Shown: positions 1-64,000 of the stretch, piece after piece
How positions within the stretch are numbered: the stretch's first letter is position 1
Layout: every line of letters begins with the position of its first letter
Position numbers and translations under genes: made by a program
The notes under the pieces: model-generated
The model's database searches: none
What the model saw: only the letters and a program-made list of their open reading frames with translations
Told to the model about the DNA's origin: nothing
NCBI GenBank assembly: GCA_051362555.1
Contig: CM120643.1
Location: forward strand, 20,402,848 to 20,466,847
Direction: 5' to 3'
Origin: Lingula anatina
Taxonomy: Eukaryota > Animalia > Brachiopoda
DNA: 64,000 bases

Positions 1-537
1 TCTTGTAAATTACAAAACAATAAAAAACACAGTTTGCCTTTCTATGCACTCATGATGGCCGTGCACAAAACCGTTTTTTGTCAATCTTGATGCAATATTA
101 TGTATGATTTAATGATTAAGTGGAAATCATCACCAAATTTAAATTATCTAATTCATGTTACATGGCCATCCAGAAATAATATGGCTTCATGCCCATGGGA
201 GTTCCAAGTCCCACACTGAAAATTAATTTGACACATGCAGTGTAAAATATCAGCAAAGCACTGATTGGCTTAAAAACCGGAAGCTGGGAAAAATGAACCA
301 ATTGTTTACTTTGGCTTAAATACCCTTTGTTTTGAACTTGTAGGCAGTCATGTGACACAGGAGTCCCGTGAAACTTGTGAGGTTTTGTGTTTCCGATCGA
401 ACAGTATGATCAGTTGGACGTCGGTGAAAAAATAAAAAAATATCTTGGGTTTCAATTTTATTATTATTTATTCTATTTTGGCCATTTGAGGACGGTGGAG
501 CTTGAGAAACAAGTTATTAAAAAAAAAACTGCCTAAA
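1..537. repeat. Interspersed repeat fragment in VPS4 copy A intron 4
   Basis: Homologous to about 57825-58450 (direct) and 51640-52260 (inverted), e.g. ctgattggcttaaaaaccggaagct; absent from copy C intron 4. Confidence 0.75.
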
Positions 538-785
538 CAATCAATTACTGTAACATATTATTATTATATTTTTGATTCCCCAACAACTAAAAACACTCTA
601 TGCAATAAGAAATAAAGAATATTTTAGCATTTTGGAAATAAATAATAAGTTAAAAGCTCAAACAGTATTTGATCATTATTTCAGCCATTTAGTATACAGA
701 GGTGTTACAGTAATGCTATTGTACTTTCTTTCCACCGATAAAGAAAAAATTGTCCAAAATCACTTAATATCTTCAAATTTCTTAC

Positions 786-982
786 CTGTGAAAAGATGGG
801 GAAACTTAATGGGCATAGTGACTGCCTCTTCCAAAGCCTTTTTGGCTCCATCCAGACCTGCTATGTCGTCCCATTTAATGTTAGGCTTCTCCATCACAAT
901 GGTCCCTTCCAGCTGTGTCTGAAACTTTTTCTTTTCATCATTTCCTTCTGAATTACTGTCACTGCTGTCATTGTCTCCTTTC
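786..982 (-). CDS. VPS4: VPS4 exon 4 (linker and start of AAA domain), copy A
   Basis: tgcag|G AAA GGA ... TTC ACA G|gtaag; encodes [50 protein letters not shown]. Confidence 0.93.
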
Positions 983-3900
983 CTGCAGCAGAGCATTGGT
1001 TTTAATGCATAACACAAAGAACATTTGCTTACAGAAAACCTGATTTATTTACATAAATGACCCTTCGCTATTTTTCTTTCACAGGGATATTAAAATGGTT
1101 AGATCAGATTATTAAAACTTAAAGATGGAGATAAATTGAATCTTTAATTTCTCAGGTCTAATGTCTTTTTTTAGGTCTTTTTTCTTAATCCTCACTGATT
1201 TGCAAGTTTTATTTATTAAAACAATTCTGTATCAATATGCTTTTTGATAACATATTTTATTACTATTACTTTTCTGCTTTTCAATATGTTTAAAAGTGTA
1301 AAATACAAGAAAAATCATTGAAAAATAAAAAAATGGAAAATGGTTTAGCCTTTTTAAATAAATAAAACAAGCAAAAAATGTAAAAAAAACATTTAAAAAC
1401 ATAAATAAATGAATGAAATTTCATTACTTTCTATTTCCACCACAACTGCTGTCCTTTACTGGTTTCTGTTTTTTGCCACTGACATGCTGTCTTAATTTCT
1501 CTGCTCTGTCTGCATATGACTTACATTTAGTTCTGATACTTTCCTTAGCTTTGTCACTGCGTGCCTCATCTGAAATAAAAATAAATCACCTCCTAGTATT
1601 GCTGGAAGTACCCAAGATTGTTAGTTTGAAAAATTTTCAACACTTGAGTTAATAAGCATATAAGTGAAAGCTTTTGCATTTAACCAAACAGTAATTTCTA
1701 TAAATAGCAGGCCACACATTTTAATTAAAATATTTTAATGTGTTGCAATTTTACGAAGAAACTTGATTAAAAAAACACAAAATTTTCATCTGCACACATT
1801 TAATTGCACGGAGAAAGTACTCCACACCCTGCTCATACAACCTCAAGGCTTCCTCATAATTCTTTTTCTTGTCTTCTTCTGTAGCCTTGGTGACTATGTC
1901 AATGGCTTTCTGGAAAGAGATGTAGAATTAGTAATATACTGTAATAAAAAGCAAGAAAAAATGAAGAACAAATTCTTCATTTACAATTTAGTGCTAAATA
2001 TACCAGTGCATTTGGTTTCTGGGAAGAAATGCCAAATAAGTATAAAGTTAAATCAATCAAGTGGCACAGAAATGTAAAATGTTACTAGTATTACACAATC
2101 TACACAAACAGGTAACTGAAACTTTTTAATGACAAAGATTGTGTTCACATGAAAAATGTATTTTCTAAAAACCTATTTGCGGTATCTTGTGATCACGGTC
2201 TGTGCCCTGAATACCCCACGGCCTACCCAATTACGGGCAGCACAAGCCAGTTACTTCCAAAGCTGTAATTAATTCTCGGCGCTACCAGTAATTACGCCAT
2301 GGGGTATTCAGGCACAGACTGTCATCACAAGATACCAGAAATAGATTTTTATATTTTTAGAAAATAGATTGTTCATGTGAACGCAGCCTTACTCATGTGG
2401 GTGGTCGACACACCATCATCATCATCAGAAGCATTAAATGTCTACTAAAAATTTTGTTTTGTAAATGTCAGCAAAACATTCCTCAAAAAGTAGCAGTATC
2501 AGTTTTGGCTGAATAAAGCAGTGATCGAGGTAAAGGAAAACTGGAATTTGTGATCCAACTATCACTGTTACACCAGTATTTTTACTGTTGAGTCTTGTTA
2601 CCAAGCACTCCAAAACAAAAGTAGAATGTTAATCTTTATATCATTCTAACTAGAGGATCAGAGAGGCGATACCGCCTCTGGATATTGTACCACCAGCTGG
2701 AGTAAGCTCATTCGTATGGAAAACCGAAAAAAAGGGACACCACTACCAGTCTTGTGCTTGACACAGCTCCATAAAATGCAATAAACAAGAATTCTCAAAA
2801 TATCCAAAAAAAAAAATTCTGTAAAAATGGTCCTATCAATTTTCGAATTGACCTGTATTTTCCTCACATTGATCAATCCTGTGATTTTCTAGACAAAAGG
2901 CCTATTGGTTTTCCTCGAAATGTATTATCAGTGTTGCATATTTGCCGATAAAAAAGAAAACCAAAGGGCAACACTGGGCATATATCTTCTAGTTTTGAAG
3001 ATATGAGGGGCAAGAAAATATGCAAAGTTTAGTTCATGGTGAAAAAGTAAGTCAAAGGTCAATTTCAAGGCCACAGTTAGATTGCCAGTATATGCTTTCC
3101 TATTTAAGTTCAATAGCAACTATGAGCCTACCTCTGTCAGTTTTCTGAGATATAAGGGTGACAAAATTTGCAAGGTTCAATTCATGGTAAAAGTAGGTCA
3201 AAGGTCAATTTCAAGGTCACAGTAAGATTGCCAGTATATGACTTCCTACTCAAGTTCAACAGTAACTATGGGCGTATCTCTGATAGTTTTAGAGATATAA
3301 GGTCTGGAAAATTTGCAAAGTTTAGTTCATGGTGAAAATTAGGTCAAAGGTCAATTTCAGGATCACAGTAAATTGCCAGTATATGACTTCCTATTCAATT
3401 TCAATAGTACCATTGGCGAATCTTTGCCAGTTTTGGAGATACAAAGATCAGAAAACTTGCAAAGTGCAGTTCATGGTGAAAAGTAAGTCAAAGGTCAATT
3501 TCAAGGTCACAGTCAGATTACCAGTATACGACTTCCTATTCACATTCAATAGTAACTATGGGCGTATCTCAGCTAATTTTGGAGTATTTCAAATTTTATT
3601 TTCACCACTGAATATCGGGTACTGAACTTTTTGATATAATGCAACGCCTAAGCCAAATCAAAAAAGGAAAAATGGACACCACCTTCTGTGTTGCACTTGA
3701 TAATATCTACAAAATGCAAAAAACAAGAGGTCTCTAGCATTAACGGTTCCAGAATTAGAGAAAGTTTTCAGTTTCTGCATCTAATGGCCGCTACTCTCAT
3801 GAAAATGCACCGATTGACCCCAAACTCAAAAAGATGAAAGATGACACAAAGGGTAACAACTACCCATAATATTATAGGTTAGATCTGTGTAGTTTCTGAA

Positions 3901-6900
3901 AATCAGCAGAAATAAAAAAATTTTCGCAAAAAATTAAGATTTTTAGAAAATTTTGGCCAGTTTGACCTTGAAATAAAGGTCAAAAGTCAAATCCAAGGGC
4001 ATATCTGGAATCTTCATATATGACTTTCGGTCAGACTTCTGTAGTAATTTTTCCCATAATTCCTTCGATTTGGGAGATATGTGGCATTGAATTTTCAAAA
4101 ATTTTGACAAGGGTGTGTTTCAACGAGTGTCATGCCCAGGCCAATGCACTGACTGAGATAAAAAGAACAGGAGGTTCAAGTTGAGATTATATGTGACCTA
4201 AATCCAAGAGATGGGGACAAGGGTCCTTGCAGTCTAGGAGGAGAAGCGGTAACGGTGACTTGTATCCGGCGCCAGTACGCGGAGCCGGCGGAGCCGCAGG
4301 AGCCGGCGGAGCCGTACGAGACGGGTCGGGACTAAAACCATGAGTACCGCCAGCGTACACGCTGGTGGTACTAATAAAGGTTTGCTGCTGTCAATGACAT
4401 TCTACATTGAAGAAGACTATATCTTGGATGGATATTAGGATCATACTCATCTGGTGATGCACATGACTCATATCTTTCAAAACAAATACCTCTAAAAATA
4501 GTGTATTTTTCTTGCAGGGGTAGATCAGCATAACAGCAAATATGACACCCCATCAACCTATAGGTGTCTAGCTTACCTGTAAGATGTATTTTGACTCTTT
4601 CAAAGCCTCTTTGGCTCCATCCAGACCTACTACACCATCCCTTTTAAAGTTAGTCTGCCCCATCCCAGTGGCCCCTTCTAGCTGTGTCTGCAACTTTTTC
4701 TTTTCAACATTTCCTTCTGGATCACTTTCACTGCTGTCACTGTGTCCTTCCCTGCAGCAGAGCACTAGCTTTAATGTACATGTATAATAAATTACCTTGC
4801 ATGGTCATCTAGATCAATCAAAATGAGGAGTGATAAGATTTCCCAATTACCCACCATCTGTTGGATGGGGGCTATAATGAAGAATCAATTATCCTTATCA
4901 AAAAGTGAATATTTTAAAATAATTACAATAGGATGGATGACACTCCTTTGTATGAGACTGAAAGAAATCCCTGTCATAAGCTGAGGCCAGCATAGGAAAT
5001 TCCAATGCCAGAATCTCCAAAAAGTGTTTTTCCTATCTTTGAGAAGAACATTTCCAACAGATTTATGTTGGATAATAATACATATTTGGGGAAATACATG
5101 TCTGTTAAGTGCAAGGATAAAAATTTATGATACCGGTATATGAAAGTGAAAGAGTTCAATCAAAACTTAACACAGAGTGTTAATGATACAGTGTTGCATC
5201 TGGGCTGCGCCATTCCCGCATTAAAAACAGTGTTGTCCCTCATTTTGAGGCACGCCGCGCCACTAATGGCACAAAGGTAGAATAAATGTCCCTTTAAATT
5301 ATATCTAAAGCGTCCATCTAAGTAACATTTCTTTCCTGCTTGTCAATTATTCAATGTATACAGGAGAACATGAACGTTCCAAAAGAAACCATATTGTTTA
5401 CGCTGTGTAGTTAGGGGTTCTAACACGTCAGCACATGTACATCCGGCCCAGCTAACCAGACTTGAGTGGTTTGTGCGCAGAGCATACCATCACAGTGGCA
5501 ATGAAGTATCTTACGGCACCCTGTGCCAAAAATGTTTTTAGACTACTATAGCCCTTCAGGCAAGCAGACTCTAAAATTTTATTAGTCTGAACCAAAAAAA
5601 CACGAGCCCAATTTAAATAATTCATTTAAACAGTTTAAGCAGATGTTTTAAGGAGTATCAAACTTATCAGGTGAATAACAAAGTCAGTCAGGTTGATTTC
5701 CAGTTGATGGGGTGATAAAATTAAATAAAAATATATTTAATTTTTTTTTATATTGATAAAATCTTTTTTCATTTGTAATACTGATTATATAGTTTTTATA
5801 GTTATTTTTATAGTTATATAGTTATTTTTTATATTTTCATAATACCTTTTAAACATTTTTCATATGCAATCAAAATAAATAAAATAAAACAAATTCCTAT
5901 ACTCTTTATTGACAATGGCTCTTTTCTGACAATTTATTTCCAAACAACATTAGTATTTATCACCACTTGTAACTTAAATTACATAGGTGTTGTGAGATGT
6001 CACATTGTCAAGAATAGCTCAAAGGGTATTTAGTAATATGTAACTGCCTGGGTCTTATTGTTTTTAAAAGGCATAAGCCAAGGAAAATGTCTTTACTCAT
6101 GAATGTTAAAAAATATAAATAAAAAACATTAACAAAACAAAAAAGGAAAAAAATACTCCACCCCTCAGTCTGCTAGGTGGTCTTAACTCAAATATTCTAT
6201 GAGATAACACATACATTACACTTGCTTCAAAGACAGCGTGTTGTTTTGACAAAGAACCTGTTGCTACTAAGGAGTTTCGGTCTGTCCCAGTTTCTTGATT
6301 GACAGCCATTTGTAGTCGTGACAACATACTGGTCACATCAAAAGATGCCACATGCTGAACAGACAGACTGCTGCTATTAATTTAATTTATAGCAACTTAA
6401 ATATTCAGTAGTAAGAGCTACAGTGTGAGATTTTTTAACAGGTACAAAGAAGATTGGCAAGTTATATGTTGACATCTTACTGAGTGTTCAAATATGTTCA
6501 AAATTACAACTAACCCATTTGGGCTAGTGCTTTATAAAATTTCAACTTTTTTACTTGCCTGATGCCACTTCAGGTGGGCAATTGCTTAATATCGCATTTG
6601 ATTCTTTTGGTCTCTATTTTTATGTTAAGTTGCCTGACAGCCATAGCAAAATGTCAGATGAGAATTATTAATTTTTTCAAAAGCACAAGAAACAGTGGAG
6701 ACGAAGCTGCAACAATTTCAACTTTGCCTCAGGTGGAGATACAGGGTTGCCTGCCAAGATGGCAAAACAAGAGCCACGTGGTTTTACAAAGAGTGGCTGC
6801 ATGCTTAAATTGTGGACAATGAAATTCTAAGTAAAATTTTCAACAGAGGATAACACAAAGCTATACCAAAACTGCAAGCATATATGCTTACCATCTACTT

Positions 6901-9900
6901 GTTTTCATTTTTTTTTAATTTGCAAGGCACTTAAATGTCACATTTTTTTACATTTCTACTTATTTGCTTAAATTATTATCATTCATTCAAGTGTGTATAG
7001 TTTTAGTTGTACTTCCCTCAGCTTTTTCAAAATTTGCCTAAAGTTATACCTACATGTACTACATTTCCCCAATAAAATACCTAGAGGCATTGATCAGTTT
7101 TAACGCCAGAAAGCGTCAGTTTACATATGCATGAGCGACAATAGGAATATGAAAGTGTGGTGTGGCAGTGCATACTACAGGGTAGTAGATGCAGGTTTTA
7201 AGTGTGAACCCCTATAGGACCAGTCTTTCTACGCTCCTGACTCCCCATACCACAATTTGCAACTGCATACATAACTACGAACAAATGTCGTAGGATCTAC
7301 CTACGAAAGGTAATTTTGTTATCTGCGTAAGTGAATACGTCAAATTACAATTCAACGCTTGGATGAACCTACCGTGGACAGGCCTTCGTTATTCAGCTAT
7401 TGGCCTAGCTTCTACATGTATTATTGTATTGATTTTACTTTGCTAGTGTTGATATGGCCAATCGCAGTGGAGGTGAACAACTATAAGACATGAATATTTC
7501 TCTCCAGGGAGATAGATCAATCCAAATATCTGTGGGAATGGTCCCTATGATAGTATAAGTTGACAGCTATGGTTCGTAAATTTTGTACTGAAAGACCGGC
7601 GGTTGCACAAATTTCAGAACAAGTACCAGTACTCTAACGAGACACAAGGCATCCAGTAAGCATTGACGTGTTATGTCGGTGCAAAGCAGGCCAACTATAT
7701 GGAAGTTGCTCTAAGTAAATCTTTAAGTGAAGCTGAAGAGGCGATCCTGAAGTTAATGAGGGTTATGTACTTCAGTGCGAAAAATTTGATTACAATGTAC
7801 AGTCCCTTGCTGGAATTGATGGAACTAAATAAACAAGACTGTAAATAAAATATACAAAGATAATGGTGTCATGGCCACAAATCAGAATATTATGCAAGAA
7901 AGAAAAAATCACATGCAAATCTTTTTACAAACAAGGCAGCAAAGCTGTCAAAAGTACAGACAAAAAGCAAAAAACAAAGATGCAGAAAATGGGTCATTTT
8001 GTCAATTTTGATACAATAACAATTCTAGAAGATCAGAAAGACGATACTGCCTCCTGGTATTGTACTGCCAGCTGGAGTAAGCACATTCATATGGAAACCA
8101 CAAAAAAAAGGGACATCACCTCCAATGTTGTGTTTGGCAAACTCTTCAAAATGCAGTAAACAAGAGTTCATAATTTTTTGTTGAAAATTACAATTCATAA
8201 CTAAACCATGGGGATAAGTAAAAGGTAAAATTCAAATTTGTGAAGTGCAGTTCATGGTGAAAAGAAGGCCAAATGTCAATTTTAAGGTCATAGTTAGATT
8301 GTCAGGATATGAGTTCCTATATTCAAGTTCAATAGTAACTATGGGCATACATGTATCTCTGCCAGTTTTGGAGATATAAGGGATGGAAATGTTGCAAAGT
8401 TGAGTTCATGGAGAAAAGTAGGTCAAAGGTCAATTTCAAGGTCAGAGATAGATTGCCAGTATAATTGTTCCTATACAAGTTCAATAGTAACTTGGGGCAT
8501 ATCTCTGACAGTATTGGAGATATTGGGCTGGAAAAGCTGCAAAGTTCAGTTCATGGTTAAAAGTAGGCCAAAGGTCAATTTCAAGGTCACAGGTAGACTG
8601 CCAGTATATGACTTCCTATTCAAGTTCAATAGTAAGTAGGGGCATAAGAACTTCAAGCCAAAGGAAGTTTAAAGCCACACCTTGAAATTGTCGATATGTG
8701 AAATTCTTTTTTTCTCATAAAAAAAACATATAATTTCCAGAAAAGTTTACAGATAAAACAGGTTTTCCAACTGAAGATATACATGTATTTTAGTCCTATG
8801 CTACTTTTCTGTAAGTGAAATGGTTTTCCTCTAATGGTCACTATTGAGGCAGTGCCAAAAAAGGGTTGTCTTCAATTTTGATGCAAGATTACATAATGCT
8901 TAACAGCAAAAAGACCATCAATTTTTAATAAAAAAATAAAATAATAAAATACAGAAAATGCACAGAGCTTCTGGTGGATGGGGGTTAAAAGTGGCATCTT
9001 GAAGATGCTAGTGTTTGAAAGATAATTTAAAATTTTTTAAATAAAACATAACAAAAAATTCCAATAAAGCTGCTATTCAAACTTTTAATCTAACTGTATA
9101 ACTATTAACATGATATGAATAACCCTATTGAAATTGAGAATAATAAGGCACTGTTATTCATCTTTACCATTAATGTTAGCATTACACAAAGTTTTTTTTT
9201 TTTTTTTTTTTGTAAATGTATTGGCAATATTAAACAACATTTACCTGCTTAATTATCACCAATTCCTAATTATGTGACACAGTTTAGAGAGCTAAACCTA
9301 TAGGACTAAACCTATAATGAAATCTCAACATGTGTTTTAAGTAATCTCCGTTAATGGTCACTTGAAAATTAATTAGGCAAATGACTTAATTAGACTAAAT
9401 AACCCTGAATTTAGCTAGTGATTACCCAAGGGGCAATAACATACTGACTGACATCCATATACTGTGGCACCAGATAGCACTCTATAGAACTGCATTGCTT
9501 CCAAAGCAGAAAACAATCACACTGATTTTCCAACACAAGCTGCACTTCAGTCCTATGTAACTTTTCAGTAAGTTTGAGTATCATAAGTAACATGGTTTTC
9601 CCTTAATTTTCATCCTGGCAGCAGTGTCCAAAAAAGGGTTTTCTTCAATTTTCATGCAATGTAACATAATGCTTAACAGCATGATGACCAGCAATTTTTA
9701 ATAATAAAGTATCATGGAAATTCAGAAAATGTGACTTGCAAAGGTCTTCAAGCCAATAGAAGTTCAAATTCATACCTTGAAAATGTCAATATGTGAAAAT
9801 GTTAATTCTCACAAAAAAAAAAACCTATATAATCTCCAGAAAAGTTAATTGATAAAACTAGTTTTCCAACTGAAGCTACATTTGAGTCCTAAGCTACTTT

Positions 9901-12900
9901 TGTGTGTAAGTTTGAGAAGAGTAAGTGACATGGTTTTCTTTTAATGGTCACTATGGAGACAGTGCCCAAAATAAGGTTGTCTTCAATTCTGATGTAATAT
10001 TACATAATGCTTAACAGCATAATGGCCATCAACGTTTTGATAATAAAACTAGAGGATCAGAGAGGCGATACCGCCTCCGGATATTGTACCACCAGCTGGA
10101 GTAAGCGCATTCGAATGGAAAACCAAAAACAAACAGGAACAACTACCAGTGTTGTATTTGACAAGCTCTACAAAATGCAATAAACAAGACAAGAAATATG
10201 CCCCCTCCTCCAAAATAAAAAAAACAGCACAACTTTTATAAAAATTGTCTGATCAAGCCAATTTTCAAGACTATAGGCTTGTCAGTTTTCTTTAAAATGC
10301 ATTATCAGTGTTGCATATATACTGAAAGAAATAGGCCTATCTCTGCCAGTTTTGGAAATATAAGGGATAGAAAATTTGCAAAGTTCAGTTCATGGTAAAA
10401 AGAAGGTCAAAGGTCAATTTAAATGTGACAGTCAGATGTCCAGAATATGAGCGCATTCTCAACGAATTACGGTACCGTAAGCCAGGCTTTACAAAGCCGG
10501 TGACCTAAAAATGGCGGACGTACATGAAAGAAAAACCGCCTAATCTTTTAATAGTCTCTCCGCCTCCCCACACGTCGTCCCTGCGGGGTACAGTAATTAA
10601 ATCGCGTCTCGGTTCGCCATGCAGAAGCTACCTGAGAAATATTAAGTGCGCATGCTCATCAGTTAAACTCGTGGTGAGGAAAGCATGGCGGCTGAAGGCG
10701 ATCGAATGAAAAAAGCGCTTCTGTTCTATTATCTTTGAAAACAGAGACGAAAAAGGAATAATTTGGCCCGTAGAGCAGCAATGAATCGACTATCTACGGA
10801 GATAATATCACAAGATATTCACGGAAATATTAATGTTCGGAGCCGAGATTTAATTACTGTACCCCGCAGGGACGACGTGTGGGGAGGCGTGTGAGAGGCG
10901 GAGAGACTATTAAAAGATTAGGCGGTTTTTCTTTCATGTACGTCCGCCATTTTTAGGTCACCGGCTTTGTAAAGCTTGGCTTAATTCGTTGAGAATGCGC
11001 TCTATGACTTCCTATTCAAGTTCAAATGCAACCATGCGTGTATTTCGGCCAGTATTGGAGAAAGAAGGGATGGAAAAATTGCAAAGTTCAGTGCAAAGTG
11101 AAAAGTAGGTCAAAGTTTTCAGTTTTGGCATCTTATGGCCGTTTCTCCCATGAAAATGCACCGATTGACCCCAAACTCCCCAAAATGAAAGGAGTCCCTA
11201 ATTGCATGCCCTCACTATGATATGAGTGCTAAACTCTGTGTAGTTTCTGAAATTTGGTACAAATAAAAGTTTTTTTGCAAAAAATACCCGTTTTTAGAAA
11301 ATTTTGGCCTGTTTGACCTTGAAAAAAGGTCAAATTTCAGAAACTACCTTGAAAAAAAGGTCAAAGGTCAAATCCAAAGGCATATTTGAAATCCTCATAT
11401 ATGATTTTAGGTCAGACTTCTATACTAATTTTTCCCATAATTCCTTCCATTTAGGAGATATATAGCATTGAAGTTTAAAAAAATTTGACAAGGGTGCATT
11501 TCATTGAGTGTCACGCCCAAGCGAATGCACCGACTGAGACAAAAAAACCAGGGGGTTCAAGTTGAGATTATATGTGACCTAAATCTAAGAGTTGGGGACA
11601 CAGGTCCGTGCGGTCTAGGAGGAGAAGCGGTAACGGTGACTTGTATCCCACGCCACCCTGCGGAGCCGGCGGAGCTCACGGAGCTCACGTTCGAAGCCGG
11701 CGGAGCCGTACGATACGGGTCGGGACTAAAACCATGAGTACCGCCAGCGTACATGCTGGTGGTACTAATGAAATTATCATGGAAATTCGGAAAATGTGGC
11801 GTGGAAAGGTCTTCAAGGCCATGGAAGTTCAAAGTCACACTTTCAAAATGCCAAAATGTAAACAAGAGATAACTGTATTAAAATGATTTTCTGTCCATTT
11901 TCAACACCTTTTTATACATAAAACAAAATAATCTATTTACTGTTATTTTTAATTGATTAGCTAAGAAAATTGTTGACAAAGGAAATATATCAATAGAACA
12001 ATTTTAGATGTCCAATTTGCTCCATTCTGAGATTCTGAACATAGTGAATGATTGAATCTAACAAACTGTAAAGATATGAGTTTTTTTTTCTATTTTTAAC
12101 TCTTTATTACACAATACACAATAACAGATTTACCATCATTTTTATATATTAAACTAACAATATTATTAAGATGCAGAAAATGTCAAAAGAACACCTTTAC
12201 ATATCTACTAGTATGTAGTTAAAAAATGAGACTGTTAACATGCCTAAGAATTAAATCTGAGGAAAAAACACTTATTTACATAAAAAGGCATAACTTCACG
12301 AAAACTTAAAGGTACATACGAACCGAGCATCGGTGGAGCGTGGATTCCCAGTAGCACATGTAAACCACTTCTACTAGATTCTTATATGACTCAAATAAAT
12401 TTGACATGCCAAGGGATAAACTGTATAGATCACTCGATCAGCCATAAAAGACCTTTAGACTGCTCCTTTCTTTAAATTTATGGTTGTAAATTTAACCTAC
12501 TTCCGTGACCTACTTTCCTGTCCCATTGACATACCTGTACAGCTTAGAATGCCAGCAGAAAAATCTGTTCAAACATCATTTTCGGGTAAAATTAAACAAT
12601 GCCTTTTGGTAATTCTCTTAGTTATACTACTTGAAACTATATGCTGGCATTTGGTTGGTTTTTGTGACAAAAAATTGACTTTGTATGCATCTTTAACCAA
12701 TCAAGCTTATTCTCAAACTTATCTTGTATTCTAGTAAGACTGATCACTCCTGTGAATTTCAAGACAATTGGCCAAGCGTGTTATCGGTATTGCATATATG
12801 CTGAAAAAAAAATGAAAAATAAAACAATATAACTTTTATTTAAAAAAACCCCGATCATGCTGATTTTCAAACTTGACCTGCGTATTATGAATATTCATCA

Positions 12901-13928
12901 GTTTTGTAAGTTTCAAGCCAAAAGGTAAAATGGTTTTTCACTTATCGTGTTATCGATGTTGCATATATGCTGAAAAAAGTGAAAAAAACAGCATAACTTC
13001 CATAAAAATGACCCTATAATGCTGATTTTCAAACTTGACCTGCATATATTAAATATTGATCAGTTTTGTAAATTTCAAGCCAAAAGATAAAATGGTTTTT
13101 CACTTATCGTGTTACCGGTGTTGCATATTTGGTGAAAGAAGTGAAAAAAACAGCATAACTTCCATAAAAATGGCCCGAAGTGAAAAAAACAGCATAACTT
13201 CCATAAAAATGGCCCGATCATACTGATTTTCAAAATTGAACTGCATATTATGAATATTCATCAGTTCTGTAAGTTTCAAGCCAAAAGAAAATGGTTTTCC
13301 ATTTATCGTGTTATCGGTGAAAGTGCATGGCGATGGCGATCACGACGGCGATGACACGCAGGTGACGGCTTTATGTACAGATACAAGATAGAAGGTGTTA
13401 ATCTGAAAGAGTTGTTAAGATCCTAGGAAATGCCTTAGATGAATACTACTACTACAGCCAACATGCTTGAAGGAAAAATCTCAGATGATGAATTACTTCA
13501 GACATTAAAAATGTGAAAAATTATAAAAGCCCAGGCATGGCCAACTTCACAGTGAAAATTTTTTTTGACAGATATACACTCCTTTATTCTCCATTCCATA
13601 AACGAAGCATATGAAAAGTAATGATTAAAATATTTTTGAAAGATTCACAGTCGTGTGTATTAATGAATAGACATTCTTCTTCCCTCTTTAGTATCTCGAG
13701 GCTGTCGCCAAGGTGCTCCCCTCTCACCATACCTATTCATATTATGTGCTGAAAGTCTTTCTAGTATGTTAAGAAATAATGACCACATAACATGCATAAT
13801 GAAGAATTTCTAAATTCTCAGTATGCTGATGATACAACAATACTTTAGATGGAACTGAAAAAAGTTTACATGCTGTGCTCCAAACTTTTTAAAAATTTGC
13901 TAGCATGTCTGGTTTAACTGTACATTCA

Positions 13929-13973
<45 letters not shown>

Positions 13974-14567
13974 AACACCATTCTTTGTAAAGATTTTAAA
14001 TTAGATTGGAAACCGAAGACTTTGAACATTTTAGGTGTTGAATTCTCAACCAACTTACAGGATTTGGTGGAAAAGAATTATAAAGACAAATTCAAAGAAG
14101 TAAAGCGGTTTATGGAAAAATGGTCGACCAGACCCCTGACAGTATTAGGGAGGAACGTGACATAATCATCTTTTTACTTCACTTTCTAACCCGAACACAA
14201 ATTTTATTAAAGAACTTCAAAAATTATGTTTTAGATTTTTATGGAAAGGTAAAGTTGTTAATTAAAAGTTAAAAGGGAAAAGATGATTCAAAATTATAGA
14301 AATGGAGGAATTAAGACTACTGACATTAAGTATTACATTTATGCACTAAAGGTAACCTGGCTTAGAAGATGTACATTAAAAGATTCAAAATGGAACATCC
14401 TTTTTAGACTCCATTAATACCAATTTACATTGGGCCAAAATTGGTAAGGGGAAACTGATATCTATAAGAAATAATATAAGAAACTCATTTTCGAAGGATG
14501 TTATTGATGCCTGGATAAATCTGCTAGATCATAAAATTGTCTGTACCAGAGATAAATTTTTGAAGGT

Positions 14568-14614
<47 letters not shown>

Positions 14615-16457
14615 GATTTGATTAACTAAAATGGAGAATATCTTAACTTTGTTCAATTTACACAAAAATTTAAAAATATTACTGATTTTTTTACATTTCA
14701 TGGTATGATATCCACTGTAAAAAGATATCAAAAAGAGCTTGATATTGACATGAAAGGAAAAATAGAGTGTCCATGTTTATCTACACAAATATTGTGGTTG
14801 ATAGGATTTAGTGAAGGTGTAAACCGTTCTATGACTCAATAGTAAATTCAGACATACAAAGATATAAATCTAGGGAAAATTGCGAACATTTATTAGAAAA
14901 TACTTTTAATGCTAATTATTGGAAAAAATTAATAGTTTACCTTTTACCTGTACAAAAGAAACAAAAAATTTATTATTATCCTACCATATTACTTGTAATT
15001 TTCTGCTTTTTATATATGTTTAAAAGTGTAACATTCAAAAAAATTCAAGAATAAAAAACTTGAAAATAGTTTTGCATGTTTTAAATAAATAAAACAAACA
15101 AAAATAAAAGTAAAATAAACTAAAAAAACATTGAAGAAAACATTAATTAAATGAATGAATTTTCAATACTTTTTACATTCACCACTACTGCCATCCTTTA
15201 CTGGTTCCTGTTTCTTGCCACTGACATGCTGTTCTAATTTCTGTACTCTGTCCAAATATAAAATACACTTAGTTCTGATACTTTCCCTAGCTTCGTCACT
15301 ATCTGCCTCATCTGAAATCAGAATAAATCACCTAGTATTACTGAAACTAGCTGAGATTTTTAGTTTGAAAGATTTTTCAATGTTTTATAAATGAACATCT
15401 CTAGCAGTGAATTCAAAAGCTTTTACATTTAACCAAACAATAATTTCTATACATAGCAACAGAAAGACCACACGTATTGATTTTAATATTGCAATTGCAA
15501 TTTTACAAAGAAACTTGATTAAAAAAACACAATCTGCATACATTTAATTGCATGGAGAAAGTACTCCACACCCTGCTCATACAACCTCAAGGCTTCCTCA
15601 TAATTCTTTTTCTTGTCTTCTTCTGTAGCCTTGGTGACTATATAATTGGCTTTCTGGAAAGAGATGTGGGCATGGAAATTAGTAATGTATTGTAATAAAA
15701 AGCAAGAAAAAATGGAAAACAAATTCTTCATTTACAATCCAGTGCTAAATAGTACATTTGGTTTCTGGGGAGAAATGTCAAATAAGCACAAAGTCAAATG
15801 CTCACCTCACACATATGTATTGTTACTAGTATTACACAATCTACTCAAACACGATACTTAAACTTTTAATGACTTACTCCTGACGTTACTCATGTGTGTG
15901 GTCGACACATCATCATCATCAAAAATAATCAGTTTCTACTTATATTTTGTTTTTTTTTAATATCAGCAAAACTTTGCTCCGACTTCGAAGTAGCAGTGTC
16001 AGATTAGGTTGAATAAAGCAGTGAGACGAATGAAAACTGGAAATTGTGGCCCGACTCTGGCTGTTAGTGTTACGGCAATATTTTAACTGTCGAGTCTTGT
16101 GCATGACCAAGCACTCATAAAAAGGCAGTTGCTAAACTCTATGTCATTCTTATGAAGGTTTACTGATGCCAATAATATTCAAATTGATGAAGACTATATC
16201 TTGAATGGATATTAGGATCATACTGGTGATGCACATGACTCACAAGCTCTTTCAAAACAAATAGGCCTACCTCTAAAACTAGAAAAGCACTCCGAGAGGA
16301 GCCGAAGCTCTTTCAAAACAAATACATACATGTACATGTACCTCTAAAAAAAGTGGATTTATCGGGATTTTTTTACTCGCAGGGGTAGATCAGCATAACA
16401 GTGATCGGAATCACATCAACCAATAAGCATTTGACTTACCTGTAAGCTCGTGGACAT
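786..16457 (-). CDS. VPS4: VPS4-like gene AB, tandem-MIT chimeric paralogue (5' part; AAA exons 5-12 would lie left of the window)
   Basis: Seven exons, all with GT-AG and matching phases: 16457-16440, 15653-15542, 15311-15170, 4751-4577, 1909-1798, 1569-1428, 982-786. The joined frame is open: [71 protein letters not shown]...-EGHSD...[24 protein letters not shown]...[28 protein letters not shown]...-KGDNDSSD...[37 protein letters not shown], which matches the VPS4 N-terminus. Confidence 0.75.
1428..1569 (-). CDS. VPS4: VPS4 exon 3 (MIT helix 3), copy A
   Basis: 142 bp, ttcag|AT GAG...AGA AA|gtaatg; [40 protein letters not shown]. Confidence 0.92.
1798..1909 (-). CDS. VPS4: VPS4 exon 2 (MIT helices 1-2), copy A
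   Basis: 112 bp, tttccag|AAA GCC ATT...AAA T|gtgtgc; [37 protein letters not shown]. Confidence 0.93.
2135..2391. mobile_element. Fold-back MITE (Harbinger-like ends)
   Basis: Long imperfect inverted arms (gtgttcacatgaa...ttcatgtgaacgc; gtgccctgaatacccc...ggggtattcaggcac); absent from paralogous intron 1; related fragment at about 27465-27600. Confidence 0.7.
2648..4375 (-). mobile_element. Helentron-type non-autonomous element (HINE family 1) with about four 146-bp internal repeats
   Basis: Ends aactagag...GAGGCGatacCGCCTC hairpin plus subTIR gtaccaccagc, and terminal hairpin gtaccgccagcgt-a-c-acgctggtggtac. No TSD relative to the empty site (cattcttataaagg at 34211). Confidence 0.8.
4577..4751 (-). 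CDS. VPS4: Chimeric VPS4 exon: truncated exon 4 fused to the 3' end and donor of exon 1
   Basis: Exon-4 acceptor (tgcag|G GAA GGA CAC), 58 open codons ending ...[11 protein letters not shown]|gtaagc. The following intron (4576-4378, 2647-1910) is homologous to intron 1 of the other copies (e.g. ggggtagatcagcataacag at about 4517, 16382, 33259, 34369). Confidence 0.8.
7520..7850 (+). mobile_element. Degenerate hAT/ZNF862-type transposase N-terminal remnant (TTF-like zinc finger)
   Basis: Fragments KFC...[21 protein letters not shown], then [14 protein letters not shown]...[11 protein letters not shown]; stops and frameshifts present. Confidence 0.55.
8024..8646 (-). mobile_element. Truncated HINE family 1 copy (3 internal repeats)
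   Basis: Degenerate ctagaagatcagaaagacgatactgcctcc terminus followed by aggtcaaaggtcaatttcaaggtcac units. Confidence 0.75.
8650..10046. repeat. Degenerate tandemly repeated interspersed family (resumes at 11770-11870; also about 41460-41890)
   Basis: Recurring block tggttttcc..taatggtca...gcagtgcc..aaaagggttgtcttcaattttgatgcaa..tacataatgcttaacagc at about 8820, 9590, 9930 and 41590. Confidence 0.6.
10047..11769 (-). mobile_element. HINE family 1 copy with nested MITE
   Basis: Same termini as 2648-4375. Confidence 0.8.
10449..11002. mobile_element. Harbinger-type MITE, about 150-bp TIRs, 3-bp TSD TAT
   Basis: tat[GAGCGCATTCTCAACGAATTA...TAATTCGTTGAGAATGCGCTC]tat inserted in the host repeat motif atatgacttcc. 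Confidence 0.85.
12310..12692 (+). mobile_element. TTAA-target MITE (Kolobok-type)
   Basis: ttaa[AGGTACATACGAA...TTGTATGCATCT]ttaa; three copies in the window. Confidence 0.85.
12730..13390 (-). mobile_element. HINE family 2 element with internal tandem repeats
   Basis: Repeats of ttatcggtgttgcatatatgctgaaaaaa...ctgattttcaaacttgacctg; same terminus as 28250-28756. Confidence 0.65.
13400..14960 (+). mobile_element. Degenerate L1/Tx1-type LINE reverse transcriptase fragment
   Basis: [22 protein letters not shown] at about 13697, SQYADDTT at about 13817, ILGV.F, W..R.LT..GR; many frameshifts; contains poly-A (13930-13970) and (TA)n (14570-14610). Confidence 0.85.
15170..15311 (-). CDS. VPS4: VPS4 exon 3, copy B
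   Basis: 142 bp, [44 protein letters not shown]. Confidence 0.88.
15542..15653 (-). CDS. VPS4: VPS4 exon 2, copy B
   Basis: 112 bp, [41 protein letters not shown]. Confidence 0.9.
16440..16457 (-). CDS. VPS4: VPS4 exon 1 coding part, copy B (MSTSLQ)
   Basis: ATG TCC ACG AGC TTA CAG|gtaagt; matches the VPS4 N-terminal ...LQ|KA exon boundary. Confidence 0.85.
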
Positions 16458-16520
16458 TTAGACCAGCTTTGCTAATTTCTCTACATCCAAACAGTACGAG
16501 TACTGACCTCCCGAAAGGAT

Positions 16521-16553
16521 GGCGGAAGTTGACAGTCATCAGAGCCACGTGAC
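16521..16553 (-). promoter_or_regulatory. VPS4 copy B proximal promoter: ETS-like GGCGGAAGT and E-box GCCACGTGAC
   Basis: Motifs 65-95 bp upstream of the ATG, conserved in position in the other two 5' modules. Confidence 0.5.
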
Positions 16554-17742
16554 TTTCAAGACAAAAATATCGCACTATTGTTTTAGTTTGATTATCAAAA
16601 TTATATGCCAACAGACGTGTCAGTTGAATACATTTTATAATTGATTACATTATCTTGATAGGCGACACCTTTTGACTAGTTTGCACACTGACCGCCGCCT
16701 GCTAGTGAATCTAATGTGAAAGGAAAGTGAAAGTCAAAATCGTTCATCGTAACTTTAAGGCATTCGTTTTATAATCTTGCGGTGGCCTCTAAGATGGTTC
16801 TGTACAACACAGTCAGGCCTGCAAGAATATATCCGTGTGTCTGTCCGTGTCGTCGCTGGTGCTGTCGCTGTCCAACACATGACGGTCGCCCCATAAAGTC
16901 TGCCAAACCGTATATTTGTTTTACTTTAAATTTACGGAGTTGCTTTGTTTGGTAAAAATGCAGGTTGCTTTCAAAAATAGGCATGATCCTTTCACATTAA
17001 CGGTAATTATTGTTTTTGTTTTTTTTTATATATTTTTTTATTTCACACAGCATTCTCGGCTTTTATAACCGATGAAACCCAATTATTTGCTAGTTTTTCA
17101 ATATCCATGTTACCTGTATTATGTATATATTATAATGTAAGATTATGCTGTTTTATAGCATTATGTAGGGGACTAATAGTGCATCATAATTGGGCAAATC
17201 ATTATTTGGTGCACTCTTTCTGCGTCTGAATGTCTGAAAATTTGTCAGCTTTGCTGCCTTGTTTCCTGTATGTTTTCTATATATTTACCAGCTTTGCTGT
17301 TAATCTTGCGGAAACCTCTACAACTACATGTAAATACCGACACAGTTACAAGTGCACGAAATTTTCACTGAAAAAAGGGAGATTCTTAGATCTGAACAGC
17401 AGAGATATTTAAAAAAAGTCAACACATAACTTCATGAAATAAAATTCAAAGGCTTATACTTTATAGGCTTGGGAGGGGGTACTGCAATAGTATTATTTAT
17501 TATTATTATTATTATTATTTTTTTTTTTTTTTTTGCACTTCACCTCTACAAGTACAATATATAGGGCCTACTAGTAAGTGAATGGAAAACGAAAGTTTAA
17601 CGAAAGAATCTTTTTTACTTCATAATAATAGTTTACAAGTCTAATTTTTTCATTCATTTTCATCATAGAGCAAAGTAAATTATAACAAGCTAGCATGATC
17701 AACTGTGAAAAGTATAGACTACATCATTTTAGTACATCATAA

Positions 17743-18893
17743 TGTAATGAAAATTTCAATTAAATTATTGTGAACACAGAAAAAAAGTGCCTTTAAGTGC
17801 ATTTGACTCATGCGCTGAATATTTAAACTAAGTTAATGTATAATTTATTCATTTTCAATGTACCAGTGCTGTTGTAATAAGCCCTGTAAATATATATTGC
17901 GGAGATTCAGAAGATTTTCAGAAAACTCGACTTTTCTGCTAAACGGTAGTTACACGTGAGTGTAAACACGTTTAGCAGTGGTTCTCTCCCTGTCCAAAAA
18001 TCCCCTGGGTAAGAGCCACCATCCACCCCATTTTCAGCTGTCAAGCACTCGTTGGGTGAAGATTCCCAGACGCAGTAGAGCTACACTCGAGGTTCCGATT
18101 GAGAGGACTTGTTCTCTCTGGCAGGTTCACTGGGGCGGTAGTAAAAGCAGTTGGTTGGTGTCGCAGGGTTCACGCCGAGTGGGGACCCTTAGCTGTTGGT
18201 TGGTGTCGCAGGGTTTACGCTGTGTCGGGACCCTTAGCAGGTGGCTGGACGGAGAACGGGAAGTTGGGCTCTCCCGTGGGTTCGTGCCGTGACGGAACCC
18301 AAGGCAGGTGGTTTGTCGCAGGGTTTACGCCGTGTCGAGACCCCTAGCAGGTGGCTGGACGGAGAACGGGAAGTTGGGCTCTCCCGTGGGTTTCTGCCGT
18401 GACAGAACGCTAAGTAGGTGATTGGTCGGAGAGTCCGGGCCGTGTCGGAACTCTAGGCAAGTGGTTGGTTGGAAAACGGGAAGCAAGCTGTCCCGAGGGT
18501 GTGCGTCGTGCCAGCACCCTAAGTCGTTGATTGAAGGAGGGAAGTCTACCGCTTAGACTCTCCCAAAGGTGCGCACCGTGTTGGCACTTGTAGCTGTGGG
18601 CCGGTAGAAGAGGAGCCACTGCTGTCACAGTCTCCCACCGATTGCAAGTTTATGCAGAACTAAAACTGGACATTAACTGAATTTATCCAAAGAACACATA
18701 TTTAACGTGGACTTAAAGACAATAACTGAATATCAGAGTGGGCATTATTACCACATTGCATTTTGTTGGATTTTAATAAACATTTTGAACCTTTTTACAT
18801 CAGCAGTTTGTTTCTTGGATTTGAACCTTTAAAACAATGACGAATCCCTTTTAATACTGTACGGACTGAAGTACCAACATAAAATCCGTTACA
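17743..18893 (+). mobile_element. Solo LTR (Gypsy-like), 4-bp TSD ATAA
   Basis: ataa[TGTAATG...CGTTACA]ataa; internal GC-rich repeats of about 110 bp (18150-18530); AATAAA at about 18775; absent from the paralogous site at about 35560. Confidence 0.8.
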
Positions 18894-18900
18894 ATAATAT

Positions 18901-20450
18901 CAGTGTTCCCGGAAAACCGTCGGGCAGACGAACATGTCCGTCATAAATTGAAAATGCCCTAGTAGTCTACTGGGAACTTGCTTTATATTATTGCTTTGAA
19001 CTCAAAAAGAATACCCACGCTTGGACTCTCCCAAACAACTCAAACGTGTAGTAAACAATGTGTAGGCCTATTCGGCCACTACTACACGTTTGGCCTACCA
19101 CTGCTGAACCGGTTCAGGCCAGGGCCCCGTAACTCGAAAGCATCGCGCATTGCGACCTAGCGCAAGAGTCTCGATTCCATAAACCCCATATGTGGGGCGA
19201 GTATGGGCGAGTTATGGAATGGAGAAGCTTGTGCTCGGTCGCAATGCGCGGTGCTTTCGAGTTACGGGGGCCCAGCTTTGAAGCCTCAGAGTTGAGGGAT
19301 GAACATACGTCAACAGTGCAGACACAGTGGCGCCCCCCCCCCCCCCCCCCCCCCCCAGTGAAGAGCATATACTTGTACTTGACGTGCGTTACAGTTAAAA
19401 AAAAAGGCATATATCGCTTTGATTTCTGCTCAGCTGCCATAAGTACAGACTCAGTGATAAAAACGATGTAATTTTTTTTATTTTTTAAAAAGTGAATAAG
19501 TGAATAGTTGATTTTAAATATTAATGTGAGATGATCTTAATAGTTCTTCTCAATTCAACATGCATATACAGTATATTGGACCATTGTGTTCTTGTGTATT
19601 TGATTTTTCATTTGGCAATTTATGTGATAAAAGTTTCATTTAAATTTTCAAATATTTATAGTGATTAAAATTTCAGGTTACTATTATAATAATAATGATA
19701 TAATTATAAAGCAATGTCTGAGAACCATTACATGGCTTTCTCTTGTTTTTTTTTTTCATTTTTGTTTTTTCTTTGATAGATAGATAGATAGATAGATAGA
19801 TAAGGATTTTAAAAACATAAAAATAAAATAATTTAACAATAGTAGATATGCATTTTGCATTCTCTGACAACCAGTATTTTGTGCATGGAGATGGAAAAAT
19901 TAAATGTATACATTTTAAAAATGCCCAGTACAATTATTTACTTTTAGAAAAATTTTCAAGCAGTACAATTATTCCACCAAAACAATATAATGAAGCTGAA
20001 AGTTTTTAGCAGACATTTACAATTTGATTGATATTTTTCTAAAATCTAAAACTCTTACAATCAATCCTAAATATGAAAAGACTTAACAAATCAAGGCCTT
20101 GTTTCTCTTTTAGTATTGACAATCTGTTGGAATTTTTTTCATTTTATTTTTGGACCAGTAACTTTTAAGTGATCCTGGTGGATTTTAATAAATCTGTGAT
20201 CCAAATGGCCAGGAAGCTGACAAGTTAAGTCACAGGCTGTGACATGTTGAAAAATGAGGCCACTATTTCACAGTGTTCTTGATGTAGGCACTTTTTTGTA
20301 CCTCTGTTGTTATTGGACTTGTCTTTAAATTAAAACATGAAAAATGATATGTTTTTCAAATGTCTGACATGATCAAAAAATGTGTGACATCAACATATTT
20401 TATGTCAGACAAAATGTCAGACTGGTATTCAAAAAATTTTGGGAACACTG
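18901..20450. mobile_element. Non-autonomous hAT-like element
   Basis: TIRs CAGTGTTCCC...GGGAACACTG; absent from the paralogous site; TSD degenerate. Confidence 0.7.
19123..19272. mobile_element. Harbinger-type MITE nested in hAT element
   Basis: cag[GGCCCCGTAACTCGAAAGCA.CGCGCATTGCGACC...GGTCGCAATGCGCG.TGCTTTCGAGTTACGGGGGCC]cag. Confidence 0.8.
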
Positions 20451-22220
20451 TCATATCAAATAAGTAAAAAAAAGTAAAATGCAGGCCAGGAACAAATATG
20501 TCAGTGGACCCTGGGAGTTGTACTTCTCTTGTCCTCCACAGATGAAGGAGTTGTGTGCTGTTACAGTGTGTGTGACACAGCAGGCTTCAGCCACAGTCTC
20601 CAGACAGCTGCCACAGATTCTTAAATGCAGGTGAATATTGTATTGTCACTTAATGATGAATATATAAATAAATACATGATTAATAAAACTGGATAAATTT
20701 CTTAGTATGAGTTGATATTATTGAGTGAATGAATACATGTTTAAATAAATAAATAAATAGATTGATGAAAGAATAATCAGAAATGTAAATTCTTTAATAT
20801 TAAACTTTTTATATTATTTATTAAAGGACTGGAAATAGTTTTAATTTTTAATTTCAAAAATTCCCTTTGACATGCCTCTAATTTATTTAAAGGTGTTGCT
20901 ATTTATTATTAGAAATTTATTTTCAGGATTGGCATAATGTGTACTAGTTTGAAAATAAAATATGTCCAGCAAAATGACTATCAGAAAAAGTTTCTCTGTA
21001 AGCAACATTTATTATCTTTCAATAAATTATTAATTGATCATACAGTAAAATGTAAAATATCATAAAGCTGCAGTGTGGTGAATATACTCCTTTATTAACA
21101 ATCATTTTGCAATAAATCCTCTTCGCTATCATGACATTTACTTATTTACATTATCTTCATATTCATGCACATACAGCTTTTTATTTGCTTACACTTGATA
21201 CATCTTTTGGCCAAAATGGATATTGCCATTAAAAATTCAAATTTCCATCACATTATCTAAAAAATGAAAAAAAAAAATGTTAACAAAAGGTGTATAAGAG
21301 AAGCACTGCCTCCACCAATATTGTAAAATTAATTCAACATTGCAAAATACAAACTGGAACCATTGGAAAAGAAGATAAAGGAGTTTCTTTGGGTCTTCTT
21401 TATTCACAGTCAGTAGGCTTTGAACGTGTAAGAGCATCGCTCTGGTGGGTGAAAGAAAAAGTAAAATTCCATCTTGACAACAGTGACATGCAATATCATT
21501 TTAAGCCCTGGCTGCGACAAATCATTTAGGCATTTCAGCACTTTTTTTTACTATAGATGTTGAAATGTGAAAGAATATGTAAGTAAGACTTTGAACCTTT
21601 GTTTCTATAATTATATAATCACCACTAAAGCAGATAATACAAATTTTGTCTGGAATATTTCCCAAATTTAATTCATTAATTAAAAGGAGTTGTTTGGACC
21701 CCCCTGCAAGAGGCTAGTTTTCACATCACTTTTAAATCTTCGACTATAGGCTCAGTCATGCAAATTTTCAATTTTTTTTTTTTACATTGTATGCATCAGT
21801 CACATTTATAACATTCTTCAAAATATATATACAAAACACGAAAATATTTAGAACCAATTTTTTTTTATCAACACCAAAGATTCTTTTAATTTAGTAGCAA
21901 GCAAGAGGGAAGTTAGATGGATTCTGGATGAAAAACCAATGAGAGGGGGAAAGGGTTAGGAATAAACGCTAATTCTCATTTTAAACCATGCAATGTAAAG
22001 GAAACTGTACAATACAATACAACAGATTTATTTCATTTCAGGAAACATTAGCTTTGCAGCTATTCACTGACTAGGACATAGTACATTTCTACAAATAATG
22101 CAGTATTTACACATTTAGGTTTAGTAAGATAGTAAATGATAAATCTTTCTATGAAAAATACACAAATGCTAGACATAATTAAATGTGAAAAACAAACATT
22201 TCTACATGCAAAGTTCAGTA

Positions 22221-25127
22221 AACTAGAGGATCAGAGAGGCGATACCGCCTCCGAATATTGTACCACCAGCTGGAGCAAGCGCATTCGTATAGACCCCCAC
22301 ATACACAAAATAAGGGACATAGCCACCAGTTTTGTGCTTGACAAGCTGTAAAAATGCAATCAACAAGAATTTTTAAACTATTGCAAAAAATATATATGGT
22401 ACAATCAAATTTAAGTTCTTCGTAAGGTAGGTCAAGGGTCAATTTCAAGGTCACAGTAAATTGCCAGTATATGACTTCCTATTCAAGTTCAAGAGTAACT
22501 ATGGACCTATCTCTGTCAAGTTTGAAGTTAAAAGAGAAAGAAATTAGCAGAGTTCAGTTCATGATAAAAAGTAGGTCAAAGGTCAATTTCAAGGTCACAT
22601 TTAGATTGCCAGTATATGACTTTCTATTCAAGTTCAATAGTAACTATGGACCTATCTCTGCCAGTTTTGGAGATAAAAGGGAAGCAAAATTTGCAAAGTT
22701 CAGTTTATGGTGAAAAGTAGGACAAAGGTCAATTTTAATGTCACATTTATAATGCCAGTATATGACTTCCTATTCAAGTTCAATAGTAACTACGGACCTA
22801 TCTCAGCCAGTTTTGGAGATAAAAGGAAAGCAAAATTTGCAAAATTCAGTTTATGGTGTAAAGAAGGTCAAAGGTCAATTTTAAGGTCACATTTAGATTG
22901 CCAGTATATGACTTCCTTTTCAAGTTCAATAGTAACTATGGACCTATCTCTGCCAGTTTTGGAGATAAAAGGAAAGCAAAATTTGCAAAGTTCAGTTCAT
23001 GGTGAAAAGTAGGTCAAAGGTCAATTTCAAGGTCACATTTAGATTGCCAGTATATGACTTCCTATTCAAGTTCAATAGTAACTATGGACCTATCTCAGCC
23101 AGTTTTGGAGATAAAAGGGAAGTAAAATTTGCAAAATTCAGTTCATGGTGAAAAGTAGGTCAAAGGTCAATTTCAAGGTCACATTTAGATTGCCAGTATA
23201 TGACTTCCTATTCAACTTCAATAGTAACTATGGACCTATCTCTGCCAGTTTTGGAGATAAAAGGGAAGCAAAATTTGCAAAGTTCAGTTTATGGTGAAAA
23301 GTAGGTCAAAGGTCAATTTTGAGGTCACATTTAGACTGCCAGTATATGACTTCCTATTCAAGTTCAATAGTAACTATGGACCTATCTCAGCCAGTTTTGG
23401 AGATAAAAGGAAAGCAAAATTTGCAAAATTCAGTTCATGGTGTAAAGTAGGTCAAAGGTCAATTTTAAGGTCACATTTAGATTGCCAATATATGACTTCC
23501 TATTCAAGTTCAATAGTAACTACGGACCTATCTCAGCCAGTTTTGGAGATAAAAGGAAAGCAAAATTTGCAAAATTCAGTTCATGGTGTAAAGAAGGTCA
23601 AAGGTCAATTTTAAGGTCACATTTAGATTGCCAGTATATGACTTCCTATTCAAGTTCAATAGTAACTATGGACCTATCTCTGCCAGTTTTGGAGATAAAA
23701 GGGAAGCAAATTTTGCAAAGTTCAGTTTATGGTGAAAAGTAGGTCAAAGGTCAATTTTAAGGTCACATTTAGATTGCCAGTATATGACTTCCTATTCAAG
23801 TTCAATAGTAACTATGGACCTATCTCTGCCAGTTTTGGAGATAAAAGGGAAGAAAAATTTGCAAAGTTCAGTTCAAGGTGAAAAGTAGGTCAAAGGTCAC
23901 TTTCAAGGTCATAGTAAGATTGCCAGTATATGACTTCCTATTCAACTTCAATAGTAACTATGGACCTATCTCTGCCAGTTTTGGAGATAAAAGGGAAGAA
24001 AAATTTGCAAAGGTCAGTTCATGGTGAAAAGTAGGTCAAAGGTCACTTTCAAGGTCATAGTAAGATTGCCAGTATATGACTTCCTATTCAACTTCAATAG
24101 TAACTATAGACCTATCTCTGCCAGTTTTGGAGATATAAGGGACTAAATGTTATAATTTTGGAGTTACCATAATGTGCCTTAAATTTCGTACAGAAAAAAT
24201 TAATTAAAATAAAGAAAATGTCATTTTGGTCAAAATTCTTGAAATAGGAGGTGCTCTGAAGTTTCAGAAGTTCAAATTTGATGAAATAATGTCATTTTTG
24301 AACACAAGTTGTCTGCTTTGCCAAGCCTTATGTTTTATTTTTCCAGAGTTCAAAATTTATTATCCATTACCGTACTGCACATTTTGCTTTTACCACCAAT
24401 ATGTACTTTTTGATACAGCGTAACTCGAAAACCGTATGGAATACAAAAAAAACGAGACCACCTCCAGTGTTGGGCTTTACATGCTCTACAAAATGCAAAA
24501 AAGAATGGGTCTCTAGCATTAACGGTTCCCGAATTAGAGACAGTTTCCAGTTTCAGTATCTTATGGCCGCTACTCCCGTGAAAATGCACCGATTGACCCC
24601 AAATTCATGGAGATGAAAGTTGACCTGAAGGGTAACACCTTCCAATAATATTATTGGTTAAGTCTGTGTGGTGTCTGAATAACAGGGCAAAAAAAATTTT
24701 TTTCGTAAAAAAATTTCATTTTTTTGAAAATTTTGGCCCATTTGACCTTGAAGTAAAGGTCAAAGGTCAAATCCAAGGGTATATTTGAAATCTACACATA
24801 TGACTTTTGGAAAGCCGTCTATAGAAATTTTTCCCATAACTCCTTCCGTAGGGTAGATAATTAGCATTTAATTTTGCCATTTTTAGACAAGGGTGCATTG
24901 CAATGAGTGCCACACCTAGACCCCAATACCGACAAAGCCCAAATTTTACGTGGAACGAGTTGAGATTATAGGTGACCTAAATCCATGAGATGGGTACGGG
25001 GGCCCTTACCGTCTAGGAGGAGAAGCGGTAACGGTAGCCGTCCGGCACGGAGCCGGCGGAGCCGGCGGAACGATCCGGACGGGACCGAAACCATGTGTAC
25101 CGCCAGCGCTAACGCTGGTGGTACAAT
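22221..25127 (-). mobile_element. HINE family 1 copy with 12 x 146-bp satellite
   Basis: Family termini; the empty paralogous site cagtaaataacattaa at 39861 shows insertion without a TSD. Confidence 0.88.
22425..24140. repeat. 146-bp tandem array (12 units)
   Basis: aggtcaaaggtca-type motif at 22573, 22719, 22865, 23011, 23157, 23303, 23449, 23595, 23741, 23887 and 24033 (exact 146 spacing), plus a first unit at about 22430. Confidence 0.95.
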
Positions 25128-26000
25128 AACATTAAATAATGTAAACATGTTGTATATATTATTACACACTTTTTACACAAGCTACATTTGCATTTGGGCC
25201 ATACTCCATTAAGACATAGTGCCCATGGTGAGCTTAGCTATCCTAAGCATTCAAAATACTATAACACCCCTTATGCCTGTTGGTGTTAATTGAGAAGCCC
25301 TAGAGAGAGTTCTTGTGGTAGTGAAGGGTTAACAGAAAAGTTACATGATAAAAGGAGTATTTCGGAATTATTTTAAAAAGAGACGGCAAACTGTTTTTAT
25401 GCACTAATACCAAGGCTTAGAAAAAATTGGTTAAAATTCTGCAAAAAATATCACCTTGATTACATTTTGCATTGTGTAAAGAGTAAGGTTTTAAGTTTTG
25501 AAATTTATTATAATACAAGGTTTGATCATTTTTCACTATCTTTTGACTTGAGTAACATGTGTCTGAACTGCAAATATAAATATGAAAGATGATATACTGT
25601 TTCTGATCATATTATGGTTATGTTGTAAAAATAGCAAAACAAAACAAAAAATACGGTTATAAAACACAAATAAATCCAGTTTCTGGAGAAATTATCAGAT
25701 AACAGCCATTGCAGCAGGAGTTCTTGTGTCTTGAAATCACAATATCCTTAAATCTTCCAAACTGCCAGCAGATGACAAAAGGACATGAATATGTCAACTA
25801 TTCACATAAAAACTGTTCAAAAACTAATTTATAATCCAAAATTTCCAAAATCTTTGGAGTAATGCTGGTAGAAAAACTTATATCTTGTTTCTTCATAATT
25901 AACACAGGCAAAAACCATAAAAACCTTTACAAAGAGATATACAATCATGATCAAAATCAAATTATATCTATAAGTTTATCAGAAGAATCTTCATAATCAT

Positions 26001-26102
26001 CTATCCCTCTGATCCAAAGTCGTCGGTGAATCTTTGCATTTCATCCAGATCAGCCTTATTAACAGTGGGCTTCGTCTTCCCAAGAGACATCAGCATATCA
26101 CT
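26001..26102 (-). CDS. VPS4: VPS4 exon 12, copy C
   Basis: ttccag|[36 protein letters not shown]. Confidence 0.9.
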
Positions 26103-26445
26103 CTGGAAAACAGAAGCAGCAGTGGCAGGAATTGAAAAACAGGACAAAATATCATATACCCACCACAGCTACATTAGGTACATATATGTTTCTATCTCCA
26201 GAATGTTGATCTTATTGATTTCTAGCTAAAGGCTTTTTAACATATACCTGACATTAAACTGAGAGTTTGCTTTATCCTGTCTTATGCTGCACATAAAACT
26301 GGGAGTTTACAAAAGACAGACCCAATACTTACCACAGATGCAGTGTGATAGTTTCATGATATTTCTGTACAATGTTTTAACTTTAACAATCATTATATAC
26401 ATAGCTGTGACAAAGGCCTGACACAAACTTCTCCTCCAAACTTAC

Positions 26446-26586
26446 CATAGAAACAACAGGTTCAAAAAATTTATCTCCAGGCACATCCATCCAGTTCATT
26501 TCCATAGCCTGAGGGTCATCCGGGGAGCAAGGGGTTAAGAGGTCACTGACTATGACATCTGGGTTATCCTGTGATGGTCCTCTTAC
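26446..26586 (-). CDS. VPS4: VPS4 exon 11 (beta domain), copy C
   Basis: 141 bp, [47 protein letters not shown]|gtaagt. Confidence 0.92.
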
Positions 26587-26944
26587 CTGAAGATGTGAAA
26601 TAAGCACACTGTTTGACAGCCAATTGAACTGTAAGCATCTCTTTAAAAGACATTTCATTTGAGACTCTTGTGACATGCTTTGTTTCTTGCAACAAGTGTT
26701 CTTGGGTAAATAATTCATAACATATTTTTAAATTACTTTAAGATTTACTTTCAGTCTTCTAATTTTTATGGGGAGGGGAAAAGAAACCTGTGGGGTCTGT
26801 GTCTTCTAATGACTACATTAATGGAAACAGTTTGGAGTACAATGTGTTTTCACTTTAAGTTTCATTTTAATTTTTATCTTGGTTTCTACAATAAACGGGG
26901 ATCAAAACAAAAAGGTAGAAGATTATACTTCACATTGCTCTCAC

Positions 26945-27032
26945 CCTTTTGAAATGTGTAGCATTCTGTACTTTCCTCACTGGCTGCATGAGTGCGTCTC
27001 TTACTACTACACTGATATCTGCTCCAGTGTAG
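26945..27032 (-). CDS. VPS4: VPS4 exon 10, copy C
   Basis: 88 bp, [30 protein letters not shown]. Confidence 0.92.
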
Positions 27033-27899
27033 CTAAAATCAAACAATAGTATATAGATATTAGCAGAGCAAAAGTAAGCCAGTGTGCAACATTGATACTG
27101 GCTCTATGCCAAATGCCTGTAAAAAAGAAAAAAAAAGTCAGGCCAAAAAAAGTTTGTAATTTTCCTCAGTTACTGGTCATTTAGTCTGGTTTCTTCTTTG
27201 GGTTAGAAAACTTTTAGACTGTGATGTTTCAAAAGTGGCACAAATAATTTGAAAATATATGTAGATACTAGACCTTTATATATATCTGTTTACACCAGTA
27301 CAAGGTATCACAGATACAGATAACTTGTTATGGTTAAAAATGAGTCCAACACAAGGTAATGAAATCATATTGTTTGGTTTGATGTATGTATCGCTGAAAG
27401 GGTCTAGCCTATATGCAGATGATAAGTTAATTGACATGATAATAGAATCAAATATAGCAAAGTTTTAGGCACCATTCACATGAAAAATCCATTGGTGGTA
27501 TCTAGTGATCACTGTCTGTGCCCTGAATACCCTGAGGCATAATTAACTAGCAGAGCGAGAGAGTTACTTCCAAAGTTGTAATTAAATCTCAGTTGCGCTC
27601 GGAGGAGATTCTGACACCTGTTTGTCGATTTTGTGCAACAACAAGACAAAGAAGATGAGGTCCATATACACATGACTGATATGAGTGCAAACTGATGAAC
27701 TCCACAGTTTAAAGATACTACTGCTACCAAAAAAAACTGAAAACACATGGTTTGATAGGGTTTGTTATGATGGAAAAAGCAAAGTCCGTAGATCATTAAA
27801 ATCTTTCAAAAACTCACTTACAGTAGGACCAAAATGACCATCTATCTATCAAGAGACATATCTGTGAATATCTGTAAAAACTCTTTCAGTCGCCCTGGT

Positions 27900-28250
27900 A
27901 GAGGGTAATAAAAGAGTATGAAAATTCATCAAATCAAAGACCAGGAAGATCTTGATATAAATAAGAAAATAACTTTAAACGAAGTGCAGATAAGCATAAA
28001 TGATATGAAGATTGGAAAAGCTGTGGGCTCTGATGGTATTCCTCTTGAGTTCTATAAATACTGCACTGATGTAGATTAATTATTACAATAATACACTTTA
28101 TTAGTTGATTTGTTTAATTAAAATTTTGAAACTGGTCATTTTTCAACCCCATGGTCTTTGGGAGTCATTGTACCACTGTTCAAGTCTGGAGACAGAGACG
28201 ACCACAATAATTACAGAGGAATAACACTGTTGTGAATAAAATGTTTGCTA
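27900..28250 (+). mobile_element. LINE reverse transcriptase fragment
   Basis: GKAVGSDGIPLEFYK and WSLGVIVPLFKSGDRDDHNNYRGITL motifs; absent from copy D intron 9. Confidence 0.8.
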
Positions 28251-28756
28251 AAATCAGGTTGCTTTTTAGTCCTGTGTTTCTTTCCTGTAAGCTTGAGAAG
28301 AGTGACATTGTTTTTCCTTTAATGGTCATTACATGTATGTGTTGCATTTTATGCAGAGAAAAAGGGAAAAAAGTGCATAACTTTTGTAAAAATGATAAGA
28401 TCAAGCTGGTTTTCAAACCTCGCCCTGTATTTTAGTAAGATTGATCACTTCTGTGAGTTTCAAGACAAGGGGCCTATTGGTTTTCCTTGGAATGTGTTCT
28501 TTGAAATGTGTTATCAGTGTTGCATATATGCTATAAAAAGGGGAAAAAACTGCACAACTTTTCTAAAAATGGCCTGATCAAGCTGTTTTTCGAACCTGAC
28601 CTGTATTTTATTAATATTCATCAGTTCCATAAGTTTGAAGACAAAAGGTAAAACATTTTTCCTCTATCGTGTTATCGGTAAAAGTGCACGGCGACAGTGA
28701 CAGCGACGACACAGATGACGGCTATATGTACAGACACATCTGTGTCTGTACACAAA
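28250..28756 (-). mobile_element. HINE family 2 element
   Basis: Terminal hairpin tgtacagacaca-tc-tgtgtctgtaca; internal repeats as at 12730-13390. Confidence 0.65.
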
Positions 28757-28961
28757 AAGTCATTCTTAGAAATGGACAAAGATGATATATAATGAAATGT
28801 GCAATTATAGAAATGAATGATTATCAAGTTATTGTAAAAAGGCCTTATATATGTACAGTGAAATAATAATAATAATCAGTATATAATTTTATAGAGCTCA
28901 AATTTCCCCAGTTTTGCACGACTTTAATGGCCTCACACAGTTCACATGATTAACAGCTTAC

Positions 28962-29093
28962 CCCTCAGTCTTCAGTCCTAGTACTCTGAAGTCCCCTTGG
29001 GTGAGAAAGTTTGGGGTGTTTCTAAGATGCAACTGAAACATGGTGGCTCGAGCAGGGGCTTCTGGGAGTGGGATGTAGATTCTTTTCTCAAAG
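28962..29093 (-). CDS. VPS4: VPS4 exon 9, copy C
   Basis: 132 bp, [44 protein letters not shown]. Confidence 0.92.
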
Positions 29094-29159
29094 CTGGCAA
29101 AAAGCAGTTCAATAAGCAGTTATTTAACTTAACTTGCAGTGATGTTGTTTGGTTTACAA

Positions 29160-29245
29160 GTGCATGTGCCTGTGTGTGCACGCACATGCATGCGTGTGTG
29201 TGTGTGTGTGTGTGTGCATGTGTGTGTGTGTTTGTGTGTGTGTGT
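29160..29245. repeat. (TG)n microsatellite in VPS4 intron 8 (also 45335-45468 in copy D)
   Basis: Direct inspection. Confidence 0.9.
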
Positions 29246-29255
29246 AACTGCCTAC

Positions 29256-29337
29256 CTTCTCCTTAAAGCAGAGTCAAGAACCCAAGGAATACTTGTGGCT
29301 ACTAACACCAAAATTCCATCATTATCATTTCCAACAC
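29256..29337 (-). CDS. VPS4: VPS4 exon 8 (sensor 1 and SRH), copy C
   Basis: 82 bp, [27 protein letters not shown]. Confidence 0.92.
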
Positions 29338-29769
29338 CTGAAATGTTAAGGTAAATTTTCACATTTTCATTCTCAATAACTGACAGAAACAGATCTCATC
29401 TGTTAGTTAACTGTGTGCATTCCTCCAATGGAAAATTTGAATTGCTGAACAAGGAAACTTTCGTGAGCTACGTGCAAGGCCTATCTATGCATAACTAAGC
29501 CTACTATAAAAATTGAAGATGACTAGTAGGTGAAATGATTCTTTTGCAATAAAATCTTAAAAGTTTCTTAAAATATAATTGTGATCAATGTGATGACATT
29601 TAACAAAACCTTCAAATGGTCTTTTAGAATTTTCTTGGGCAAACCAAAGAATCTGTAACAAATCTACTACCCTTACTCTCTAGGTAGATTGTCTAAGTAT
29701 ACCATTAATTACCCTATTTTTAAAATAACCACACTGTCTCTTGGGAGATTCTGCCTACTTATCACCCAC

Positions 29770-29918
29770 CCTGCATTTGTGCAAGAAACTCTGTCTTAAT
29801 TCTCCTGGCCAACTCAGACTCGTTATCACTCCTGGACGAGCAGAGGGAGTCAAAATCATCTATGAAAATAATGCTCGGCTTGTGTTCTCTTGCCATCTCA
29901 AATAGATTCTTTACTAAT
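29770..29918 (-). CDS. VPS4: VPS4 exon 7 (Walker B, pore loop 2), copy C
   Basis: 149 bp, [50 protein letters not shown]. Confidence 0.93.
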
Positions 29919-30117
29919 CTGAAAGAGATTCCATCATTATTATACATAATGAACCATAAAGGAGTGTGCTTTCAAGGAAATTATGTTAAAGGATTCTACT
30001 CCATCACAACGCTCAATTTTGTCTAACAGTCTGTTCTGAAAATTTTCACGCATCATTTATACAGACTTTTTTTATAAGAATGCAAATATAGAAACTAAAG
30101 AGAAATCAACCATCTTA

Positions 30118-30327
<210 letters not shown>

Positions 30328-30465
30328 TTATTTCTTGCATCTTTTTGTGTGACCGATATCTATACTCAAACTTTCCACAAGCCTTACTCAAATATTAACT
30401 AATGTCTGAAATTAAAAGTAATAAGAACTGAGACTTGAAATTATAGATACTGTAACTTGACTCAC

Positions 30466-30503
30466 CCCATACAATAATATACCCCTCTGTGGCTGTCTTT
30501 TAC
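30466..30503 (-). CDS. VPS4: VPS4 exon 5, copy C
   Basis: 38 bp, cgtag|GKRQPQRGILLYG|gtgagt. Confidence 0.88.
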
Positions 30504-31066
30504 CTACGATAGAATATTCAAAAACATTACTAATTGTGGATCATTATGATTCACTATGCAATTTTAATGAAAATTACTGTAACATAATATAATTATTATA
30601 TTCTTTATTCCCCAACAACTAAAAAAAACTTCTATGCAATAAGAAATAAAGAATCTTTCAGCATTTTGGAAATAAATAGACCCATCTTTGCTGAAACTTA
30701 AAATTATATCTTAAACTTGTAAATATTTTACCATACATGAGTATCATTCATATGATAATATTTAACTGTATGTATTTTGATTTTGTACTTTGTGTATTAA
30801 TCAAAGTACAAATGTCAATTAAATGGCATTTTCAACTAATAACTATTTCTGTTGTAATTTTAAGAAATCACGAAATTGCTGACAGCAAACTAGCCTCTCA
30901 ATTCATGCCTGCATAAATAATGAGTTAAAAGCTCAAATTGTATTTGATCATTATTTCAGTCATTTGGTATACAGAGCTATTACAGTAATGCTTTTGTACT
31001 TTCTGTCAACTAATCAAGGAATTTGTCCAAAATCACTTAATATATCTTATAATGTCCTACTTGTAC

Positions 31067-31620
31067 CTGTGAAAAGATGAGGAAACTTAAAGAGGCATAT
31101 GAAGTCAATTTTTTGCCACAAAAGCCAACCAATATCCAGCATATAGTTTCAAGTAGTATAACTCAGAGAATTACAAAAAGGGATTGTTTAATTTTACCCG
31201 AAAAATGATATTTGAATAAATTTTTCTGCTAGCATTCTATGCTGTATATCAATGGGGCAGAAAAGTAGGTCACGAAAGTAGGTTAAATTTTAAAGAAAGG
31301 AGCAGCCTAAAGCTCTTTTATGGCTGATCAAGTGATTTATTCAGTTTATCCTTCGGCAGGTTGAATTTATTTGAGTCGTATTAAGAAACTAGTAGAAGTG
31401 GTTTATATGTATTACTGGGAATCCACACTTCACTTATGTACCTTCAATGGGCAGCATGACTGCCTCTTTTAAAGCCTCTTTGGCTCCATCCAGACCTGCT
31501 ACGTCTTCCCACTTAATGTTAGGTTTCTCCATCACAATGGCCCCTTTCAGCTGTGTCTGAAACTTTTTCTTTTCGGCATTTCCTTCTGAATCACTGTCAC
31601 TGCTGTCATTGTCTCCTTTC
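31067..31620 (-). pseudogene. VPS4: VPS4 exon 4, copy C, split by a MITE at 31091-31443
   Basis: ...[12 protein letters not shown] [insertion, in-frame TAA after EGT] KFPHLFT G|gtacaa. Confidence 0.9.
31091..31443 (-). mobile_element. TTAA-target MITE inserted in VPS4 copy C exon 4
   Basis: Reverse-complement copy of 12310-12692, flanked by ttaa / tcaa at the CCC ATT AAG codons. Confidence 0.9.
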
Positions 31621-32101
31621 CTGTAGCAGAGCATTGGTTTTAATGTATAATATAATAAAGAATATTTTTTTACAGAAAACCTGATTTATTTACGTAAGTG
31701 ACCTTTCACTTTTTTAGTTTCACAAGGATTTTAAAATGGTTACAGTAGAAGATTAAATATAAACTTAAAGATGGAGATAAATTGAATCTTTCACCTCTTA
31801 GGTCTAATCTCTTATTTTTGGGGGGTCTTTTTTCTTAATCCTTAATCAAATTGCAAGTTTTATATATCAAAGCAATTCTGTATCAATATGCTTTTTGATA
31901 ACATTTTATAACAAGTAATTTTTCTTTTTTATTATGTTTCAAAGTGTAACATAAAAGAAAAATATTTGAAAAATAAAAAAAAAAACTGGAAAATAGTTTT
32001 CCATTTAAAATAAATAAAGCAAACAAAAATAAAAACAATAATAAATGTAAAATAAAACAAACAAATATTCTAAAAATCATAAATAAATGGATTTTCATTA
32101 C

Positions 32102-32243
32102 TTTTTATTTCCACCACTACTGCCATCCTTTACTGCTTTCTGCTTCTTGCCACTGACATGCTGTTTTAATTTCTCTGCTCTGTCCAAATATAAAATACAC
32201 TTAGCTCTGATACTTTCCTTGGCTTTGTCACTATCTGCCTCAT
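32102..32243 (-). CDS. VPS4: VPS4 exon 3, copy C
   Basis: 142 bp, [40 protein letters not shown]. Confidence 0.9.
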
Positions 32244-32481
32244 CTGAAATCAGAATAAATCACCTCCTAGTATTACTGGAACTACCCAAGATTGTTAGTA
32301 TGGAAAATTTTCAACCCTTTAAATTAGTAAATGAACATATCAGTGAAAGCTTTTAAATTTAACCAAACAGTAATTTGTATAAATAGCACCAGAGAGTCAA
32401 CACATTTGAATTTTAATGTTTTAATATGCTGCAATTTTACAAAGAAACTTGATTAAAAAAACAAAATTTCAATCTGCATAC

Positions 32482-32593
32482 ATTTAATTGCATGGAGAAA
32501 GGACTCCACACCATGCGTATACAGCCTCAAGGCTTCCTCATAATTCTTTTTCTCGTCTTCTTCTACAGCCTTGGTGACTATGTCAATGGCTTT
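32482..32593 (-). CDS. VPS4: VPS4 exon 2, copy C
   Basis: 112 bp, [37 protein letters not shown]. Confidence 0.92.
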
Positions 32594-33330
32594 CTGGAAA
32601 GAGATGTGGGCATGGAAATTAGCAATGTACTGTAATAAAAAGAAAGAAAAAATGAAGAACAAATTCTTCATTTACAATTTAGTGCTTAACAGTACATTTG
32701 GTTTCTGTGGAGAAATGTCAAATAAGCATAAAGTTAAATGCTCACAGACATGTACAATGTTACTAGCATTCCGTACACAATCTACACAATTAGGAAACTC
32801 CAACTTTTTAAAGACTTACTCATGAGAGTGGTCAATACACCATCATCATCATCAGAAACAATACATGTCTACTTATATTTTGTGTTTTGTAAATATCAGC
32901 AAAACTTTGCTCCGACTTCAAAGAAGCAGTGTCAGATTAAGCTGAATAAAGCAGTGAGATGAACGAAAACTGGTAATTGTGACCCGAATGTCGATGTTAG
33001 TGTTACGGCAGTATTTTAACTGTCGAGTCTTGTGACCAAGCACTCATAAAAAAGGCAGAACTTTGCAAAACTCTGTGTCATTCTTATGAGGGTTTACTGA
33101 TGTCAATAACATTCCACATTGACGTAGACTATATCTTGAATGGAAATTAGGATCATACTGGTGATGCACAGGACTGAGGAGCCGGAGCCCTTTCAAAACA
33201 AATACATGTAGGTCTACCTCTAAAAAAAGTGGATTTATCAGGAATTTTTTTACTCGCAGGGGTAGATCAGCATAACAGTGATCAGTATCACATCAACCAA
33301 TAAGCACAATAAGCTGAATATTTGACTTAC

Positions 33331-33348
33331 CTGTAAGCTCTTGGACAT
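33331..33348 (-). CDS. VPS4: VPS4 exon 1 coding part, copy C (MSKSLQ)
   Basis: ATG TCC AAG AGC TTA CAG|gtaagt. Confidence 0.85.
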
Positions 33349-33434
33349 TTAGACCAGCTTTGCTAATTCCTCTACATCCAAACAGTACGAGTACTGACCT
33401 CCCGAAAGGATGGCAGAAGTTGACAGTTGTCAGA

Positions 33435-33444
33435 GCCACGTGAC
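33435..33444 (-). promoter_or_regulatory. E-box GCCACGTGAC upstream of copy C exon 1
   Basis: Same position as in copy B. Confidence 0.45.
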
Positions 33445-33845
33445 TTTCAAAAAATAATGCACTATGATGATGCCTTAGATTATTCAACAAATATATGTTT
33501 TGGTTTGATTATCAAAATTAAATGCCAACAGATGTATCAGTTGAATACATTTTATAATTGATTCCATTATCTTGATAGGCGACACCTTTTGACTAGTTTG
33601 CACACTGACTGCCAACTTAAAGTAGTCTTGGTGATCAATATGTCAATGGTTTTCTGGAAAGAGATGTGGGCATGGAAATTAGTAATGTACATGTACTGTA
33701 CTGTAATAAAAAGCAAGAAAAAATGGGAGTACAAATTCTTCATTTACAATCCAGTGCTAAATAGCACATTTCGTTTCTGGAGAAACATGTCCCATAAGCA
33801 TAAAGCTAAATGCTCATACACATGTATTGTTACTTGTATTACTAG

Positions 33846-33878
33846 CAAGGAGTTATAACAGTCTGTTATAACTCCTTG
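33846..33878. mobile_element. 33-bp perfect hairpin insertion with 8-bp TSD (minimal hAT-like element)
   Basis: ATTACTAG[CAAGGAGTTATAACAG-T-CTGTTATAACTCCTTG]ATTACTAG; absent from paralogous introns. Confidence 0.8.
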
Positions 33879-34542
33879 ATTACTAGTAAACAATCTACAC
33901 AAACAGGAAACTAACTTAAAAAAAAAGACTTACTAGTAGGCTACTTGTGAGGTTGGTCTGCACACCATCATCATCAAAAACAATCACTTTCTATTTAAAT
34001 TTTGTGTTTTTGGAGATATCAGCAAAACTTTGCTCCCACTTCAAAGTAGCAGTGTCAGATTGTGCTGAATATAGCAGTGAGACGAACGAAAATTGGAAAT
34101 TGTGACCCGAATGTCGATGTTAGTGTTACGGCAGTATTTTAACTGTCGAGTCTTGTGACCAAGCACTCATATCAGATAAACAAAGGTAGTTCAGTTGTTA
34201 AACTTTATGTCATTCTTATAAAGGTTTGCTGATGTCAATAATATTCCACAATGACGTAGACTATATCTTGAATATTTGGATCATAATGGTGATGCACATG
34301 AGTCACGAGCTCTTTCAAAACAAATACCCCTAAAAATAGTGGAATTTTCGGGAAATTTTCTACTCGCAGGGGTAGATCAGCATAACAGCGATCAACCAAT
34401 GAATATTTGACTCACCTGTAATCTCGTGGAGTTTGACATTTAAACCAGCTTTGGTATTTTTAAAAGTATTATTCGTCTGCTACTGTCACATCCAAGCCGT
34501 ATTGACTTTCCGTACAGACGGCGGTAGTTGACAGTCGTCAGA

Positions 34543-34552
34543 GTCACGTGAC
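34543..34552. promoter_or_regulatory. Perfect CLEAR-type palindrome GTCACGTGAC upstream of the orphan exon 1
   Basis: Exact match to the TFEB/MITF CLEAR consensus, about 105 bp upstream of the ATG at 34439. Confidence 0.5.
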
Positions 34553-34959
34553 TTTCAAGAAAACCCAAGAAATAAAAGCATTTATTTGTATATCGTACTA
34601 TAATGGTCTTTTAGAGTATTAAAATATTTTTTGGATTTGATTGTCAATTTTTATGCCAACAGATGTATCAATTTAAGATTGATCAGATTATCTTGTTAAG
34701 CGACACCTATTGACTACTTTGCACACTGACTGCCGTCTGTGAATCTAAGCAATGTGAAAGGAAAGTGAAAGTTTTAAAAATATTTCATCGTAACGCTTGC
34801 TGAAAGCCATTTATACACTTCACACGCGTACGCAACGTTATTTTAGGTAAAATCAAACTATTTGTTACTTTAAACTTTAAATTCAAAAACTGTCTCACAG
34901 ATATTCATCGCCAGACATTCGTTTTTAATCTCGACTGCAACGATTCGAATTACAGATAT

Positions 34960-37900
34960 ATATGTAGTCACTTGTAGTGCATGAAATTCTCATTGAAAAA
35001 AGGGAGATCCGAGATTTGAACAGCAGAGATATTGCATAAAGTCAACTCATAACTTAATACAATGAAATTCAAAGGCTCATACTTAATAGGTTGGGGAGGG
35101 ATACTGCAATATACGTAGCCAGGAGGGGGTTCGGGGGGGGGGGGGGGGTTGATAGACATCCTTTTTGGTGGGAAAAAGGTCCACTCTGGGTAAAATTTGA
35201 TCTATGTACTTGAGGATTTTATGGTAAAAGATCCACTTTTTCAGAAAACGCCCCCCCCCCCCCCTTCTGAAATTGCTGGCTACGGGCCTAATAATATATA
35301 TATAATTTATTTATTTATATATTTTTTATTTTATTTTATTTTATTTTTTTGCACTTTACATCTGCAAGTACAATGTACTAGTACATAAACGGAAAACAAA
35401 AGTTGAGTTTAATGCAAGTATTTTAAACTACAGTTTACAGACAATTCAAGCCTTTCACTTATTCATTCATTTTCAACATATATGTAGAGCAAAGTACATG
35501 TAAATTAACCAGCTAGCATCGACTGTGAAAATTTTAGACCACATCATTTTAGTACATCATATCCAATAAGTAAAATGCAGGCCAGGAACCAGCATGACGG
35601 TGGACCCTGGGAGTTGTACTTCTCTTGTCCTCCACAGATGAAGGAGTTGTGTGCTGTTACAGTGTGTGTGACACAGCAGGCTTCAGCCACAGTCTCCAGA
35701 CAGCTGCCACAGATTCTTAAATGCAGGTGAATATTGTATTGTCACTTAATTATGAATATATAAATAAATACATGATTAATAAAACTGGATAAATTTCTTA
35801 GTATGAGTTGATATTATTGAGTGAATGAATGCATGTTTAAATAAATAAATAGATTGATGAAAGAATAATCAGAAATGTAAATTTTTTAATATTTAACTTT
35901 TTATATTCTTTAAAAGGACTGGAAATAGTTTTAATTTTTTATTTCAAAATTCCCTTTGACATGCCTCTAATTTATGTAAAGGTACTGCTATTTATTATTA
36001 GAAATTTATTTTCAGGATTGGCATAATGTGTACTAGTTTGAAAATAAAATATGTCAAGCAAAATGACTATCAGAAAAAGTTTCTCTGTAAGCAACATTTA
36101 TTCTCTTTCAATAAATTATTAATTAATCTTACACAGTGTTCGAAATTAACGCTGGACCGTCTGCCCGGGGTCGACAACTTTCTGAACGGGCCGAGAAGTT
36201 TTCCGCTTCATCAACCCGCCGGTCCAGTAACATTTTGAGATGTACCAGTATCAAGTAGTCGCGTATATTGTTTTTATTGATAGATAAATAAAATATAGAT
36301 TGAAAACTCAACTTGTCTGTTTTTGTTTATTCACCTACCCACGTCCATTTTGTAAGCACAGATGTCATGCATAGTGTCATTAACATGCCATATAGACAAC
36401 AACGCTGCCAATGGATCATAGGGGGAATTCCTAAGTGTCCTAACCAATCAAATATTATGTAACATTTCTACCTCCACATTTATTAAGGAAGAAAGGAATT
36501 TTTAATTTGTGAAACAGTTTTTTTATTAGTTAGATCTATTAATAGTGTGCTTATTAGTCTATTTCTCTTTAAATTAGACCAGGTTTCTTCCTGAGGCAGA
36601 TCATGGAAGCAGATGTTTTCCAAGGACAGAAAATGGTTGGTAATTTCTATTACCCAGACAGTACAGTGCAGAGGCTCATAGAAAAGATAGAATACAGATA
36701 TAAAGATGTGTCAAAGAGTATCCTGGAAGCTACCAGATTGCACACATTGATTGCTGGCCAACAGACTTTCGAGCTGGTTAGGACTAGCATGATTACCTGA
36801 CTTTTTTTATGCTATAGTTACCTTTGTGATGTTATGAGTCTGCTTATGACTAAAAATGTTGTGGTATTTTTATGTTAACATTCTAACAGATTTGGTTTTT
36901 TTTTGTTTTAGTTTGCTGATTATTTCTAGTTTATTTTACATTTCATTTATGTGTTAAGCATGATTATTTGAATGCCTGTAGCTGTTACTATGATAAACCT
37001 CCTTACACTGATGTATGAGAGAATGTCATTGCCTTATACTGTAGTACTTAATCTTTCATTGTCTTAAAGTACTTTATCTTTCGTGAACATTACATTTTAC
37101 ATTTCAGACTTTGGAGATGAATATGTGGTGTCCATTACTGATCACTGGAGGGAATGGTGTTGATTGCAGTCTTGTGGCCACTGAGTGGGATTCCCTTAAA
37201 AGAGCTATTTACAACACGTAAACCCACATGTAGCAATCGCTCTATTTCATCTAAAACAAAAGCAAAATGGTAAATATTTAATCGTCTTTCTTTATTTTAT
37301 TTTAGTGACAATGCCCATGAGATGACATGGTCACTGATCAACCAAAAGTACAGAGAGGCACATCCAAACATCCTAAATGTGATTGATTTAGCTCTCAGCT
37401 TGCCTGCCTCATCTGCTGAATGAGGTTTTTCAACTTTAAAGCTTACCAAAACAGACCAGCGCAACCGTCTCAGTGTGAGTACAGTCAAGAACATACTAGT
37501 GATCAAGCTCCTTTCCCCTGAGATAAAGGATTTTAACCCAGATGAGTCTATAATCTGGTGGAATTCAAACAGTCAACGAGCTCACCAGCCAACTTTCAAG
37601 ACATCCATGCAGAAGCTTTTGGAGGATGCTAACAGAAGTTCATCTGCTTCATTATAGGAAGGTGACATGGGAGATGCTGATGATGAGTTCACAGCTGCAA
37701 GTGGTGCTATACAGTACCAATCAGCAAGATCAGAACTGCATAACAAATCTGATGAAGATGTCAGTGACTTTGACTCTCTGTTTTACAGTGATGGTAGTGA
37801 TGGTGAGAATTTCAGTGATGTAGAAATTGAGTAAAATAAAACAAATGAGCAAATATAAAATGAGCTCAACATATGTTGATATGGGTATTACTAGGTTTTC

Positions 37901-40620
37901 ACAAAGTTCACTTAGAGCATTGTTTTTTGTCACACATGAAAATAAATATATACAGTGTGCATTGATAAAGAATGTCTTTTTTTATTCTTTTACCTCCAAG
38001 CATATGTATTACTTTCTATAAGTGTGATGTGTCCATAAGTAGGGTCTATAAATTTTTCCTATTTTTCTTTTGTTTTTACACAAAAAATAGGAAATCTGGT
38101 CTATATAAATACTGCAGTTTTCTTGGTTGAAATGCCACCAAAATTCACCATTTTGCTTCAAATTTTCAAAATTTTCTTGGGGGAGGACCCCCAAACTCCC
38201 ATCTCCCCAACCCTCCCCCCCACGTCGGCCTTCGTAGGTTGAAGGCCACCGGGCATACATTCAGTCCAGCTACTTTTCAAGAGGGCTAGACCTTCGGTCC
38301 AGCATGTTAATTTCCTAAGAGGCGAACACTGATCTTACAGTAAAATGTAAAATATTATATAAAGCTGCAGTGTGGTGAATATACTCCTTTATTAACAATC
38401 ATTTTGCAATAAATCCTCTTTGCTATCATGACATTTACTTATTTACATTATCTTCATATTCATGCTCTTACACTGTAACTTACAGCTTTTTATTTGCTTA
38501 CACTTGATACATCCTTGGGCAAAAATGGATATTGCCATAAAAAATTCAAATAAAATAACATGCACTGTGCAGTTAATTGTTAATAATGATTACATCAATT
38601 TATGAACCTCTTTCTTCAATGTCTGACATTATTATGCTGAAATCATCAAACTTATTTAGGACAGTACATGTTTACATTTTAATTAGTTATAAGGATTTTA
38701 CTTCTTCCTAGTCAGCACATATCCCAATCTAATTTTCTACATATTCTGACAGATAAAATGACTAAATAAGGCTGACCACATAAAATGTTCTCTGCACAGG
38801 AAAATCTTGTTTATTTGTTTCAGTTCATCTGATATAGAATTCCTTAACAAAATAATGATATCAAATATCACAGAGCAAATATACAAAAATATTTCACTCA
38901 CTAACACAAAAATCTCACTGCAACTTCCATCACACTATCTAAAAAATGAAAAAAATGTTAACAAAAGGTGTATAAGAGAAGCACTGCCTCCAATATTGTA
39001 AAATTAATGCAACATTGCAAAATATATACAAACTGGAACCATTGAAAAAGAAGATACAGGAGTTTCTTTAGGTCTTCTTCATTCACAGTCAGTAGGCTTT
39101 GAACATGTGAGAGAATTAAGTGCATCACTCTGGTGGGTGAAAAATGCCATCTTGACAACAGTGACATGCAATATCATTTTAAGGCATTTTGTCCATTTTT
39201 TACTATAGTTGTTGAAATGTGAAAGAATATGTAAAAATGACTTTGAACCTTTGTTTCTATAATTATATGGTCACCACTAAAGCAGATAATACAAATTTTG
39301 TCTGGAATATTTTCCAAATTTAATTCATTAATTAAAGGGAGTGGTTTGGACCCCCCTGCAAGAGGCTAGTTTTCACATCACTCATTCGTGCAAATTTTCA
39401 ATTTTTTTTTTTACATTGTATGCATCTGTCATATTTATAACATTCATGATAACATATATATAAAACACGAAAATATTTAGAACCAATTTTTTTTTATCAA
39501 CACCAAAGATTCTTTTAATTTAATTAGTAGCAAGCAAGAGGGAAGTTAGATGGATTCTGGGTGAAAAACCAATGGGAGGGGGAAGGGTTAGGAATAAACA
39601 CAAATTCTCATTTTAAACCATGCAATGTAAAGGAAACTGTACAATACAATACAATACAATAGATTTATTTCATTTCAGGAAACATTAGCTTTGCAGCTAT
39701 TCACTGACTGGGTTAGGACATAGTACATTTCTACAAATAATGCAGTATTTACACATTTAGGTTTAGTAAGATAGTAAATGATACATCTATTTATGAAAAA
39801 TACACAAATGCTAGACATAATTAAATGTGAAAAATAAACAAACATTTAACATACAAAGTTCAGTAAATAACATTAAATAATGTAAACATGTTGTATATAT
39901 TATTACACACTTTTGCTAAATGCATATAGGTTACGCAAGCTACATTTACTCCATTAAAACATAGTGCCCATGGTGAGCTTAGCTATCCTAAGCATTCAAA
40001 ACACTATAACACCCCTTATGCCTGTTGATGTTAATTGAGAAGGTATTGAAGGGTTAACAGAAAAGTAACATGATAAAAGGAGTATTTTGGGATTATTTTA
40101 AAAAGAGACAGCAAAATGTATTATGCACTAATGCAAAAGTCTTACAAAAATTGGGTAAAATTCTGCAAAAAATATCACCTTTAGTACATTTTGCAATGTG
40201 TAAAGAGTAAAGTTTTTTAAAAAGATTTGAAATTTATTATACAAAGTTTGATCATTTTTTCACTATCTTTTGACTTGTGTAATGTGTCTGTACTGCAAAT
40301 ATCAATATGAAAGATGATATACTGTTTCTCATCAAATTATGGTTATGTTGTAAAAATAGCAAAACAAAACAAAAAATACGGTTATAAAACATAAATAAAT
40401 CCAGTTTCTGGAGAAATTATCAGATAACAGCCATTGCAGCAAAAGTTCTTGTGTCTTGAAATCACAATATCCTTGAAAATCTTCCAAATTACCAGCAAAT
40501 GAAAAAAAAGAAATGAATATGTCAACCATTCACATGAAAACTGTTCTGAAATGTCATCAGGGTAACTAATTTAAAATCCAAAATTTCAAAAATCTTTGGA
40601 GTAATGCTGGTAGAAAAACT
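34960..40620. repeat. Intergenic segmental duplication paralogous to 17340-17742, 20451-22220 and 25127-25880
   Basis: Colinear homology once copy-specific insertions are removed. Confidence 0.9.
36134..38331 (+). mobile_element. hAT transposon (internally deleted) with ZNF862-like transposase remnant
   Basis: TSD ATCTTACA on both sides, TIRs CAGTGTTCG...CGAACACTG; dimerisation-domain motif HPNILNVIDLALSLPASSAE*GFSTLKLTKTDQRNRLS at about 37360-37475; empty site at about 21038. Confidence 0.9.
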
Positions 40621-41891
40621 TTTATGACATTATTATTATTATTATTATAATTACCAAACTTGCAACCCGAGGGTTGGATAATTACAATCATTGCATCATA
40701 GTTGTTTAAAACCATTAGTAAGTAAGAATAAAGGAATATTAAAAGACATATGAAAACAAATTTAAAACAAAATAACTAAAACAGGGCGTCAAGTTATAAC
40801 AGACCTTCAGAAAATAGGAAAAATGTTTTTAAAAAATAAAAAAATAGGAATTTTATCGAAAAAGTATAGGAAAAATAGGAATTATTCTAAAATAATGATG
40901 CCTTCCCAACACCTCTAAAGCCATACACATCTTTAATTGTAGTAAATAACACTATTTAGTGTAGCAACAATTTATCTAACAAATTTACAAACAACAACAT
41001 AAAATACTAGAGGCTTTGTCACACCTAGCATAAATAGGTACATATATGTACGTATGTATTATATGTGATCAATTATATGCAAAGTTTGAGGCTAGAAATC
41101 ATCATTTTCAGGATATTTAAAAGATTTAAGCAGCGTATGGAATTGTTTTTTAACATCCCTAAAATATTTATCCCCCTCTGATTACATGAACATAACCAAT
41201 GTTTGTCACCATATGAATAATTTTTTCTTATATGAAAGTGGTGAACACTGACAGTGCTTTAATTCAGTTCTGTGCAATAATTATAAAATCCACTTCATAT
41301 GTTGTGCTTATGAAGTCCAAACAATGTCAACTGTCAAAAACATTTTTTTACAATTAAGACAACTTTTTTATCCTTACTGTAACATGGTCCTATCCACTTG
41401 ATTTTCGCACTCAACCTGTATTTTAGTAACAATGATTCCTCCTGTTAACTTGAAGACAATAGGCCTACAAAGTATAATATGTGCTTAAAAAACTACTTTG
41501 CTGCCAGAAAAAATTGCAATCAGGCCGTTTTCTAACTGAAGCTGTATTACAGTTATAAATCTTTTCTGTAATTTTGAGATTCATAAGTAACAAGGTTTTC
41601 CATTAATGGTCATTGTGGCATCAGAGCCCAAAATGGGATTTTTCTTCAACTTTGATGCAATATTACATAGTACTTACCACCATAATCATGACCAATTTTA
41701 ATTATGCACTGCAGGTAACACAGATAAATGGAAAATGTGATTAGCAGAGGTGTTGAGGCCCATGGAATTCATAAAATTGCCAATATGTGAAAAGTGAACA
41801 TTTCAAAAAAAAAAAAAAAAAAAAAAAATGCATGACTACAAGGAAAATAGTCTGATCAGGCTTTTTCTCTCAAACTCGACCTAGTTAATAT

Positions 41892-42059
41892 CAGGGGCGG
41901 ATTTAGGCCGTCTTCTGGGTCTTTCGGAAGACGGTCAGATTTTCAAGTTTCATTGACGGGTATCTAATTTTTTCTGTCGGAAGACGGTCAAAAAATGGAA
42001 GATGGATCAACAGAGATAATGTAGAAGACTGTCAGAAAATATCTCTGGATCCGCCCCTG
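41892..42059. mobile_element. Short hAT-like MITE
   Basis: CAGGGGCGGATTTAG...CTGGATCCGCCCCTG termini. Confidence 0.65.
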
Positions 42060-42189
42060 AATATGCACATGCATATTAACAAAAAGGATCCAAAAAAGCA
42101 TAATGTTTGGAAAAAAAGGTTTAAAAAATGGAAATAAAAGTCTATCAGTTAATTCTGAAACTTGTATATGGCACCTGTTAAAAAGCCAC

Positions 42190-42865
42190 TCATTGATCAT
42201 TTGGTTTTAATTTTAGGTCGTTTGAATGTCTCCTGTTCCCTTAATGAACATTTTGTTCTGTAGTCTAAGGTAATGCAGTCTACGATTTGGTTCATTTGAT
42301 ATACTGATGCACTGAGCCGTCTTTCACTCAGTAGTTCAAGTTTACTATGTTCACAAGCAGCGTCATATTCAAGATCAGGATAAATTATCTTAAGCGCTCT
42401 TTCTTGAAACTTTTCTACTAGTGCAGTCAATTAATTCCTTAACCCAGAGTGCCAGACAGGGGCAGCATACTGTATTCTAAAACTGGCCTTATGACCGTCT
42501 GGTAATAGGTTACAAGCTTAAGGTCATCAGTTGTAAGGCCTGCACGTTTCAGGTGCTGTAGGAAATAAATCCTTTTGCTTGATTTTTTTGGTGATTTTAT
42601 CTACATGTACCTTTCATGTGAGGTTATTAGAGATTTACACTCCAAGTAATTTTCATGATTCTAAAAATTCAATATCTGTTTTGTCAATCACGAGCTTAGG
42701 GATATCTGCATTCTTGCGTTTAAATGATATGGCCATTTGTTTGGTTTTTTTCCTGTTTAATCGCATATTGTTTGTCCTAGACCGGTCGTATGTTGTAATT
42801 AGCAATTTCCTGTAATTTACTTTCATCAAATTGTCTAAGGATCTCAGAAACTGTTGTGTCATCCA
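42190..42865 (-). mobile_element. L2/CR1-type LINE RT C-terminal fragment
   Basis: NNMRLNRKKTKQMAISF, YAAPVWH, EKFQERALKII motifs across frameshifts. Confidence 0.8.
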
Positions 42866-43973
42866 TATACTAGCTTATGGCACAAAGGTTCACCAGGAGG
42901 TAGATGTAAATCATTTACCATCAGATCATAAACACAGACAAAAATCATAAGAACCTTTACAAAGAGATATGCAATCATGATCAATATCAAATTTTATCTA
43001 TAATAAAGTTTATCAGAAGAATCTGCATAATCATCCTCGCTTGGGAGATAGGGCAACTATCCCTATGATCCAAAGTCGTCGATGAATTTTTGCATTTCGT
43101 CCAGATCAGCCTTATGAACAGTGGGCTTTGTCACCTCAAGGGACATCAGCATATCACTCTGGAAAACAGAAACAATAGTGGCAGAAATTAGAAAACAGGA
43201 CAAAAATCATATACCCACCACAGCTACATTAGGTACATGCATGTATATTTTTATCTCATGAATGTTTATCTTGTTGATTTCTAGCTAGAGGCTTTTTAAC
43301 ACAGTATATGCCTGATATTAAACTGAGTTTGCTTTATCCTTTCTTATGTCACACATAAAACTGGTCGTTTACTTACCCTATGTGACACCTGGCAAATTAA
43401 AGGACCAACCTAATACTTACAGTACCACAGATGCAGTGCGATAGTTTCATGCTATTTCGATCTGTACGATGTTTAACTTAACAATCACTATATCCATAGC
43501 TGTGACAAAGGCCTGACACAAACTTCTCCTCCATACTTACCATAGAAACAACAGGTTCAAATAATTTATCTCCAGGCACATCCATCCAGTTCATTTCCAC
43601 AGCCTTGGGGTCACCCGGGGAGCAAGGGGTCAAGAGGTCATTGACTATCATATCTGGGTTATCCCGTGATGGGCCTCTTACCTGAAGATGTGAAATAAGC
43701 CCATTGTTTGATAGCCAACTGAACTGTAAGCATCTCTTTAAAAGACATTTCATCTGAGACTCTTGTGGCAGACTGCATTTTCCTTTGTTTCTTGCAACAA
43801 ATGTTCTTGGGTTAATAATTCATAAGGTATCTTTCAATCACATTAAGATCACTTTCAGTCTACTTCTAATTTTTATGATAAACAAGGGGAAAAGAAACCT
43901 GCAAGGTCTGTGTCTTGTTATGACTACACTAATGCAAATAGTTTAGAGCACATAAATTGTGTTTTCACTTTAA

Positions 43974-44338
43974 AGGTACATACGAACCGAGCATCGGTGG
44001 AGTCTGGATTCCCAGTAACACATGTAAACCACTTCTACTAGATTCTTATATGACTCAAATAAATTTGACATGCCAAGGGAAAAACTGAATAGATCACTCG
44101 ATGAGCCATAAAAGACCTTTAGACTGCTCCTTTCTTTAAATTTATGGTTGTAAATTTAACCTACTTTCGTGACCTACTTTCCTGTCCCATTGACATACAG
44201 CTTAGAATGCCAGCAGAAAAATCATTTTCGGGTAAAATTATACAATGCCTTCTGGTAATTCTCTTAGTTATACTACTTGAAACTATATGCTGGCATTTGG
44301 TTGGTTTCTGTGACAAAAAATTGACTTTGTATGCATCT
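43974..44338 (+). mobile_element. TTAA-target MITE in copy D intron 10
   Basis: TTAA on both sides; single TTAA at the empty site in copy C (about 26855). Confidence 0.9.
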
Positions 44339-44353
44339 TTAAGTTTCATTTTT

Positions 44354-44573
44354 AACTAGAAAAGCACTCCAAGGCAGCAATTTTTTCATTATTATTGATT
44401 ATTGATTGATTATTGATCCAGATCACCACCCAAAACTAATCATCTGTTCCTTGGCCCACTTCTGACAGTTCCTGAAAATGTCATCAGAATCGGTCCATAC
44501 CTTTTTGAGTTATGTTGATGACAGACAAACAAACAAACAGGGGTGAAAACATAACCTCCTTGGTGGAGGTAAT
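44354..44573 (-). mobile_element. Short Helentron-type element
   Basis: aactagaaaagcactcc start, (ACAG/AAAC)n tract, terminal aacctccttggtggaggtaat hairpin; same start at about 16278. Confidence 0.7.
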
Positions 44574-45873
44574 TATTCCCTGGTTTCTACAATAAACAGG
44601 GATCAAAACAAAAACCTGGAAATTTTTACTTCAAATCACTCTCACCTGTTTGAAATGTGTGGCAGTCTGTACTTTCCTTAATGGCTGCATTAGTGCGTTT
44701 TTTACTACTGTATTGATATCTGCTCCAGAGTAGCTAAAATCAAACAATAGTATATAGATATTAGCAGAGCAAAAGTAAGCCAGTCTGCAACATTGATACC
44801 GACTCCATGCCAAATGTCTGTAAAGAAAGAATTATAAGGAAAAGTGTCAGGTCAGAAAACTTTGTCATTTTCCTCAGTTAATACTGGTCATCTAGGGTGG
44901 TTTCTTCTTTGAGTTTGAAATTTTTAGACCCTAATGTTTCAAAACTGAAGTGGGCTAAAACAATTTAGGCAGAGATAACTTGAAAAGACATTCAGGTACT
45001 AGAACTTAACATATATATATATCAATATAGACTTTTATAGTGCTCAAATTTCCCCAGTTTTGCATGATTTATCATTTAATAAATTTAAGATTGTTTGAAT
45101 GGCTTCACAAAAGTTCACACGGACATTGACAGCTTACCCCTCAGTTCTCAGTCCTAATTCTCTGAAGTTTTCTTGGGTGAGAGAGTTTGGGGTGTTCCCA
45201 AGATGCAACTGAAACATGGTGGCTCGAGCAGGGGCTTCTGGGAGTGGGATGTAGATTTTTTTCTCAAAGCTAGCAAAAAGCAGGTCAATATGCAGTTATT
45301 CACTTAACTTGCAGTAATGTTGTTTGGTAAACAAGTGTGTGTGCATGTGTGCACATGTGCACGTGTGTATGCAAACATTCCATGTGTGTGTGCATGCATG
45401 TGTGTGTATGCATGCAAGCCTTCCATATATATATGTGTGTGTGTGTGTGCATGTGTGTGTGTGTGTGTAACTGCCTACCTTCGCATTATAGCAGAGTCAA
45501 GCAACCAAGGCATATTTGTGGCTACTAACACAAAAATTCCTTTGCTATCATTTCCAACACCTGAAATGTTAAGGTCAATTTTCACATTAACATTCTCAAT
45601 AACTGATAGAAACAGACTGATAGTAGACTGTGTGCATTCCTTCAGAGAAAAATTTAATTACTGAACAAGAAAGAAATTTTAGTGAGTTACTTGCAACACT
45701 TTTGCACAACTAAGCCTACTATAAATATGAAAGATTGCCTATTAGATGTTTGATTCTGATGCAATAAAATCTTAAAATAGTTTTCTTAAAATATAATTGT
45801 GATGAAATTTAACAAAACCTTCAAATGGTCTTTTAGAGTATTCTTGGGCAAACCAAAGAATCTATAACAAATC

Positions 45874-46066
45874 GAGTCCGAAAGTTCATTGGTCCGAAGG
45901 TTCATTGGTCCGAAAATTCATAGAATTTTCATCAGTTTTTCAATAATAAAAAGGTTCATTGGTCCGAAGGTTCATTAGTCCAAAGGTTCGATAGTCCAAA
46001 GGTTCATTAGTCTGAAGGTTCGATAGTCCAAAGGTTCATTAGTCTGAAGGTTCGATAGTCCGAAAC
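45874..46066. repeat. Tandem 16-bp GTCCGAAGGTTC(A/G)..A repeats, probable structured terminus of a Mutator-like element
   Basis: About 9 units beginning exactly where VPS4 intron 7 homology stops. Confidence 0.6.
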
Positions 46067-47381
46067 GTTTTAAGACGTTCATCAGTTTGAAGAATTATAA
46101 TTACAAACGGAATCTAAGGGTACGTTCCCAATCAAACTATCGTTCTACGTAGATTGATCCAACTCCACCGGGACTCTCACTGAATGCAATCAGAATATCA
46201 ATCCTCAAGCTGCTTGGGGGTGATTACGTAACCTTCGTGTGAACTCCGCTTCTAGAATCTTTATCATTTCGTTTTGAGTGCAACCAAAATGCACATGAAA
46301 ATTATCCATATAGGTCGTATTGTTTCCGTGAACTACTCCTTACAATATGGGGAAGTTTGGGGATATGCAATGGCTACCCATTCCAACCAATGAACACCAT
46401 ACATGATTCATATGAAATATTGAATAAAGATTGGATAAAATGAGAGAACGCCTTTAATGACATTTAACTGAATGGCCTGTGGTATTAATTTTTGAATCGT
46501 ATAAGAAACTGATAAAAGTGGTTTCACGCTCCATCAAGGCTTCCTTTAAGTGCACACTGTATATTTTCAAAAGAAAAAAAAAAAACAGGTGTTTCAATTA
46601 TGAAATTTTTTGGATTGCGGGAGAGTCCCGTTTTTCTAGAGGCTGATTGCGGTCCACGTCCACCCTGTACTCATGAATACCAAGCCAACAGTTTTGTAAA
46701 AATCAGTGATAATCGACTTTTCAAGACTGGATGAATAGGTCAATGCAAGAAAGCCACTTTACAGACAACTCCACCCTCCAGCGATCATAACCGTACCACC
46801 AGCGTGAGCGTGGTGGAAGACATAGGCTAGTCCCGACCCATCTAGTACGGCCTCTGCTGGTTCCGCGTCATGGTGGATACAATTAACCGTTACCGTTTCT
46901 TCCCCTAGACTAAGCCAGATGAGTTGCAGGAGAGGCAGCCCTAATATGTTATTTCTGATGTTATTATTGTGAGGAAACGTTTTCAGAGTCATCTGTAAGT
47001 TGATGGGGAAAGTACATGTAAGTATATTTGTGATTTCATTTAATTTTTGTCTACTGTTTTTCATTTCTTTTTTATTCAGGAGTTTCTGTGTGTATTTACC
47101 TTGATTATTTAATTTAAGCTCTTCGTATAATTATTTGTTTTCTCTATTTCTGTAATTATTTTATTTCTGCAACTGTCTTTATTCAGTTTTTAGTTCACCA
47201 TAATATAGATCAATAAACTTCTACTCCCATCATTTTGAATTAGTGGTAAGCAGGTGTACAATACAAAAATGAACTCGATATACCGCAGACACAAACCACA
47301 TGTATGATATATTATGTATCTGTTATGGTGAAAGATAAATCTACATATGTAAGTAACTGTCAGTTTAAAAAAAATGTTCTG

Positions 47382-47618
47382 GCCCCCGTTTCACAAAAAA
47401 ATAGGTAATGAAACATCATGTCTTGTGAAACTTTTGAAATTTTAAACCTCCTTTTCTTGAAGAGTTTCTCGTGCGTGTCGACTACGGTAAGCACACCAAG
47501 CTACGACTTTAGATTCTTTGTGAAACACTCCTAGTCGACTGCAGCGTAGTCGACCTAGCTAGGCCATTCAGCTTGAGCTAGTCAACTACGGATTTAAGAT
47601 TCTTTGTGAAACGGGGGC
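47382..47618. mobile_element. Harbinger-type MITE
   Basis: ctg[GCCCCCGTTTCACAAA...TTTGTGAAACGGGGGC]ctg. Confidence 0.75.
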
Positions 47619-48812
47619 CTGGACATGCAACAGCAGACTATCTGTTATGAAAAAAAAAAAAAAGAAAATGTTGGTTATACAGACATCTCATCAATTACAG
47701 AACTATACAAACGTAATTTCTTTAAAAATATTCTTACATTCCAAGAAACCTATCAGTCAGTTAAAGCTCTGCTCTGATAAACATCTCATGGTAGCTTTTC
47801 GTCATAGAAAAATACCGTTACAACAGAGATATTAATCATATTGTGACAACACTGAAAATGAATATCTTTTCATTTTAAGTGGCCTTATGTTACACTGTCC
47901 CCAGGAAAAAAGTTCATAATCCGTATTTCTTTATTAGCTTCCGCCCTTCAGATAAATGCGTCTAGTGATAAAGTACTGTTAGTACTGACTGTGATATTTA
48001 GTACGCATTATCAAACCTGAAATAATTCAGCAGAAGAGATAGATTTGGGAACGGTAGGCACAATAGCTGTAGTTATATTAATCTACTTTTTATATACCAA
48101 TATAAAGACTTACATATCACTTCAACTAAATTTTCTAAAAAAGAACCGTGAGACCACAATGGTCTTAATTAGAACTATACTATACTACACTGACTAAATA
48201 TACTATACTACACTGACTAAGCTACTCTAAAACTGTACTATAGTTCCCATGGTGTAAGCCTTTCGAAAACGAATCTGCTGAAATCAACAGTGGCGTGTTG
48301 AATGTCACATTAACACGCGCTGCTTAATGGCAAAAGCAGTAACATCGGCCTAGGTAATTCTTCACGACGCGTTCCCAATGAAACTACTGTACAAGGCAGA
48401 CTATATAGGTTCTGGTAGACAGATCGATCCAACTCGGCGGGGATTTTTGATGAATGCAATCTAATTAACACCACTCTTCTTGTTTCTAGCGTACACGCAT
48501 AATTACCAGCTTTTCTGCATTATACTGAGCGCCAGGAGGTGAAGAGTTGAATCTGCTGTGAATCTGCTGTAAAATTGAACCGCCCCAGCTAGTGCGATGC
48601 GTGAATCTGAGTGCGCCCTTAATTTCATCTTATCGCATGGCTATACAAAAGACATCAAAAGGCTAACTCCAGAGTATAATTCAATTTTGTCTTACCACCC
48701 TGTCCCAAATATGTATGAAGATGTATCTGTAGAATATCTTTTTTCAACCAAATGCATTTTGCAACCAGTCTGTATCCACCCCAGAGACAGCCCCAACCTA
48801 AAAGCACCAAAC

Positions 48813-49467
48813 TTAGGGCGCATTCCCACAGATTTTAGATCAATCTATCCCCGTGGGGAATCTCACTAGATTATTGTCAGATAATCTGGCTTAAATGTCC
48901 ATCCCGCCTACTACAAGCTGTAAGGGGGTAATTAACTTTCGTGCCCTCTCGGCTGATAGCTATTAAGTGTGAACCCCCAGGGAGTTAGGTCGATCTAGTT
49001 GAATCAATGTAATCTCTGGGAATGGGGTCTTAGAGAGGGCCCATTCACATTCCTGATAATACATTTATCAATCCCCAAAGTTTAAGGGAGCATTCAGATC
49101 CAGACACTGTACCAGCTGGATCGATCCAACTCTGCTGGGATTCTCGCTTAAATACAGTCATTGTTATAAGCTTGATTGTCTAACATGCCTCCCTCGAGCA
49201 GCTAAGGGCTAATTACCTTTTGTATGCACTCAAGAGGGGCGTGTCAGACAATTGAGCTGGTTACATTGACTGCACTTTACCAAATGTTGGATCGATCCAG
49301 TTGGTACGTTGTTTGCATCTGAATGCCCCTTCCTCAGTCCTCACTGGCTAGGGCGCACTATAGTTAATTACCCCCTCACAGCTTTTAGTAGCCAGCTAAC
49401 CTGACAGTAATCTAGTGAGACTCCCCACTGGGATAGATCGATCTAAAGTCTGTGGGAATTGGGTCAA
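48813..49467. mobile_element. Nested MITE pair sharing a GATCGATC(C/T)AA motif
   Basis: Outer IR attcccacaga.tttagatc...gatctaaagtctgtgggaat; inner IR (about 49087-49330) gcattcagat..a.aca..gtacca.ctggatcgatccaac. Confidence 0.65.
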
Positions 49468-49471
49468 AGAC

Positions 49472-49734
49472 TCAAACAAAGTCAACGATGCAGTGACAGA
49501 CTGCATCCCAGTATTCCTCAACTGTACGCTGGCCGGCACGGTATTCGGCTTTAAGCCTCTCTAGACAAGTTTCCAACCTCTTCCATTTAAGTTTTCTTGG
49601 GTCTGGGGCATCTCCTCTTCTAGCTCCTGTTATGGCCCGCTCAGTTTGAGCCTGGAGGTCCTTCACGTGGGTTATGAATCTCCACAGGGAGGGATGACGC
49701 GTACTGATAGCGTAATTCAATGCTCTGTGGAAAC
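49472..49734 (-). mobile_element. Last exon of a MULE (FLYWCH-type) transposase, remnant
   Basis: ttgtctgttcag|GFHRALNYAISTRHPSLWRFITHVKDLQAQTE...Y.AG...EYW resembles the G(W/F)H...HP.(L/I)W.FI..LK..Q motif of animal MULE transposases. Confidence 0.65.
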
Positions 49735-50689
49735 CTGAACAGACAAAATATAAAAACAAACATTAAGAAGTCATAAATTGGGCATATTTGCATATCATTG
49801 CAAAATATTTTAAAGCTGTACAACAGTACAAGTTACTACCGTGTAGCTATTAAGTAACAAATCTACTGGTACGCGCAAGATCGATAACTGATTTAATTCT
49901 CGTAAGATTACCATCTGCCCCCTTCCTTATGAATAGGTATTACTTTATTAATACAATGCAACCGACGTGTAGCCGCAAGTTACAAGACAATGTGTGATTA
50001 CGCACAGCAGTAGGAGGCCGCTACCGCTCCCCAGCAAGGAGTCAACACAGCAGCGCGTAACCCGGGCTTAATTAGAGGTTATTGGCTGTCCACTTATGAT
50101 CGGTATTGTTCGTCTTGATTGCAGCACACTTCCTACTCACCATTGGTTCGCCCGCCTCTTCTTCAAATGCTCTCTCAAACCTTTCCTCAGTCAGCCGAAA
50201 ATGGAAACACATTTATCTGCCAATAAACTACGTCGTTGATGTATTATTCGGCATCATTCTACAGTGGGTCATAAGGCTCTATCTATAATTTTTTCGTCTC
50301 GCATTTTACCTGATTAAGCTGACGCTAGAAAACTAAATTTAATGAATGATTTTCTCTCTTCTCTCTATGATCAGAATTCAAATTCTTCCAACCTATACAT
50401 TACTTAAATTATGTAAAAGTTATCGATTAGTTGCAAACTATGTTGTTGTTCGCACAGCTTACCCCCCCCAACCCCAAAAGAAACAAAAAAAAAAACATCC
50501 GTTCCGACATCAGTGTTGCATTACTCTTAGGGATGTGATGAATCAACTGGAGTGTAAACTTGGCATATAAACAAAAAATACAAGCATTTACGAGAACAAA
50601 CTTTTCCCTTACTAGGGCTTTAAACTCTGACATAAAAATTGTATCAGAATACGGTAATATGCTAAAAAATATCAGCTAATAGTAATATA

Positions 50690-53600
50690 TACAGTTTTGT
50701 GCAGAGAAGATGACATTACAGATATGCTTACTTCAAAAATGATTAAGCTGTCTTACGTACGACCCTTAAGAGGACAAAAGAATTGTGTGAAAATTCGTAG
50801 GCTAAGGGACAATGCCGACTTATGTACATCTTATACACATCTTACGTACATCTTACACACATGCAGCGATGAGTAAGAAGGGGTGGGCTTATGCAAAAAG
50901 GATGATGGCGGGGTGTTTCTCTCCTTACGGCAACACAACCATGTGTGAAAAGAGGCGTGATATATGATCCCGCTTAATTGTGGGTTGGTTAGAATGGGAC
51001 GTTTAAGAGTAATTTACATTGATTTATTGATTTCTTGTAAACGATACGTACGTTTGTCAACGAATCGGTAATACGTCACGGTATTGTGGTCTATAATAGT
51101 GCAGGTCCAGTTTCCCACTAACTGTGATGCAACCCCTGATTAAGTGAGAGCTTTTTAAAAAGTGGGACTACCTTTATGATTATTGACATTCAACTGTATG
51201 ATATGAGAACAACTATTTAGCCAAGACACCGACTCCCCCCCCACCCCACCACCACACACACACACATTCCTTGGCGTTCGGTGAAATTTTTTTAGTATTT
51301 AAGAGGGGGAACGGTGCCATTTGGTACGGTTAAGAACTATGATACTGCTAGTCAAAATTCTAATTTCAAGAGGGGACTAGTAATCAGGATTTCCGGTCAA
51401 GCAACTCCAAACATGTCGGGGTGGGACGGTTTGGGGGTACACCGTACAGTTGTACAAGTTAATTTATGAAACTTTTTGTGTTGATAAAATTACATCATTT
51501 TTATTTACTTTTTTTCTATAAATTATATTTTTATTTTTCATCAAACCATTCTCAAAATCAATCCCAACAGAGACAAGGATGCCCAGTCAATCCTTACCCT
51601 CGCCAGCAGTTATGCACGCAATTCTTCTTCTAAAAGGTGTAAGGCATTTTTTTTCAAACAACTTGTTTCTTAAGCTCCGCCGACTTTAAAATTGCCAAAA
51701 AAGGAAAAAAATAAATAAAACTGAAACCAAAAATAATTTTGTTTTTTTCACCGACGTCTGACTGATCATACTGTTCAATCGGAATAACATAATCGCGAAA
51801 ACTCGTAAGAAGTTTCACGGCACTCTCACGTCACATGACTGCCTACAAGTTTAACGAAGGCCATTTGTGCCAAGGTAAACGCTTGGTTCATTTCCTCGAG
51901 CTTCCGGTTTTTAAGCCAATCAGTACTTCGTTTATATTTTACACTACACGTATGACTACATGTGTCAAATTAATGCAAAATGGCGGGAAAGTGTGCTGGA
52001 GTAGCCATCTTGATTTAAGCAGGAATTTGACCACTATTGTGTGGCTCAGTTTATAGTGAAGGAGGGACCAAAATTATTGTGCAAAATGGTCTGACCGGTC
52101 AGTGTTACAGATGTTTTAGGCAATTTAATTGACTGCTTTCTGTCGGAAATGAACATATCAACTGCACAACTTGCGTCACGTGTAGAGAGTTTCAAGAGGG
52201 AACCAGCAGCATAAAGAGCAAAAAGCATGTTTTATTATTATTATTTTGTAATTTACAAGAATGATTTGTAGAATTGACATTTATTTAGACAAATAAAACA
52301 TTGAAAAGAAATTGCTGTTTTTGTCCATTGTTTAATGTAGTGTTGAAAGTGAATAACCAAAAAGTCATGATTTTGAAAAATATCTTTCATTTTTCACCCC
52401 CCGCCGACCTCTGTCAAATATAAAAATTGTTTAAGAAACAATTAAAAAAAAAACTGCCCAACTCTCACTGAAAAGTGCGAGTGATGCAATGTTACCATTG
52501 CATGGCAGGTGCTCACTGGATTTTTCTGAATCTGAGGGCATGTGCCAACAGATTCGTCTGCTGGACATGCCAACAGACTGGTGAAAATGTGCAATGCCCC
52601 ACCTTTTTCCCACCTTTAATAATTATGTAGAGGATGTATTATGGACATCTCCCTGTGTACAGATTTCTCTTTCAGAACTTATCATGGAGCCAGTTGGGCC
52701 CCTGGGCCCATGGTATGTCAGTACGCATTTCACAATCTGTTACACTCCGCTCTTTTACTCCTTTTCATAAAATTGTTAGGGTGACTCCCGTTAACACCCA
52801 ACATAAATACATAATTATTAAACATAGCGAATAATTTTACTTTTCAAATATATTGAATTTATAAATAGGTTTAGGAGTGACCTTTGACTTATGTAACCCT
52901 CATTGGGTAGTGCGAGTGATGCAATGTCTAGAAACCATTGCATGGTGTGCCGTCACTGGATTGTAAATGAGTCTTCTTGCTTTTCTTTCTTTATTTTTTT
53001 TTGTTCATGTGATGGAATGTTACCCCAGAAAATGTTGAAATGCATATGATTACTTATACATTTACAGGTATACTATGACCTCGCTTTTATGCAACTTAGC
53101 GACTGCATTGCGCATAATTTGTTAATTGATGGTTATTATCGCTAGGAAATCTCCAAACATGAATCAGTTTTAAATTATCATCAACCTGAACTTTAAGCGT
53201 TCCTCTCGAGTTAACGCTGTTACTTGACTACTGCCACAGGCTTAAAGCGTGAATATCACTGTAACACTACCTTTGTTAAACGCACAATTACTGGCCAGTC
53301 ATTATCGGTGGTGGGGGTGGGTTAACGCTGTTGTATTTCAATATTTAGAGCCTGTGCCTGCTTTCGCAAGTGAGACCTAACTTAGCGCCTGCATTGCCTC
53401 TTAATTTGTTAATTGATGGTTATTATCGCTAGGGAATCTCCAAAATGAATCAGTTTTAAATTGTCATCAACCTGAATTAAAAGTGTTCCTTTCAAGTTAA
53501 CGCTGTCCTTGTTCTGCTAGCTTGACTACTGCCACAGGCTTAAGGCGTGAATATCACTATCATTACCTTTGTTAAACACACAATTACTAGGGGGGCATAA

Positions 53601-56600
53601 TAGAAGAGTCTCCTGAAATTGCACAGGCAAATTCATCATATTCAGATGTGAGTGTAATGCCTGGAACACTTCCACAGAGAAGAAAAAATGTTTACCTTTT
53701 CTCATTTGTTTCTTTTTTCTATCTGTAGCTACAGTCATGCATATTTGATTTCATTTTCAATCATTGTTTTTACTTATGCAATATGTTTGATCAGTATATT
53801 ATTTAGTCATTGTTTTTATACAGCTATTAACAAAAGTTTAAATATGTTTAATTTATTTTCTTTTGACAGCCTGTTGAGATTGTCCTGCCATTTCAGGGAA
53901 GATGCAGTAGTGGATGTTCTGGCGAACCTTTATTAGACAAATACCCACTACTACAATCTGAAATATCCGAATTTTTGCAATGCGAATTACGGGTGAAAAA
54001 TCCCGATTCGGTTGTCTGGCCACACACAGCAAAGGGAAACCGAATCGTGCACTGAAAATTCAGGTGGAGGTTCCGGTTTGAAGAATCGCGCATGCACAGA
54101 ATCCATGAAAACAAAAATATGTCGCCAATCATTGCTCTTCTCGCACTCAGTTTTTTTTCTCGTGTGTTTGTTTTTGGAACATCAAATTTAACCCAAAAGT
54201 CGTCAAAAGGAAGATTTAAGTAAGATCTGGAAGAATTTGGCGGATACAAGAAGGAGAATAGCTGGGTTTCGATGGAGAGTGTGGGTCCACTGACCTGGCA
54301 TGTTGCTTTTCTTTCCCGCGAGATTTGCTAGTGCATGCACAGTGCGATCTAAACAGGTGGCCCTTCCGGTAAAGTAACCGAATCGCTGGAGAGAATCCAG
54401 CTCGCTAGTAGGATTTTTGGAAACCGGTTTACAAAAATCCTCATGCGTTCAGACTACCGCAATAATTCGAATCTTGACCTAATTCGCTATTTGACCGGTT
54501 AAATGACTGCAGTGTGAACGGGGTATTAGAGTCACCTTGGAACAGTCCCCCATAACAATTGTGCATCTTGGGCTTGGCAATCTCAATCAGTTTTGTAGGA
54601 AAGGAGGATTGGTACCAGTGGATTGACAAAAATTGACAATTGACAGTTCAGTCACACTCACCTATAGTGGCATGTTGCTTCGAGTTACCACATTTATTCT
54701 AAGATTGCTGAATTAGCAGAGAAGATGACATTACGGATACGGATAATCTTACGTATCGCACATTTAACATAATTACAGGGTAAACACAATAGGCCACAAT
54801 GCTTTGCGTAAGTCAGCTGGGTTACGGGAAGTAAGTCGAGTTGGCCTCGTTTGAGGTGATGAGTGACAGCCTTAATTGCCACCTCTCCCTCTACTGATGC
54901 TGCTGAGCGACAGCGTTAATTGTCATCTCCCAAGTCCCCTCCGCTTATCTGATTCTCTGCCCGACTGCACACAATCATTGTTCATCTATATGGGGCACGC
55001 TTTCATTGTATTCGTCCTTTAGGTAGTATTTTAGATAGTATTTTCTTTCATAACGATGTCTTGGTTCTCAAGGCTCAGTTACAATATAAAATGTTTCTCC
55101 TAAAATTGTTTCAATAGACGTTTTTGCTGCGTATATAGCACATAGTTACTTATTTTTTTGCTGTTAATTGTGTTGTAAATTTCAAATTTCCCATGTGTTG
55201 TCGATTCTGAATGTTAAAAATAAAGGATCCATAATCCTAATAAAGCCAAGGTCCCAACTACGTTTTGGACGCACGGTTTTCAGGTTACTAGCGTCCGGCT
55301 AGGACGTAGCGAGATCGCACGTAGCGGCTGTTGATCATGTCAAAAAGTTTCTACGCGCTGTTTGCGTCCTCCAAAAGTCGCACGATGGACGTGCTCCTCA
55401 CGCACGAACTCCCACGTTTTCCCCATTTTTTTTGGCCGTAGACCACACGTAGCAGCCCGTACGTTCGGTTGGGACCTAGGCATAAGACGGCGTATTTTAC
55501 GTTTTTCCTTGAGTCATCAATTTCATCTCAAATTATTACATTGAAATGCTCACACTATTATAAATTTTGAACATATAATTGATTGCAGTTTAACCTGGCT
55601 TTGCCCTAACCTTTTAACATCATTTTCGATCACGAAGAACAACAGGGGCCGGGTAATCTATCCAAACACGTTTTTCTTTCTTTTTTTTTTTTACTTTTAA
55701 TTATGAAGCGGCGCGGAGTATTCAATTGGAGATTAAGACAACGACGATAATATCCATTGACTCGTACATCAAATTAAATGCTTGTAGAAAGGGTTTTTAA
55801 AAGGATTTTCTAAGAACATGGAGTCGGCTAAAAATGGATGATCGGAGCTTAAGCAAGCATTTAAGGAAGATAATCAACGATCATGGTAATTGCGTGTAAT
55901 CCACGTGCCCGAGTCCCTTGTCGAAAATCTTATCGAAAATCTCAGTCTACCTGTACTTTAGAGTTATTAATCTAACTTACGTGGCGGGTAAACTCTGATT
56001 AAACGTGTCACCAAAATCTTTTGTTCGACTTAAAATGCCAAAGTCAAAGAAGTGCCACGTCTTACTTGTAATTTTGTCATCTTATGTGACATTTTGGCTT
56101 TACGGCTTATTTTGATTGTGGTGAAAATTTTTATCATTTTTTACCGCAATTCATTTGTCAGAAGTAACCTTCATCGATAACTACATCTACTTGCTGACCT
56201 AGCCAATCTGTTTTTATTGCACTTTTCTATTAGTCTCTGCCAGTATGGTTATATAATGTTTTCCAGGAATCTGACCGGCTACCATTACCAATAAATATGT
56301 TACAAAAATTGTTTTTTGAAATTTGTTTGGTTTGGTGCATGTAAGGTTGCTCTGCCAAATTATACATTACCGATACGGGCTGTCACCAGTACCTTCTGTT
56401 TTTTTTTTTTTTTTTTTTCGATTTTATAGCAGAATATTCTACCTATCGCAATGAGTGAAATGTCTGGCATTTATTCATATAGCAAATATTCTTTTATGAC
56501 ATTATATTCATACAACTTATTCAATCCAGATTTAGTTCACGTGTATCTTGATGGAATGCTTTAAGCAAGCAGTTTTTTAAGAACTTTATTTTAAATAAAT

Positions 56601-57297
56601 GGTTTTATATTCCCATCCTTCTGCTGAAACGAGCAGTTTGCTTATTGTTTCATGAATAAAATAATGAATAAAAACCCCTTCTCCATACAATGTTCTTCGT
56701 TTGATAATTATCCTTGTGGAACAGTGAACGAAAATAAAGGCAGTCTCAAGAAATATGTTGATGGAGAGATAGGAAGAAGGTGATCTTATCGCAACTCTCA
56801 ATTTACCTGTACGTTGCAGTAATTAAACTGTTAGCTTAACTGGCAGCTCTGATTAAAAGGGTCACCTGAAATTCTTTTGTCCGACTTAAACTTTCAAGAT
56901 GTGCCAAGTTTTGATTTCAATCACGCTCCCTGCGGCAACTGCCGATACGAGACCAGCACCTGACAACAGTGATATTATCATCCCTAGAGGAAATCTAAAG
57001 CACGGAGTTGTCTGCTCGCCAGTTGTCCAAAGTTGGTAAGTTGATGGTACAGTTAAAAAATATACGAAAACCTACACCCTAGAATAGATCACAGAATTAA
57101 GGAATGTGCTTTTGTGCGACTACATGTAGCCCTACTTCTACAATTATTATTATCATCATTGAATAATAAGACTCTGCCCACCACCAATTAACTCAAACAT
57201 TACAGAAAGAAGGTTCCGTTAAGATTTATACTGTTATGTTGTTGATGTGATCTGTAAGTTAGATGTTCATTACATAGTATTGGACGTTGCTTAAACG

Positions 57298-57332
<35 letters not shown>

Positions 57333-58943
57333 AAAATTAGAATGCGCTAAATAGGGTATCGACTAGTAAGCAAACTAAAATCAAGGATGGAGGGATGTGC
57401 TACAGAAACGGCATAATTATGGATAACTATTAGCACCTCTTTACTATCTAGTATTGTACACCATACTGACTCTTGTCAAAGCAGACACAGGCTCTATATA
57501 TTGTAATACAATAGATTTAGCATATACCCCCCCCCCCTCAACCCCACCGATAATGACTGGCCTGTAATTGTGTGTTTAACAAAGGTAGTGTTACAGTGAT
57601 ATTCACGTCTTAATTACTATTTTCTCAAACAATTTTTATTTTTGACAGAGGTCGGATGGGGTAAAGTGAAAAATAGTGAAAAAAAGTGAAAAATACTTTT
57701 AGGTAACTCACTTTCAACACTACATTAGACAATGGTAAAAACTAAAACACAGTAAAGCAATTTCTGGACAAAAAACAGCAATTTATTTTCAATGTTTTAT
57801 TTTTCTAAATAAATGTCAATCATTCTTGTAAATTACAAAATAATAATAAAAAAACATGCTTTGTGCTCTTTACGCTGCTGGTTCCCTGTTTAAACACTCC
57901 ACACGTGACGCAAGTGTTGCAACTGATATGTTCATTTCCGACAGAAAGTAGTCAATAAAATTGCCTAAAACATCTGTAACACTGGCCGGGCAGACCATTT
58001 TGCATAATAATTTTGGTCCCTCCTTCACTATAAACTGAGCCACACAACAGTGGTCAAATTCCTGCTTAAATCAAGATGGCTACTCCAGCTCACTTTCCCG
58101 CCATTTTGCATTAATTTGACACAAGTAGTCGAACGTGTAGCGTAAAATATCAACGAAGTACTGATTGGCTTAAAAACCGGAAGCTCGAGGAAATGAACCA
58201 AGCATTTACCTTGGCACAAATGGCCTTCGTTTACAACTTGTAGGCAGTCATGTGACGTGAGAGTACCGTGAAAAAGAATTTTTGCGTTTATGTTATTAAC
58301 AGTATGATCAGTCGGACGTCGGTGAAAAAAAAAAAAAAACAAAATTATTTTTGGTTTCAATTTTATTTATTTTATTTATTTATTTTTTTATTTGGCCATT
58401 TTAAAGTCGGCGGAGCTTGGGAAACAAGTTGTTTGAAAAAAATGCCTTACACCTTTTAAAAGAAGAATCGCGTGCATAACTGCTGGCGAAGGTAAGGATT
58501 GACTGGGCATCCTAGTAGTCTCTGTTGGGATTGATTTTTTACAAGAAATCAATAAATCAATGTAAATTACTCTTAAACGTCCCATTCTAACCAGGGTTTT
58601 GTCATGTTTGGGTCGCGTCGCAGCGTAACAGAGGACGATTTAATAGCCCACAATTAAGCGGGATCATATATCACGCCTCTTTTCACACATGGTTGTGTTG
58701 CCGCAAGGCGAGAAACACCCCGCCGTCACCTTATTTACATAAGCCCACCCCTTCTTACTCATCGCTGCATGTGTGTAAGATGTACGTAAGATGTCCGTAA
58801 AATATACGTAAGTCGGCATTGTCCTTAGCTTACGAATTTTCACACAATTCTTTTGTCCTCTTAAGGGGCGTACGTAAGACAACTTAATCGGTTTTGCTTT
58901 ATCCGTATCCGTAATGTCACCTTCTCTGCACAAAACTGTATAT
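50690..58943. repeat. Large imperfect inverted duplication (arms about 50690-53400 and 57480-58943)
   Basis: Blocks 50690-51030/58545-58943, 51555-52430/57620-58540 and 53240-53370/57480-57610 are reverse complements; direct repeat of about 286 bp at 53085-53590. Confidence 0.8.
55245..55481. mobile_element. Harbinger-type MITE
   Basis: GCCAAGGTCCCAAC...GTTGGGACCTAGGC termini with taa flanks. Confidence 0.6.
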
Positions 58944-59842
58944 GGAAAAGATGACCTTGATATTGGAACCTTGGAGATTCATAACTTGCTTTCACTCCTT
59001 TGAAAAGTAACTGCTTTGTTCTTTGTTCCTTTACTGTTGATAATATGATAATAAATACTCCTCTTGTCATTGTATGATGCTGACTCTGTTTTAATTTTCT
59101 TTATAGAAAAAGAATATAGATATCAAGATATCACAAGTATTTACAAAGCCTATGAATCATTTGAAAGGTAAAAGAATGGTTGAGAAATGCAATATATTAA
59201 CTAGGATATTACCTAGGATGTGATGCAAATACAGTTCAGACAAGGGGCAAAGGAAGTTAGTATGGTGTACAGTACCGGACACTAAAGAGGTGTTAATAGT
59301 AATCCGTAATTATGCCGTTTCTGTAGCACATCCCCCCCCCCCTAGATTTTGGCTTGCTAACTACATGTAGTTGATACCCTATTTAGCGCAGTTTAATTTT
59401 ATGACTCGAGTGGGTTTTTTTTATCGGTATAAACAACGAATAACTGTTGAACAAATCATGTGATTTTTTTCAGTATTCATTTCTTGCTATTACTGAGAAA
59501 AAAAAATTTGGCGAATTGAGTTAACCAGAAATCGGGGGCGAATCCAAGATTATGGGACGCGGAAGCAAAGCCGACCCCCCACCCGCCCCAACTCCCTACT
59601 TGGCGTTTGGTAAAAAAAAATTGTATTTTAGAGGGCGAACGGTGCCATTTGGTACGGTTAAGAACTATGATTCAGTTAGCCCAAATTCTAATTTCAAGAG
59701 GGGACCATAAATCTGGATGTCCGGCCAAGCAGGGAATTATATCGGAGGGAATGGAAACGGGAGGCGGGTGTGACGATTTCAAGCAATATCATTGGTTCTT
59801 ATCAATAGAGAGCTGATAACAAAAGAACCCCATCTGTGTTAA

Positions 59843-62304
59843 AGGACAATGTTCATGTAAAAATCCATTTCTCGAATTTTGAAGATACAGCACTCAATCT
59901 ATACACTAGAGGTATGTTTTAATCGATCCCCGCCATTTAAAAATTATAAAAACAATCTGTTAGTAGAAAAAAAGCGTTTTAGTAAACCTCACCTCAATAT
60001 GCAAAAATGAAGCAACAGATCTGGGTCACGTGGTACTGTGACGACAATCACGATAAAGGTCTATGAGACTCAACTGAGCTGCATGGTGCATAAAGACGGA
60101 GAAGTTAAGGAAAGTTGTGTTGAACGGAGTTGAGGAATTTTCGTTATGCCTCGGTGTGTTGCCGTGGGATTCACCAAAATTGCAGCTCTCGTTGACAATC
60201 TTTCTTTGTCTGTGACGGTCTTCCGTGACTTACTTACTAACTTCGGTGACAATAGTTGCGATGCTCTAGATCATGGTCACCTCAGGTGGTTTAGATCATA
60301 TCAAGAGCTGGTAGTCTTTCAGATTAACTGTCATCAGTTGGCAAACTTACTGATTGCTGATGCATTTTAAATGCATTGTAGTTGACCAAAAGCTCGTTTA
60401 CAACAAACCTGTTAATTATGCACCGCTGCAATTCCCAAGCCAGGTAATAACAGGTATGAAACTCGTCTAGTTGGGCTTTCATATTTTTCAATATATCTCA
60501 TTTATTTCATGGGGTTATTTTATTGGTATTTGTAAATGACGTTAAATATCAAAACTTAAACAATTAAGTTCAAACACGGTCGCGAACATTAATAAAAGAA
60601 ATTGCTCTCAGGGTATCTTGAAGCTTCAGTGGAAGAAAACGTGTTGAGGAAAAACAGGAAAAAGAGCGTTATATTAAAGAAAAAATGGGAACTGCTATAA
60701 TAAAATGGTTCGTTATCCTAATTCGTTTATGCTTTGAGGATTTGTTTCTGAAGATAATTTCATCTGAAATATTAAATAATTTAAAAGATTGATTATTTTA
60801 TAACTTGAAACGCAAATTCTGCGTCAGTACGCAATTTTTTTTTGCAAATTTGTAAGCTTATAACACCGTGCTATAAAGATCTACTTAAGAAAAAAATTTG
60901 CTTGGGTAAAATTGAGTACGGAATGAACTGGAGACACTTGGCTTGTCATTAAGTTTACACGAAAATATGTCAGGTAACTTAATACTGTCTTTGAAAGAGT
61001 AAAGATTGAAAGAAAATTTTAGACAAACTTTGACGGGGGAAATACCTACAAAGAGTAATGGGCTATTTCGCCAACATCTTGTTGAAAATTTTACACTGCA
61101 ATTCTATTCAAATAAGCTAAGGAACTAATTGCCAAATTAATACTGTCATCACATAACAGGGGGGTAACCAGACCTGCAAAAATTGTACGCACATATTTAA
61201 AAAGATTACAAGCACATACAGCAAAATGTCCTTCACTTACGCAAAACATGAAGGACAGCGTAATCACAGCAAATGTACCTCATATAGTAGCTTAATTTCC
61301 ATTAATAATAAAATCATCATTTAAGTCAAAAATATTCTTGCGATTTAATAACTATTTTAATTTACCCAGAACGGCATATTTATTTTAAAGGCGGTTAACT
61401 GAAATATAGTTTTATGATTTGTTTGTGAAAATTGCCCATGTCACCCTGTTAGTTTGGAGGTCTAAGCTGGATCAAGTCCGTGTTAAAATTCCTATGAAGT
61501 TGTGCAGGAAAAATTCTTCCTTTCTTTCTCTAGCTCCTCGATAAACCTGGTGTTCAGATTTTATCTAGTACCCCCAGGTCTACGGGAGCTGCGCTTTGTA
61601 ACTAACGCACAGGTAGATTTTTACCTGAGATAACTGGAGTAAAGCTTAGATAGAGAGTGCGTTCGGTACAAGCAAGACAAATTGAATGCCATTTAACCCT
61701 TTAATTAAGAGGTAAAGGAAGTTCCAGTTAGATGGATGATTAAGATAGGACTTGTAAAGGTAACGGGCATTGTTTACCTCAGTTTAATAAAAGTATGCAA
61801 GACAGAGTGTCAGCGGTTTAATAAAATAAATTGAATTTCACAAATAACATGGACCTCATATGCAATAATCAACATTTCCCTTAACTCATTCAAATGCAGT
61901 GTTTTATACAACTTGGGATAACCATAATGAAATGCTTGTTAAAGAAATGACTAGACGGGAAATGGTTTTACACAGCTTCACGAGGATTTAGACCCCTCGG
62001 GTAAGAGATTTGAATGAGTATAAACTTTTATCAGAAGCCAGAGAAGTCATCTTACAGGTAGACAATGCAGCTCAGTTTGACAGCTAAGCACGCTCTGTTC
62101 TCCAGTGGCTCGATTGTCGTCATTGGACCACGTGACCACGTAGCTCATTAACTCCCAGGCCGAGCAAATAGGACGTTTTTTAAAGCCAAAAATTTACAAA
62201 ATGAGCTTTTAATTTGTGTATTTGGATAAAGATATCGTTAGTTGGGCATGTTTTCTGAAGAATATGTTCCGTTCAGGCCATTCTGACGGCATGAAGCAAA
62301 CCCT
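59843..62304 (+). mobile_element. Kolobok-type element (degenerate) with THAP-like start
   Basis: ttaa[AGGACAATGTTCAT...ATGAAGCAAACCCT]ttaa; MPRCVAVG at 60146 resembles a THAP N-terminus; subterminal GGTCACGTGG/CCACGTGACC. Confidence 0.55.
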
Positions 62305-62308
62305 TTAA

Positions 62309-62347
62309 GGCCACGTGATTTAACAGAGACGAGCAATAGCCAATCAC
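62309..62347 (+). promoter_or_regulatory. Candidate promoter: E-box CACGTG and CCAAT box
   Basis: ggccacgtga at 62309, agccaatca at 62338, CpG-richer region, donor AAG|gtaaag at 62503/4. Confidence 0.45.
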
Positions 62348-62474
62348 AGAATACCTAACCATAACATGTGAGATGGGCACAGACGCGGATTTTTCTTGTG
62401 CACGTATGTGTACATCTTTTTCAGGAATTTGTACACAGTCGGTGTAAGGTTATCTATGTCGTTTCGTTTGACGA

Positions 62475-64000
62475 ATGAAGAGGATGACCAGCTCACGAGT
62501 AAGGTAAAGTTCCCTTTTTTATGATGCAGAAAGCTGTTAAAACGTTAGTTTGAAGTTGGTCTCGGCTTTTTTTATCGGCGAGAAGGGGGGGACTGTTCAA
62601 AATATTCTTTAAAAATTAATTTTCGTCCAATATGTCTACATAATATGAAAAAATATATTACTAAAGAAATGAGGGACTGCAGGTAGGACAAAGTTAGGCT
62701 TCATAGGCTGTAAACATATATAAATACGCAGATGAAGAACACAGTGGATCCGGTCGTATCCGCCATCTTGAAAATAAAGTTGTAGGATTCTGGCAAATTT
62801 GCAAGTTTTTGGAAAAATGTGAGAATGACACGATGTATCGAGTATACATACAGAAAATCTAATACTTCTGCAATACTTTTGGGTGATAAGTTTGTCAAAA
62901 TCTTTAAAAAATGGCGATAAATAGCCGTGACATGAGACGCGTTCAGTGATATCCCGAGTTTGATGTCAGCACACGCTATTAACACACCTTTCAGGGTTTT
63001 GCAGTTTACGGATCTTTGTACGATGAAAACATGTTAATGTTAGCTTTTATTTTACACCCAAATATATGTAGCGTGCATTGGGCTATATTGTTCAGATTGT
63101 CACGCAGCTGTTTTAACAAACGAACCATACTTATATTGAACTTTGTAAATTCGGACATTGGTCACGTGGTTTAGACCCAAATTTATGCCCATTTGAATTT
63201 GCACGTTTTAAGTATTTTTAATGGGAAATGATGAATTGACAGCTTGTTTTTCGTGAAATACTAGTCTGAAAGGGTGCATTGGTGTACAAATGAACTTCAG
63301 CGTAACAGCGGGTCTCTGTTTTTTTTACTCCTCTATCGTGGCACTTTTTAGCTCACCAACCTCGTTGTGGGAATGGAATATAACAGGCGTGTGTTTACAC
63401 AATTTTGAATTTGTTTTTATATTCTTAATGGAAATGTCAGTGGGAAATAACAATTTGGATTTTTTTTCTAGCCAGTTCTGAATATGCTTCTTACTTATAG
63501 AAAGTTTTATATGACCCTGGCTGTGCCAGTTCTATTAAATCACCACTTCCTTTGTATACATCTATATCATGAGGACCTTGCTATATTTACCACTTTGTAA
63601 TTGGGTACAAGTATTCTTTTGCTACAGTTGTTGATGATATCCTCCTCTGTAATTAGAACTGATTAGATGCACACCTTATCATGGTTGCAATTTCTATGGG
63701 CGATCTTTGCTATTGTCTAAAACACTATACCTGTGATTTGTCTGACTGTTTTATACCTGTAAAATTAACCTGGTCAGGTAAAATGGCACGTCCAGACAGG
63801 GGACATTATAAGCTATCTGAAACATAGACTGTGATACTTGTAGAAAATTGTCTGGTTAAATTTCCGAATGATCACGCAAGGGGAAAATGTACAGTTATTA
63901 TTTTTACTCTTTTCAGGTCTGTTATGGCCAATGAACATGGGGAAAAGAAAAGGTCACCATCTTCTGTTACTACTCCAGGCAGACAGAGGCTGCTGCTATC
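62475..64000 (+). CDS. 5' end of an unidentified gene (exons 62475-62503 and 63917 to beyond 64000)
   Basis: Strong acceptor tttttactcttttcag|; spliced frame MKRMTSSRVRSVMANEHGEKKRSPSSVTTPGRQRLLL is open to the window edge; alternative start at 63924. Confidence 0.45.

What the first reader, a model, noticed from the sequence alone, without database searches (positions are those of the whole stretch)
786..16457. VPS4 with two tandem MIT domains, created by in-frame fusion of two tandem gene copies
Seen: the exon at 4751-4577 starts at an exon-4 acceptor (phase 2), but after ...EALKE it switches to SKYILQ|gtaag, an exon-1-type end (phase 0) followed by intron-1 sequence. This joins copy B exons 1-3 to copy A exons 2-4 with no stop or frameshift, giving MIT-linker-MIT-linker-AAA. 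In the chimeric exon the AAA-start motif has decayed by substitution only ([15 protein letters not shown] to [15 protein letters not shown]) while the frame and both splice sites survive, as expected for a segment repurposed as a translated linker. Established: canonical VPS4 has a single MIT domain that binds ESCRT-III MIM tails; tandem MITs are known in VTA1/LIP5 and ULK3. Inference: a new VPS4 architecture with altered avidity or partner range.
Basis: partly seen in the sequence, partly recalled or inferred. Interest (0 to 1): 0.88.

Follow-up and report, generated by a model that had tools for sequence, protein, structure and literature searches.

The report
Crippled two-MIT VPS4 duplicate in Lingula
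In the brachiopod Lingula, two neighbouring copies of the membrane-cutting gene VPS4 are joined in one open frame that reads as a protein with two grip (MIT) domains, but the motor has lost two catalytic residues and the joining exon is rare or absent in the RNA examined, so it is likely a fading, hydrolysis-poor duplicate rather than a stronger-binding enzyme, and fish gene models already show a conserved two-MIT VPS4B.

Summary
Exon 4751-4577 switches from exon-4 to exon-1 sequence and joins copy B exons 1-3 to copy A exons 2-4 in frame. The window is a Lingula VPS4 tandem array (copies A-E). RefSeq already models this protein (XP_013404792.1, 582 aa; one residue differs), with an open downstream AAA domain, so a mis-join is unlikely.

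The AAA domain has Walker B Glu→Asp and an arginine finger Arg→Ser. MIT2 has lost the MIM1-binding leucine. Substitutions hit invariant columns at the neutral rate, and dN/dS for copy B is about 1. In 8 RNA runs the chimeric exon had no specific reads (5 runs) or at most 3% of VPS4 exon-4 depth (3 runs); neither junction was among the joints shown, but that table was truncated.

Two MITs are not new: ray-finned fish VPS4B models carry a conserved extra MIT with an intact motor. Krill (three MITs) and firefly (two) models arose separately and also lack the Walker B Glu. Against pure decay, the frame survived more mutation than chance predicts.

Verdict: likely a fading, crippled duplicate; a decoy role remains open. 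The scan had no earlier finding of this.

The parts
16440..16457 (-). Copy B exon 1 (start codon, 6 codons)
   Evidence: first 6 residues of XP_013404792.1
15542..15653 (-). Copy B exon 2 (MIT1 helices 1-2)
15170..15311 (-). Copy B exon 3 (MIT1 helix 3 and linker; A68V, E69Q, K72E in canonical numbering)
4792..14986 (.). About 10.2 kb of dispersed repeats and satellites inside copy B intron 3, flanked by intron-3 homology at both ends; no VPS4 exon found in it
   Evidence: heavy cross-laid RNA depth
4595..4751 (-). Chimeric exon X4, part from copy B exon 4 (acidic linker, helix, decayed AAA start)
   Evidence: canonical reads stop fitting at 4595
4577..4594 (-). Chimeric exon X4, exon-1-type end and donor; likely deletion breakpoint at 4595/4594
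   Evidence: followed by intron-1 homology 4537-4371
1798..1909 (-). Copy A exon 2 (MIT2 helices 1-2); donor gtgtgc where B and C have gtatgc
1428..1569 (-). Copy A exon 3 (MIT2 helix 3; L65A at the MIM1 surface; internal GTAAGT at 1524-1519)
786..982 (-). Copy A exon 4 (linker and AAA start); later exons lie left of the window
26001..33348 (-). Copy C: complete single-MIT paralog, 12 exons, 433-codon open frame, E232D, N276S, R288S
   Evidence: 4 of 433 residues differ from XP_013385057.1
31091..31441 (.). Dispersed repeat inserted in copy C exon 4; a new in-frame donor removes 6 residues
33622..34439 (-). Copy D fragment: exon 1 and 32 nt of exon 2, running into the promoter of copy C
43057..45560 (-). 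Copy E fragment: last five exons only, Arg→Ser at the arginine finger, stop two codons early

Best explanation
Two neighbouring VPS4 copies are joined in one open frame, likely by a deletion from copy B exon 4 to copy A exon 1, and the two-MIT gene is likely a fading duplicate with a predicted crippled motor, expressed at trace level at most in the RNA examined. Steps: (1) inferred: a Lingula-specific duplicate took W164Q, E232D, G273V and R288S and was then amplified in tandem; (2) shown: the join is in frame and keeps both splice sites; (3) inferred: the deletion removed the rest of B and the promoter of A, so A is read from B's promoter; (4) shown: later substitutions in A and B fall on invariant columns at the neutral rate; (5) predicted: any protein made would bind ATP and fold two MIT bundles, hydrolyse poorly and bind MIM1 tails weakly, so it would act as a weak passenger or decoy and not as a higher-avidity enzyme. 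Intact canonical VPS4 does the ESCRT work.
For: Walker B reads DD where mouse VPS4B has D234-E235, and the arginine-finger stretch reads MRS for RRR; yeast E233Q and R288A/R289A are each inactive (PMC5392032 passages). MIT2 has Ala at the VPS4A L64 position, whose mutation blocks MIM1 binding (PMC11218997 passages). Substitutions against the canonical protein at fully invariant columns: A part 14 of 50 (15.1 expected), B part 6 of 31 (5.8 expected). dN/dS: B vs C 0.92, A vs B 1.19, X4 vs A4 1.9, none different from 1. RNA: 39 of 39 reads laid on 4380-5700 in four runs fit only 4595-4633 and run on as canonical VPS4, with zero depth on 4650-4751; X4 depth is 0, 2.9, 2.7 and 2.8% of exon-4 depth in four more runs; 0 of 130 reads at 1809 carry the copy A letter. 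Two of five copies in the window are fragments. Lingula has the highest gene-family turnover among the bilaterians compared (PMC4595640 passages).
Against: The frame is better kept than neutrality predicts: P(no stop) 0.09 for A times 0.23 for B, and 0 coding indels where intron rates predict about 6 per pair of copies. Substitutions in A are more conservative than neutral (BLOSUM 0.22 vs -0.29, p 0.014), and A vs C dN/dS is 0.54 (p 0.05). Copy C avoids conserved columns (private changes 5 vs 10.3 expected, p 0.026) while keeping the same catalytic losses. RefSeq has three isoforms here, and the start of X2 is what a B2→X4 joint would give, which suggests NCBI saw spliced reads. Only 6-30% of each run was read, tissues and stages are unknown, two runs had 1 and 5 canonical reads, and 498 joints were hidden. 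Glu→Asp may keep some activity.
Confidence: 0.52

Rival explanations
1. The paralogs are selected pseudo-ATPases. They bind ATP, enter VPS4 rings or cap ESCRT-III, and do not hydrolyse, so they damp ESCRT in a narrow setting (a stage, the germ line or infection), much as retroCHMP3 does. The extra MIT tunes recruitment.
For: Frame retention. E232D and R288S are ancestral to A and C, and C is conserved afterwards. E232 is the only one of 131 invariant columns changed in all of Lingula, krill and firefly (0.003 for a named column, chosen after the fact). Among MIT-bearing cluster representatives the Walker B Glu is lost in 6 of 58 and the Walker A Lys in 0 of 59 (sign test 0.03 by hand). E233Q subunits lower filament disassembly by wild-type Vps4. 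Low expression would suit a toxic inhibitor (retroCHMP3 abstract).
Against: A and B show no avoidance of invariant columns. Both MITs carry changes on or near the MIM1 surface, which a trap would be expected to keep. Arginine-finger mutants oligomerise poorly. No induced or staged expression was shown. Krill and firefly models also depart at 19% and 14% of conserved columns, are single records, and their expression was not tested.
Confidence: 0.27
2. The locus mainly makes a single-MIT protein by splicing B exon 3 straight to A exon 4, skipping X4, A2 and A3; the two-MIT form is a minor isoform.
For: B1-3 joined to A4 is in frame. A joint 981/15169 is seen in all four runs (120, 48, 21, 15 reads). 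In runs X7 and X9, 2-7 of 46-96 reads at five exon-4 sites do not carry the canonical/C letter, while none of 14 and 9 carry the A letters in exon 3.
Against: In X1 and X4, where the joint is commonest, 0 of 131 and 0 of 43 reads at 903 carry the copy A letter, so those joints come from another VPS4 gene laid at 90% likeness. The minority reads may be third letters or paralogs outside the window.
Confidence: 0.1
3. One reading: an active VPS4 with two working MIT domains and higher avidity or wider partner range.
For: Open frame, both splice sites, two folded MITs with the MIM2 valine kept in both; Walker A, pore-loop Trp and sensor-1 Asn intact. Fish models show that two MITs on an intact motor are tolerated.
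Against: E232D, R286M, R288S; L65A in MIT2; neutral-rate loss of invariant residues; trace expression.
Confidence: 0.07
4. Assembly mis-join of haplotypes or tandem copies.
For: High heterozygosity (1.6%) and many repeats between 4.8 and 15 kb. No DNA reads were laid.
Against: RefSeq has the same X4 residues and the same B-X4-A order, yet differs from the window at 1 of 299 and 4 of 433 residues, so it likely rests on another haplotype or assembly. Copies differ by 12-15% in introns, far above allelic distance.
Confidence: 0.04

Closest known systems
Canonical VPS4 (Lingula XP_013404810-815; human VPS4A/B; yeast Vps4)
   Same: Direct descent (Lingula clade 100/100); MIT, AAA, lid and Vps4_C domains; Walker A, pore-loop Trp, sensor-1 Asn.
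   Different: Two MITs with a 66-residue spacer; Walker B Asp for Glu; arginine finger Ser; MIT2 Leu→Ala; trace expression.
RefSeq model XP_013404792.1 (582 aa) and isoforms XP_023930784.1, XP_023930785.1
   Same: The same gene; 298 of 299 residues in the window.
   Different: Named only as VPS4A/4B isoforms; no paper on it was found.
Two-MIT VPS4B isoforms of ray-finned fish (Danio XP_009296349.1, Amia XP_066544582.1, tuna, sablefish and others)
   Same: MIT-MIT-AAA order from duplication of the MIT exons.
   Different: Independent and old (extra MIT forms one clade, 100/99); little or no spacer in most; motor intact (0 departures at 220 conserved columns in Danio); some are also on Logan contigs.
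Multi-MIT VPS4 models of krill (CAL4112106.1, 3 MITs, Glu→Gln), firefly (KAF5269524.1, 2 MITs, Glu→Asp) and Carassius (XP_059425382.1, 2 identical MITs, Glu kept)
   Same: Independent MIT doubling on a diverged motor; Walker B Glu lost in krill and firefly.
   Different: Arginine fingers kept; gene models only, DNA and expression not checked here.
retroCHMP3 (bioRxiv 10.1101/2021.04.27.441704)
   Same: A duplicated, disabled ESCRT component whose frame persists longer than chance predicts.
   Different: A truncated ESCRT-III retrocopy with shown antiviral activity; nothing functional is shown for the Lingula gene. An analogy only.
Tandem-MIT proteins VTA1/LIP5, ULK3, Atg1
   Same: Two MIT domains in a row (Atg1; the others recalled).
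   Different: No AAA motor; VTA1-type MITs pack as a unit (recalled), while here they are separated by a low-confidence linker.

Membership tests
VPS4 (working enzyme) | N-terminal MIT domain | tested here: met
   PF04212, 2 stretches; two three-helix bundles at pLDDT 76-88
VPS4 (working enzyme) | One AAA cassette with lid and Vps4_C | tested here: met
   PF00004, PF17862, PF09336 on the RefSeq protein; these exons lie outside the window
VPS4 (working enzyme) | Walker A lysine, pore-loop-1 tryptophan, sensor-1 asparagine | tested here: met
   (copy C has Ser at sensor 1)
VPS4 (working enzyme) | Walker B catalytic glutamate (VPS4B E235, yeast E233) | tested here: not met
   Asp373 aligns to E235; Glu in 285 of 304 proteins, 10 not scored
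VPS4 (working enzyme) | Arginine fingers (yeast R288, R289) | tested here: not met
   second is Ser and the preceding Arg is Met; the Ser codon is seen directly at the exon joint in copies C and E
VPS4 (working enzyme) | MIM1 surface (VPS4A L64) | tested here: inconclusive
   Leu kept in MIT1 but neighbours changed (A68V, E69Q, K72E; their role is recalled); Ala in MIT2
VPS4 (working enzyme) | MIM2 groove (VPS4A V13) | tested here: met
   Val in both MITs; other groove residues not mapped
VPS4 (working enzyme) | ATP-driven hexamer that disassembles ESCRT-III | not testable with these tools
   needs purified protein; filed as a VPS4-derived paralog, not as a working VPS4
Fish two-MIT VPS4B | Extra MIT from the fish-specific clade on an intact motor | tested here: not met
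   both Lingula MITs group with the Lingula canonical MIT (100/99)
Pseudogene | Stop or frameshift in the coding sequence | tested here: not met
   open frame in the window and in RefSeq
Pseudogene | Neutral substitution pattern | tested here: inconclusive
   neutral for B and X4; mixed for A; not neutral for C
Pseudogene | No spliced transcript | tested here: inconclusive
   0 to 3% depth, joint table truncated
retroCHMP3-like ESCRT inhibitor | Blocks ESCRT-dependent budding or sorting in cells | not testable with these tools
   no assay; analogy

The most novel reading that the evidence does not exclude
Animals repeatedly evolve natural dominant-negative VPS4: duplicates that keep ATP binding, lose the Walker B glutamate and sometimes gain extra MIT domains (Lingula two, firefly two, krill three with the laboratory Glu→Gln change). 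They would act as low-level or inducible brakes on ESCRT, possibly against enveloped viruses, as the VPS4 counterpart of retroCHMP3.
Probability: 0.2. Interest if true: 0.8.

Novelty: new variant of a known kind. Interest (0 to 1): 0.42.

Why it matters
As a fading duplicate it is a clear example of domain doubling by an in-frame deletion between tandem genes, and a caution that an open two-domain frame does not show function. If the decoy reading holds, it gives natural hydrolysis-dead VPS4 proteins that can be tested directly in standard ESCRT assays. The by-product may matter more: ray-finned fish VPS4B models carry a conserved second MIT on an intact motor, which five paper searches did not find described and which can be tested in zebrafish.

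Tried and rejected
No whole genome is held, so exons left of the window were judged from RefSeq proteins only. The run search listed no indexed RNA holder; this blank is not used as evidence. The second read lay at 90% likeness over 700-16600 was swamped by repeats: 498 joints, 2680 letter rows and 2366 loose ends were hidden, so B-specific letters could not be read. The 981/15169 and 15311/15542 joints were rejected as proof that this locus is expressed, because the reads carry non-A letters. Single-sequence AlphaFold was poor (pLDDT 46); the aligned model (67.7, pTM 0.33) gives no domain arrangement, and no fold search was run. An apparent excess of shared substitutions between Lingula and krill disappeared on fully invariant columns (4 vs 2.4 expected, p 0.19). 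A tie between MIT number and Walker B loss is not supported overall: 0 of 60 MIT-bearing representatives have two MITs, yet 6 of 58 lack the Glu, and the fish two-MIT forms keep it. No ORF of 110 aa or more was listed in the 10-kb intron insert. No complex prediction was run, since MIT-MIM pairs would pass by likeness to solved structures. Scan look-ups returned only archaeal and bacterial loci.
Full report
Identity of the locus. Exon 787-981 matches Lingula anatina VPS4 proteins first (98%, 88%, 88%, 83%; 136 of 154 candidates passed). tblastn and self-BLAST show five copies on the minus strand: E (last five exons), D (exon 1 and part of exon 2), C (complete), B (exons 1-3 and X4) and A (exons 2-4, the rest beyond the left edge). 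Intact canonical VPS4 proteins are annotated on a RefSeq scaffold of the same listed length, outside this window.

Observation. Confirmed base by base. X4 follows about 40 nt of intron-3 acceptor sequence, is exon-4-like to 4595, ends in 18 nt of exon-1-type sequence with its donor, and is followed by intron-1 homology. B intron 3 homology stops at 14987 and resumes at 4791, so the 10 kb between is inserted repeat DNA. The simplest history (inferred) is a deletion from B exon 4 to the start codon region of A. The joined frame equals XP_013404792.1 at 298 of 299 residues; copy C differs from XP_013385057.1 at 4 of 433. RefSeq therefore likely rests on another haplotype or assembly and still has the same junction and order. 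RefSeq isoform X2 starts with the Met-Glu-Gly-His that a B2→X4 joint creates. That NCBI builds such isoforms from aligned transcripts is recalled, and its evidence could not be seen.

The motor. Against mouse VPS4B, Asp373 stands at E235 and Met-Arg-Ser at R289-R291. Yeast E233Q is hydrolysis-deficient, R288A/R289A cannot oligomerise alone, and E233Q lowers filament disassembly by wild type (PMC5392032, passages). E235Q is called the dominant-negative form (PMC13484431, passages). W164Q, E232D, G273V and R288S are shared by A and C, so they predate the fusion. V13 and L64 of VPS4A were placed from primers and text in PMC11218997 (passages): Val is kept in both MITs, Leu is Ala in MIT2. The AlphaFold model (67 sequences) folds both MITs and leaves the X4 segment below pLDDT 50 apart from one helix.

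Selection. Nei-Gojobori dN/dS: B vs C 0.92 (137 codons), A vs B 1.19 (137), A vs C 0.54 (143, p 0.05), C vs E 0.65 (179, p 0.23), X4 vs A4 1.9 and vs C4 0.77 (53 each, not significant). Against 53 thinned ordinary VPS4 proteins (from 173), substitutions at conserved columns occur at 0.114 vs 0.117 elsewhere for A, 0.26 vs 0.19 for B, and 0.056 vs 0.147 for C (p 0.002). Against this, P(no stop) is 0.09 for A, 0.23 for B and 0.12 for C. Eight intron pairs gave 27 non-homopolymer frameshifting gaps per 239 mismatches, predicting about 6 per coding pair where none is seen. The frames were therefore likely protected for part of their history, although intact copies are the ones that get noticed. 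Copy A also has a weaker exon-2 donor and a new GTAAGT inside exon 3 whose use would shift the frame (read by eye).

RNA. Nine raw runs with the same species label were listed; 8 of 9 were laid, 6-30% of each read. On 4380-5700 at 95% likeness (about 43 million reads), 39 of 39 laid reads fit only 4595-4633; the loose ends shown for two runs translate as canonical VPS4, and 4650-4751 had zero depth in all four. Two of these runs had only 1 and 5 such reads. On 700-16600 at 90% (about 44 million reads), the bin holding X4 gave 0, 2.9, 2.7 and 2.8% of exon-4 depth. At 1809, 0 of 130 reads carried the A letter. A few reads without the canonical letter occur in exon 3 (run X4, 1 of 10) and exon 4 (X7 and X9, 2-12%). 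Neither predicted junction was among the 15 joints shown; 498 were hidden. Tissue and stage are unknown, so narrow expression is not excluded.

Is the architecture new? No. Of 304 proteins fetched, 296 have a full MIT and 66 have two or more. This set is enriched by my seeded search and includes isoforms. Sixty of the 66 are fish rows or group with fish; one of these (P0133) looks like a spurious repeat and one (P0227) is unnamed. The other six are two Lingula isoforms, krill, firefly, a rice model and an unnamed MIT-only protein. In trees of 33 proteins and 43 MITs the fish extra MIT forms one clade from Amia to teleosts, while the Lingula, krill, firefly and Carassius doublings are separate. 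Two fish proteins and P0227 are also on Logan contigs; a 507-residue frame on contigs of at most 3.3 kb suggests spliced RNA. The Walker B Glu is missing in 9 of 304: six Lingula rows, krill, firefly and one mackerel model. Among 150 cluster representatives, 60 carry a MIT and none has two; 6 of 58 lack the Glu and 0 of 59 lack the Walker A Lys.

Literature. Five searches found no paper on Lingula VPS4, tandem-MIT VPS4, fish two-MIT vps4b or inactive VPS4 paralogs; only listings were seen for their hits apart from PMC13484431, and most subscription journals are not covered. For retroCHMP3 I read the abstract and one results section of 10.1101/2021.04.27.441704 and only the listing of 10.1101/2020.08.30.273656. 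For PMC4595640 I read passages; its supplements were not opened and might hold stage-wise expression of these gene models.

Verdict. The fusion is real and already in a database, though unremarked. It descends from VPS4 but fails two catalytic features of the working enzyme. Interest 0.42.

Noticed in passing
P0067, P0134, P0105, P0281, P0227 and others (not in the window): Ray-finned fish VPS4B models have a long isoform with a second, diverged MIT directly before the normal one, conserved from Amia to teleosts on an intact motor; not found described in the paper searches made.
   Followed up: partly
P0129 (krill), P0130 (firefly): Independent multi-MIT VPS4 models with Walker B Glu→Gln and Glu→Asp.
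   Followed up: partly
P0339, P0359, P0382, P0398, P0406, P0449 (unnamed representatives); P0118 (mackerel): Diverged single-MIT VPS4-like proteins that lack the Walker B Glu, several also arginine fingers, but keep the Walker A Lys.
   Followed up: partly
window 26001-33348: Copy C is a complete 433-codon paralog with E232D, N276S and R288S that avoids changes at conserved columns; a better pseudo-ATPase candidate than the fusion. Its expression was not tested.
   Followed up: partly
window 31091-31441: A dispersed repeat (related to 12306-12696 and 43970-44342) interrupts copy C exon 4; a new donor keeps the frame and drops 6 residues, a second in-frame rescue in this array.
   Followed up: partly
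window 1519-1524: A full GTAAGT donor consensus inside copy A exon 3; its use would shift the frame.
   Followed up: no
window 39060-39129: Frameshifted remnant of an alternative last exon of VPS4; the canonical protein has two different C-terminal ends in RefSeq (P0002 vs P0123).
   Followed up: no
window 22427-24142, 3013-3584, 8243-8646: A 146-bp satellite (12, 4 and 3 copies); the two shorter arrays drew deep RNA coverage.
   Followed up: no
window 50687-53311 and 57389-59337: A set of nested long inverted repeats (up to 414 nt at 94%), possibly a fold-back element.
   Followed up: no
P0128, P0233 (Carassius): VPS4B-like models with two identical MIT-plus-linker units and a diverged Walker A proline and pore loop, in two species.
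   Followed up: no
P0159 (unnamed Logan protein): A 355-residue protein made only of VPS4-like MIT repeats (three full, further partial), with no AAA domain.
   Followed up: no
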